Below are positions 1 to 64,000 of a DNA stretch of 64,000 bases, one piece after another. Location: the NCBI GenBank assembly GCA_963706025.1, contig CAVPLM010000005.1, forward strand, positions 352,001 to 416,000. Reading direction: 5' to 3'. The notes under the pieces were generated by a model. That model worked only from the letters and a program-made list of their open reading frames with translations, did no database searches and was not told the DNA's origin. The first letter of the stretch is position 1, and the number at the start of each line of letters is the position of its first letter. The DNA comes from an uncultured Actinomycetes bacterium (GTDB lineage: Bacteria; Actinomycetota; Thermoleophilia; RBG-16-64-13). The translations under genes were made by a program, and so were the position numbers.

Positions 1-349
1 CGTGGTGGCCGTTGATGCCGAACGGGCGCTGGTCGTGGCAGGGCATGCAGAGGAATGTGAGGTGAGAGGGGTCGTCGTCGAGGGCGTGGTCCGGCATCGT
101 CTTGGGACGACTTTTTCTGGAACCGTCCAGCTGCGTTCGTCCGGCCAAGCGGTTCCGGCGCACGTAGGAGGGGAAGAAGGGGCCCCCGGGGCGGTGCTCC
201 ATGATGATCAGGTGTCGATCATCCTGGACGAACCCGTATGCGGCGTCGCTGCCGGGCAGACGGCTGTGATGTACGATGGAGACGTCGTGACGTTGGCCGG
301 GACCATCCGGTCCACTGCGCGCCGGGTCCGTGGAGAGCGGGGCCTCTAG
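1..349 (+). CDS. mnmA: tRNA 2-thiouridine synthase MnmA, C-terminal part (partial)
   Basis: C-terminal LDEPVCGVAAGQTAVMYDGDVV resembles the MnmA 'F.EP..AVTPGQ.AV.Y' motif; lies upstream of alaS as is common. Confidence 0.75.
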   Translation, partial: VVAVDAERALVVAGHAEECEVRGVVVEGVVRHRLGTTFSGTVQLRSSGQAVPAHVGGEEGAPGAVLHDDQVSIILDEPVCGVAAGQTAVMYDGDVVTLAGTIRSTARRVRGERGL

Positions 350-370
350 AGTCGGCCGGCACCGGGCCTA

Positions 371-379
371 TGGTATAGT
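371..379 (+). promoter_or_regulatory. Extended -10 promoter element (TGgTATAGT)
   Basis: TGnTATAGT about 35 nt upstream of the ATG at 414. Confidence 0.5.
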
Positions 380-413
380 TTTGACGTTTATAGCGGCTAG
401 AAAGGGGCAGACA

Positions 414-788
414 ATGGAATGGGATGCCGAAGCTTTCATGTATATCGCCATTGGCGTCTTCTTCCTCCTCTTCGGAGTGGGGCTCTTTTGGGCGCTTTTT
501 CGTCTTGCCTCTACGTTTCAGCGTTTGAACAGCACATTGGCCGACGTCAACACGCAAGTGATCCCCCTATTGACGCGGGTGGAGAGCACTCTTGACGGTG
601 TCAACTCCGAGCTCGGCAAGATCGATGAGATCACCGGTTCGGCGGCCGTGATGGCGAAGACGGCTGAGAACACCACCACCGCGGTCTACGGTATCGTCGC
701 TACGCCCCTAAAGAAGGTGGCGGGTGTGGCTGCTGGGGTCTATGAAGGAGTGGGGACGTTTGTGTTCGGAAAAGGTAAGGAGGCCTGA
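414..788 (+). CDS. DUF948/YtxG(YoxC)-like membrane protein
   Basis: N-terminal TM helix then coiled coil (LTRVESTLDGVNSELGKIDEIT); ATG at 414 after AAAGGGG; followed by a YtxH-like gene. Confidence 0.7.
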   Translation: MEWDAEAFMYIAIGVFFLLFGVGLFWALFRLASTFQRLNSTLADVNTQVIPLLTRVESTLDGVNSELGKIDEITGSAAVMAKTAENTTTAVYGIVATPLKKVAGVAAGVYEGVGTFVFGKGKEA

Positions 789-1045
789 TGGGCGCGTGTC
801 GTTCTCTGTTCGTCCTGACCGTCGGCGCAGCAATAGGGGGAGCACTGTTCCTGGCCTACAAGGTGTCCCAGGAGAGCGGGAAGAGCTTCCCGGAGGCGCT
901 GGCCGACGTTCCGGGCGAAGCTCAACGCCTGTTCTCCGATGTGCGAGGACGGGCCGAAGAAGCCTTTGCGCGGGGCCGCGAGGCCTACTATTCGAAGCAG
1001 TCGGAGATCGCGGAGAATCTGCAGGGCGCTGCGCAGGCCGAATAG
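788..1045 (+). CDS. YtxH-like small membrane-anchored protein
   Basis: GAAIGGALFLAY...SGK motif then charged helix; TGATG overlap with the upstream gene. Confidence 0.65.
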   Translation: MGACRSLFVLTVGAAIGGALFLAYKVSQESGKSFPEALADVPGEAQRLFSDVRGRAEEAFARGREAYYSKQSEIAENLQGAAQAE

Positions 1046-1065
1046 AGAGGCTGGCCCTAACAGGC

Positions 1066-1470
1066 GTGAGCGGCCCTTCGGACATCGCAGTCCTACGTAC
1101 TATCAGGGGTTCTCTTGCGCTGCCGCTCCTGCGGGTCTTCATCAGTGGTTTCGCCTCCCGTCATGACCTTTCGGTCGACCGGCTGGACGACATCCAGCTT
1201 GCGGTGGAGTCGCTGGTGGCCGACGAACCCGAAGACGGAGGCGACCTGGAGCTCGAGATCTTCGCGGATGGCGGCAGACTGACCTTGCGTCTCGACGGCC
1301 TCCTCAACCAATGCCTCAAAGCCGCCCTCTCGGCGACCGATGCCTTTCGCCCCCGCCACGGGTGTCCCTTGGATGTGCGCATGCTCCTCGATTCGTTGGT
1401 GGATGACTACCGGGTCGTGGACGAGAGTGCCGAGTCTTTTGCTGTCGAGATGGTGAAGCGGGCGTCTTAG
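1066..1470 (+). CDS. RsbW/SpoIIAB-like anti-sigma factor (divergent HATPase fold)
   Basis: LRVFISGFASRHDLSVDRLDDIQLAVESL...LLDSLVDDY...VEMVKR pattern of the RsbW family; abuts a sigma factor gene; GTG 1066 chosen instead of the ORF-track start. Confidence 0.65.
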   Translation: MSGPSDIAVLRTIRGSLALPLLRVFISGFASRHDLSVDRLDDIQLAVESLVADEPEDGGDLELEIFADGGRLTLRLDGLLNQCLKAALSATDAFRPRHGCPLDVRMLLDSLVDDYRVVDESAESFAVEMVKRAS

Positions 1471-2319
1471 GTGCAGGCATCGGGATCAGGGTATGGGCGC
1501 AGCCGGCCGCTGACCGCGTCTGGCCGTCATGGAGAGAGAATGGTGGATCTCCCGGAGCGGGAACTTCTGCTTCGGGTTCGGAGGGATGGAGATACGCTCG
1601 CTCGTGAGGAGCTCATAACCCGCTACCTTCCATTGGTCAAGAGCCTCGCCCGCCGCTTCGCGTCGCGTGGTCAACCGGTAGAGGATCTTATCCAGGTGGG
1701 GTCGATAGGGCTCATCAAAGCCATCGACCGTTTTGATCTGGACAGAGGGGTCGAGCTCTCCACCTATGCGACGCCGACCATCCTGGGGGAGATCAAGCGT
1801 TACTTCCGGGACAAGGGCTGGGCGGTCAAGGTCCCGAGGGCTTTGCAGGACCTGAACGTTCGTCTGAACCGGGTGGTGGAACAACTTACGGTGGAACTGC
1901 GACGTTCGCCGACCATAGGAGAATTGGCGGCAGCGGTAGAGGTGACCGAGGAGCAAGTCGTCGAGGCTCTGGAGAGTGGTAGGGCCTACAGTTCGGTCTC
2001 TATCTTCTCGGGCGGCACCAACGAAGAAGACGAATCCCTCGAACTGCTCGACTGCCTGGGCACCGAGGAGGAGGCGTACGAGATCTTCGAGCAACGGCGC
2101 GTGCTGGCTCCGGCGATGGGACGGCTGGATCCGCGCGAGCGCCTGATCCTGCATCTGCGGTTCTTCGAAGGTAGGACTCAGACCGAGATAGCGACTCGGA
2201 TCGGGATATCTCAGATGCACGTGTCGCGGCTCATACGGAATTCAATCGAGGATCTCCGCTCGTATATGGCGGAGGAAGAGAGCATGGCAGGATCGTCCGC
2301 GGGCAGAGACAAGGACTGA
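1471..2319 (+). CDS. SigB/SigF/SigG-family RNA polymerase sigma factor
   Basis: DLIQVGSIGLIKAIDRFD, YATPTILGEIKRYFRDKGWAVKVPR, TQTEIATRIGISQMHVSRL; alternative start ATG 1540. Confidence 0.92.
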   Translation: MQASGSGYGRSRPLTASGRHGERMVDLPERELLLRVRRDGDTLAREELITRYLPLVKSLARRFASRGQPVEDLIQVGSIGLIKAIDRFDLDRGVELSTYATPTILGEIKRYFRDKGWAVKVPRALQDLNVRLNRVVEQLTVELRRSPTIGELAAAVEVTEEQVVEALESGRAYSSVSIFSGGTNEEDESLELLDCLGTEEEAYEIFEQRRVLAPAMGRLDPRERLILHLRFFEGRTQTEIATRIGISQMHVSRLIRNSIEDLRSYMAEEESMAGSSAGRDKD

Positions 2320-2322
2320 ATC

Positions 2323-4940
2323 GTGAAGTCGGCTGAACTACGCAGGATGTATCTGGACTACTTCCTCGAGCGGGATCATTTGGTGATCCCCGGCTCCTCG
2401 CTGGTCCCGTACAAGGACCCCTCCGTGCTTCTGACCACTGCCGGGATGCAGCCGCTCAAACCCTACTTCATGGGCCTGGCAGAGCCGCCCAGCAGTCGTC
2501 TGGCCAGCGTCCAGAAGTGCTTCCGGACCTCGGACATCGATCGCGTGGGTCTGACGGCCCGCCACTGCACCTTCTTCGAGATGCTGGGCAACTTCTCGAT
2601 CGGCGACTACTTCAAAGAAGGGGCGATCCGTTTCGCCTGGGAGTACTCTCTCGACTACCTGCGACTCGAGCCGGAGCGGATCTGGATCTCCTATTTCGAG
2701 GGCGATGAGACGATCGAGGCCGACGAGGAGGCAATGCAGGTTTGGAGTGCCCTGGGGGTCCCCGCGGATAGGATGGTGGGTCTTCCCCGGAGTGCAAACT
2801 TCTGGGGCCCAGTGGGGCCCACCGGACCCTGCGGGCCCTGTTCTGAGCTGTACTACGATCGAGGGCCCGAACACGGCTGCTCCGACCCAGATTGTCGTCC
2901 GGGCTGCGAGTGCGACCGCTACGTGGAGTACTGGAATCTGGTCTTCACCGGCTACAACATGGACGAAAACCGGCGTCTGTCGCCGCTACCGGCCCAGAAC
3001 ATCGACACGGGGATGGGATTAGAGCGGGTGGCCGCCATCATGCAAGGGGTCTCATCGGTTTTCCTCACCGATCTTCTGAAACCCCTGATAGAGCTGGGGG
3101 AAGAAGTGGCGACCAAGCGGTTCGGCGATGACGAGAAGGTCGATGTGGCTCTGCGGGTTCTGGCCGATCACTCCCGGGCCATGACCTTCCTGGTAGCCGA
3201 TGGCGTCCTTCCGAGCAACGAGGGCCGGGGATACGTCTTGAGACGGGTCATCCGACGGGCGGCCCGTTTCAGTCGATCGGCCGGTATGGAACCCCCGCTC
3301 CTTCGGCGTTTCGCGGCCCGCACCATCGAGCTCATGGGCGGGGTCTACCCGGAACTGGGCGAACGGCGGGACACCATCTTGCGCGTGGTCCACTCGGAGG
3401 AAGAGCGTTTCAACCGCACGCTCGATCAGGGACTGGTGTTGGTGGAAGAGGCGATCGCCAGGGCGAAAGACGAAGGTGCGAGCGTCTTCCCCGCGGCGGT
3501 AGCGTTCCAGCTGCACGATACCTACGGATTCCCTGTCGAAGTGACTCGGGAGCTGGTCGAAGAGCAGGGTCTTAGTTTGAACCTCGGGGAGTTCGAGACA
3601 GCCATGGAAGACCAGCGGAACCGCGCTCGAGAGGCCCACAAAGGCGGGGGAGCCTATCAGGATGTCATCGCGCGGTTCGCTCGGGAGACGGTTCACCCGA
3701 CTGAGTTCAAAGGATACGAACACGAGGACCTCTACACGGTGGTCGAAAGGATCGAAGCCCTCGACGACGGCCGAGTGCTGGTGGCGTTGCGAGAGAGCCC
3801 CTTCTATGCGGAGATGGGGGGGCAGACCGCGGACACGGGCCTGATCGAGTCCGAGACCGGCGAGGCCGAGGTGGTGGACGTGCAGTCCCATGGACAGGTC
3901 CAGGTCATAGTGGCCCGTGTGCTTGAGGGGAGGATCGAGGCGAACACCCGGGTGAAGGCCGTCCTATCTTCAAGCCACCGTCACGACGTGGCGGCCAATC
4001 ACACGGCTACTCATCTGCTTCACTATGCCCTCCGGGCTCGCCTGGGCAAAGACGTCACCCAGGCCGGTTCCTCCGTGCGGGCCGACAAGCTCCGCTTCGA
4101 CTTTGCCTACCATGAGCCGCTTGGAGCGAAGCGCCTTGGGGAGATCGAGGACCTCGTCAATCGGCGCATCGTCGAGAACCATCCTGTGCGGGCTTTCACG
4201 ACCAGCCTGGAGCACGCCCGCGATCTGGGAGCAGTCGCACTCTTCGGCGAGAAATACGGAGAATTCGTGCGGGTCGTGGAGGTCGACGATTTCAGTCGCG
4301 AGCTCTGTGGGGGTACACACGTGGGTGGTACCAGCGAGCTGGGGATCTTCAAGATCGTATCCGAAGGCAGCGTGGGGGCCAATGTGCGCCGGATCGAGGC
4401 CTTATCCGGACGGGCGGCGGTGGCCTATTACCGGGGGCGGGATGCCCTGGTGGCGGAGACGGCCGGTGCGCTCGGCGCTACTGAAGACCAGCTGCCGGCT
4501 TCGGTGGTCAAGCTGCAGGCGAGAGTGGAGGCGCTGGAGGCGGAGGTCAAGCACCTCCTCTCCCGTACGACCGTGGACGTAGTGGGCTCCCTGGTCGATA
4601 GCGCCGAGAAGCGGGATGGAGTCTCTCTTGTCACGGGGGTAGTGGAAGCCAGAGACATGGACCATATGCTTTCGTTGGTCGACCGGGTCCGAGATCGTAT
4701 CCAACCTGGCGTAGTGGCTCTCGGCGCCGATCTGCAGGGCAAAGCAACCTTGGTGGTCAGTGTCAGCCAGGGGCTAGATAGTGTCGACGCCGGTCAGATC
4801 GTCAAAGGCTCCGCTCGCGAGTTCCAGGGCGGTGGTGGAGGCACCCGGCAGTTGGGTCGCGGGGGGGAGGGGATCCCACGAAGCTCCCGGAAGCGGTGGC
4901 GGCTGCGCGCGATGCCGTGCTGGCCGCCCTTGGTGGGTGA
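2323..4940 (+). CDS. alaS: Alanine--tRNA ligase (1-nt deletion in G run 4861-4867)
   Basis: TAGMQPLKPYF, RHCTFFEMLGNFS, NHTATHLLH, ELCGGTHV; one added G restores the DHHA1 end GGGGDPTKLPEAVAAARDAVLAALGG-TGA(4938-4940), adjacent to the ruvX ATG. Confidence 0.95.
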
Positions 4941-5345
4941 ATGCGCGTACTGGGAGTGGATCTGGGGCGCTCCCGAACCGGGCTTGCCTTGTCCGATCCC
5001 CACGAGGTGGCGTGCTCGCCGCTGGAAGTCCTGGAGGAACGAAACGAGGAACAACTGCTTCAGAAGATCATGCAGGTGGCTGAGGAACACGACGTGGCCC
5101 AGATCGTAGTGGGGCTGCCCCGACCCTTGTCGGGCGGGACCAATCCTCAGTACGAGGGCGTCCTGGTGTTCGTGGAAGCCTTGACGGGACGTTCGCCGGT
5201 GCCCGTCGTCACCTGGGACGAGCGGTTCACTTCGAAGCTGGCGGAAAGGGGAAGGAGCAGGAGACGCCCGCAGGACTCCGTAGCCGCCTGCTACATTCTG
5301 CAGAGCTATCTGGACTCTCGAGCAAGCCGGAGGAGAGACGAATGA
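4941..5345 (+). CDS. ruvX: Holliday junction resolvase-like RuvX/YqgF
   Basis: VLGVDLG...VVGLP...WDERFTS...DSVAACYILQSYLD. Confidence 0.93.
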   Translation: MRVLGVDLGRSRTGLALSDPHEVACSPLEVLEERNEEQLLQKIMQVAEEHDVAQIVVGLPRPLSGGTNPQYEGVLVFVEALTGRSPVPVVTWDERFTSKLAERGRSRRRPQDSVAACYILQSYLDSRASRRRDE

Positions 5346-6476
5346 GCTATCCCTCACGACCACCGTCCTCGCAGTGGCCATCGGGTCCGGGCGTTAGCGG
5401 CGATCCCTGGGGGCCCGGTGACCGCCGGCGCAGACGATGGATCACCCGGATCCTCATCGTTATCGCTTTCGTCGCGAGCATCTCCATCGTGGCTTATGTC
5501 GTCGACAGAGGGGTCAGTTGGGTGCAGGAGCGATCCACGACCAGCACCACTCAGGCGGCGGAGAACCCGACGATCAGAGTGGTCATCTCCTCCGGAATGA
5601 CGGCCACGCAGGTGGGGAAAGTACTGGAGGAGGAAGGGGTGATAGAGTCCTCCTCGGCCTTCGTCGACCTTGTCAAGTCGCGAGGAAGCGAAGGCAAATT
5701 GCGTCCGGGTACCTACCGGTTCGCGAGTGACTTGGAGTTGATCGAGGTCGTCGACGCGCTGGAGAGGGGCGAAGGGCTCGAGCAGTTTTAGGCTGACCAT
5801 TCCCGAGGGTCTGGCCATCAGCCAGACGGCGGAATTGCTGGATGAGGAGGGGACCATCAACGGCGACGACTACGCCGATCTGGCGTCAAAGCCGGAGGAG
5901 TTCGTCGTCCCCGCCGTCGGGGGTGAGGTACCCGAGGTTACGACTTTGGAGGGTCTGCTGTTTCCCAGTACCTACTTCTTACTCATCGGAGACGGCGCCA
6001 CGGAGTTGATCGGCGCTCAACTGGCCGCCTTCGAGGCGAAAACGGCTTCGCTTCCGTGGGAGAAGGCGGAGGCTCTCGGGCTCACCCCGTATGAGGTCGT
6101 CGTCGTGGCCTCTTTGATCGAGAAGGAGGCAAGCATCGCCAAGGAGAGGCCGCTGATCTCGGCTGTGATCCGTAACCGGATCAAGGAAGATATGACCCTG
6201 GGCATCGACGCCACCGTGCGCTATGCGGTCGACAAGTGGACGGGACCCCTGACCAGTGAGGACCTGGAGGTCGACTCGCCCTATAACACCCGCATCTTCA
6301 AGGGTCTTCCGCCGACCCCCATTTGCAGTCCGGGCGTGGACGCCCTGCGCGCTGCTCTGGAGCCGGCCGCAGTGGACTATCTCTACTACGTTCTTGAAGA
6401 TACGGACGGCAATCACTTCTTCACCGCGGACTACGAGGAATTTCTCCAGGCCAAGGAGAACGCCCCTTCCCAGTAG
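5342..6476 (+). CDS. mltG: Endolytic transglycosylase MltG (extra T at 5786-5789 splits it into two ORFs)
   Basis: TM + LRPGTYRF, then in the shifted frame RLTIPEGL, LEGLLFPSTY, ASLIEKEA, SPYNT...GLPPTPICSPG. Confidence 0.9.
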
Positions 6477-6590
6477 CCGCGGCCCCTTGGGGGCACGGAC
6501 CAGTCTCTTACTTAGGTCATAGGCCGCATCCCTCCAGGGTGCGCTAGTCTGTGCGTATGAGGCACCGACCATCGCCGGAGGTGATATCCC

Positions 6591-7457
6591 ATGGAAGCGA
6601 GATCTCTCGATGTCACGGCCCGCACCGGCCTGGTGGCCGTGCTGGGTCATCCAGTGACCCATTCTCTATCTCCCCGGATGCACAATGCTGCCTTTCGCGC
6701 GCACAACATCGACATGGTCTACCTGGCCTTCGACGTGTATCCCGACCGGCTGAGACAGGCCGTGGAGGGCCTAAGGGCCTTCGGGATGAGAGGGGCGAAC
6801 GTCACTCTGCCTCACAAGGAGGAAGTGGTCCCCCTGTTGGATGTAGTGGATCCGCGGGCAGCGCGCCTGGGGGCGGTGAACACGATCGTCAACGATCAAG
6901 GCAGTCTGGTCGGCTACAACACGGACGTGGCCGGATTCCTGGCGGCCTTGCGTACGATCCGCGCAGAAGGCGCCCGCGACCTTCGTTGTCTCGTCGTGGG
7001 CGCCGGGGGGGCGGCTCGAGCGGTCGTGGCGGCCTTGAGCGAGGACCGCGCGGCCGAGATACTGATCCACAACCGCACTCAGGAGCGTTCGGTCTCGCTT
7101 CGTGAGTCGGCGCGACTCTGGGGCGAGTCTCGCTGTGAAGTGGTGGCCGCCGCCGACCTGAGGGCCGTAGCCCGAGGCGCCGACCTGGTGGTCAACGCAA
7201 CCTCCGTGGGCCTTCCTCCTTCGGTCAAGGAGTCGGCCGTTCCTGTCGATATTCTGGACAGCCACCACCTGGTGATGGATGTGGTCTACAGCCCGCACTC
7301 CACCACTCTGGTGGCCACGGCCGCGGCAAGAGGCGCGATTGCTCTCGATGGCAGAGAGATGCTGGTGATGCAGGCGGCCGATTCGTATCGCCTGTGGACC
7401 GGCCTCGAGCCGCCCGTGGAGGCGATGCGGGAGAGTCTCGATCGGCACGAAAGGTGA
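6591..7457 (+). CDS. aroE: Shikimate dehydrogenase
   Basis: GHPVTHSLSPRMHN, GANVTLPHK, GAVNT, GYNTD, GAGGAARA; SD GGAGGTGA. Confidence 0.95.
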   Translation: MEARSLDVTARTGLVAVLGHPVTHSLSPRMHNAAFRAHNIDMVYLAFDVYPDRLRQAVEGLRAFGMRGANVTLPHKEEVVPLLDVVDPRAARLGAVNTIVNDQGSLVGYNTDVAGFLAALRTIRAEGARDLRCLVVGAGGAARAVVAALSEDRAAEILIHNRTQERSVSLRESARLWGESRCEVVAAADLRAVARGADLVVNATSVGLPPSVKESAVPVDILDSHHLVMDVVYSPHSTTLVATAAARGAIALDGREMLVMQAADSYRLWTGLEPPVEAMRESLDRHER

Positions 7458-9194
7458 ATGGAACCCATGCAGGCAGCCAGAGAGGAGAACCCCGAGCAGA
7501 AGCTGGTAGGCAAGCGGGTCGGGGAAGTGTTCGTCGAGATGGGCCTGCTCACTCAGGAACAGATCGATCAGATCCTTGCCGAGAAGCACGTCTCTCATCT
7601 TCGCATCGGTGACATAGCCGTTGCTCGCGGCTGGGTGACCAAGAACGACCTCATGGAGGCGCTCTCGCGGCGTCTGGGCATCAAGTATCTGGATCTGGGC
7701 AGTATCAAGATCGATCCGGTCGCCTCCGACCTCATCTCGGAGAAAGACGCTCGTCGCTACTCCGCCATCCCCGTCAGCTTCGTCGACGAGCACACGCTGC
7801 TCGTGGCTATGGCCGATCCCTCCAACATCGTCGCCATCGACGACCTGAGGATCCTCACGGGTTTCGACATAGAACCGGCCATCTCCAGCAGCGAAGACAT
7901 CGTCGCGATGCTGGGCAAGATGAGGCGCGCGGACGAGCAGATCTCGGAGCACCTGGGAGGCAGGGGGCACGATTCCGAAGACGAGCCCAGCCTGGACGAG
8001 CTACGCGACATCAGGGAACAGGTCGATGCCGCCCCGGTCGTCAAGCTCGTGAATGGGGTGCTGGCCCGAGCGGCCGACGAGGGAGCTTCCGACGTCCATT
8101 TCGAGCCCCAGGCGAAAGAGCTGCTCATCAGATTCCGGCACGACGGTGTGCTCCACGAGATCATGACCATCCCCAAGCGGCTTCAGGCCGGAGTGGTGTC
8201 GCGCCTCAAGATCATGGCCGACCTGGACATCGCTGAACGCCGGGTACCGCAGGATGGGCGGATCGGGCTCACGGTGGGGGGTAGGCCGATCGACATGAGA
8301 GTGGCCTCTCTGCCCACGGTCTACGGGGAGAAGATCGTCATACGGTTGCTGGATCGATCGAACGTGATGCTGCGTCTCGAGGAACTGGGGTTCTCCGACG
8401 CTGCCCTGGCCCGCTACAAGCGTTCTTTCATGAAGCCGTACGGCGCCGTGATGGTCACCGGGCCCACCGGCTCGGGGAAGTCGACGACGCTATACGGCAC
8501 GCTCAACATCCTGAACACGCCGGAAAAGAACATCATCACAGTCGAAGACCCGGTGGAATACCGGCTGGCGGGGATCAATCAGGTACAGATCAACCCCAAG
8601 GCCGGCCTGACGTTCGCCTCCGGGCTGCGCTCTATCCTGCGCTGCGACCCCGACATCATCATGGTAGGCGAGATCCGGGACAGGGAAACGGCGCTGATAG
8701 CTATCGAGTCGGCTTTGACCGGGCACCTCGTGCTCTCCACTCTCCACACCAACAATGCCCCAGGCGCGCTATCCCGGTTGACGGAAATGGGGGTCGAGCC
8801 CTTTCTCACCGCTTCGGCGGTCGATTGCGTCATCGCCCAGCGGCTGGTGCGGCGCCTCTGCGAGCATTGTCGCGAGGAGTACAAACCCACTCAGGAGATG
8901 CTGGAGCGGCTTGAGTTCCCCGAGGAAGCGGTAAAGAACTGGAAGGGAATCACGCTCTATCGAGCGACAGGCTGCAGCCGCTGCAGCACGACTGGATACA
9001 AGGGCCGGCTCGGCATCTACGAGATCATGCCGGTAAGCGAGGCAATAGAAAGACTCATTGTCGAGCGCAAGAGTGCCGATGAGATAGGGCGGGTGGCGCA
9101 TGCAGAAGGCATGGGCACCCTCCGGGAAGACGGCCTCGAGCGCGTGCTCCAGGGTTTGACGAGCATAGAGGAGATCTCCCGGGTCATCGTGTAG
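7458..9194 (+). CDS. pilB: Type IV pilus extension ATPase PilB with N-terminal MshEN-like domain
   Basis: ASDVHFEP, LDIAERRVPQDG, GPTGSGKST, TVEDPVEY, LRCDPDIIMVGEIRD, tetracysteine zinc motif. Confidence 0.93.
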   Translation: MEPMQAAREENPEQKLVGKRVGEVFVEMGLLTQEQIDQILAEKHVSHLRIGDIAVARGWVTKNDLMEALSRRLGIKYLDLGSIKIDPVASDLISEKDARRYSAIPVSFVDEHTLLVAMADPSNIVAIDDLRILTGFDIEPAISSSEDIVAMLGKMRRADEQISEHLGGRGHDSEDEPSLDELRDIREQVDAAPVVKLVNGVLARAADEGASDVHFEPQAKELLIRFRHDGVLHEIMTIPKRLQAGVVSRLKIMADLDIAERRVPQDGRIGLTVGGRPIDMRVASLPTVYGEKIVIRLLDRSNVMLRLEELGFSDAALARYKRSFMKPYGAVMVTGPTGSGKSTTLYGTLNILNTPEKNIITVEDPVEYRLAGINQVQINPKAGLTFASGLRSILRCDPDIIMVGEIRDRETALIAIESALTGHLVLSTLHTNNAPGALSRLTEMGVEPFLTASAVDCVIAQRLVRRLCEHCREEYKPTQEMLERLEFPEEAVKNWKGITLYRATGCSRCSTTGYKGRLGIYEIMPVSEAIERLIVERKSADEIGRVAHAEGMGTLREDGLERVLQGLTSIEEISRVIV

Positions 9195-9229
9195 GGTCGA
9201 TCAAGCACTCGGCGTAAGGGGCTGGGGCC

Positions 9230-10294
9230 ATGGACATGGCTGAGATTCTGAAGGAAGTGGTGAACAGGAAGGCGTCCGATCTCCATCTGGCGGTGGGGGT
9301 ACCGCCGGTCGTACGGATCGACGGACATCTGCAGAGCCTGGACTATCCGGCGCTCGAGGCCAGCGAGGCTCGAGAACTGATCTACAGCATTCTCTCTCAG
9401 GATCAGCGCCAGAGACTGGAGACCGACTGGGAAGTGGATTTCTCCTACTCGCTCTACGGGCACGCGCGTTTCCGCGTCAACGCCCATTTCCAGCGAGGGA
9501 CAGTGGGGGGGGCCTTCAGGCTGGTGCCGACCGGGATCAAGACCATCGAAGAGCTGGGATTGCCCAAGGTCATTCACTCTTTCTGTCATAAGCCGCGGGG
9601 GTTCGTGCTGGTCACCGGTCCCACGGGTTCGGGTAAGTCGACCACTTTGGCGGCCATCATCGATGAGATAAACGGCGCCCGTGCCGATCACATAGTGACC
9701 ATCGAAGATCCCATCGAGTTCCTGCACAGTCACAAGCGTTGCGTGGTCATCCAGAGGGAAGTGGGCAACGATACGAAGGCCTTCCCGATTGCCCTCCGCT
9801 CCGCCCTGCGGCAGGATCCCGACATCATCCTCATCGGGGAGATGAGGGACCTCGAGACCATCCAGATCGCTCTCACGGCGGCAGAGACCGGACACCTCGT
9901 GTTCGCGACGCTGCACACGCAGGACTGTCCCCAGACCATCGACCGCATGGTCGACGTCTTCCCTCCGCACCAGCAGGAGCAGATCCGGGTGCAGATAGCA
10001 GCGACCCTAGAGGGCATCGTGACGCAGCAGTTGCTGCCCAAGGCCTCCCGGGAGGGGAGGGTGGCTGCCTGCGAGGTGTTGATAGCCACACCCGCCTGCC
10101 GGAACCTCATCCGAGAGGGCAAGACCCATCAGCTCTATACCGTCATGCAGACGGGGGGCCCGCAGGGGATGCAGACGATGAACACGTCCCTGGCCGATCT
10201 GGTCCGCAGGGGTCAGATAACCAGAGATCTTGCGATCCGGCGTTCATCGGTCCCGGATGAACTCGAGAGACTGCTGCTGGCCGGCGCAGCTTGA
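9230..10294 (+). CDS. pilT: Type IV pilus retraction ATPase PilT
   Basis: ASDLHL, GPTGSGKSTT, TIEDPIEF, LRQDPDIILIGEMRD, AAETGHLV, ACRNLIRE (AIRNLIRE-like), GMQT. Confidence 0.95.
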   Translation: MDMAEILKEVVNRKASDLHLAVGVPPVVRIDGHLQSLDYPALEASEARELIYSILSQDQRQRLETDWEVDFSYSLYGHARFRVNAHFQRGTVGGAFRLVPTGIKTIEELGLPKVIHSFCHKPRGFVLVTGPTGSGKSTTLAAIIDEINGARADHIVTIEDPIEFLHSHKRCVVIQREVGNDTKAFPIALRSALRQDPDIILIGEMRDLETIQIALTAAETGHLVFATLHTQDCPQTIDRMVDVFPPHQQEQIRVQIAATLEGIVTQQLLPKASREGRVAACEVLIATPACRNLIREGKTHQLYTVMQTGGPQGMQTMNTSLADLVRRGQITRDLAIRRSSVPDELERLLLAGAA

Positions 10295-10360
10295 GCAATG
10301 CTTCACAAGTGAGCGATGGGCACCAGCGGAGCGGGGGAGGCTCGTCGTGCGATACCGACT

Positions 10361-10387
10361 TGAGAGTTTGGCGCGAATAGCCGATAG
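10361..10387 (+). promoter_or_regulatory. Possible sigma28/WhiG-type promoter for pilC
   Basis: GCCGATAG (10380-10387) in the pilT-pilC gap; -35 only TGAG at 15-nt spacing. Confidence 0.35.
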
Positions 10388-10441
10388 AACGAGTGAGAAG
10401 CCAGCAGGCTGACACAGACACCAACGGAGGAGCGGGGCGGC

Positions 10442-11656
10442 GTGGCAACCTACATCTACACAGCCAGGAAGGATCGGGCCGGTTCGTTTTCGGGCGAAGT
10501 GACCGGCGATTCTAAGTCCGCGGTAGTCGCCGAACTGCGACGCAAGGGCTTGACGGTGCTCCGTCTGGAGGAAAAACGGAGCCTGCCGAATATCTCCGAG
10601 CTCTTCGAAAGCTCGATGCGCATCAAGACCCGGGACAAAGCGGTCTTTGCGCGTCAGTTCGCGACCATGATCAACTCGGGGCTCGCGGTACTGCGGGCCT
10701 TGTATGTGCTCGAAGAGCAGACGGGCAATGCCCGTTTCAAGAAGATAATCAAGGCGGTGCAAGAGGATGTCGAGGCGGGCATGCCGCTTTCGGATGCCAT
10801 GAGCAAGCACCCGGCGGCCTTTGACCGTCTCTACGTGTCCATGGTCAGAGCCGGCGAGGCCGGCGGCGCTCTCGACGAGACGTTGATGCGGCTGGCCAAC
10901 CAACTGGAGAAGGACGACAGTCTCCGCCGGGCTGTCAAGTCCGCCATGACCTATCCCATCGTGATAGCGGCGTTCGCGATCATGGTCATGATGGGCATGC
11001 TGCTGTTCATCATCCCTATCTTCGCGAACATGTACAAGGATCTGGGGGGCGAGCTACCGTCGTTGACCCGCATGATGATGGACATCAGCGGCGTGCTCAA
11101 AGGCTATTGGTTCATAGTGTTCCCAGCTCTCATCCTCATGATCTGGGCTCTTGTGCGGCTCAAGAACACCGAGCAGGGCCGACGAGGCTGGGACCGGCTG
11201 AAGCTCAAACTCCCCATGAAAGTGGGGCCGGTCATACAGAAGATCGCCGTGGCCCGCTTCAGTCGGACCCTGGCCACGCTGGTGAGCTCCGGCGTTCCTA
11301 TCCTGCAGGCGATCGAGATCACAGGGAAGACCTCCGGTAACAGCGTGATCGAGGAGTCGATGGTGGACGTCAAGGAAAGCGTGCGCAGCGGTGAATCGAT
11401 CGCGCGGCCACTGGCTCGCGCATCCGTATTCCCCCCGATGGTCACTCAGATGATCTCCATCGGGGAAGAGACCGGGGCACTCGACTCCATGCTCAACAAG
11501 ATCGCCGACTTCTACGAAGACGAGGTCGACGCCGCGGTGAAGGCGCTGACCTCCATCATCGAGCCGATCATGATGGTCTTCGTGGGCGGACTCGTGGGTC
11601 TGATCGTCATCTCCATGTATCTGCCTATGTTCAACATGATGAATCTGGTCAAGTAG
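10442..11656 (+). CDS. pilC: Type IV pilus platform protein PilC (GspF family)
   Basis: FARQFATMINSG, MVRAGEAGG, ARFSRTLATLVSSGVPIL, IGEETGALD, IIEP; SD GGAGG. Confidence 0.95.
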   Translation: MATYIYTARKDRAGSFSGEVTGDSKSAVVAELRRKGLTVLRLEEKRSLPNISELFESSMRIKTRDKAVFARQFATMINSGLAVLRALYVLEEQTGNARFKKIIKAVQEDVEAGMPLSDAMSKHPAAFDRLYVSMVRAGEAGGALDETLMRLANQLEKDDSLRRAVKSAMTYPIVIAAFAIMVMMGMLLFIIPIFANMYKDLGGELPSLTRMMMDISGVLKGYWFIVFPALILMIWALVRLKNTEQGRRGWDRLKLKLPMKVGPVIQKIAVARFSRTLATLVSSGVPILQAIEITGKTSGNSVIEESMVDVKESVRSGESIARPLARASVFPPMVTQMISIGEETGALDSMLNKIADFYEDEVDAAVKALTSIIEPIMMVFVGGLVGLIVISMYLPMFNMMNLVK

Positions 11657-11721
11657 GGAATGGGGCCGGGCATTCGGCGACGAGGCCATCGGCGCCCATC
11701 CCGCAGCTGAGCTGGCTCAAG

Positions 11722-11764
11722 AACTCCGCCGTCGGCCGTGAGGGCCGCCGGCGGAGTTTCCTTT
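11722..11764 (+). terminator. Hairpin terminator downstream of pilC
   Basis: AACTCCGCCG/CGGCGGAGTT stem with inner GGCC stem, followed by TCCTTT. Confidence 0.6.
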
Positions 11765-11796
11765 GTGCGACCCGTTGTGTGGAGCGTCCATTCGTA

Positions 11797-11824
11797 ATGC
11801 ACGATAATGTGCATTATGTAAAGC
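11797..11824. other. dif chromosome-dimer resolution site
   Basis: ATGCACGATAA-TGTGCA-TTATGTAAAGC has 11-6-11 XerC/XerD architecture; AT-rich intergenic position exactly where gene orientation flips. Confidence 0.9.
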
Positions 11825-11981
11825 TAATAAGAACGATGCGCTCTGGCATGCCTTTGAAATACCGGACTCTACCAGGCGTTCGGCCCGCTCCCACCCCATG
11901 AATCTCGGCCGGCGCGAGTAGATGTTTGCCCGCCCCACAGCGTGCGGCCGCAGATCAGCCGCCGGCCGCCTTCAGTCCAAG

Positions 11982-12501
11982 TTAGACGTCGTACTGCAGC
12001 AGACTGATGACGTCATAACCCGCGAGCTTGTCTCTTCCGTGTAGCTCGGTGAGCTCTATGATGAACGCCAACCCGGCCACGATCCCCGCCGGCCCGTTCC
12101 ACCAGCTGTATCTTGGCCCAGGCCGTACCCCCCGTGGCCAGCAGGTCGTCGTGGATCAGGACCCTCTGTCCCGGTTTGATGGCGTCGGCATGCATCTCCA
12201 GCACATCTGTGCCGTACTCGAGGTCGTATTCGCAGCGGCTGACCGTCCACGGGAGCTTCCCCGGTTTGCGCGCTGCGGCGAAACCTACACCCAACGCGTA
12301 GGCCAAAGCAGCCCCGAGAATGAAACCCCTGGCCTCCGCGCCGAGCACGAGATCGACATGCTTGCCCCGCCCGTAGTCGGCCAGTCGGTCTACCGCGTAG
12401 CGCAAGGCCTCAGGATCTTGAAGCATTGGCATGATGTCGTGGAAGAGGATCCCCTCCTTGGGAAACCCGGGAATATGGCGGATGAACCTGTCGAGTTCCA
12501 T
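11982..12501 (-). CDS. apt: Adenine phosphoribosyltransferase (extra G at 12084-12087)
   Basis: [41 protein letters not shown]; removing one G gives [38 protein letters not shown]. Confidence 0.92.
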
Positions 12502-12625
12502 GTGTCTCCTTGCCAAGAAGCGCTGTCAAGACGTGCTGTATAGACGTGCCGCTGAAGCATGCCGAAGCGAAGATGCTGCCTGAGAGAAAGCCTCGGTATC
12601 ACGCGCGCTCGCTCGCAGGATACCC

Positions 12626-13369
12626 TCAAAGGAGATCTCGGAGCTCCTTGAAGAGAAGGAGGTGAAGCAGTTGGGAAAGCAGGGCTCCCAGGTCCTCGAG
12701 CATCCTCTCCCCATACTCTCTTCTGTCCGGGTGGGTGGAGCGCAGGCCGGGAGTAGCGACCTGCTCGAGGAGCGCGGCCTCTCTCTCCACCGAGGAGCTT
12801 AGGAGCCGGAGATTGCGCGGCTCCAGCCCGTAGCGAGCCAACAGGTTACAGATGCGGGCGATCTCAAGGTCGCTGTCGGTCAGAACGGCTCCGGACTGCG
12901 GCGCCGGCCGGTGAATGAGGCGGTACTCGGCCAAAATGCGCAGGAACTGCTCGTCGACGCCCGCGGCTTCGCACGCCTCTTCCCAGGTATAGACGGGCTC
13001 TTCACGCTTGAGCGACGGGCTGCCCCCCCGAGGGGCGGCGGCAGAAGACAGAGGCCGCCCAAGGACAGACGCCGTTCCCCGGTCAAGGCGCTCTCGAATG
13101 ATCTCGAGAGGAAGGTACTCGTCGCGTTGAAGAGCGAGTACTGTGCGCAAACGTCTGACGTCCGAGGCGCTGTACTTCCGGTATCCCCCAGGAGTCCTGA
13201 CCGGTGACAAGAGCCCGCGATCCTCAAGATAGCGGACCTTCGTGATACTGAGATCGGCAAACTCATTCTGCAATTGCTCCACCACTTGACCGATCGTCAG
13301 AAGCCGCTCGGGCTGAGGCTTCGCGCCGGCCGGCTTGTCCGTAGCTGAGGTCCGGACGGGTCTGTTCAT
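12626..13369 (-). CDS. MerR-family regulator, FtsR/Rv1828-like
   Basis: LTIGQVVEQLQNEFADLSITKVRYLEDRGLLSPVRTPGGYRKY, QRDEYLPL, YGLEPRNLR; follows an FHA gene as in the actinobacterial garA-ftsR locus. Confidence 0.85.
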   Translation of the reverse strand: MNRPVRTSATDKPAGAKPQPERLLTIGQVVEQLQNEFADLSITKVRYLEDRGLLSPVRTPGGYRKYSASDVRRLRTVLALQRDEYLPLEIIRERLDRGTASVLGRPLSSAAAPRGGSPSLKREEPVYTWEEACEAAGVDEQFLRILAEYRLIHRPAPQSGAVLTDSDLEIARICNLLARYGLEPRNLRLLSSSVEREAALLEQVATPGLRSTHPDRREYGERMLEDLGALLSQLLHLLLFKELRDLL

Positions 13370-13854
13370 GACTCAGCCCCTTCTGCACCGGTGGGCTCGA
13401 GAAAGGCCAGCTTGAATTTGCCGATCTGTAGCTCGTCGCCGTCAGACATCCGGTGCCGCTCTATCCGTTTGCGATTAACGTATGTGCCGTTGAGGCTGTT
13501 CAAGTCTTCGATCAGATAGCCGTTTTCATCCCGTATCAACCGCGCGTGGTGGCGGGACACCGTCACATCGTCGAGAAACAGGTCGCTGTGCGGGCTGCGG
13601 CCGATAGTGAGAACATCGCTGTCGAACGATATGGTCTCCCCTTCCCTCCCGCCTCCCGTGCGGATGAGAAGAACGGTGTCTTCGCGAGGCCTACTGCGCT
13701 CACCGGCGTCCAGCTCGGTCTCCTCCCGCTCACTGGCCGCATAGGCGATCGTCGTTTCGGACAGGTCGATCGGCGTCAGGCGACTACCGCACCGTCGACA
13801 GAAGATTGAGTCCTCGGTGTTGTGAAAGCCGCACGCGGGACAATCCATCACCAA
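13366..13854 (-). CDS. Zinc-ribbon + FHA domain protein (GarA/OdhI-like)
   Basis: CPACG...FCRRCG ribbon, ETT phospho-motif, TIGR...LDDVTVSRHHA...SLNGTYVN...GDELQIGKFKL. Confidence 0.9.
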   Translation of the reverse strand: MVMDCPACGFHNTEDSIFCRRCGSRLTPIDLSETTIAYAASEREETELDAGERSRPREDTVLLIRTGGGREGETISFDSDVLTIGRSPHSDLFLDDVTVSRHHARLIRDENGYLIEDLNSLNGTYVNRKRIERHRMSDGDELQIGKFKLAFLEPTGAEGAES

Positions 13855-13868
13855 GCCGTGTCCACCTT

Positions 13869-14165
13869 TCAGTCCGAATCGGAGTTCTCGGTGTCGGAAC
13901 CGGTCACCGCACTGTAGCCGGAGAACTGACGCTTGATCTGCTCCTCGATGGCCTTGAGGACCACGGCGTTCTGTAGGATGTCTGTGCGGGTGACTTCGCT
14001 GGTGTGAGCGACGATCTCAGGATCATTCATGATGTCGTCGACATGTCGGCCGAGTCCCAACTGCTTCACCGTATAGCGTATCAACCGCTCTTGTCTAACG
14101 TCGACGGAGAGGTCGCGGAATCGCTTGGGAATGCCGCGGACAGCCGGGCCCACCTGGTCTGCCAT
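13869..14165 (-). CDS. Hypothetical protein (98 aa)
   Basis: ATG-started ORF filling the gap between the RsiG-like and FHA genes, same strand, 6-14 nt spacing. Confidence 0.7.
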   Translation of the reverse strand: MADQVGPAVRGIPKRFRDLSVDVRQERLIRYTVKQLGLGRHVDDIMNDPEIVAHTSEVTRTDILQNAVVLKAIEEQIKRQFSGYSAVTGSDTENSDSD

Positions 14166-14171
14166 CGCCGA

Positions 14172-14459
14172 TCAACCCTCCCCTGAGGGGGTCTTTTTCG
14201 GCGGACGCCGGCTCAACACGTCTGTGAGGGCGTCCACTCCGGCGTCGCTCACGAGATCGGACCCACCCTGGTGCTTGTCGCGGAGTCGTCTTTGAGTCTC
14301 GGCTCTCAGAATATCGATCTGCCCATGAAGCAGGTGTCTCCGCTTCGAGAGCTCGTTTTCCTCTTCGGACAGGCGGCGGCTAAGCTCCTTCAGTTCATCG
14401 TCGGTGTATGCCTGAATATTGACCAGATAGTCAAAGGAGATGTCGTCCAATGCTTCCAC
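14172..14459 (-). CDS. rsiG: RsiG-like c-di-GMP-binding anti-sigma factor (single motif)
   Basis: ENELSKRRHLLHGQIDILRAE fits E-x3-S-x2-R-x3-(Q/H)-x3-D in a coiled coil preceded by TDDELKEL. Confidence 0.75.
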   Translation of the reverse strand: MEALDDISFDYLVNIQAYTDDELKELSRRLSEEENELSKRRHLLHGQIDILRAETQRRLRDKHQGGSDLVSDAGVDALTDVLSRRPPKKTPSGEG

Positions 14460-14465
14460 GCTTTC

Positions 14466-14494
14466 ACTATAACGCCTGGATAATCAACCTTCAA
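14466..14494 (-). promoter_or_regulatory. Sigma-A promoter TTGAAG-N17-TATAGT, probably leaderless for rsiG
   Basis: On the minus strand -10 TATAGT lies 6 nt before the GTG start, with no SD. Confidence 0.65.
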
Positions 14495-14579
14495 CCTTAA
14501 GTGGAGGTGCGGCTCTCCCACCCTCTCTGATGTGGGTCGCGCTCCAGAATGGAGCTCAAGTCGAGGATGAGAGCTCCCC

Positions 14580-14963
14580 CTACTCCTCTTCGGCGATCAG
14601 GTCCTCGTACTCCTCGGCCGTCATCAGGTCATCGACCTCGCCGGGATCGCTGAGGCGTACCTTGATTAACCATCCGTTCTCGAATGGGCTCTCATTGATC
14701 AACTCGGGTGCGTCGACGACCTCCTCGTTGGTCTCCACTACCGAGCCGCTCAGCGGGGCGTACACGTCGGACACTGCCTTGACCGACTCGACCTCGGCGT
14801 AGGGCGTTCCGGCGGTAACGTCCACGCCTACCTCGGGGAGCTCGATGAAGACGATGTCACCGAGGGTTTCCTGGGCGTAGTCGGTGAGGCCAAAAACGGC
14901 CATATCACCGTCTACCCGGGCCCAGTCGTGCTCCCTGTGGTACCTGAGGTTCTTAGGGTTCAC
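14580..14963 (-). CDS. gcvH: Glycine cleavage system H protein
   Basis: YHREHDW, GLTDYAQETLGDIVFIELP, ESVKAVSDVYAP (lipoyl-Lys), INESPFENGWL. Confidence 0.95.
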   Translation of the reverse strand: MNPKNLRYHREHDWARVDGDMAVFGLTDYAQETLGDIVFIELPEVGVDVTAGTPYAEVESVKAVSDVYAPLSGSVVETNEEVVDAPELINESPFENGWLIKVRLSDPGEVDDLMTAEEYEDLIAEEE

Positions 14964-15103
14964 ATGCGCTCCTTTCTCGCCATAATCGGCTGGCGGTCAT
15001 GATAACACAGGGATTTTCTTGCTCATTGTCGAGAGGAGCGCCCGTCACTGACCGCCGGACTGTATAATCCGAACTTGGACGCCCGAATCAAGGGAGGTCG
15101 TGC

Positions 15104-15598
15104 GTGGCACGTCGTAAGGGCCTCGTCATCAGCGATGAACAGATGCGCCTGGTAGACAGCATACTCGCCAAACTGCAGCGCGTCTCTGGATCCACGTTCG
15201 TTGCCATCGTATCGACGAGCGGCCAACCCATAACCACCTCTCCCGCGGATACACACTCCGATACCCTTTCGTTGGCAGCGCTGGCCGCCGGCTCGTTCGC
15301 GGCCACCCGCCAGTTGGCCCAGGCGCTCAACGAACGCGAGTTCACCCTCTTATTCCACGAGGGCCGAGAATCCAATCTTCATGTGGTGCAGGTGACCGAT
15401 CAGGTGCTTCTTTTGGTGACTTTTGGCAAAGGGACGCAAGTAGGGAGGGTCCGGCTCTACACGAGCAGAGCGCTGGCGGTACTCAAGCCCGTATTCGAAG
15501 GTGCCGAAGATACCGGTGGGAACGCGGTGATAATCGACGGCGAATACTCTTCGGAGGCGGGCAAGGCCATCGACGGCCTCTTCCCCGACCCGGACTGA
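15104..15598 (+). CDS. mglB: Roadblock/LC7 protein, MglB-type GAP
   Basis: SLAALAAGSFAATRQLA, EFTLLFHEG, VGRVRL, C-terminal IDGLF helix; TATAAT at 15063-15068 and SD GGGAGGT. Confidence 0.85.
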   Translation: MARRKGLVISDEQMRLVDSILAKLQRVSGSTFVAIVSTSGQPITTSPADTHSDTLSLAALAAGSFAATRQLAQALNEREFTLLFHEGRESNLHVVQVTDQVLLLVTFGKGTQVGRVRLYTSRALAVLKPVFEGAEDTGGNAVIIDGEYSSEAGKAIDGLFPDPD

Positions 15599-15617
15599 CT
15601 TTGGCAAGGGGCGGCGC

Positions 15618-16202
15618 GTGGCACTGATCAATCTGGCTGCACGTGAGATCAACTACAAGATCGTCTATTACGGCTGCGGTCTGTGTGGCAAGACCACCAA
15701 TATCCAGTACATCCACCGACGGGTGAACCCGGCCGCCCGGGGCCGGTTGGTGAGCATCGCCACTGAGGAAGAAAGGACCCTGTACTTCGACTTCCTGCCG
15801 TTGTCGCTAGGAACGGTCCAAGGGTTGCGAACGAGATTCCATCTCTATACCGTCCCAGGGCAGTCGTTCTACAACGCGTCACGGAAGCTCGTTCTCCAGG
15901 GTGTTGACGGGGTAGTGTTCGTGGCCGACAGCCAGGTCTCCCGGCTGGACGAGAACGTCGATAGCTACCTCAATCTGTGGGACAACTTGATGTCCCAGGG
16001 AGACGATCTGAGCAAACTGGGCATGGTCTTGCAGATGAACAAACGTGACCTCAGCGCCATATTCTCGGTGACCGATCTCAACGAGTTGCTCAACCATACC
16101 GACTGCCCGGTGGTCGAGGCTTGCGCCCTCACAGGGGCAGGGGTGTTCGAGACTCTCAAGACCGCCTGCAAGCAGACCATCGCCAAGAGCTCTCAGTTCT
16201 GA
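15618..16202 (+). CDS. mglA: Small Ras-like GTPase MglA
   Basis: [62 protein letters not shown]. Confidence 0.93.
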
Positions 16203-18709
16203 GCGGAGCGCGCCTCCTCGATGACGGTCTCCAGGATGCTTCTGTAGGTCGCCGCGAGTTCCGCGGACCGTGGGTCGTCACCGGCTTCAGCGTATACGTG
16301 GAAAAGGGGTTCCTCAGCGTCGGGAAGGACCAGAGCCCACTCCGAACGATCGAGGAAGACCTTGATCCCATCGACGAGGGAGACGCGTCCCTCGCGCAGC
16401 TTCTCCGTCATGCGGCGCATCACCGCGCCCTTGAGGTCCCAAGGGCACTGGGATTCGTGGTGACTCACGTGCGCGACCGGCATTCCTCCGATCAGCTGTG
16501 ATAACGGCGCATCGGCGGTCGAGATCACTTCCAGCACCTTGCCCAGGGCGTAGAGGCCGTCCATGGAGGGTAGCACCGAGGGATAGATGTAGCCTCCGTC
16601 GACGCTGGCGGCAAACACGGTATTGGGCCGGGTGGCCTCGGCCATCAGCGCAGCCTTGGAGTACTTGGTGCGCCGGACGGTGAACCCGGTGGAGGCGACC
16701 ACGTGCTCCACCAGACGGGTAGCGTGCAGGGGAAGAGCCACGGCCCCCGAACCTGCCTCCCGTATGGCCTGCTGAAGGAGGAGCAGCAGTAGGGCCGAAT
16801 CGGGCATCAGGTTCCCCTTTTCGTCCACCACGTACAGGTACTCGGCCCCCGGGTCCAGGATTGCCCCCAGATCGGCATCCACGGCGCGCACCAACTCCCC
16901 CACTCGCGCCGCCGCGTGGGGCAGGCTATCGGCGAGCGTGAAGCCCGAGCGCCCACGGGAGGTGGTGTTGAGCGTGATCGTCTCCACCCCCAGCCTGTCG
17001 AGGGTGGCCGAGAAGAAGAAAGCCGGAGCCGAGGCAGAGTAATCCAGCACTAGACGGGGCTGTCGTCCTCGGATAGCTACTGTGTTCCAGTTGTCAAGCA
17101 GCGAGTTCGTGTAGGTCTCTATCGCTCTCGGAGGATAGATGACCTGCCCCATCTCCTCGAAGGCAGCGCGACGGAAGTCCTCTCGGAAATAGAGGTTCTC
17201 GATCGCCCGCTCCTTCTTGCCGTCGAGCGGGACTCCCGGGGATTCCGAGAACAGGATCTCGATCTGCTCGGGGTTCTCCAGACACATCTGTACGTGTATG
17301 CCACCTATCGCGTTACCACTCTTGATGTCGAAGCGGTTGACGGCCAAGGGGGCAATGGTAAGGTCGCGGACGTTCACCCCCGTCGAGTTGAGTCCGCTGA
17401 TGATGGCCCGCTTGAAGACGCGACAGGCGTGGTGAGGGTCCCGGCTGGTGGTGACGTACTTGTCCTGGCCGATGAGGCTCCCATAGGACATGGCCAAACG
17501 CATGGCCATGTCCGGAGTCACGTCCACGTTGGCCAGACCGCGGACGCCGTTGCGGCCGAAGAGCGTGCTGGGGCCTCTCGTCTCCCACACGATAGACGAC
17601 CGCACCGCAGAGCCGGGCTCGATGGTCTTGAAGGGGTAGATCTTGACATTGTTGGCGACCACCGCGTCATGTCCTATGATCGTGCGGTCGCCGATGACGA
17701 CTCCCTCGGCGATATAGGCGTTCTCGTGGACCTCGACCGCGTCGCCGAGCACGGCTCCCTGCACGACTGCGCCCGCGGCCACGTAGACGTTCTCTCCCAA
17801 CACGGACCCACCGACCTGGGCGCCGGTCCGTACCACAACGTTGTCGCCCAAGACCGTATGAGCGGCGATGCGGGCCCCGGGGTCCAGACGCACGTTCTTG
17901 CCGATGACGGCCGGTCCCTCCACGTTCTCCAAGCTGTCGAGAGCCGCTCCCCTGTCCACCCAGATATTGCCGCGCAGTCGGACCCCGGGAGGAGTGAGTC
18001 GCACCTTGCCGTCGAGCGCGTCACGGTTGGCCTGCAAGAATTGCTCGAGGCTCCCGATGTCCTGCCAATAGCCCTCACAGACCATCCCGTAGAGGGGTTT
18101 CCGCATCTCGAAGAGTTTGGGGAATAGATCGTGGCTGAAATCGTAGGGCTGGCCTTCCGGGATGTGGTCGAACACTTCTGGTTCGATGATGTAGATCCCG
18201 GTGTTGACGGTGTCGGAGAAGACCTGCCCCCAACCCGGTTTTTCCAAGAAACGCTGGATCCGGCCCTCCTCATCCACGATCACTACCCCGAACTCCAAGG
18301 GGTTCCCGACGCTCTTGAGCGCGATGGTGACCATGGCCTGCCGCTCCCGGTGGAAGGCGATGACGCTGGTCAGATCGAAGTCCGTGAGCGCGTCTCCACT
18401 GATGACCAGAAAGGTGTCGTCGAGCAGGTCCTTGGCCAGGCGGATAGACCCGGCCGTGCCGGCCGGCGTCTCTTCCACCGTGTAGTCGATGTGCATGCCC
18501 AGGTGGCTACCGTCGCCCAGGAGATTGCGGATGAGTCGAGGCAGGAAGGCCAGGGTGATCACCACCTCGTTGATCCCATGTCTCTGGACCAACTCCAGGA
18601 TGTGCTGGATGGTCGGCTTGTTCACCACGGGGACCATGGGCTTAGGCTGATTGGAGGTCAACGGCCGCAAACGGGTCCCTTGACCGCCTGCCATGACGAC
18701 TGCCTTCAT
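16193..18709 (-). CDS. Mannose-1-phosphate guanylyltransferase fused to phosphomannomutase-like domain
   Basis: [27 protein letters not shown], hexapeptide LbH repeats, C-terminal PGM/PMM fold ([13 protein letters not shown]). Confidence 0.9.
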
Positions 18710-18787
18710 CTGGGCCTCCTGCCGGTGCGGGGGATGCGCTCTACACCCTGTCGTACCCATTCTGAAGAATCGGAGAACAACAAAAGG

Positions 18788-18861
18788 TCGGGACGGCCGG
18801 ATTTGAACCGGCGACCTTCCGGCCCCCAGCCGGATGCGCTACCAAACTACGCCACGTCCCG
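18788..18861 (-). tRNA. tRNA-Pro (GGG)
   Basis: CGGGACG acceptor stem, TCCGG-CT-GGG-GG-CCGGA anticodon arm, GGTTCAAATCC T-loop; followed by CC then T. Confidence 0.95.
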
Positions 18862-18919
18862 ACGCGTCCCAGAGTATAGCGCGCCTCCGGGGGGTTGAGC
18901 TATACCAGCACGGCGCCGG

Positions 18920-19576
18920 TCAGGGGATATCCCCTTCCTCCGGACCAGGAGGCGTGGAGACGGGCCGCCTGTTCCAGGGGAAGACGACCCGGGGCTCCTG
19001 CCGTCTCCAGAGCCGGCGGAAGTTGGCCCGGTGGGCCCAGAGGACGGCTGCGGACATGACGCAGGAACCAACGATGTACGGGAGCGGCTGATGAAAGAGC
19101 GCCGCCGTCACCGGCAACATGATGGTGCAGGCGATGGAAGCGATGGAGACGATCCGAGTGGTGAACAAGAGCACGAGATACAGCAGGATCAGCAGGGCCA
19201 TCGGGATGGGCATCATCGCCATGGCGGCTCCGGCTCCCGTCGCCACCCCCTTCCCCCCGCGGCCCCGTAGGAAGAGCGAGTAGTTGTGACCGATCACGCA
19301 GGCGAAGGCCACGAGCACCGTGACCAGAGGGGTGCTCAGGTATCGGGCAACAAGGACCGGGAGGATCCCTTTCAGCAGGTCGGCGAACAGCACCGCCACA
19401 CCCAGGCGAGTGCCCAGGACCCGGAAGGCGTTGGTGGTGCCGGCGTTGCCGCTCCCACGCTCCCGCACGTCGATGCCCTTGAATCGCCTTCCGAGCAGAA
19501 CGCTCGGCGACAGCGAGCCGACCACGTAGCCGAAGGCTACCAGGCCGATCGCCTCCAGCAGAGAGGAGGTGTTCAC
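18920..19576 (-). CDS. plsY: Glycerol-3-phosphate acyltransferase PlsY
   Basis: GYVVGS, GSGNAGTTNAFR, DLLKG, GHNY...GGKGVAT, HRANF. Confidence 0.95.
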   Translation of the reverse strand: MNTSSLLEAIGLVAFGYVVGSLSPSVLLGRRFKGIDVRERGSGNAGTTNAFRVLGTRLGVAVLFADLLKGILPVLVARYLSTPLVTVLVAFACVIGHNYSLFLRGRGGKGVATGAGAAMAMMPIPMALLILLYLVLLFTTRIVSIASIACTIMLPVTAALFHQPLPYIVGSCVMSAAVLWAHRANFRRLWRRQEPRVVFPWNRRPVSTPPGPEEGDIP

Positions 19577-20892
19577 GAGTACCTCTCCTCTTTGCCCTCG
19601 AAATCGATGACCAGCGGGATCCCCCAGAACCCGTATTCCTCGCGCAGGCGGTTCTCCAAGTAGTAGGCAAAGGACCGGGTCACCAAGGCCCGAGAATTGA
19701 CCATGACCTTGAAGCGCGGTGGACGGGTCTCATACTGCACGACGTAGAAGGTCTTGATCTCCTTGACCCCTTTGGCCCTGTCTGGACGCCGGGCCCGCAC
19801 CCCTTCGAGCCAGCGGTTGAGCTCGGGTGTAGGTATGCGGTTGCTGTACTGGATGTAAAGCTCCCGGGCCAGAGGGAGTATGCGGTCGATGCCCCGGCCG
19901 GTGAGCGCCGACACCGTCAGCCACCGCGGTTTCATCTGCACCTTGGCCTTGATGCGAGCGGTGGCCATGTCCAGATCGAGCCGGGTCACGTCCCACTTGT
20001 TGAAGAGGATGGCGGTCGCGCACTTGGCCCGTTGAGCTTCGTAGGCTATTTGCAGGTCGAGATCCACAAGGCCCTCGCTCGCATCGACCACGATCAAGGC
20101 CACGTCACTGCGTTCGAGAGCGCGGAGCGCACGAAGCCCGCTGTAGTACTCCACGTCGGTCGTCGTGCGCTTGCCGGGCCGACGAAGCCCGGCGGTATCG
20201 ATAAGCGTCATCGGAGTGGCATCGAACACCAGGTCGGTATCGATGGCGTCACGGGTCGTACCGGGAACCGGTGAGACGATGGTTCGTCGGTCGCCAAGCA
20301 GCGCATTCAGCAGGGAGCTCTTCCCCACATTCGGGCGGCCGACGATGGCCACCCGAATGGGCGCCGCGGTGTCCAGGTCCACCTCGTACTCGGGGAGCAG
20401 CTCAACGATCTCGTCGAGGAGGTCCCCCACTCCCAGGCCGTGCTCCGCCGAGACGCCCATCGGTTCGCCCAACCCCAGCTCCCAGTATTCGTGAAGATTC
20501 TCACGAGCCACCTGGGCGTCCTGTTTGTTGACCGCAAGCACCACGGGGACCCGACTTCGCCGCAGCAGAGCTGCGATCTCGTGGTCTTGGGGAGCCACCC
20601 CGGCTTTGCCGTCGAGGAGGAATACGGCCACGGTCGCTTCACCAACGGCGGTTTGGGCCTGGCCGCGTACCTCGGCTCCTAGAGGGAGGTCGCTCTGCAG
20701 GTCGAACCCGCCGGTGTCGACCACCATGAAGATGCGCCCTCTCCACTCGGCCTGTCCTTCCTTGCGGTCGCGGGTCACGCCCGATTCGGGCGCCACCACG
20801 GCGTCGCGGGTGCCGGTGATCCGATTGAAAAGGGTCGACTTCCCCACGTTAGGGTAACCGACGATCACTACCCTGGGCATGGCTGAAGTCAC
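19573..20892 (-). CDS. der: Ribosome biogenesis GTPase Der (EngA)
   Basis: Two G domains (GYPNVGKS/GVTRD/DTGG and GRPNVGKS/GTTRD/DTAG) plus KH-like tail; alternative start ATG 20880. Confidence 0.95.
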   Translation of the reverse strand: MTSAMPRVVIVGYPNVGKSTLFNRITGTRDAVVAPESGVTRDRKEGQAEWRGRIFMVVDTGGFDLQSDLPLGAEVRGQAQTAVGEATVAVFLLDGKAGVAPQDHEIAALLRRSRVPVVLAVNKQDAQVARENLHEYWELGLGEPMGVSAEHGLGVGDLLDEIVELLPEYEVDLDTAAPIRVAIVGRPNVGKSSLLNALLGDRRTIVSPVPGTTRDAIDTDLVFDATPMTLIDTAGLRRPGKRTTTDVEYYSGLRALRALERSDVALIVVDASEGLVDLDLQIAYEAQRAKCATAILFNKWDVTRLDLDMATARIKAKVQMKPRWLTVSALTGRGIDRILPLARELYIQYSNRIPTPELNRWLEGVRARRPDRAKGVKEIKTFYVVQYETRPPRFKVMVNSRALVTRSFAYYLENRLREEYGFWGIPLVIDFEGKEERYS

Positions 20893-21737
20893 GGCTCGAT
20901 CTCCCGCAGGCGGCAGATGACGGCCTCGATCTGTTCGGGAGGGGTCGAGGCTCCGGCCGTGACGCCCACGACTCGAGCGTCGCGCAACCAGGTGGGCTCG
21001 ATCTCTGCGGCGGTTTCCACGTGGTGGGTCCGTGGCTGCTCGAGGGCGCAGAGCTCGGCCAGTCTCCTCGTGTTACCCGAGTTCTTTCCGCCGACGACGA
21101 CCACCACGTCCACGTCCCGGGCCATGGCTATCGCGGCGGTCTGGCGCTGTTCGGTAGCGCTGCAGATGGTGTTGTGGACCAGGAGCTCCCGCGCGCGAGG
21201 CGCCAAGTACGCCACCAGGTCGGCAAGGCGTTCTTTCGATTGCGTCGTTTGCACCACCACGCCCACGCGAGGATTGGGTAGCTCATCCGGCAGGTCGACG
21301 GGAGTCTCCGCCACCAGCGACTCTTCGCCGGCATAGGACCGCAGCGCCAGAACCTCAGGGTGGTCCTTTTCGCCCACTATGACCACCAGGTAGCCTTGGG
21401 CCCTCAGACGAGCCGCTTTGTCCTGGGCCGAGGTGACGAAGCGACAGGTGGCGTCCAGCACGTTCAGACCGGCAGTCGCCAATTCCTCCCTGATCTCCTT
21501 GGGAACCCCATGCGATCTCAGTATCACGGTGCCGGATGTCACCTCGTCTGTTCGGGAGATGACTCCCACCCCTAGCCGCTGCAGGTCGGCGATGACCCCG
21601 GGGTTATGTATGAGAGGCCCCAGGGTGTTTACGGGCCCGGGAGCCTCGGCGGCCGCATTTCGAGCCACCTCCAGCGCCCGCTCCACCCCCCAGCAGAAGC
21701 CTGCGCACTCCGAGAGTCTGATCGTCAGGGGGCTCAC
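20889..21737 (-). CDS. ispH: 4-hydroxy-3-methylbut-2-enyl diphosphate reductase
   Basis: GFCWGVERA, LIHN, SHG, DATC, HPEV, QTT, NTICSAT, NSGN, GVTAGASTP. Confidence 0.95.
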   Translation of the reverse strand: MSPLTIRLSECAGFCWGVERALEVARNAAAEAPGPVNTLGPLIHNPGVIADLQRLGVGVISRTDEVTSGTVILRSHGVPKEIREELATAGLNVLDATCRFVTSAQDKAARLRAQGYLVVIVGEKDHPEVLALRSYAGEESLVAETPVDLPDELPNPRVGVVVQTTQSKERLADLVAYLAPRARELLVHNTICSATEQRQTAAIAMARDVDVVVVVGGKNSGNTRRLAELCALEQPRTHHVETAAEIEPTWLRDARVVGVTAGASTPPEQIEAVICRLREIEP

Positions 21738-23053
21738 TCTCTGTCTCCCGCGGTGCCGGCGAGGTCTTGGAAGGCGTGGGTGAGACGGGTGCTGGTGACA
21801 AGTGCCCTCTCAGAACGGGTCACGTCTTGCTCGGGGAGCCGGAGAGGAGGACCGAACGCTACGCGTACTCTGGGAAACCGGATCATCCGACCCCGCATGA
21901 TGCGTTCGGTGCCCTCCATCACCACTGGGATCGTCACCACCCCTTGTCGAAGCGAGAACAGGGCCACACCCGGGTGGATCCCGCCGAAGCCCCCTTGGCG
22001 CTGGCGGTGGCCTTCCGGGAAGATCCCCAGAACGGCGCCCGCCCCCAGCACTTCGAGCGCCCGTTTGACCGCTTGACGGTCGGCCTCCCCTCTGTTGATG
22101 GGGAAGGATCCCAGCCTGTCGATGAACCAACCGAGGGCACCCACCTTCCACAACTCGGCTTTGGCCATGAAGTGGATCTGCCTGGGCGTGGAGACACCCA
22201 AGAAGAACGGATCGAGATTGGACCGATGGTTGGAGGCCAGCACCACGGGACCTGAAAGGGGGAAATGCTCGCGCCCCTGGATCTGCATTCGGAAGAGCAG
22301 GCGCCAGAGTGCGGGTACGAACGAGAAGGCGAAGCGATACAGCGGCGTGTCGAGCGGGCTGCGTACCATGCGGCTCAAAGCCCACTTGCGGGGCTGCCCG
22401 GCGGCAGCCCACGCGCACACCGTTTCGATCACCTCGGCGATGGACATGCCGGTGGTATCTATCTCCATTGCATCGTCGGCTTTGCGCAACGGGGCCAACT
22501 CCCGCCCCGAGTCGTAGGCGTCCCGAGCAGCGATGTCGGCGATCAGTTGATCGAGAGACTGGGAGACTCCCTGTGCTTCCAGCTGCAATTGGCGGCGGCG
22601 GGCCCGTTCTTCGATGGAGGCGACGAGGTACACCTTGAGGTTCGCGTTGGGAAACACCACCGTACCCGTGTCTCTGCCTTCCAGCACGACATCGCCGAGG
22701 GCAGCCTCGGCGCGCTGCCGCTCGGTGAAGACGGCGCGCACGCCTTGGTCGGCGGACACGGCCGACACGTGCTGCGACACCAGCCGTCCGCGGATCTCGT
22801 CGGTGACCTCACGTTCTCCCACGAACACGCGGGTAAGATCGTCGGGGCGCTCCACAAAGCGGATGGGCGCCGCGGCGGCCAAGGCCGCCGCTTCATGGAT
22901 GCGATCGGGCACAAGGCCCGCTTCGAGGGCCAGGAGGGTGGCAGTGCGGTACATCGCCCCCGTGTCCAGGTAGCGCATGCCCAGGCGTTTGGCCACCTCC
23001 CGGGCGATGGTGCTCTTGCCGGAGCCTGCGGGGCCGTCGATGGTGATGATCAT
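21734..23053 (-). CDS. cmk: Cytidylate kinase fused to 1-acyl-sn-glycerol-3-phosphate acyltransferase
   Basis: MIITIDGPAGSGKST, LDTGAMYR, EGRD, then NHRSNLD, FMAKAEL, IFPEG in the same frame. Confidence 0.9.
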   Translation of the reverse strand: MIITIDGPAGSGKSTIAREVAKRLGMRYLDTGAMYRTATLLALEAGLVPDRIHEAAALAAAAPIRFVERPDDLTRVFVGEREVTDEIRGRLVSQHVSAVSADQGVRAVFTERQRAEAALGDVVLEGRDTGTVVFPNANLKVYLVASIEERARRRQLQLEAQGVSQSLDQLIADIAARDAYDSGRELAPLRKADDAMEIDTTGMSIAEVIETVCAWAAAGQPRKWALSRMVRSPLDTPLYRFAFSFVPALWRLLFRMQIQGREHFPLSGPVVLASNHRSNLDPFFLGVSTPRQIHFMAKAELWKVGALGWFIDRLGSFPINRGEADRQAVKRALEVLGAGAVLGIFPEGHRQRQGGFGGIHPGVALFSLRQGVVTIPVVMEGTERIMRGRMIRFPRVRVAFGPPLRLPEQDVTRSERALVTSTRLTHAFQDLAGTAGDRE

Positions 23054-23081
23054 GTGTCGACCCTCCCCCGTCGGCCGCCTA

Positions 23082-24431
23082 TCAGTCCCGAGGCGTCCAT
23101 TCGCCCCCCAAGGCCGAGAATGCGTCGGCGAAGCCGGGATAGGAGACGGAGATGCATCCCACATCCTCGACCAGCACACCCTTTCGTGAGGCAGCACCGG
23201 CAATCGCTCCCACCATAGCCATCCGGTGGTCGGCTCGCGGACTGACGGCGCCTCCGTTCCAGCCGCCCGGGTCGCCCACGACATCCATCCCGTCCGGCTG
23301 CTCGATCACGGCGACGCCGAGCGCGCGCAGAATCGAGGCCATGACCTGCAGACGATCGCTCTCCTTGGCCCGCAGTTCTGCCGCGCCGCGCAAGCGGGAC
23401 ACCCCCTCCGCCTTGGCCGCGGCCAGGAGGAAGAGCGGCAGCTCGTCAATGAGGCCCGGCACCTCGGCCGGGCCGACCTCGGTGGCGACCAGGTTGGAGC
23501 TGCGGGCAGTGATGCTCCCTTCCGGTTCGGGTCCCAGCATCTGGCCCGGTTCCAGGTGGATGTTGCCGCCCATGCGTTCGAGAACGGCCAAGAGTCCTGT
23601 GCGCGACGGATTGAGGCCGGAGTTCTCGACGGTCACCTCAGAGCCAGGCGTGAGGAGTGCCGAGACCAGGAAGAAGGCGGCCGAACTGAAATCACCCGGG
23701 ACCGGGACGGTCTCCATAGCCAGGCGATCGAGGGGCCATGCCCGCACCAGCCCTGCTCCCCCGGAGCGGCCTTCACGCTCGACCCGCCCACCGGCGAAGC
23801 GGATCATGCGCTCCGTGTGGTCCCGAGAGGCCGAAGGTTCAACGATGGTAGTCTCTCCATCGGCGCGCAGTCCGGCCAGCAGCAGGCACGACTTCACCTG
23901 CGCGGAAGCGACGGTCATATGATGCGTGAGCCCTCGCAGCGGCCCGCCCCTGATAGCGAGCGGTGGCAACGTGTCGGCCTGCCGCCCCATCGCGACAGCT
24001 CCCATGACCCGCAAAGGCTCGAGTACTCGGGCCATCGGCCGCCTGCGGATACTCGCGTCACCCGTGAGCACGCAGAGGAAAGGCAGCGAAGCCACCAGGC
24101 CCGGAAGCAGCCGGATGAGGGTCCCTGAGTTGAGGACGTCGATGACATGATCAGGCTCGGAGAGGCCGGCCCAACCGCGGCCCCTGACCACCAGACCTTC
24201 ACTGCCGCGGTCCTCGATCTCCACGCCCAGAGCTTCCGCCGCCGCTACGGTGGCCAGAGTGTCGGCGGAGCGGAGGAACCCGGTGACCGTCACGTCACCG
24301 TCGTTCACGGCTCCCAGCAGGATCGCCCGGTGCGATACCGACTTGTCGCCGGGCACCCGTATGGTTCCGCGCAGGCCGTCGGGTGCCGGCCGGAACAAGG
24401 ATGCGTTCGGACCCTCAGTCACTGCCGTCAC
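23082..24431 (-). CDS. aroA: EPSP synthase
   Basis: PGDKSVSHR, NSGT, RRPM, ASAQVKS, RDHTE, PGDFSSAAF, KESDR, DHRMAM. Confidence 0.95.
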   Translation of the reverse strand: MTAVTEGPNASLFRPAPDGLRGTIRVPGDKSVSHRAILLGAVNDGDVTVTGFLRSADTLATVAAAEALGVEIEDRGSEGLVVRGRGWAGLSEPDHVIDVLNSGTLIRLLPGLVASLPFLCVLTGDASIRRRPMARVLEPLRVMGAVAMGRQADTLPPLAIRGGPLRGLTHHMTVASAQVKSCLLLAGLRADGETTIVEPSASRDHTERMIRFAGGRVEREGRSGGAGLVRAWPLDRLAMETVPVPGDFSSAAFFLVSALLTPGSEVTVENSGLNPSRTGLLAVLERMGGNIHLEPGQMLGPEPEGSITARSSNLVATEVGPAEVPGLIDELPLFLLAAAKAEGVSRLRGAAELRAKESDRLQVMASILRALGVAVIEQPDGMDVVGDPGGWNGGAVSPRADHRMAMVGAIAGAASRKGVLVEDVGCISVSYPGFADAFSALGGEWTPRD

Positions 24432-24506
24432 CGGTGAAGCTGACGACTATGGGGAAGTCCAGGCCGCCAAGAAGAACGCTGTGCAGATGATCCGCGGCCA
24501 TGGTCT

Positions 24507-25544
24507 CTATCCCAGGGTCTTGCCGGTCCAAGCGATGATATCCCTGATGCGGGCGGAGACGCGCGCGAACTGATCGGGGTCGAGAGACTGGGCGCCGTCG
24601 GACAGAGCCGTCTCAGGCGTGGGGTGCATCTCTATCATGATGCCGTCTGCCCCGGCGGCTATGGCCGCCAAGGACAGGGGCTCGACCAATTCGACCCTGC
24701 CGGTCGCGTGACTGGGATCGACGACCACCGGAAGATGGCTGCGCTGCTTTATTATGGGAATGGCCGAGATGTCCAGCGTGTTCCGGGTGGCAGTCTCGAA
24801 GGTGCGTATGCCTCGCTCGCACAGGATAACTCTGTCGTTCCCTTCCTTGACGATGTATTCAGCGGCCATGAGCAGCTCGTCGATCGTGGCTGCCAACCCC
24901 CTCTTAAGCAGCACCGGCCTGTCGACCTCGCCCACGGAGGAAAGCAACTGGAAATTCTGCATGTTCCGGGCTCCGATCTGGATGATGTCGGAGTAGGCCG
25001 CCACATCTTCCAGATGACGGGGGTCCATCAGTTCGGTGACGATAGGCAGTCCGCTGCATCGGCGGGCTTCCGCCAGGATCTCCAATCCTTCGATGCCGAG
25101 GCCCTGGAACGCATACGGGGAGGTTCGCGGCTTGAACGCGCCCCCCCGGAGCATGGTCGCCCCAGCCTGCTGGGCCAACCTGGCTGCCTCGAGCAGCTGC
25201 TCCCGGCTCTCGACCGAACAAGGGCCGGCGATGAGAGCCACGTGTCCTCCTCCCAGACTCGTACCACCGACGGTGATCACGGTGTCCGACCGACGGAACT
25301 CCCTGCTCACCAGCTTGTAGGGACGGAGTATCGGCACTACTTTGTCCACGCCGGGATAAGCCTCCAGAGGCAGACCGGCGATGACATCCCGCTCTCCCAT
25401 GACCCCTATGACCGTGACCACATCGCCCGTGGAGACGTGACCGCTCGCCCCCGCGCTCTCCAGCCGCTCGAGGATGCGCTCCACGTCCTGGGAGGTAGCG
25501 GTCTCCTGCATGACGATCATCATCTCTGTGCTTGCGATCTCCAC
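24507..25544 (-). CDS. aroF: DAHP synthase (type I-beta) with N-terminal regulatory domain
   Basis: IAGPCSVES, GGAFKPRTSPY, IGARNMQN, LKRG, CERGIR, DPSH; alternative start ATG 25523. Confidence 0.93.
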   Translation of the reverse strand: MEIASTEMMIVMQETATSQDVERILERLESAGASGHVSTGDVVTVIGVMGERDVIAGLPLEAYPGVDKVVPILRPYKLVSREFRRSDTVITVGGTSLGGGHVALIAGPCSVESREQLLEAARLAQQAGATMLRGGAFKPRTSPYAFQGLGIEGLEILAEARRCSGLPIVTELMDPRHLEDVAAYSDIIQIGARNMQNFQLLSSVGEVDRPVLLKRGLAATIDELLMAAEYIVKEGNDRVILCERGIRTFETATRNTLDISAIPIIKQRSHLPVVVDPSHATGRVELVEPLSLAAIAAGADGIMIEMHPTPETALSDGAQSLDPDQFARVSARIRDIIAWTGKTLG

Positions 25545-25545
25545 A

Positions 25546-26706
25546 TCAACTCTCCGGGCTCAACGCCTCAGCGCTCAGACCATTCACGACGTGCGGGACG
25601 ACCTGGGCCGCCGGGGTTTCGCGCAGCCGTCTCATCAGCGAGAGGAAGAGGTCGTTCTCCTCGGCTTCACCTATGGTAACCCGAATCCAACCGGGACACT
25701 CCATCGCATACCCCGAACGGGTCATCACCCCGTTCTCCAGGAGGACTTGAGCAACCTCTGGGCCGGGTGTGGATAGAGCGGTCACGTCCACCAGGAGGAA
25801 GTTGGCCTCGCTCGGCTTGAATCCGATACCCATGTGTTCGAGACCCCGCGCCATCCGGTCCCTCTCGCCCCTGAGGAGCTCGCGACGTTCCTGCAGGAGC
25901 CTGGGGTGGCGGAGAGCCTCAGTGGCGGCGATCTGAGCGAGCGAATCGACGTTGAAGGGCTGGCGCAGCTTGTCCAGGGCCTGGACTACTTCGGGATGGG
26001 CCACGCCATACCCGAGCCGGAGTCCGGCCAGCCCATAGATCTTCGAAAACGTGCGCAGGACGACGAGATTGGGGTGGTCGGCCACCCAGGCTGCAGAATC
26101 CTCCCGGGCCGGCGAGGTCACGAACTCGCCGTAGGCCTCATCGAGGACCACCACAGTATCAGCGGGGATCCGCCGCAAGAAGGGCCGTAGCGCCCGAGGC
26201 TCGATATAGCTGCCCGTGGGGTTGTTGGGATTGCAGACGATGAGGAGGCTCGTGTTCTCCCCCACAGCAGCCAGAATGGCCTCGAGATCATAGTCGAGTG
26301 CCGGCAGAGGCACGGCAGTGAATGGAGCGTTATGAGCGAGCGCGATCGACCGGTACATCACGAACGAGGGTTGCGGGAAGACCACATGGTGCTCGGGGCC
26401 GAGGAACGCTTCCCCCAGAAGCATAAGCAACTCGCAGGACCCGTTGCCGAAGACCAGGCTTTCTTCGGGGACGGTCAGTCGCTGGGCCAGGAGAGCGCGC
26501 AGCTCGCTACAGCTCCCGTCTGGATAGCGGTTGAGCCCATCCAGAGCGGCCTTCATTGCCTCGATCACTTCGGGAAAGGGCCCGTAGGGGCTTTCATTGG
26601 CCGAAAGCCTGGCCACTCGGTCCAGTCGGTATCTCGTCCGGATGTCGGCCACCGGAGGTCCTGCCCGGTAAGGGGTGAGTCTTTCCAAAACAGGATTCAG
26701 TCTCAT
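25546..26706 (-). CDS. hisC: Histidinol-phosphate aminotransferase
   Basis: LSANESP, NRYPD, GNGS, CNPNNPTG, DEAY, RTFSKIYGLAGLRLGY. Confidence 0.93.
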   Translation of the reverse strand: MRLNPVLERLTPYRAGPPVADIRTRYRLDRVARLSANESPYGPFPEVIEAMKAALDGLNRYPDGSCSELRALLAQRLTVPEESLVFGNGSCELLMLLGEAFLGPEHHVVFPQPSFVMYRSIALAHNAPFTAVPLPALDYDLEAILAAVGENTSLLIVCNPNNPTGSYIEPRALRPFLRRIPADTVVVLDEAYGEFVTSPAREDSAAWVADHPNLVVLRTFSKIYGLAGLRLGYGVAHPEVVQALDKLRQPFNVDSLAQIAATEALRHPRLLQERRELLRGERDRMARGLEHMGIGFKPSEANFLLVDVTALSTPGPEVAQVLLENGVMTRSGYAMECPGWIRVTIGEAEENDLFLSLMRRLRETPAAQVVPHVVNGLSAEALSPES

Positions 26707-26837
26707 GTTCTCTCCGCCGTGATCTCATTTGCGTGCTCTGCGTCCCACGGGGTATCGCGCCCGGCGCTGCCGCGGAACAAATCAGTATAGAGCAGCGAGG
26801 GTAAGAGTAGTCGCCGCGAGCCGCCCGGTATCCTAGC

Positions 26838-27569
26838 TCAGCCCGCGCCGGAAGACCGGCGAAGGCCCTGCACCTCCGCCGGAGAAAGAGGGCGGACTTG
26901 CCCAAGCGCAAGACCTGCGTCGCATAGCCCGTCGAAGCGGCTTCTGTGAAGTGCTATCACGCGGTGCCCGACTGTCTCGAGCATCCGCCGCACTTGGCGC
27001 TTGCGCCCTTCGTGGATGACGACGCGCAGAGTGCTGCTGGTGCTCCCGGTTCTCGACCGGCCGCTTGACACCAGCTCAACCGTGGCCGGCGCCGTCTTGC
27101 CGTCGTCGAGAACGACGCCGTGGCGCAACTGTTCCAGACTCGATCCATCGACTACCCCGCGGACTGTGACCAGATACTCCTTCTCCACCTCATACCGAGG
27201 ATGGAGGAGCTGTGCGGCCAACTCGCCGTCGTTGGTGAGTATCAGCAGCCCCGAGCTGTTCAGATCGAGCCTGCCCACAGGGAAGACACGCGCACGAGCC
27301 GGCACACACTCGACCACTGTGGGCCGGCCCCGAGCGTCGAAGGCGGCGCTCAGGATCCCGGGCGGCTTGTTGAGTAGCCAGTATTCCTTCTTCTGGCGGG
27401 TCACCCGCCGACCGTCGACCAGCACTGCCTGTGAATCCGGATCGATGGACGCTCCCAGTTCAGCCTTTCTCCCGTCCACCGTCACCCGCCCGGTGCGGAT
27501 GAGCTCCTCGCAGCGCCGTCGCGAACCCAGCCCGGCTTCAGCGAGGAACTTCTGCAGGCGCTCGGTCAT
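26838..27569 (-). CDS. rluB: Pseudouridine synthase RluB/RsuA family
   Basis: ERLQKFLA..G..SRR S4 domain, VGRLD, GLLILTNDG, EGRKRQVRRM. Confidence 0.9.
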   Translation of the reverse strand: MTERLQKFLAEAGLGSRRRCEELIRTGRVTVDGRKAELGASIDPDSQAVLVDGRRVTRQKKEYWLLNKPPGILSAAFDARGRPTVVECVPARARVFPVGRLDLNSSGLLILTNDGELAAQLLHPRYEVEKEYLVTVRGVVDGSSLEQLRHGVVLDDGKTAPATVELVSSGRSRTGSTSSTLRVVIHEGRKRQVRRMLETVGHRVIALHRSRFDGLCDAGLALGQVRPLSPAEVQGLRRSSGAG

Positions 27570-28183
27570 TCCGGCACGGAGAGCATCCCCAGCCGGCGAC
27601 GTAGATCGTCCTTCTGAGAATCGTTTAGAGAAAAGCCCTCCAGTTCGGGAAGCTCGTCAAGGCCGGAAAGGCCGAACATGGCCTCGAACCGCGGGGTGGT
27701 CCCGTACAGGATCGCGCCTCCCCCAGTCGGCGAGCGACCGACCTCGGTGATGAATTCCCTTTCGAGTAGAGTATGGACAGGAGAGTCGGAGTTGACCCCG
27801 CGGACCTCGGCTATCTGGGGCCGGGACACCGGCTGCAGATAGGCCACGATGGCCAGTGTTTCCACGGCTGCAGGCGAGAGACTGCTGGCGTCCTCGGGAA
27901 GCTCGAAGAGCGCGGAGACCGCGGTCTGGCAGCGAGGGTTGGTGCGAAAGGCCCACCCTCCGGCCAGGCGCACGAGCTCGAAGCCTCTCTCCCCCTGCGG
28001 CGGGAACTCGTCCGCCAGGGAACCAAGGATCTCCTCCACGACGTCGCGGTCGACAGGCTCCTGCAGGGACAGAGCCTGCAGGATGACCTCCGTGGAGAGC
28101 GGCGTGCCGGACGCGAAAACAACGGCCTCGACATCGCGCTTCAAGGCCTTCAGTGTGGCGTCATCAATCCTGGGGTTGCTCAT
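27566..28183 (-). CDS. scpB: SMC-Scp complex subunit ScpB
   Basis: EAVVFAS, LSPAAVETLAIVAYLQPVSR..I.EVRGV, LYGTT..F...FGL..LDELP. Confidence 0.95.
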   Translation of the reverse strand: MSNPRIDDATLKALKRDVEAVVFASGTPLSTEVILQALSLQEPVDRDVVEEILGSLADEFPPQGERGFELVRLAGGWAFRTNPRCQTAVSALFELPEDASSLSPAAVETLAIVAYLQPVSRPQIAEVRGVNSDSPVHTLLEREFITEVGRSPTGGGAILYGTTPRFEAMFGLSGLDELPELEGFSLNDSQKDDLRRRLGMLSVPE

Positions 28184-28192
28184 AGGTGCTCC

Positions 28193-28933
28193 TCACGCGG
28201 TCTCGCGGGTCGCCTGCGCAATCACCACGATATCGCCGAAAGGTCTGGACTGGGAGACCCGCACCTCGCCCCGCGATACGAGCTCGAGAAGAGCGAACAA
28301 AGACAACGCCTGAACGAGAGGCTCCTCTCCACCGAAAATGCTGTTGAAAGAGAGCCGGCCCTTCTTGGCCAGTACCCTCCGGATGATACTTATCTGACGA
28401 CGCAGTTCCACCTTGATCTGAGCGATGTGGCCCGTGTCGGGGTCGCGTTTGCTCCCAACAAGCCGGACGAGGCAATCGTGTAATTCCATGACGTCCCCGG
28501 TACCGGCGATGTCCTCCAAAGCGGGCAGTCTGCGCCGTGGGTGGGCGGCCGGCGCGCGCAGCAAAGCAGCAGCGGCGGCCTCGGCCGATTCGCGAAGCTG
28601 GACGGCTGCGGATCTGAACTTGCTGTATTCGAATAGCCGGGAAAGCAGCTGTTCACGAGCCTCTTCGGGCGATAGCTCGGTCTCGACTTCTGGGTACGCC
28701 TCGGGGAGCAAGAGACGGGACTTGACCTCCAGCAGCAGGCTCATGAGGATCAGGAACTCGGTCATCTCCTCCCAGTACTGTGTGGCGCCGCTCTCCTCCG
28801 TGGCCTCCAGATAGGCCAGGATGACGTCGAGGAGAGGGACCTCCAGGAGGTCGATCTCTTCCTTGAGGACCAGGGACAAGAGCAGGTCGAAAGGCCCCTG
28901 GTAAACGTCGAGATCGAGTTCAAGCGCTCTCAG
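28193..28933 (-). CDS. scpA: Segregation and condensation protein ScpA (start uncertain)
   Basis: In-frame LELDLDVYQGPFDLLL upstream of the ORF-track start, LEVKSRLLLP, FALLEL..Q..PFGDI; no ATG/GTG/TTG in frame before the motif, so CTG 28933 is used. Confidence 0.85.
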   Translation of the reverse strand: MRALELDLDVYQGPFDLLLSLVLKEEIDLLEVPLLDVILAYLEATEESGATQYWEEMTEFLILMSLLLEVKSRLLLPEAYPEVETELSPEEAREQLLSRLFEYSKFRSAAVQLRESAEAAAAALLRAPAAHPRRRLPALEDIAGTGDVMELHDCLVRLVGSKRDPDTGHIAQIKVELRRQISIIRRVLAKKGRLSFNSIFGGEEPLVQALSLFALLELVSRGEVRVSQSRPFGDIVVIAQATRETA

Positions 28934-28996
28934 AGGGACCTCGCTCCTTCGTGCCTGGGTCGCAGGATCATGACGACCTCGTTCTAGACCACGCCT

Positions 28997-29650
28997 CTAC
29001 TCATAGGCGGGCAAGAGGGCGCGGAACAGCGCTATGTAACCGTCGCTCATCTGGTCGCCCAGCGCCGAACTCTGAATCAGGACCAGGAGGATGACGATTA
29101 TGAATATCCCGTAGCGGTCGATGCCGACCCAGACGTCGTACGCCCGCTTGGGCAAGAAGCCTCCCACGATCCTCGATCCGTCAAGAGGCGGTACCGGGAT
29201 GAGATTGAAGATCCCCAGCACCACGTTCACCTGCAGAGCGAGGAAAAGGAGCGTGAAGAGCCATTCCCGCACATCCCCGGGCTGATTCAGGACGGGTTCG
29301 AGTAGATTGAGCACCACCGCGAAAATAATGGCGAGCACGAAGTTGGTCAACGGGCCCGCGAGACCGACCAGCATCATCCCTCTTTGCCGGCTCTTGAAGT
29401 AGTACGGGGACACCGGGATCGGCTTCGCCCACCCGAAGATGAAACCTCCGGGGATCATGGCCGTGATGAAGAACATAGCCGTACCCAGCGGATCCAGGTG
29501 TCTCATTGGGTTGAGGGTCAGGCGCCCGCGTATCTTGGCCGTCGGATCGCCCAGTCTGTAGGCAGTCAATCCGTGGGCCAGCTCGTGGAGGGTCATTGAG
29601 AACACGAGCACCGGTATCAGAGTTGCGAGCAGAAGCCAGTCTATGTTCAT
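28997..29650 (-). CDS. Site-2 protease (M50) family
   Basis: HELAH, GDPT...GRLTLNP, AGPLTN, FNLIPVPPLDG. Confidence 0.92.
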   Translation of the reverse strand: MNIDWLLLATLIPVLVFSMTLHELAHGLTAYRLGDPTAKIRGRLTLNPMRHLDPLGTAMFFITAMIPGGFIFGWAKPIPVSPYYFKSRQRGMMLVGLAGPLTNFVLAIIFAVVLNLLEPVLNQPGDVREWLFTLLFLALQVNVVLGIFNLIPVPPLDGSRIVGGFLPKRAYDVWVGIDRYGIFIIVILLVLIQSSALGDQMSDGYIALFRALLPAYE

Positions 29651-32361
29651 CTAGCCTTCTCCACCATCTGTCGTGCCGCCTCCAACTCGCCCTCCCTGCC
29701 TTTGATGATCTCGTCCACCCGCAACTCCTTCAATCGCTCCAGAATGCGACCCAGTGCGGGTCCCTTCTTCACGCCCAGGGCCAGCAGGTCGTCCCCGGTG
29801 ACGCTGAGCGTCCGGTGACGGATGTCCACGAGGTACCGGCACACTCGAGTGAAGACCGGCCCGGGCTCCATACCGGCCAGAGCGAAAACCAGCGCCTCCA
29901 CGGGCGTGGTACGGAGCGCCCGGCATATCTCCCAATCGCTCATGTCATCGTTGGCCAAACGGTCGGCGAGCAGAGGTCCCACCACGACCGCGGCGCGCAC
30001 CACGGCACTGTCCGACCGCTTGAGCTTCAGCCTGTCGAGCCACAGGTACAGCTCCTCGTGACTCATGTTGCGGGTGACCGCGGCCAACCGCAGCCGCCAG
30101 CTTATCACCTCTCCGACAAGTCCTAGCTCCGTCACGAGATGGTCCATCCTCTTCACGAGCGTGATGGTCTTGGCTCCCGTGGCCAGCTTGGGATGGACCT
30201 CGCGGGCCACACCCAGATCGAACAACCGTCCCAGTGTCCATTCCACGTCGGACTCGCTCAGCAGGGGGATGAGTTCCTCCCGCAGGCGGACGCTGGACAG
30301 ATCTCCGACCAGGTGCATGTCCACACAGCTCTTGGCAAAGGCCTTGGTCTGCTCATCCATGCGGAAGCCGTAGCGGTTCTCGTAGCGCACCGCGCGAAAG
30401 ATACGGGTGGGGTCCTCGATGAAGCTCAGGTTGTGGAGCACCCGGATGACTCCCTCCCGCAGGTCTCGGTACCCACCGAAGAAGTCGATCACGGCGCCGA
30501 AGTCGCCTCCCCGCAGGGAGACGGCCATGGCGTTGATCGTGAAATCACGCCGAAAGAGGTCTTGACGGATGGAAGCGTGCTCCACGCGGGGCAACGCCGC
30601 CGGGTAGTCGTAGAACTCAGTCCGGGTAGTGGCCACGTCGACGTGGAAGGGCTCGCCCGCAGAGCGGAGCCAGGTTAGAGCTCCGCCTAGGACGGCGGGC
30701 GGCAACAGCACGACCGCCGTCTTGAACTTCCGGTGCGTCCGCACCCTGCCTCCGAGTTGTGCGGCCAGGCGAGTGGCGAACTGTATGCCGTCTCCCTCCA
30801 CCGCGACGTCCACATCGACGTTGGGCTGCTCGATAAGGAGATCACGGACGAATCCCCCCACCAGATACACTCCCGCGAAATCCTCCGACAAGGCCGAACA
30901 AGCTCGAAAAAGCGGTCCGAAGAACGGGTGATCGGCGAGAGCCTGCATGGTGTATACGTGGACCTCTGCCGCCTGGGCCTCCTCTTGCTCCCATCGTCCC
31001 TGGTAGGCGGCGAGGACGTCGGTGCGGGTAGCGATACCGATGACGTCCTCCACGCGGGCGGTCTGCGTGGCCAGGGTGAAGTCGTACCCTTCGTCGGTCA
31101 CTACGGGGACTCGGCCGACGTTCCCCTCCACCATGATGCGGCGCAATTCATCCACTGTGGTGTTGGAACGGGCGAAGGTGATGCTCCTGGTCATGACGCC
31201 TTTCACGGGAGCATGCCCCAGACCATGGCGCATAGCCTTGTCGAGGTCGCGGCGGGCCACTATGCCCACCACCCGGCCGGCCTCCTGGACGCAGATGCCG
31301 GAGTGGCCATAACGTTGGGCGGTGACCAGGGCATCGGTGACCGGGGTATCGGCGTCGATGAAACGCACCGGACGGCTCATGATCTCTCCGGCGCTGGGCA
31401 CCCCCAGATTGGTCTGGCCAAGGGTCTCGAGTAGCGCGGCGATAACTTCGTGTGGGGTCTTGTCCCGGGTCACGGCGGAGGCCGCCTGGGCGTGACCTCC
31501 TCCCGCGATGGTCTCCAAGAGGGCGCCCACATCCACCGACCCGGCTCGTGAACGCGCGGTGACGAACACCCTGTCCATCATGCCGACCGCTTGGATCAGG
31601 ACCTCCGCGTTCACGAGCTCCATGAGCTTGTGCGCGATGATGCTCAGCCCATCCACGTAGGCGGGCATGTCGACATTGACGACATGTACGTCGATGCCAC
31701 GCACTCTCTCGACCACGACGGCGTCGACCATCCGCATGAGCACCTCCCGTTGTTCTCTGGTGAGAGCGCTGTGCAGGTAGCGTTCGATCAGAGCCTGCGA
31801 GGCTCCCAGGCGCATGCAGGCCGCGAGCATTTCGGCGTCGCGGATGGTAGTCCGTGGATAGGTCAGTGAGCCCGTGTCTTCGTGGATGCCCAGGGCGAAG
31901 ATGGTGGCCTCCAGGCGGGGGATCTCCACGTCGCGCTCGCGGAGGATGTGGAGCATGGAGGTGGCCTGCGAACCGTCGGTGGAAAGGACCCAGTTCTCGC
32001 CCTTGACGAAAGAAGGACGCTGGGGGTTCTCGGCCTCATGGTGGTCGAAGACCACGACCTCCACTTCCGGCCGGCCGCAAAGGCGGCTCAAGTCACCTAT
32101 TCGCTCGGGATCGGCCGTATCGACGATGATAAGTTGCCGGATCTTCTCTTGGTCGATAAGGCGCAGATTGAGTATGGGGAGGCTCTCGCCATGGAGGGAC
32201 ACGAACTCGCGCACGTTCGGATTGAGAGACCCGGCGAAGACTATGCGGCCTTCCGGGTAGAGAAGCGCCGCCCCTACGGCAGCCGCCAAAGCGTCGAAAT
32301 CGGCGTTCTGATGGGTCGTAATGACCGTCGAGACCTCGATGAGTGAAGGTGGGGCTGTCAT
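29647..32361 (-). CDS. tRNA nucleotidyltransferase with DHH/DHHA1 and CBS domains (A- or CCA-adding)
   Basis: HQNADFDA, DHH, GGGH, 2 CBS domains, VGGFVRD..DVD, RRDFTINA, EDPTR; TATACT 7 nt upstream of ATG 32361. Confidence 0.9.
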   Translation of the reverse strand: MTAPPSLIEVSTVITTHQNADFDALAAAVGAALLYPEGRIVFAGSLNPNVREFVSLHGESLPILNLRLIDQEKIRQLIIVDTADPERIGDLSRLCGRPEVEVVVFDHHEAENPQRPSFVKGENWVLSTDGSQATSMLHILRERDVEIPRLEATIFALGIHEDTGSLTYPRTTIRDAEMLAACMRLGASQALIERYLHSALTREQREVLMRMVDAVVVERVRGIDVHVVNVDMPAYVDGLSIIAHKLMELVNAEVLIQAVGMMDRVFVTARSRAGSVDVGALLETIAGGGHAQAASAVTRDKTPHEVIAALLETLGQTNLGVPSAGEIMSRPVRFIDADTPVTDALVTAQRYGHSGICVQEAGRVVGIVARRDLDKAMRHGLGHAPVKGVMTRSITFARSNTTVDELRRIMVEGNVGRVPVVTDEGYDFTLATQTARVEDVIGIATRTDVLAAYQGRWEQEEAQAAEVHVYTMQALADHPFFGPLFRACSALSEDFAGVYLVGGFVRDLLIEQPNVDVDVAVEGDGIQFATRLAAQLGGRVRTHRKFKTAVVLLPPAVLGGALTWLRSAGEPFHVDVATTRTEFYDYPAALPRVEHASIRQDLFRRDFTINAMAVSLRGGDFGAVIDFFGGYRDLREGVIRVLHNLSFIEDPTRIFRAVRYENRYGFRMDEQTKAFAKSCVDMHLVGDLSSVRLREELIPLLSESDVEWTLGRLFDLGVAREVHPKLATGAKTITLVKRMDHLVTELGLVGEVISWRLRLAAVTRNMSHEELYLWLDRLKLKRSDSAVVRAAVVVGPLLADRLANDDMSDWEICRALRTTPVEALVFALAGMEPGPVFTRVCRYLVDIRHRTLSVTGDDLLALGVKKGPALGRILERLKELRVDEIIKGREGELEAARQMVEKAR

Positions 32362-32502
32362 GTCGGCTAGTATACCGCCGACCACTCTTGCGGCCTTAGA
32401 TCACCCATATTGTCGAACTGTGCCTCCTCAGGGAGCTTCCGGTGGCGCATCGAGCTGGTTATGATGGATGCAGAGCCGATCGCCCGCGAAGGAGGACGCC
32501 AA

Positions 32503-32946
32503 GTGAGCGAGAAAGTCCATTTCTATGCCGAGTACTGGGGCGGTAAAAAGCTGGCCTACCCCAACGTGCCTGCCGAGTCACCCAAGTTCGCCCGTTCGGT
32601 GGTGGCCGGCAATCTGATCTTCGTTTCCGGCTGCCAGGGGCAGAATGACGAGACCGTGCAGCTCGAGACCGACGTCTTCGAAGAGCAGATGATCATCGCC
32701 CTGGACAAGGTCAGGCATGCGATGGAGGAAGCCGGCTCGTCCATGAACAACGTCATCAAGACGTTGATGTTGTTGAAGAACCTGGAGGACTACCCGCGTA
32801 TGCGTAAGACGGAGCTGGAGTACTACCAGAAGTACGCCCCCCTTCTGGTCGAGGATCCCCCAGCGAGCACCTTCATGAAGGTCGATCTGGCCAAACCTGG
32901 CTTTCTGGTCGAGATCGACGTCATCGGCGTCGTCTCCAGGGAGTAA
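32503..32946 (+). CDS. Rid (YjgF/YER057c/UK114) family protein
   Basis: GNLIFVSG, MEEAGSSMNNVIK, PPAST, LVEIDVI; SD AAGGAGG before GTG 32503. Confidence 0.85.
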   Translation: MSEKVHFYAEYWGGKKLAYPNVPAESPKFARSVVAGNLIFVSGCQGQNDETVQLETDVFEEQMIIALDKVRHAMEEAGSSMNNVIKTLMLLKNLEDYPRMRKTELEYYQKYAPLLVEDPPASTFMKVDLAKPGFLVEIDVIGVVSRE

Positions 32947-32990
32947 GCAGGCCGCCGGCGCTGGGCAGCGAGCCACGCAGGGGCGGCCCC

Positions 32991-35048
<2,058 letters not shown>

Positions 35049-35054
35049 GAAGCT

Positions 35055-35960
35055 CTAGTCCATTCTCGCTCGGGGGTGGGCGTCTCGATAGACCCTCTGC
35101 AGATGGGCGGTGGTGACGTGCGTGTAGATCTGTGTGGTGGAAAGATCGGCGTGCCCCAACATCTCCTGGACCGCGCGCAGGTCTGCTCCTCCTTCGAGCA
35201 GATGGGTGGCGAAAGAATGGCGCAGCGTGTGGGCCGAGACGTCATCCGGGAGTCCGGTCTCGCGGGCGTAGCGCTTGATGATCAGATGCAGTCCTTGTCG
35301 GGACAGCCGTCGTCCGCGATTGTTGAGGAAGAGCTCAGGAGCCTTCAACATGCCGGCCTTGCCGAGGAAGGGCCTCCCCCGCTCTTGATAGAGGCGCAAA
35401 GCCTCGATGGCCTTGCGACCCAGCGGCACAACCCGTTCCTTATCGCCTTTTCCCATAGTGCGTACGAACCCTACATCCAGATCGAAGTCCTGCAGACGAA
35501 GGGCCAGCGTCTCTGAAGCCCTCAGGCCTGCCCCGTAGAGGGTCTCGAGCAAGGCACGGTCGCGGAGGCCGCGCGGCGTAGGCTTCGGAGCGGCGAGTAG
35601 GCGCGCTACCTGGTCGATCGTGAGGCAGCGCGGCAGATCGGACTCCAGGCGGGGACTGGATAGGGTTCGGGTGGGATCGGAATGAGCAATACCGGCCAGA
35701 AGGCGTTCTCGATAGAAGGAGCGGATGGCGGCAGCCTTTCGGGCCCGGGTCGAGGGGCGCCACTGTCCCGCGGCAAGGAAGTCGCGGATATCGTCGACGG
35801 CAGCGTCTTCGAGACGGCTCCCTCGCTCGTGCAGGAACGCGGCGAATTGCACCAGATCGCGCCGGTAAGACTCCACCGTGCGCTCGGCCAACCCTTTTTC
35901 CAAACGAAGGGCACGCAGGTGAAGGGAGAGAGATGAGTCCGTTTCGGGCGGGAGCGCCAT
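35055..35960 (-). CDS. xerD: Tyrosine recombinase XerD
   Basis: RDRALLETLYGAGLRASE, GKGDKER, HTLRHSFATHLL.GGADLRAVQEMLGH..LSTTQIYTH. Confidence 0.92.
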   Translation of the reverse strand: MALPPETDSSLSLHLRALRLEKGLAERTVESYRRDLVQFAAFLHERGSRLEDAAVDDIRDFLAAGQWRPSTRARKAAAIRSFYRERLLAGIAHSDPTRTLSSPRLESDLPRCLTIDQVARLLAAPKPTPRGLRDRALLETLYGAGLRASETLALRLQDFDLDVGFVRTMGKGDKERVVPLGRKAIEALRLYQERGRPFLGKAGMLKAPELFLNNRGRRLSRQGLHLIIKRYARETGLPDDVSAHTLRHSFATHLLEGGADLRAVQEMLGHADLSTTQIYTHVTTAHLQRVYRDAHPRARMD

Positions 35961-35982
35961 GAAAAAGAGGCCTCGGCCGGGG

Positions 35983-37107
35983 CTACATGTACTCTATGGG
36001 CAGCAAGTACTCAAGGGGGAAATACGGGTTTCCTGTGGCCTCGGCGACCTCACGGATGGTGACCTTTCCCTCCATCACGTTGACTCCGCGGGCCAGGCAG
36101 GCGTCGAAACGTGCGGCGCCCACCGCGCCCCTATCGGCGATGGTCAAGATGTAGGGAAGTGTGGCGTTGGTGAGGGCCAGGGTGGAAGTGATGGGCACGA
36201 CCCCGGCCATGTTGTCTACGCAGCAGTGGATGCAGCCGTGCTTGACGAAGGTCGGATCCCGGTGGGTCGTCACCCGGGAGGTGGCCACGCACCCGCCCTG
36301 GTCGATGCTGAGGTCGACGATGACCGACCCCGGCTGCATGGCAGCGACCAGTGACTCTGACACCAGGACCGGCGTCCTCGCTCCTGGGATGAGGACCGCT
36401 CCGATGACGACGTCTGCCTTCCTCACCTCTTCATCGATAGTGAGTTGATTGCTGTGCAACGTATCGACGCTGGACAACTGACGCTTCACCGCCGCCAAGG
36501 CATCGAGGTCGATATCCAGGACCTTGGTGTGGGCGCCCATCCCGGAGGCGATACAGGCCGCATTGGTGCCGGCGATGCCCGCCCCCAGGATCACCACGTT
36601 CGCAGGCTTGACACCGGTCGCCCCCCCGAGAAGCTTGCCTTTGCCTCCACTCATGCGCTCCAAGAAATAGGCCCCCACCTGCGGAGCGAGCCGACCGGCT
36701 ATCTCGCTCATGGGAGCGAGCAGCGGTCGGCGTCCGTCCGCCGTCTCGACCGTCTCGTACGCGAAGCAGGTGGCCCCACTCTCCACGAGGCCCTTGGTGA
36801 GGACCGGGTCGGGCGCCAAGTGCAAGAACGTGAAGAGGATATGGCGAGGCTCGAGTCGCTCGTACTCCTCCCGCAGCGGCTCCTTGACTTTGACGATAAG
36901 GTCGGCCTGAGCGAAGACCGAGGCTACATCGGGTGCGATCCGAGCGCCGGCCGCTACGTAGCTGTCGTCGGCAAAGAAGGATCCCTCTCCTGCTCCGTGC
37001 TGCACGATCACGTTGTGGCCGCGGCTGGCCAGTTCTTTTGTGCCCGCGGGCGTCAGGGCCACGCGGTACTCCGCTTCTTTGATCTCTGTGGGTACGCCGA
37101 CTTTCAT
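35983..37107 (-). CDS. ald: Alanine dehydrogenase
   Basis: GVPTEIK..EYRVALTP, KVKEP, FTFLHLA, LAPMSEIAG, IDQGGC. Confidence 0.93.
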   Translation of the reverse strand: MKVGVPTEIKEAEYRVALTPAGTKELASRGHNVIVQHGAGEGSFFADDSYVAAGARIAPDVASVFAQADLIVKVKEPLREEYERLEPRHILFTFLHLAPDPVLTKGLVESGATCFAYETVETADGRRPLLAPMSEIAGRLAPQVGAYFLERMSGGKGKLLGGATGVKPANVVILGAGIAGTNAACIASGMGAHTKVLDIDLDALAAVKRQLSSVDTLHSNQLTIDEEVRKADVVIGAVLIPGARTPVLVSESLVAAMQPGSVIVDLSIDQGGCVATSRVTTHRDPTFVKHGCIHCCVDNMAGVVPITSTLALTNATLPYILTIADRGAVGAARFDACLARGVNVMEGKVTIREVAEATGNPYFPLEYLLPIEYM

Positions 37108-37138
37108 CTTCCGTATCTTTCAGGTCGCATCCTGGGCC

Positions 37139-37697
37139 TCACCTCAGAAGAGCCCTCTCCAGAAGGATGAGGGTCGCCAGAGTCTTGGCGTCGGCGATCT
37201 CGTCAAGGTGCTCCAGCAGTCCCGCCAATGGGTAACGTATCACGGAGATCACCTCGTCGTCATCGGGATCGGGGGGCACCACAGTGAGGTCTTGAGCAAG
37301 GAACGGATACAAGCTTTCGTTGACAAAGCCGGGGGAAGAGAAGAAGGACTGGAGAGGAGTCCATCGACGCGCCTCCAGCCCCACTTCCTCACGCAATTCC
37401 CGCTTGGCGGCTGTGAGAGGCTCCTCACCCGGCTCGAGGGTGCCGGCGGGGAGTTCAAGAAGATCTCGGCCGATCGGGTGCCGATACTGGTCGACCAGGA
37501 AGACCTGATTCTGGTCATCGACCGCGGCGACGACGACCGCCCCGGGGTGCTCGACGACCTCGCGAAGTGCAGTACCGCCCCCGGGCAGAGTGATCTCATC
37601 CACCCGCACGCTGATGATCCTACCCGCGTATATAGTCCGCGACGAAACCACTTGGGGCGGGGGCTCGGCCGCTTCCCTGAGGATAAAGTCCGTCGGC

Positions 37698-37705
<8 letters not shown>
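37139..37705 (-). CDS. NUDIX hydrolase (ADP-ribose pyrophosphatase-like)
   Basis: REVVEHPGAV, QYRHP, ELPAGTLEPGEEPLTAAKRELREEVG, SPG, DAKT. Confidence 0.9.
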
Positions 37706-40591
<2,886 letters not shown>

Positions 40592-42295
40592 CTAGTCTAT
40601 CAGTCCGCCTGCCGCGCTGTCTCGCAGCTCGCGGGCGTGAGCCATGGCCTCGGCATCGTCCGGACTGCCGCCCATCATGCGGCATAGTTCCTCCACGATC
40701 CCCTCGCCGACGAGCTGCGACAGCCGGGCTACGGTGACCCCCGGAGCGCTGACCTTATCGATGAGGTAGTGTCGGGTGGCCAGGGCAGCCACCGGAGCTA
40801 GGTGCGTCACCAGTATGAGCTGTGAGCGGCCGGCGAGTTCGCGCAGCTTTCGTCCCACAGCCACGGCAGTCCGGCCTCCGATGCCCGCGTCGATCTCATC
40901 GAAGACCAGAGTCTCGTGCCCCCCCGCGTCCGCCAAGGCACACTTGATGGCGAGCAGCACGCGTGAAAGCTCGCCCCCGGACGCGGTGCGGGCGAGGCTT
41001 CGCGGCACCTGTCCGGGGTTGGCAGCAAGCATGAACTCTACTGATTCGGCGCCTGTCTCGCGCAGTCCCTCCCACCCGGAGCGCTGATGGAACTCGACGT
41101 TTGCGACGGCCTCTACCATACTCAGGTCCGCCAGCTGGACGCCGATGGCCTGCTCCAGAAGGGGCGCCGCTTTGCGTCGCCGCTCACTGAGAGCCAGGGC
41201 GAGTTCGAGGGCGCGCGCAGCCTGCGCGGCGCGCGCCGCCTCCAGCCGGGCTAGGTCTTCCTCCGAATCCTCAAGGGCGGCCAGACGTTCGGCCGAGGAA
41301 TGACCATAAGCCACCGCGGTCTCGGTAGTACCCCCGTACTTCCGGGCCAAGTCGGTGTAGAGTCGCAGCCGCTCGTCGACTTCTTGAAGCCGTAGCGGAT
41401 CGACTGAGACGCGTTCCAGGTGACTCCGCAGTTCCCGGGACAGGTCGACGATCTGATACTGGAGGTCGATGAGAGCGGAGGATACTGCGTCCACACTCTC
41501 GTCGACGCCGTGGAGCCCGGAGAGGTGAGCGGCTGCCTGAACTACCAAGCTACCGGCATCGGGCCGGTCGTCCTCGCTGTTCAGAAGATCGGCCGCCGCG
41601 CCGGCATTACGCAGGATATCCTCCGCGCGCGCCAGCATTCTCTGCTCTGCCTGCAGCGCACGTTCCTCGTCGAGCGACAGCCGGGCCTCGGCAAGTTCGG
41701 CCACCTGGAACCGCAGCAGTTCGATCTCGCGCGTCCGCGCTTCCCGGATACTGCGAGCGGTCTCGAGCCGGCGGATGGTCTCTGACGCCTCCTCATATGC
41801 GGATCGAAACCGAGCGGCCAGCTGCACGAGGTCCTCTCCTGCCCACCGGTCGAGGACGGCGAGCTGATAGCTTGGATCGAGTAGCCTACGGTATTCGTGC
41901 TGTCCGGCGAACGAAAGGAGACTCCCCACCACCTCTCCCAGAGTGACCAGGGTGACCGCAGTGTCATTGACGTAGCAACGGTTACGGCCTTGCTTGCTCA
42001 GGCGTCGGGTGACGATTATCTGGTCTTGCCCTGCTCCGATCAACGCCGCGATGTCCTCCGAGATCTCAGCGACCTCGGTTTCGTCAAGTTCGAAGATCGC
42101 CTGGATAAGGGCTTCCTCCGCGGCTTGGCCGACCAGGCCCTCCTCGGCTCTCTCCCCCGCCAGAAGACCCAGCGCCCGGGTGAGCAGGGTCTTTCCGGCC
42201 CCGGTCTCGCCGGTCAGAACGGTGAGGCCCGGACCGAAATCCAGCACGGCGTCCTCGATGAGCACGAAGTTGCGGATGGTGAGGGAGGACAGCAT
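40592..42295 (-). CDS. recN: DNA repair protein RecN
   Basis: LTGETGAGK, coiled coil, ASGGELSR, LVFDEIDAGIGG, VTH. Confidence 0.95.
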   Translation of the reverse strand: MLSSLTIRNFVLIEDAVLDFGPGLTVLTGETGAGKTLLTRALGLLAGERAEEGLVGQAAEEALIQAIFELDETEVAEISEDIAALIGAGQDQIIVTRRLSKQGRNRCYVNDTAVTLVTLGEVVGSLLSFAGQHEYRRLLDPSYQLAVLDRWAGEDLVQLAARFRSAYEEASETIRRLETARSIREARTREIELLRFQVAELAEARLSLDEERALQAEQRMLARAEDILRNAGAAADLLNSEDDRPDAGSLVVQAAAHLSGLHGVDESVDAVSSALIDLQYQIVDLSRELRSHLERVSVDPLRLQEVDERLRLYTDLARKYGGTTETAVAYGHSSAERLAALEDSEEDLARLEAARAAQAARALELALALSERRRKAAPLLEQAIGVQLADLSMVEAVANVEFHQRSGWEGLRETGAESVEFMLAANPGQVPRSLARTASGGELSRVLLAIKCALADAGGHETLVFDEIDAGIGGRTAVAVGRKLRELAGRSQLILVTHLAPVAALATRHYLIDKVSAPGVTVARLSQLVGEGIVEELCRMMGGSPDDAEAMAHARELRDSAAGGLID

Positions 42296-42313
42296 GGGAT
42301 CCTGCCCTACAGT

Positions 42314-43174
42314 CTAGAGCAGACGGTCGCGGAAATGGCGGTAGAGACTGTCTCCCTCCAAGAGGGCGAGCGACGTCATGGCCGGGCTGGTCTTCACCCT
42401 AAGGGTGTTCCCAGGCCCTAGAACGGCCAGTCGCTCACCATCGGCGTCGATATGACAGTCGGCATCCTCGTCGGTGTTGATGACCTCCAGGATGTCCCGG
42501 GGCGCGGCTACCACGGGACGCACTCCGACGGCATGCGGCGCCACCAGGCTTATCACATAGGCCTCCACGGATATCCCCAGGAGCGGTCCGCCCGCAGCCA
42601 GACTGTAGGCGGAGGATCCCGCTGGAGTCCCTACCACCACTCCATCGCACAGGACTTCGAACAAAGTGACACCATTGATCGTCAAGGCCAGCGAGCAAGG
42701 ACGCGAGCGAGCGCCCTTGCTGACCACAAAATCGTTCGTGGCTTTGAAGACCTGAGGGCCGAGTTCCGCCTCCAACCCAAGGATCGGATACTCGACGAAG
42801 TCGCCGTCGAGTAGGCGCCCTAGGCCTCGTTCAAGGTCGTCCTTCGGGATGGTGGTCAGGAATCCTACCCGTCCCAGATTGACGCCGGCCACTGGAATGC
42901 GGTGATCGCGGGTCAGATGGAACCCGCGCAGCATCGTCCCGTCTCCGCCCAGTACCAGGCAGAGATCCACCCCTTCGATCCCCTCCCCGTCCTGGGCGAG
43001 GATGGCCGCGCCGGCCTGGGTTAGCAGTCCGCCGTGTTTGTCCCATTCGGCGGGGGGAGCCAGCACCTCGATGGCACGATCAGCAAGCAGGTCGAGGGAC
43101 TCTTGCAGCGCCTGCCTGGTCACAGAGGGATCCCAATGCGTACAAATGACTACACGTTTGATCGTAGGGTTCAC
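42314..43174 (-). CDS. nadK: NAD kinase
   Basis: LGGDGTML, GVNLGRVGFL, ND, DG...GTPAGSSAYSLAAGGP. Confidence 0.93.
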   Translation of the reverse strand: MNPTIKRVVICTHWDPSVTRQALQESLDLLADRAIEVLAPPAEWDKHGGLLTQAGAAILAQDGEGIEGVDLCLVLGGDGTMLRGFHLTRDHRIPVAGVNLGRVGFLTTIPKDDLERGLGRLLDGDFVEYPILGLEAELGPQVFKATNDFVVSKGARSRPCSLALTINGVTLFEVLCDGVVVGTPAGSSAYSLAAGGPLLGISVEAYVISLVAPHAVGVRPVVAAPRDILEVINTDEDADCHIDADGERLAVLGPGNTLRVKTSPAMTSLALLEGDSLYRHFRDRLL

Positions 43175-44004
43175 GCGCCTGTCGCCACCTCACCTGTGCC
43201 GTTGTGGGCAAGAAGCTCGTCCACCAGTCGTTCCAGCGTATCAAGTCCCACCCCTTCTTCTCCACCCCGTCCCAGATGGAAGAAGAACTCGACGTTCCCA
43301 TCGGCTCCTGCGAGAGCGGAACGGCAAATGCCTAGTAAGTGTGCATCGAGATCGGCGACGACGAACAGGGCCCGCTCGAGCAGGACTTCACGGTGAACGG
43401 CCGGATCGCGGACGATCCCGCCACTACCCACCAGATCCGGTCCAGCCTCGAACTGAGGCTTGACCAGAACAAGGCCGCTGAAGACCGGGGCCATGCAGGA
43501 GACGACGGCCGGAAGTACCTTGGTCACCGAAATGAAGGACACATCCATCGTCAGCATGTCCGGCGGGTAGGGCAGCTGGTCTGGACTGAGGTAGCGGGCA
43601 TTGACACCGTCCAAAGGATAGACTCGCGGATCGTTGCGGAGGCGCCCGTGCAGTTGCCCCCTGCCCACATCCAGGGCGATGACTCGTCCGGAGCCGGATC
43701 GCAGCAGGCAGTCGACGAACCCGCCCGTCGATGCCCCGACATCGAGGGCAGAGGTGCCTTCGATGTCCAATCCGAACAGACCTAGGGCGTGATCCAGCTT
43801 CTCCCCTCCCCGGGAGACGAAACGGGGCCTTGCCTTGAGCTGGACATCCACGTCAACGGGCACGAGGGTGCCCGCCTTGTCACTGGTCTCCCCTCCGACC
43901 AGGACCATTCCCGCCATGATCAGCCCGCGCGCCGCGCTTCGGCTTGGCACGAGTCCCCTGGCCAGCACAAGCTCATCCAGGCGCACACGCGCTGCTCGGG
44001 GCAC
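43171..44004 (-). CDS. tlyA: TlyA rRNA 2'-O-methyltransferase
   Basis: RLD S4 domain, VSRGGEKL, DVGASTGGF, DVSFIS, LVKPQFE, GNVEF. Confidence 0.95.
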   Translation of the reverse strand: MPRAARVRLDELVLARGLVPSRSAARGLIMAGMVLVGGETSDKAGTLVPVDVDVQLKARPRFVSRGGEKLDHALGLFGLDIEGTSALDVGASTGGFVDCLLRSGSGRVIALDVGRGQLHGRLRNDPRVYPLDGVNARYLSPDQLPYPPDMLTMDVSFISVTKVLPAVVSCMAPVFSGLVLVKPQFEAGPDLVGSGGIVRDPAVHREVLLERALFVVADLDAHLLGICRSALAGADGNVEFFFHLGRGGEEGVGLDTLERLVDELLAHNGTGEVATGA

Positions 44005-44010
44005 GTCGAG

Positions 44011-45963
44011 TCATCCCTCGGGGATGGGTGAGGATCCGACCAGTCGAATAGCGGCTGCTGCTATGGACTCAACATCCAGGCCGACGTCGCGCTGCAGGAG
44101 CTTGAGCGGGCCATGGCCCACGAAGGCGTCAGGAAGACCTAGACGCTGGACCGGCCGGCAGATGGCGCGCTCTGCCATCAACTCTAAGACGGCGGAGCCG
44201 AAGCCCCCGGCGAGGACGTTGTCTTCCAGCGTCAGCACGGCCGGATGCGCAACCAACAAGTCGCACAAGGGCTCGTCATCGAGAGGATGGATCCTCCTTA
44301 CGTTGGCGACCGAAGCGCTGACGCCTTCTTCAGACAGGTGCTCCGCTGCCTCCACGGCGGCCTGGAGCTGGGGCCCCGCTCCCAGGATCAACAAGTCGGG
44401 GCCCTGGCGGAGGACTTCGACCCAGGGTCCCTCCAGGGGAAGGATGGGCCGGGAGAGCGGTACCCCCAACCCGGCCGAGCGCGGATAGCGGATCATGGCC
44501 GGTCCCTCAAGACGGAGGGCGGTGGCCAGAAGTCGCTGTAATTCAGCTTCGTCTTTGGGGACGAACACAGTAAGACCCGGGATGATCCGAGAGAAGGAGA
44601 GATCGAAGGCGCCATGGTGTGTAGGACCGTCCTGTCCAACCAAGCCGGCTCGATCGACGGCGAAGACCACGGGGAGCTCCTGCAGGCATACGTCGTGGAT
44701 GATCTGATCGTACGCCCTCTGTAGGAAGGTGGAATAGATGGCCACCACGGGACGCTTCCCCGCGGCAGCAAGCCCAGCGGCGAAGCCGACGGCGTGAGCC
44801 TCGGCTATCCCGACGTCGAAGAAGCGTTCGGGCATCGCCTCTTTGAGCAGGTCGAGGCCGGTCCCGGTCGCCATAGCTGCGGTTATGCCGAGCACGCGGT
44901 CGTCCGCCCGCGCCAACTCCACCATCGCCTCGCCGAAGGCCCGAGTAAACGTCGTGGGGCCCTCTGGGTCGAGATTCTCGCCTGTGGGGACCGAGAATCG
45001 TGGAGTGCCATGGTACCGGCCGGGTTGCCTCTCGGCCGGAGGGTACCCTTTGCCTTTGACGGTCCGACAGTGGAGCAAGACGGGGCCGTTCACCGCGAGC
45101 GACCGCTTGATGCTCGCTCGGATAGCCTCGATATCGTGTCCATCGATGACACCCAGATAGGTGAAGCCAAGTTCTTCGAACAGCATGCCCGGCACCAATG
45201 CTGCCTTGATACCGTCCTTCAACTGCTCGCCTATCGCCGCGACCCGGTCTCCTACTCCCGGTAGCCTCTGGAGCCTCCTCTCCAGATCACGGCGAAAGCG
45301 ATACAGCTTGGGATCAGTCCGCAGTCGGGAAAGATAGGAGCTGAGGGCGCCCACGTTGCGCTCGATGGACATGGCGTTGTCGTTGAGGATGACCAGGACG
45401 GGCGTGCCCAGATGCCCGGCGTGGTTCAGGGCTTCAAAGGCCATCCCCCCTGTCAGGGCTCCGTCGCCTATGACCGCGACCACCCGTCCCGGGGTCGGGT
45501 CAGGTGCTTCGAAGGCTCCCTCTTCCGGTCGGACCTCCACCGACAAGCCACCGCGGAGTCTGGCTTCCGCCATGCCGACGGCGGCACTGATGGAGCTGCT
45601 GCTGTGCCCGGTACCGTACGCGTCAAACGGGCTTTCGGTCCGACAAGGAAACCCGGAGAGTCCTCCATAGGTGCGGATCGAACGGAACTCGCGCAGTCTG
45701 CCGGTCAGCAGCTTGTGCGCATACGACTGATGCCCTACGTCCCAGATGATCGCGTCTCGTGGAGTCTGGAGTTCCGCGTGAAGGGCGATGGTCAGCTCGA
45801 CCACTCCCAGACTGGCACCCAGATGGCCCCCGTTGTGAGAGATAGTGGCGATGATCTCCTCGCGCACTTCGGAAGCGACGACCCGCAGGGCTGCGGGGTC
45901 CAGGGTCCGTAGGTCCGCGGGCAGGTCGAGCTGGTCGATGAGTCTAGCGTTATCTGCGGTCAT
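44011..45963 (-). CDS. dxs: 1-deoxy-D-xylulose-5-phosphate synthase
   Basis: GGHLGASLG, WDVGHQ, GDGALTGGMAFEALN, DVGIAE, YSTFLQRAYDQ, DGPTHHG; ATG 45963 overlaps the nusB stop. Confidence 0.95.
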   Translation of the reverse strand: MTADNARLIDQLDLPADLRTLDPAALRVVASEVREEIIATISHNGGHLGASLGVVELTIALHAELQTPRDAIIWDVGHQSYAHKLLTGRLREFRSIRTYGGLSGFPCRTESPFDAYGTGHSSSSISAAVGMAEARLRGGLSVEVRPEEGAFEAPDPTPGRVVAVIGDGALTGGMAFEALNHAGHLGTPVLVILNDNAMSIERNVGALSSYLSRLRTDPKLYRFRRDLERRLQRLPGVGDRVAAIGEQLKDGIKAALVPGMLFEELGFTYLGVIDGHDIEAIRASIKRSLAVNGPVLLHCRTVKGKGYPPAERQPGRYHGTPRFSVPTGENLDPEGPTTFTRAFGEAMVELARADDRVLGITAAMATGTGLDLLKEAMPERFFDVGIAEAHAVGFAAGLAAAGKRPVVAIYSTFLQRAYDQIIHDVCLQELPVVFAVDRAGLVGQDGPTHHGAFDLSFSRIIPGLTVFVPKDEAELQRLLATALRLEGPAMIRYPRSAGLGVPLSRPILPLEGPWVEVLRQGPDLLILGAGPQLQAAVEAAEHLSEEGVSASVANVRRIHPLDDEPLCDLLVAHPAVLTLEDNVLAGGFGSAVLELMAERAICRPVQRLGLPDAFVGHGPLKLLQRDVGLDVESIAAAAIRLVGSSPIPEG

Positions 45964-46415
45964 GTCGTTCTTCTCGGGTCCGGCTCCCCAGGGCCGCGGA
46001 TCTCGCTGATGCGGTCCTTCTCCGAAACCGCCAAGGAGCCGAGCACGCCGTTCACAAGGGCGGCCGCCTCGTCGGAGCAGAAGCGCTTCGCCAATTCCAC
46101 CGCCTCGTTTATTGCCACTGCTTCCGGCACACCGGATTCCCACAGCAGTTCGTAGGTCGCCAGTCTCAGTATCGCCCGCTCCAGGGTGCCCAGACGCTCC
46201 AGGCTCCATCCGGCTACATGGGGCTGGAGGATAGCATCAATGGCAGTATGCTCCTCCGCCACGCCCAGGACCAGGCCACGCGCGTATGGATCGATATCGG
46301 CGCCGTCTCCACCTTCCAGGGCGGCCTGCCAGTCTCGTCCCAGTAGATCCTGCTGGTAGAGGATGAAGACGGTCTGACGTCGCGCACTTCTTCGCCCCGC
46401 GGACACGACGGACAA
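45960..46415 (-). CDS. nusB: Transcription antitermination factor NusB
   Basis: RRSARR...LYQ, WSLERL, ILRLA.YEL, AINEAVELAK.F, VNGVL. Confidence 0.93.
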   Translation of the reverse strand: MSVVSAGRRSARRQTVFILYQQDLLGRDWQAALEGGDGADIDPYARGLVLGVAEEHTAIDAILQPHVAGWSLERLGTLERAILRLATYELLWESGVPEAVAINEAVELAKRFCSDEAAALVNGVLGSLAVSEKDRISEIRGPGEPDPRRTT

Positions 46416-46418
46416 CGA

Positions 46419-46721
46419 TCAGACGCCCGCCGGGAACACGCCGCTCCACACGACATCGACCCCGATAACGGCCAGACCGGTCATGTGGTCCAAAGCTGCG
46501 GCTATCTTCTGGCGCGTCCCGTCGGCCAACGAGGGTAGATTCTCGCCCAAGCGGGCATCCAGATGCACCGTCACACGGCACTCCTGACCATCTACCTCGA
46601 CCATGACCGGATGAGTCCTTACCAGCGGCAGGGGGGCGTGCACCCGCAGTCGCTCGTCATCCTCCAGTGATCCGCGGACGATAGCTTCGAGCACGGAAGT
46701 GGCTATCAAATACTCAGTCAT
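46419..46721 (-). CDS. Asp23/Gls24-family protein
   Basis: Q.KIAAALDHMTGLAVIGVDV motif; efp-asp23-nusB synteny. Confidence 0.75.
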   Translation of the reverse strand: MTEYLIATSVLEAIVRGSLEDDERLRVHAPLPLVRTHPVMVEVDGQECRVTVHLDARLGENLPSLADGTRQKIAAALDHMTGLAVIGVDVVWSGVFPAGV

Positions 46722-46741
46722 AACAATGCCTCGCGCGTTCT

Positions 46742-47299
46742 CTAGGCCCTGGTGACGTACTCTCGCGTGCGGGTATCGACCCGCACCACATCCCCGGGTT
46801 CGATAAAGAGAGGAACCTGGACGACTGCTCCGGTCTCGAGGACCGCCTCCTTGGACCCCCCCGACACCGTGTCGCCCCTGACTCCGGCGGCCGTCTCGGT
46901 GACCTTCAGGTCGACGAAAGTGGGAAGCTCCACATCAAAGGGGTCCCCGTCGATGTAGACCAGGTCGACCTGCATGTTCACTGTCATAAGGTCGAAACGA
47001 TCCGCAAGCGTGCTTTTGGGCACGGCCAGCTGCTCGAACGACGCTGAGTCCATGAACACTACCTGGTCGGAGTCTTCGTAGATGTAGGTCATCGGCCGGC
47101 TCTCGGTGCGTAGCTGGTCGAACTTCTGTTCCGGACGGAAGGTCCGGTCGATCAGAGCACCGGTGACTACATTGCGCAACTTCGTACGCACGAACGCCCC
47201 ACCTTTGCCCGGCTTGACATGTTGGTACTCGGCTATGCGGTAGATTTCGCCCTCGTACCTGACAGTCATGCCTACTTTGAATTGATTGGTTGAGATCAC
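46742..47299 (-). CDS. efp: Elongation factor P
   Basis: QHVKPGKGGAFVRTKL, RGDT, LETG..VQVPLFI..GD...VDTR..EY. Confidence 0.96.
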   Translation of the reverse strand: MISTNQFKVGMTVRYEGEIYRIAEYQHVKPGKGGAFVRTKLRNVVTGALIDRTFRPEQKFDQLRTESRPMTYIYEDSDQVVFMDSASFEQLAVPKSTLADRFDLMTVNMQVDLVYIDGDPFDVELPTFVDLKVTETAAGVRGDTVSGGSKEAVLETGAVVQVPLFIEPGDVVRVDTRTREYVTRA

Positions 47300-47396
47300 G
47301 AGCCCGGCCTCCAGCGACTGCTGCTTGTACTACTACCTTCCGAACGTGCCTTTTGCGCCGGTGCATTGTACACCACCGGGTGGCTTTGCACGCCGT

Positions 47397-47843
47397 TCAG
47401 CCGCCTGCCAGGGAGATAAGACGGCGCGCCGCGTCGATATATCCATCCGGTCCCCTGCCCGCTATGACGAAGGTCGCCACGGGCGAGATCACGGAAATAC
47501 GGCGCCAGTCCTCCCGGCTGCTGATGTCCGAAAGATGCACTTCGGCGATGGGGCAGGTGACGACTTCCAGGGCATCTCGTACAGCGTAGCTGTAGTGGGT
47601 CCAAGCGCCAGGATTGACAAGAAGAGCCCCTGCGTGACGGAACTCGTGGATGAACTCGACGTACCGCCCTTCGTAGTTGGTCTGCCGGCAGATACAGGCC
47701 CAGCCCAGACGCTCGACCTCCTCGGAGACCAACCGTTCCAGCGCCGCCAGGGTGATCGCACCGTAGTGGGCAGCCGGACGCTCACCCAGCAGGTTGAGAT
47801 TGACTCCGTTCAAGACCACGAGTTGATTGGGGCGGTCGCTCAT
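47397..47843 (-). CDS. aroQ: Type II 3-dehydroquinate dehydratase
   Basis: LNGVNLNLLGER...YG, QTNYEG, NPGAWTHYS, EVHLS..SRE. Confidence 0.93.
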   Translation of the reverse strand: MSDRPNQLVVLNGVNLNLLGERPAAHYGAITLAALERLVSEEVERLGWACICRQTNYEGRYVEFIHEFRHAGALLVNPGAWTHYSYAVRDALEVVTCPIAEVHLSDISSREDWRRISVISPVATFVIAGRGPDGYIDAARRLISLAGG

Positions 47844-49456
47844 GCTCTGATGACCTCCACGCATTGCGCGAGCAGATGGGCGGGCACGTCCATGCCCCAC
47901 ACCGGCTCTCCGATCGCCCGCAACCCTACGAAGCCGGTGGAACCGGCGACTACCTTCTTGTCCCGAGAGACGGCGTTGAGGACCCCGTCGACATCCGCCA
48001 AGGGTAGGGCCGTCGAGAGACCGAGTCCTGTCATCAGGGCGTGGGTGCGCTCGCGCACCGAGCGATCGAGCCCCAGCAACCGTTCGCTCACCGCCAGGGA
48101 TACCAGCGTGCCCAGAGCCACGGCTCGTCCATGGCTGATCGAGCCGTAGCCCTCAGTCACCTCGACTGCGTGCGCGATCGTATGGCCCAGGTTGAGCACG
48201 GCCCGGCGGCCCCTGTCGAGCTCGTCTTCTTCCACCACTCGCGCCTTGTAGCCGACGCAGGTCTTGACCAGACTGCCCACAAGTGCCGGATCGCGGGCGA
48301 TAACGGCGTCCGCCTCCTCCTCGAGTCTCCCGAACAGGGCCTCCGAGTGAAGCAGCCCGTATTTGACCACTTCCCCTAGGCCGCTCGTGTACTCCTGATC
48401 CGGGAGGGTGCTGAGGGTGTCGGGGTCGATCAAGACCACATCCGGTTGATAGAAAGACCCGGCCAGGTTCTTGCCCGCTTTGAGGTTGATCGCGGTTTTT
48501 CCCCCGACGCTCGAATCGACCTGAGCGAGCAGACTGGTGGGGATCTGCCACAGGGAGATTCCCCTGTGGTAGGTAGAAGCGGAGAAGCCGACAAGATCGC
48601 CGATCACCCCCCCTCCCAGGGCTACGGCGGTGTCGTCGCGGCGCGCGCCATGCTCAGCCAGCCAATCCCAACAGCGCTCGAGGGAGCGTGCGCTCTTGCT
48701 CCCTTCGCCGAAGGGCAGAACGAGCGGACCCTGTCCAGGGCACGTTTCGGCTAGGTGAGAGAGTACAGTCTCCCCCCAGAGTCGCATGACGTTGTCGTCA
48801 GTGAAGACGAACCAGCGTGAACCTCTTTCCGAGGCGGCAGCGGCAAGTCGCTCCAGACACGAAAGCGACCCGCTGCCTCCCATGATTAGGGAGGATCTGC
48901 CGGTGGATACCATCCAGCGGCCCCACATCCCGACGCGCTGCGCACCCGCGATGCGGACGATTTCGACGATGCCCCCTGCCAGTTCCTCCACCGTCCTGCC
49001 GCCCACCGGGACGACCCAATCCGCCACCTCCTCGTACCTGGCCTTTCGCTTGACCAGCAGGCTCTCGAACTCGCGCCGGTCTCGAGCCAGGGGGCGACCG
49101 CTTCCTTTCACCCGCGACCAGGCTTCGGCTGCGGAAGTCTCGAGGTATGCCACTTGCCCTCGACCGCGAAGCAGGGCCGCTGCTTCATCGTTCTCCAGGG
49201 TTCCTCCCCCAAGAGCCAGCACCAGCCCACTGTCCTCCGCTCTGTCGGATAGGAGAGCCGCGAGGAGTTGGCTCTCGCGAGCCCTGAAGGCCGACTCGCC
49301 CCTCGTAGCGAAGAGGGCCTCGATGGTGACCCCCTCCGCTTCGACGATCTCGGCATCCAGGTCGAGGAAGCGCCACCCCAGTAGGTCCGCGGCCCTCTCG
49401 CCGACTGCCGTCTTGCCGCTGCCCATGAACCCAGTCAGGGCTAGGAGCGGCGCCAC
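47840..49456 (-). CDS. aroB: Shikimate kinase / 3-dehydroquinate synthase fusion (AroK-AroB)
   Basis: GFMGSGKT, GESAFR, LGGG, RPL; then GGGVIGDLVGF, PTSLLAQVDSSVGGKT, LNLGHT, HG. Confidence 0.92.
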   Translation of the reverse strand: MAPLLALTGFMGSGKTAVGERAADLLGWRFLDLDAEIVEAEGVTIEALFATRGESAFRARESQLLAALLSDRAEDSGLVLALGGGTLENDEAAALLRGRGQVAYLETSAAEAWSRVKGSGRPLARDRREFESLLVKRKARYEEVADWVVPVGGRTVEELAGGIVEIVRIAGAQRVGMWGRWMVSTGRSSLIMGGSGSLSCLERLAAAASERGSRWFVFTDDNVMRLWGETVLSHLAETCPGQGPLVLPFGEGSKSARSLERCWDWLAEHGARRDDTAVALGGGVIGDLVGFSASTYHRGISLWQIPTSLLAQVDSSVGGKTAINLKAGKNLAGSFYQPDVVLIDPDTLSTLPDQEYTSGLGEVVKYGLLHSEALFGRLEEEADAVIARDPALVGSLVKTCVGYKARVVEEDELDRGRRAVLNLGHTIAHAVEVTEGYGSISHGRAVALGTLVSLAVSERLLGLDRSVRERTHALMTGLGLSTALPLADVDGVLNAVSRDKKVVAGSTGFVGLRAIGEPVWGMDVPAHLLAQCVEVIRA

Positions 49457-50652
49457 AGTCCGCGCTCCTCCAGGGTTTCTTCGTAGGCGAGGAGGGCCGC
49501 CCGCAACTGCTCAAGGCTATCGCCCCCGAATTTCTCCAAGTAGGCCTCAGCGAGGACGAGGGCGACCATGGCCTCCCCCACCACCCGAGCGGCCGGCACG
49601 GCCACCACATCACTACGTTCAACGTGGGCATCAGCAGGGCGAAGGGTCTCCACATCAACTGAAGGGAGGGGCGCAATGAGCGTGGAGATCGGTTTCATCG
49701 CGGCGCGCAGCACCACGGGCATCCCCGTGGTCATGCCTCCCTCGATCCCACCTGCGCGGTTGGTCTCCCTTCCGACCCAGCGGCTGCCGTCTTCGTCTCG
49801 GAGGACGATGGCGTCGTGGACCAAAGAGCCGGGCCGAGCGGCATTCGCGTAACCCTGTCCGATCTCAACGGCCTTGATGGCGGGAATACTGCCAAGCGCG
49901 CCCAGGAGCCTAGCGTCCAGGCGGTCCACCGGCCGGGCATATCCTCCCAGGCCGGGGCACAGACCCCAGGACCAGATCTCGAACACCCCGCCCAGCGTGT
50001 CCCCTGCCTCTCGAGCCTGGTCGATCGCCTCGCACATGGCGGCCGACGCCGCCGCGTCATCGCAACCTACTGCCGAGTCATAGGCTGCGTTCCAGTCGAT
50101 CAGGTCGGGACGAGCGAAATCGGCGCTCTCAGCCAGGCCGATCGGACCGATACGGATGACCCGTCCGCGCACCGTCACGCCCAACTCGCTCAGAAGACGC
50201 CTGCAGATGGCTCCTCCGGCTACCCGTCCGACCGTCTCGCGGGCGCTTGCACGCTCAAGAACATCCCTGACGTCGTGGTGACCGTACTTGGCCAGACCAC
50301 TCAGGTCTGCATGGCCGGGACGAGGGACGGTGACACGCGGGCGTTCGGCGGTCTCGTGATCCTGCGGTGGTTCCGGAGACATCACAGCCAGCCAATTGGT
50401 GTGGTCCCTATTCTCGACCACGACACATATAGGGGTGCCGAGCGTGCGGCCCTGGCGAACACCAGCAAGAAAGCGACAACGGTCGGTTTCGATCGACATG
50501 CGGAGTCCTCGCCCGTACCCCTGTTGCCTTCGGCCGAGGTCGACATCGATGTCCGTTCGGGTGAGAGCCAGTCCCGCCGGCACTCCCTCGAGCACGCATA
50601 CCTCGGCGGGCCCATGTGACTCTCCCGCTGTAGTCAGACGGAGGGTGCTCAC
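49441..50652 (-). CDS. aroC: Chorismate synthase
   Basis: TAGESHG, RRQQGYGRG, RPGHAD, ERASARET, N.AGGIEGG, MKPISTL, ERSD. Confidence 0.96.
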   Translation of the reverse strand: MSTLRLTTAGESHGPAEVCVLEGVPAGLALTRTDIDVDLGRRQQGYGRGLRMSIETDRCRFLAGVRQGRTLGTPICVVVENRDHTNWLAVMSPEPPQDHETAERPRVTVPRPGHADLSGLAKYGHHDVRDVLERASARETVGRVAGGAICRRLLSELGVTVRGRVIRIGPIGLAESADFARPDLIDWNAAYDSAVGCDDAAASAAMCEAIDQAREAGDTLGGVFEIWSWGLCPGLGGYARPVDRLDARLLGALGSIPAIKAVEIGQGYANAARPGSLVHDAIVLRDEDGSRWVGRETNRAGGIEGGMTTGMPVVLRAAMKPISTLIAPLPSVDVETLRPADAHVERSDVVAVPAARVVGEAMVALVLAEAYLEKFGGDSLEQLRAALLAYEETLEERGLWRRS

Positions 50653-50731
50653 ATCCCCTTCCTCAAGGTAACGGCGCCTGTCGGCGCCGGTTCAAGCTTA
50701 CAGACGAAGGCGCACGATCGCTGCAACGGCG

Positions 50732-51355
50732 CTACTCGTAGACCACCGATCCGACGGTGAGGACGCGTGTCTCGCTCCCATGAAGGAGGGTCACGACCTT
50801 GCTGGTGCTGTTGATATCGAGCACCTGGATCTGACCCCAACTGCTCGAGACCACGTCGCCCTCCCGTTTGTCCTTGAAGATGCTGCTGTCCACTTGGAAG
50901 GTGACAGCATCGGCGCCGCCGACCACGCCCACCGCGAGGATCTTGAGGAAGTGAACGCGCACCGCGGTCGTGGTGGTGGTCGAGGTGGGCTTCGTGGTGC
51001 TCGTCGTCGGGTACCGGGTGGTGGTCGTGTACCGCGTCGTGGTCGTGTAGTAAGTCGTGCCGGTCGTGTTGGAGCTTGGGGAGGTAGTGGCCGTCGTGCT
51101 GGTGCTTGGCGGGACTGCCTGCTGAACGAACGGATCCTTGCTGCTGAAGGTGGAGAACGCCTCCGCGTCAAGCGCGAACAAAGGTACGGCGGTCGTGGCG
51201 GTGGCGACCGCCTGCGCGCTGCTCTGCGAGGTCACCGCGCTTTCGGTGGTCGCCGTGTCGTCGTTCCCGCCAAAGCACCCGGCGACCACTGCGCTGAGGG
51301 CCAAGGCGAGAAGGACCGCTACGATGACCGACTGATGAAGCTTAGGCTTCAACAC
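50732..51355 (-). CDS. Thr-rich putative lipoprotein in pilP position
   Basis: Lipobox VAGC, KDPF motif, Thr-rich linker, C-terminal beta domain; directly downstream of pilO. Confidence 0.7.
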   Translation of the reverse strand: MLKPKLHQSVIVAVLLALALSAVVAGCFGGNDDTATTESAVTSQSSAQAVATATTAVPLFALDAEAFSTFSSKDPFVQQAVPPSTSTTATTSPSSNTTGTTYYTTTTRYTTTTRYPTTSTTKPTSTTTTTAVRVHFLKILAVGVVGGADAVTFQVDSSIFKDKREGDVVSSSWGQIQVLDINSTSKVVTLLHGSETRVLTVGSVVYE

Positions 51356-51361
51356 ATCCTC

Positions 51362-52042
51362 CTACAAACCACCGGGACTGGTCGTGGTCGTTGTCTCACC
51401 GGAACTCGGCTCGGGTGCAGTGGAGCCCGTCGCGCCCGTCGCGGGAGCCTGGGCGGCGGTCGCGGCCGGGGCTGCCATCTGAAACGCGTAGAGAGCCATG
51501 TTCACGGCGAGCTCAGGGCTGACGGCAGCACTGGACCCAGATCCTTCCGTCTCTGCAGCCAATTGCAGATCAAGATTCTTGACCGCGAGCAATCGTCCTG
51601 GTCCCGCCACCATCTGTTCCGCCCGGTAGACGAAATCGCTGAGATCGAAATAGGTCCCTGTGAATTCGAGTGCAAGGGGAACGATGTCAAAACCCCCCGA
51701 TTGCACGGGAGCGCCGGGAGTGATGGCGATGAAGGCGATACCTGACTGGTCCGCGAGATCCTGGATCTGAAGGAGAAGGCTGGGGATCTGCTCGCCTTCG
51801 GGTACCATCTTCGCCAACTCCAGCAACCTACCTCGATTCTTCTCACCGTCTTCCCGGATAGCTTCCGCTTGAGCCAGTTCTGCTTGAGCCGCGGTAAGCG
51901 CTGCGCGTTCGGTCTCGATGGAGGCCTCGACCGAGGCAATGTCCTGTCTTAGAGGGTTGATCAAGAAGAACCAAGCCAGCACCACGATGACGAGTAGGAC
52001 CACACCGACGATTATGAGGCGAAGCGTGCGGTTCACGGTCAC
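51362..52042 (-). CDS. pilO: Type IV pilus assembly protein PilO
   Basis: TM, coiled coil, VP....IPSLLLQIQDLA..SGI, L.FTGTY..L.DF, RLL. Confidence 0.88.
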   Translation of the reverse strand: MTVNRTLRLIIVGVVLLVIVVLAWFFLINPLRQDIASVEASIETERAALTAAQAELAQAEAIREDGEKNRGRLLELAKMVPEGEQIPSLLLQIQDLADQSGIAFIAITPGAPVQSGGFDIVPLALEFTGTYFDLSDFVYRAEQMVAGPGRLLAVKNLDLQLAAETEGSGSSAAVSPELAVNMALYAFQMAAPAATAAQAPATGATGSTAPEPSSGETTTTTSPGGL

Positions 52043-52701
52043 TCCACCTCCACCTGACTGAGAGGGAGCGGGGTGTCGGTACTCTCCGGGCCGTCGACCA
52101 CGGCATCGATGGAAAAGCCCTTGACCTCGATCTCCGGATCTGTGGTTCCACGAGGCAGACCGGCCGATACGAGGTTGACTCCCGAGAGGGAAGGTACCAA
52201 TTGGAGTCGGACGAGCACCTGCGCGATCTCCTGGAAACTATAGGTGTTGCCTTCGATGCTGATCTCGTTGTCACCGGCCTCAGCCGGGGCGGATTGGCCT
52301 CCTTCCGCTGCGGCGCCGGAAGACTTGGGATCCAATGTGGTCAGCGCAATCGTCTGGAACCAGGCGTTCTCGGGCACAACCAGGCTGATGGCGTCCAGAA
52401 TGTCCGAGACCAAGGTGCGACTTGAATAGATCCCTTGCACGACCTCTTCGGCCTCGGCCCGATCGCGTTGGATGTCGCCGTATTGCTGGAGCTCCGCCAG
52501 CTGACCCTGGAGCACAGCGTTCTGTTGCTGCAGGTCGGCCAGTTCTTGCTCACGATCGGTCAGGGTGTTGTTGAGGAGGTAGTAACCGAATCCTATGGCG
52601 AAGATCACGACGATGGCCGCGCCTAGCAGTGCCAACAAGCCCACGTCGGTGGCCGTTCTCGACCTCTCAGACGGGGGGACCAGGTTTACTCGCCGAGCCA
52701 T
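52039..52701 (-). CDS. pilN: Type IV pilus assembly protein PilN
   Basis: MARRVNLVP (INLLP-like), TM, coiled coil, VP..AWF, ISIEG. Confidence 0.88.
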   Translation of the reverse strand: MARRVNLVPPSERSRTATDVGLLALLGAAIVVIFAIGFGYYLLNNTLTDREQELADLQQQNAVLQGQLAELQQYGDIQRDRAEAEEVVQGIYSSRTLVSDILDAISLVVPENAWFQTIALTTLDPKSSGAAAEGGQSAPAEAGDNEISIEGNTYSFQEIAQVLVRLQLVPSLSGVNLVSAGLPRGTTDPEIEVKGFSIDAVVDGPESTDTPLPLSQVEVE

Positions 52702-52702
52702 C

Positions 52703-53812
52703 CTATTCGTCTCCGGCCAGCGCGAGGCCGATCGAGACTGCCAGCGAGGGCGCCACGAATGCCAGGTTGGCATCCGGGACGTCCGAAACGTTCTGGGAGA
52801 TATGGACAAGGGGGTTGCCCAAGGTTACCGGTATCGCCAGGGCCTCGCTCAGGTGGGCATCCAGGTTCCTGACGAGCGCTCCCCGTCCACTCAGTATGAG
52901 GTCCACGACTCTCGGCGCGTGCTCCTGCCCCTGGTAGTAGTCGAACGATCTGCGGATCTCATCACTCAGTTCCGATGCCTCTAGTCCAAGCCGCTTATGG
53001 GTATCGGCGACCACGTCCTCTGGGTAGTATTCCGCGTCGGCCGGCAAGGGTCCCGGAAGACCCAAGCGCTGGACCATCGTCTGGGCGTCGGCATACGGAA
53101 TGGCCCGCTGCTCGCTGAGAGCACGCGGGAAGCGATCGCTCGAGAAGTTGATGATGCGCGTGAATTTCAAGACCCCGTCCACGGCTACCACCAGCGTGGA
53201 CACGGACGACGAGATATCCGCGATCCCCCGGCACGTCCCCCCGCCCGGAGTCTCTCCAAGAAAAGAGGCGGGTGGAAGAAGGGCACGGATGAGTGCCAGG
53301 CTGGAAACGTCGATGCCGGCGACTTTGAGGCCGGCCTGTTTCAGCGCACCAAGAAGGGTGCCTATCATCGTCCTCTGGGCCGCGACCAGTAGCACCTCCT
53401 GGCGGGCAGACCCATCCGGATTCACCCGCTTTCCGACCACTTGGAAGTCGAGCACGACTTCGTCCACAGGAATGGGGATGTAGTCCTGGGCCTGGAACTC
53501 GATGGCGCCCCGCAACTCCTCTTCGGTCATCTCCGACATGTCGATATTCCGGACGATGACTTTCTGGTTGCTGACCCCCACCTGAACGGAGCGGCCACGC
53601 AGCTTGTACTGGTTGACAAGAGCCTTGAGCTCACGCGCGAAAAGGTCGCCGTCGACTATCTCCCCATCTACCACCAGCCCCTCAGGCAGCGGCCAGTCGA
53701 AATACTGGCGCAACTTGAGGCTGCCGGGATCTCCGGCTACGTGAAGCGCGACGATGTTGGAACCTCCGACATCGAGCACCCATTGCCCCGATTGGTGAAA
53801 GCCTAAAGCCAT
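52703..53812 (-). CDS. pilM: Type IV pilus assembly protein PilM
   Basis: LDVG, GLVVDGEI, IEFQAQDYIPIP..EVVLDFQ, VLLVAA, EIRRSFDYY, IGLAL. Confidence 0.9.
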   Translation of the reverse strand: MALGFHQSGQWVLDVGGSNIVALHVAGDPGSLKLRQYFDWPLPEGLVVDGEIVDGDLFARELKALVNQYKLRGRSVQVGVSNQKVIVRNIDMSEMTEEELRGAIEFQAQDYIPIPVDEVVLDFQVVGKRVNPDGSARQEVLLVAAQRTMIGTLLGALKQAGLKVAGIDVSSLALIRALLPPASFLGETPGGGTCRGIADISSSVSTLVVAVDGVLKFTRIINFSSDRFPRALSEQRAIPYADAQTMVQRLGLPGPLPADAEYYPEDVVADTHKRLGLEASELSDEIRRSFDYYQGQEHAPRVVDLILSGRGALVRNLDAHLSEALAIPVTLGNPLVHISQNVSDVPDANLAFVAPSLAVSIGLALAGDE

Positions 53813-53920
53813 CGGCTCACCTCGACCCCGCGCTCAGATTCGCCCTCGTTTGCTTGTACACTCTAAACTCTATCACGCCTAACAACACGAGCAATCACCT
53901 TTTGCACAATCTTGTTCGGG

Positions 53921-64000: not shown

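Follow-up and report, generated by a model that had tools for sequence, protein, structure and literature searches.

A type IVa-like pilus locus with sigma-28-type promoters, rsiG and an adjoining group-1 mglBA pair in an uncultured Thermoleophilia bacterium

Do pilus genes, the anti-sigma gene rsiG and a polarity GTPase pair that lie together within 9 kb belong to one regulated system, or do they only share a neighborhood? The window analyzed here is a stretch of 64,000 nucleotides from a metagenome-assembled genome (MAG) of an uncultured Thermoleophilia bacterium (Actinomycetota; 92% completeness, 7.3% estimated contamination). The initial annotation had suggested that transcriptional (RsiG/sigma-28), allosteric (MshEN) and spatial (MglAB) control act on a single pilus, and profile searches located pilB, pilT, pilC, rsiG and mglB-mglA within positions 7458-16202, as it had described. 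The genes whiG, the pilins, pilBTC, rsiG, mglBA and pilD-O are all located on one 1.2 Mb contig (C5), and thus binning error is not the source of the gene set. Comparisons were made with 151 genomes of the class and 401 genomes of the phylum. The pilBTC part of the region comprises the following features:

6591..7457, plus strand: aroE, shikimate dehydrogenase (Pfam Shikimate_dh_N, 2.2e-31)
7458..9194, plus strand: pilB, pilus extension ATPase (Pfam T2SSE, 1.2e-141; MshEN, 3.3e-19)
9230..10294, plus strand: pilT, retraction ATPase (TIGR01420, 493.3 bits, cut-off 319.1)
10360..10387, plus strand: sigma-28 (WhiG)-type promoter before pilC, TTGAG-N15-GCCGATAG
10442..11656, plus strand: pilC, platform protein (T2SSF, 3.2e-70, two repeats)

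Against the more specific models, PilB scored slightly below the cut-off (TIGR02538, 654.4 bits versus 675.65) and PilC below the equivalog cut-off (NF052606, 430.8 bits versus 700). The genome carries two PilT-family genes. Since the aroE stop codon abuts the pilB start, pilB-pilT are probably read through from the housekeeping genes upstream; this adjacency is retained in 27 of 80 related loci. The remaining pilus genes are split from this region, with the pilD-pilMNO block 40 kb away (50.7-54.7 kb) and a pilin cluster 60 kb upstream, at C5:287.6-293 kb. The block is organized as follows:

54713..54739, minus strand: sigma-28 (WhiG)-type promoter before pilD, TCAAG-N15-GGCCGATAT
53921..54673, minus strand: pilD, prepilin peptidase (A24_N_bact, 2.8e-39; Peptidase_A24, 3.2e-17)
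52703..53812, minus strand: pilM (PilM_2, 1e-43; TIGR01175, 210.4 bits, cut-off 133)
52039..52809, minus strand: pilN (PilN, 5.2e-6)
51362..52042, minus strand: pilO (PilO, 1.2e-14)
50732..51355, minus strand: Thr-rich predicted lipoprotein of 207 aa (signal peptide and Cys lipobox, by eye)

A long open reading frame at 53895-55124, also considered as pilD, is a wrong-frame artefact, and pilN, whose listed TTG start overlaps pilM, probably begins further downstream. The 207-aa lipoprotein had no family match in the profile searches. It occupies the slot that PilP/PilQ fill in diderms and is followed by aroC and aroKB; a resemblance to PilP is a guess. Neither a secretin nor FlhA, as a marker of flagella, was detected in the 92% complete MAG, which means not found rather than absent. 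The pilus core encoded here is the cytoplasmic part of a type IVa-like pilus without secretin.

A genome search for whiG and pilin genes found both on contig C5. The whiG product reached 351.2 bits against NF004935 (equivalog cut-off 343), and its gene lies in a syntenic comM-dprA-xerC-whiG-rpsB-tsf-pyrH-frr context. Sigma-28-type motifs had been claimed before pilC and before the pilD-pilMNO block, and both were confirmed and are conserved in relatives. The pilC promoter has a good -10 element; its -35 element (TTGAG) departs from TAAA. Upstream of pilC, 21 of 29 loci carry the pattern T..AG-N14-17-[CT]CGATA, and the pilD site, which lies 39 nt before the pilD start, recurs in 4 of the 5 relatives from the family. 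The divergent pilin promoter region contains two perfect TAAAG-N15-GCCGATAT sites, and the sigma-28-type promoters of the pilin genes are conserved in 6 of 7 loci from relatives. A further site of this type precedes a gene for a CHASE4-HAMP-GAF-GGDEF-HD-GYP protein, in a genome with about 10 GGDEF genes. Under a first-order Markov model, the strict motif T[AC]AAG-N14-16-[GC]CCGATA was found 11 times in the genome versus ~1.8 expected, and TAAA-N15-17-GCCGATA five times versus 0.5. Across the genome, a relaxed motif shows hardly any enrichment (55 occurrences versus 27-64 for control patterns and 30.7 for the Markov model); of the 7 pil transcription-unit starts examined, however, 5 have it in the 160 nt before them (P ~5e-14 under uniform placement).

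The anti-sigma gene is part of a minus-strand cluster:

14580..14963, minus strand: gcvH, glycine cleavage H protein (GCV_H, 2.6e-45)
14172..14459, minus strand: rsiG, single-motif c-di-GMP-dependent anti-sigma factor for WhiG, 95 aa (PF22802, 55.8 bits, cut-off 27)
13869..14165, minus strand: orf98, small protein between FHA and rsiG (no Pfam/NCBIfam family)
13366..13854, minus strand: zinc-ribbon and FHA protein, OdhI/GarA-like (FHA, 1.7e-22, plus zinc-ribbon matches)
12626..13369, minus strand: ftsR, MerR-family cell-division regulator (NF050798 FtsR, 201.8 bits, cut-off 150)
12013..12516, minus strand: phosphoribosyltransferase (PRT), last gene of the cluster (Pribosyltran, 9.3e-9)

In the family of the window genome gcvH heads this cluster. 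The FHA protein stayed below the cut-off of NF041660 (109.7 bits versus 200). orf98 is limited to f1 and f6 loci, and tblastn matches to it were obtained in 29 of 80 loci and in L116; in the Atlas it matched solely hypothetical actinobacterial clusters (0.86). The rsiG gene is the sole copy in the genome, and its product carries the motif E-x3-S-x2-R-x3-H-x3-D at residue 33. Among 89 RsiG ORFs from Thermoleophilia, 74 have H and 13 have Q at the H position. The H-variant RsiG of Conexibacter woesei binds c-di-GMP with a Kd of 25 uM, or 1.7 uM with WhiG (PMC8325347). RsiG and WhiG were each found in 136 and PilT in 123 of the 151 class genomes, and all three are jointly missing in two genera (g22, 7/7; g42, 2/2). 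Control of the pilus by RsiG/WhiG is well supported because the sigma-28-type promoters before the pilins, pilC and pilD are conserved; the joint loss and the c-di-GMP-binding H-variant motif also uphold this tier of the proposal. WhiG, a factor of the sigma-28 family, most likely drives transcription of the pilins, of pilC and of the pilD-O block. At high c-di-GMP, an RsiG homodimer would bind the messenger and keep WhiG inactive in the source organism, as for the Rubrobacter and Conexibacter proteins, and the promoter of the CHASE4-GGDEF-HD-GYP gene would provide feedback on c-di-GMP itself.

The tandem MshEN-like motif proposed for PilB was also recovered. Residues 20-71 match NCBIfam NF053729, "c-di-GMP motif, MshE-related" (50.5 bits, cut-off 38), and in the translation two 24-residue units, RVGEVFVEMGLLTQEQIDQILAEK and RIGDIAVARGWVTKNDLMEALSRR, are visible on either side of the 5-residue spacer HVSHL, judged against what we take to be the MshEN consensus. 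Both units are kept in 23 of 24 aligned relatives. The allosteric tier is thereby supported at the domain level and is ordinary in the class, as 119 of the 151 Thermoleophilia genomes have MshEN matches. PilB would be expected to bind c-di-GMP through this MshE-type N-terminal receptor, so that pilus extension, too, is probably under the influence of the messenger. MshE is activated by c-di-GMP; if PilB behaves likewise, this effect would run counter to the transcriptional one.

Divergent from the rsiG operon lies the putative polarity module:

15061..15068, plus strand: conserved TGTATAAT box, housekeeping-type -10 element before mglB
15104..15598, plus strand: mglB, Roadblock/LC7 GTPase-activating partner of MglA (Robl_LC7, 6.3e-13)
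15618..16202, plus strand: mglA, group-1 Ras-like GTPase (4e-70 to the M. xanthus MglA structure)

MglB aligns over its full length with the solved M. xanthus MglB (1.9e-16) and is below the cut-off of NF052242 (65 bits versus 200). The M. xanthus match of MglA spans residues 1-188, and the T. thermophilus MglA structure is matched over the full length (1.8e-61). The P-loop GCGLCGKT, the Arg finger in ERTLYFDF and the G3 motif TVPGQ are invariant across an alignment of 33 sequences. PMC4316618 gives an Arg beside the G2 Thr and a TVPGQ G3 motif as the group-1 hallmarks; both are present here, and by sequence MglA is a bona fide group-1 GTPase. A TATA[AC]T box precedes mglB in 78 of 82 loci, and no sigma-28 bipartite motif was found within 170 nt upstream of mglB in any of the 82; mglBA has a conserved housekeeping-type promoter of its own. 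Group-1 MglA/MglB is restricted to three families, all of Thermoleophilia (69 of the 151 class genomes and 8 of the 401 phylum genomes), and the pair nearly always adjoins the rsiG-FHA-ftsR operon. By analogy with Myxococcus and Thermus, MglAB would most likely choose the piliated cell pole.

In the family of the window genome we also observed a gene for a second, FlgM-like anti-sigma factor with a perfect sigma-28 promoter.

Such a protein (78 aa) counts against a simple RsiG-only switch, and it might be that WhiG is governed mainly by it in an autoregulatory loop, with RsiG/c-di-GMP as a minor or separate input. The TAAACC-N15-(G)CCGATA promoter is invariant in 10 of 10 loci, and all 10 members match Pfam FlgM and no other family. 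However, each match is weak (17.1 bits versus a cut-off of 25 for the copy of the window genome), the protein has no PDB match, and the ORF was detected in 11 of 25 f1 genomes plus G000 and essentially nowhere outside f1, whereas RsiG and WhiG co-occur class-wide and RsiG keeps its full binding motif. We therefore regard FlgM-dominated control as improbable. Another possibility, albeit a doubtful one, is that a genuine pilus under WhiG control is used for DNA uptake or adhesion and not for surface motility, so that "motility" would be a mislabel; this is compatible with our main explanation. The genome encodes ComEC (181.6 bits), the genes immediately preceding xerC-whiG are dprA and a comM-like one, and PilT retraction serves both transformation and twitching. 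However, comM-dprA-xerC-whiG is the usual actinobacterial gene order and need not be functional, and two PilT-family genes together with a polarity GTPase pair suit directed movement better.

The clustering itself could be inherited housekeeping synteny, in which rsiG sits in a class-wide operon with the division-related FHA/GarA-like and FtsR proteins, mglBA was inserted or retained alongside, and MglAB controls cell polarity, growth or division instead of the pilus. Indeed, rsiG-FHA-ftsR-PRT is kept in the inspected loci of families f1-f7, including the MglA-less f2, f4, f5 and f7 (no PRT match in the two f7 loci). The position of rsiG is thus set by this cluster whether or not MglA is present, so that its proximity to mglBA may be coincidental. 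The non-sigma-28 promoter of mglBA and a second, orphan Roadblock gene near parAB point the same way. Only f1-type loci, about 28-30 of 80, have pilBTC no more than 10 kb from mglA, and in G022 and G014 mglBA is missing exactly at the rsiG-adjacent site while pilBTC or PilT is retained. No shared candidate effector adjoining mglA was found in the f3 and f6 loci. The expected co-occurrence of MglA with PilT was seen in 65 of 69 MglA-positive genomes (the other four are assemblies of 200-350 contigs), but PilT is also present in 58 of 82 MglA-negative genomes, and since the three MglA-positive families are kin, these counts overstate independence. On the other side, characterised group-1 MglA proteins have roles in motility, predation and the formation of type IV pili, according to abstracts and the available part of PMC4316618. 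The frequent company of PilT also speaks for a pilus role, as does G022, where mglBA is absent, the c-di-GMP motif of PilB is degenerate and PilT is encoded once instead of twice; this genome is reduced (1.8 Mb) and the only such case. Overall, we consider the synteny account unlikely; the promoter, the MglA-independent rsiG site, the one-family proximity and the two losses nevertheless leave the claimed spatial steering of the pilus unsupported.

Gene identities, defining motifs, conserved promoters and phyletic patterns are the established part of this picture. Taken as a whole, a WhiG/RsiG-controlled pilus with a c-di-GMP-receptive PilB and with MglAB choosing the pole is the explanation that we moderately favor, whereby MglAB would act on the pilus as it does in the analogous systems. 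The initial interpretation is thus partly supported, in its transcriptional and allosteric tiers. Of the two findings that had been named as refuting it, a genome without whiG/fliA or pilin genes and an mglAB distribution uncorrelated with pil genes, neither was obtained. The literature that could be searched agrees with the claim that no such combination has been described in Actinomycetota. The RsiG/WhiG c-di-GMP circuit on the pilus has already been described for Rubrobacter (PMC8325347), and the novelty rests on the group-1 MglA/MglB pair. In Rubrobacter the WhiG regulon comprises pil genes together with diguanylate cyclase and phosphodiesterase genes (PMC8325347), which resembles the sigma-28-type promoter of the CHASE4-GGDEF-HD-GYP gene found here.

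The genes that the initial annotation had named at this locus were all recovered, with pilB-pilT-pilC, rsiG and mglB-mglA between positions 7458 and 16202 of the window and pilD-pilMNO at 50.7-54.7 kb. The 3.66 Mb assembly (G000; 30 contigs, estimated completeness 92.3%, contamination 7.3%) carries its pil genes in three places on one contig (C5, on which the window occupies positions 352001-416000), and since whiG, the pilin genes, pilBTC, rsiG, mglBA and pilD-O are all located on this single contig, the set does not constitute a binning artefact. The genes of the window that are considered here are as follows.

Genes of the window (window positions, strand, gene)
6591-7457, plus strand: aroE
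7458-9194, plus strand: pilB
9230-10294, plus strand: pilT
10442-11656, plus strand: pilC
12013-12516, minus strand: phosphoribosyltransferase (PRT) gene
12626-13369, minus strand: ftsR
13366-13854, minus strand: gene for a zinc-ribbon-FHA protein
13869-14165, minus strand: orf98, no known family, between the FHA gene and rsiG
14172-14459, minus strand: rsiG
14580-14963, minus strand: gcvH
15104-15598, plus strand: mglB
15618-16202, plus strand: mglA
50732-51355, minus strand: predicted gene for a Thr-rich lipoprotein (207 aa) after pilO, with aroC and aroK-aroB next
53921-54673, minus strand: pilD, then pilM, pilN and pilO

A gene for an 855-aa nucleotidyltransferase/phosphomannomutase follows mglA in convergent orientation. 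An ORF at 53895-55124 that had been considered as pilD overlaps the true pilD in the wrong frame and was discarded as an artefact. A YceG/MltG-family gene is split into two plus-strand ORFs in different frames (5342-5791 and 5835-6476, matching profile positions 1-64 and 102-274, respectively), which reflects either a frameshift or an assembly error. The low GC content at 56-60 kb is due to a complete rRNA operon (5S, 23S, 16S; 55935-60935, minus strand), and one tRNA gene is located at 18788-18861 (minus strand). DNA nearly identical to window positions 7000-16500 (at least half of the sampled words) was present in seven freshwater/sediment metagenome runs from three studies, whereby one of these runs may represent the source sample.

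The genome encodes a type IVa pilus set consisting of PilB, PilT, PilC, PilM, PilN, PilO, PilD and pilins with a GFxxxE leader. PilT and PilM score above the cut-offs of their models, and PilB lies 21 bits below the TIGR02538 equivalog cut-off. There is one PilB gene and two PilT-family genes, the second of which (C5:73900-74988) was set aside as an orphan that lies beside cell-wall hydrolase genes and has no pil neighbours. The pilin genes, a search for which the initial annotation had proposed, form a cluster at C5:287.6-293 kb. Two genes of this cluster are major-pilin-like, and the others encode several minor pilins, a pilin-like protein of 532 aa, a PilX_N protein and a lipoprotein with TPRs. 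ComEC is present as well. The 92% complete genome gave no match to PF00263, the model for the secretin PilQ, which does match 6 of 14 controls, nor was the flagellar export gate FlhA found in it; because of this completeness, both are referred to as not found rather than absent. The lack of a secretin match is expected for a monoderm, an envelope type that we infer from taxonomy. The 207-aa protein encoded after pilO has a signal peptide and a Cys lipobox, contains a long linker rich in Thr/Ser, and shows no family match. Its position before aroC-aroKB corresponds to the place of pilP-pilQ in diderm clusters, the synteny in Pseudomonas being pilMNOPQ-aroKB, and the protein may be a PilP-like component of the monoderm machine.

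RsiG is encoded by a single gene in the genome and matches PF22802 with 55.8 bits (cut-off 27), whereby none of 14 control genomes yielded a match. Proteins of about 90-120 aa with one motif copy were regarded as single-motif RsiG; the protein encoded here comprises 95 aa and carries one E-x3-S-x2-R-x3-H-x3-D motif (ENELSKRRHLLHGQID, at residue 33), the motif having been defined as E(X)3S(X)2R(X)3[Q/H](X)3D in PMC8325347. At the position of the Streptomyces Q, the RsiG ORFs from Thermoleophilia loci have H in 74 of 89 cases and Q in 13, with two odd or misregistered ones. As described in the same paper, H is able to make the same stacking contact as Q, and the RsiG of C. woesei, which has the H form, binds c-di-GMP with a Kd of 25 uM alone and of 1.7 uM together with WhiG (PMC8325347). 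By analogy to the C. woesei and R. radiotolerans proteins, a homodimer of RsiG would bind c-di-GMP and keep WhiG sequestered. A connection of rsiG to glycine cleavage via gcvH was dismissed, since gcvH lies between rsiG and mglB only in f1-type loci (35 of 80), f1 being one of the families sampled in the class. The neighbouring orf98 occurs in the loci of families f1 and f6 and was not seen in the loci of family f3 or of the MglA-less families inspected; an Atlas search for its identity yielded only "hypothetical" clusters at 0.86, below the 0.9 level.

The whiG gene, likewise to be sought according to the initial annotation, is present at C5:240807-241484, where its product scores 282.3 bits with TIGR02479 (cut-off 189.6) and 351.2 bits with NF004935 "WhiG" (cut-off 343). 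It is located between a comM-like gene, dprA and xerC on one side and rpsB, tsf, pyrH, frr, uppS, cdsA and dxr on the other, which corresponds to the neighbourhood of Streptomyces whiG. The sigma factor gene of the window itself (1471-2319) was rejected as whiG, as its product is of the SigB/F/G type (TIGR02980, 289 bits, cut-off 234; FliA_WhiG, 120 bits, cut-off 189.6). The search for GGDEF genes yielded 11 matches in about ten genes. Within the class sample of 151 genomes, RsiG and WhiG were each found in 136 and PilT in 123, and all three are missing in seven of seven genomes of one genus (g22) and in two of two of another (g42).

Five sites in the genome match the strict flagellar-type consensus TAAA-N14-17-GCCGA[TA]A. 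Two of these sites face away from each other within the divergent pilin promoter (C5:289467, plus strand, and C5:289324, minus strand), and one precedes a FlgM-like ORF. The fifth site (TAAAGTCC-N-GCCGATAT; G000:C10:69977-70002, L015:3978-4003) is situated between gatCAB and a gene for a sigma factor, and no ORF is obvious in the adjoining 160 nt. Further sigma-28-type sites were identified upstream of pilC (TTGAG-N15-GCCGATAG, window 10360-10387), upstream of pilD (TCAAG-N15-GGCCGATAT, window 54739-54713, minus strand) and upstream of a gene for a CHASE4-HAMP-GAF-GGDEF-HD-GYP protein (TCAAG-N16-GGCCGATAT). The latter protein comprises 937 aa (G000:C20:28243-31134; L011:1745-4558, minus strand), and its gene is likely a WhiG target that would feed back on c-di-GMP, as reported for Rubrobacter. 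Compared to first-order Markov sequence, the genome contains 11 instead of about 1.8 expected matches to T[AC]AAG-N14-16-[GC]CCGATA and five instead of 0.5 to TAAA-N15-17-GCCGATA. A relaxed sigma-28 pattern is found at five of the seven pil transcription-unit starts examined; as a genome-wide marker it is uninformative, with 55 matches versus 27-64 for control patterns. Among relatives whose proteins are 58-92% identical, the bipartite motif is present 5' of pilC in 21 of 29 loci, whereby the eight misses are mostly cases in which pilC follows pilT without a gap or belong to a subgroup with another -35 element. It also occurs 5' of pilD in four of five relatives and 5' of six of seven pilin genes in the same five genomes. 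This conservation is stronger evidence for the predicted sigma-28 control than the motif counts. Overall, the link from RsiG/WhiG to the pilus, a known kind of system, is well supported.

The best sigma-28 site of the genome (TAAACC-N15-GCCGATAA) ends about 10 nt before the ATG of a 78-aa FlgM-like ORF on contig C3 (ORF, C3:98188-98424; site and ORF together, C3:98150-98424; L010:1651-1925, L126:1501-1737). Homologues were detected in 11 of the 25 genomes of family f1 besides the genome studied here; family f2 gave one weak match, and the remaining sampled families gave none. The promoter is conserved in ten of ten loci inspected, as is the block ARLxAIHDLVRSGDYHVPAxAIAERMIE at the C-terminus of the protein, and Pfam FlgM is the sole family match of all ten proteins, although a weak one (all E<=0.05, best 3.3e-5). 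As the copy of this genome scores 17.1 bits, under the Pfam cut-off of 25, we refer to the protein as FlgM-like without classing it as a FlgM member. The FlgM-like profile found no solved structure in the PDB. According to a 2026 preprint (PMC12871210), hardly any flagellar cluster of actinobacteria contains FlgM. With this predicted sigma-28-dependent gene present and FlhA not found, WhiG may have two anti-sigma factors here. Beside the MglAB pair, the FlgM-like gene is the second new item of this analysis.

MshEN domains consist of two tandem 24-residue motifs, RLGxx(L/V/I)(L/V/I)xxG(L/V/I)(L/V/I)xxxxLxxxLxxQ, which are separated by a 5-residue spacer. In PilB, both units and the spacer are visible by eye, whereby the final Q is replaced by K in unit 1 and by R in unit 2, and the twin motif is kept in the family alignment. 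The model for the MshE-related c-di-GMP motif (NF053729) matches residues 20-71 of PilB with 50.5 bits (cut-off 38). There are four NF053729 matches in this genome, and as 119 of the 151 class genomes have one, the domain is not special to this locus. MshE is activated by c-di-GMP. If PilB were activated in the same way, c-di-GMP would have opposing effects, with less pilin transcription and more extension. The initial annotation had proposed three tiers of control over one pilus, of which the transcriptional one (RsiG/sigma-28) is well supported by the conserved promoters and the allosteric one (MshEN) is supported by the domain on PilB, which is ordinary in the class. The predicted control of a secretin-less type IVa-like pilus by c-di-GMP, RsiG and WhiG adds a new member to a kind of system that has already been published.

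With regard to MglAB, the proposed spatial tier, MglA gives full-length matches to the solved proteins of M. xanthus (4e-70) and T. thermophilus (1.8e-61), and our own count on the alignment identity line gives about 57% identity with the M. xanthus protein; MglB matches the solved M. xanthus MglB (1.9e-16). The Arg finger is part of E52-R53-T54 in ERTLYFDF, where R53 and T54 do not vary across 33 sequences and align with the same residues of M. xanthus MglA, and the G3 motif T78-V79-P80-G81-Q82 is invariant in the same number of sequences. An Arg adjacent to the G2 Thr and a G3 motif TVPGQ in place of DxxGQ are described as hallmarks of group 1 in the classification of Wuichet and Sogaard-Andersen (2014; PMC4316618). 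It is from these motifs and from the best matches to group 1 structures that MglA is putatively assigned to group 1, whose members are GTPases that MglB stimulates and that control the polarity of motility machines. The mglB gene ends 19 nt 5' of mglA, and MglB accompanies MglA in 78 of 80 related loci. Among the lineages given in the main text of the 2014 survey, group 1 occurs in twelve, Actinobacteria not being listed there, whereas Actinobacteria are assigned groups 2 and 5 (PMC4316618).

MglA proteins of 81-97% identity are encoded in MAGs of uncultured Thermoleophilia, Gaiellales, Actinomycetes and Actinomycetota, including RBG_16_64_13 and UBA2241. In the class sample, MglA occurs in 69 of 151 genomes, namely in 22 of 25 in family f1 (plus the genome studied here), 24 of 25 in f3 and 22 of 24 in f6, and in none of the sampled genomes of f2 (26), f4 (23), f5 (12) and f7 (11). 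A phylum sample of 401 genomes contained eight with MglA, all of them from f1, f3 and f6. In agreement with the initial statement that the combination is undescribed in Actinomycetota, full-text literature searches found no paper with both "MglA" and "Thermoleophilia", and none of the titles and abstracts listed placed a group-1 MglA in Actinomycetota. Group-1 MglAB in Actinomycetota, confined to three uncultured families and nearly always beside the rsiG operon, is a new finding. A second, orphan Roadblock/LC7 gene (129 aa; G000:C3:125796-126185, L150:4796-5185, minus strand) lies a few kb from parA-parB-gidB-gidA and has no adjoining GTPase gene.

Whether MglAB is tied to the pilus or has only been inherited beside rsiG has to be judged from several lines of evidence. 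The neighbours of mglA at 80 loci are MglB (78), RsiG (76), FHA (74), FtsR (72) and PRT (72), and pil genes lie within 10 kb of it only in f1-type loci (PilB 28, PilT 28, PilC 30 of the 80). Since the MglA-less families f2, f4, f5 and f7 conserve rsiG-FHA-ftsR(-PRT) just as well, rsiG is anchored to that operon and mglBA merely adjoins it. Upstream of mglB, a TGTATA(A/C)T box is conserved in 78 of 82 loci, and a sigma-28 motif occurs in none of the 82. The co-occurrence of mglAB and pil genes that the initial annotation had expected holds in one direction, as 65 of 69 MglA-positive genomes contain PilT (the four misses being f6 assemblies of 200-350 contigs), but PilT is also present in 58 of 82 MglA-negative genomes. 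The families f1, f3 and f6 are related, and in a tree of FtsR, FHA and RsiG they fall on one side of a branch. As the support of this branch is weak (59/92), they may or may not form one clade, and a single gain or a single loss is compatible with the tree without being demonstrated by it. Two relatives lack mglBA at exactly this spot. In one f3 genome (G014) two PilT genes are kept, and in one f1 genome (G022), where gcvH and the nucleotidyltransferase gene are only about 340 nt apart, pilBTC is kept. The latter genome is small and reduced (1.8 Mb) and has only one PilT-family gene, and the c-di-GMP twin motif of its PilB (L120, G022:C3:105000-123000; PilB at 3106-4839) is degenerate, with a best NF053729 E-value of 9e-7 compared to 1e-11 to 1e-21 in its family. 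This combination of missing mglBA, a degenerate PilB motif and a single PilT is a hint in favour of a tie between MglAB and the pilus, coming from a single genome.

With regard to possible MglA effectors, one candidate for a cytoplasmic protein of the SgmX type was the TPR protein of the pilin cluster (213 aa; G000:C5:290245-290887, L012:8246-8887), whose gene is flanked by those for the two major-pilin-like proteins; its signal peptide and lipobox rule this out and place it outside the cytoplasm. It resembles a pilotin-like TPR lipoprotein, yet no secretin was found in the genome. Inspection by eye of the genes that adjoin mglA in the loci of f3 and f6 revealed a VanW-like 622-aa protein and a PHP-like protein and no shared effector. 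Thermus mglAB mutants are reportedly affected in pilus placement. Taken together, we reasonably infer that MglAB may steer this pilus, a claim that draws on group-1 MglA elsewhere and not on this locus, and we put its chances somewhat below even. A more far-reaching reading would join all parts. In these Thermoleophilia without a secretin, the pilus motor (PilB or PilM) would be the direct target of MglA-GTP, with no need for Myxococcus-type adaptors; c-di-GMP would act at two levels with opposite sign, whereby RsiG blocks WhiG-driven transcription of pilin, pilC and pilD-O genes and MshEN activates PilB; and the sigma-28-dependent FlgM-like protein would serve, as a second anti-sigma factor, as an assembly or feedback checkpoint without a flagellum. 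The four known modules, in a hitherto undescribed combination, would then make up an ancestral motility circuit of actinobacteria that is complete in itself. We consider this full scheme improbable.

RsiG-WhiG is described as the only sigma/anti-sigma pair known as a c-di-GMP target (PMC8325347), and its ancestral job is thought to be the control of pili or motility. With its conserved promoter footprints, the locus widens the range of this circuit to a large Thermoleophilia branch from soils and sediments that is uncultured, where the switch is adjoined by group-1 MglA/MglB, a bacterial Ras-like polarity module that has so far been studied in diderms. If MglAB steers the pilus, this would show polarity control on a machine without outer-membrane parts, for which none of the known adaptors has so far been identified, and the FlgM-like gene would raise the question of the role of FlgM without a flagellum. 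If it does not, the locus is a warning that a conserved neighbourhood beside a regulator can be pure inheritance.

[quoted passage not shown] 2021, PMC8325347). Both systems belong to unicellular, early-branching actinobacterial lineages and combine a small single-motif RsiG with a WhiG-family sigma factor and with sigma-28-type promoters (-35 TAAA-like, -10 GCCGATA) before pil genes and a DGC/PDE gene. The present one differs in its host, an uncultured member of the class Thermoleophilia, in the H for Q of its RsiG, as in Conexibacter, in having pil genes in three places on one contig instead of one pil cluster, in the location of rsiG within an FHA-ftsR operon, and in the presence of group-1 mglBA and a FlgM-like gene; neither "MglA" nor "FlgM" occurs in the main text of PMC8325347. 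WhiG-controlled pili have been predicted in five other families in the 2026 preprint (PMC12871210); the terms "Thermoleophil", "MglA" and "MglB" are absent from its main text. The FlgM-like protein resembles FlgM of flagellated bacteria in its small size, its C-terminal FlgM-like helix and its own sigma-28-type promoter, and differs in scoring below the Pfam cut-off, in coexisting with RsiG and in that no FlhA was found. MshE of Vibrio cholerae, whose MshEN domain is a c-di-GMP receptor, is mentioned in both papers (PMC8325347, PMC12871210). PilB, a predicted receptor, is similar to it in the above-cut-off NF053729 match and in the putative N-terminal twin 24-residue motif with 5-residue spacer on a PilB-type ATPase, and has K or R at the last motif position, where the MshEN consensus has Q. 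Compared to the MglAB systems of Myxococcus and Thermus, the host phylum is another one, no SgmX, RomR or Frz partner was identified among the genes inspected, neither an outer membrane nor a secretin was found and the action on a pilus is a prediction, whereas MglA and MglB themselves are like those of M. xanthus and T. thermophilus (6hjh, 5ymx, 3t12, 6h5b) in the intrinsic Arg finger, the TVPGQ motif and the position of mglB directly 5' of mglA.
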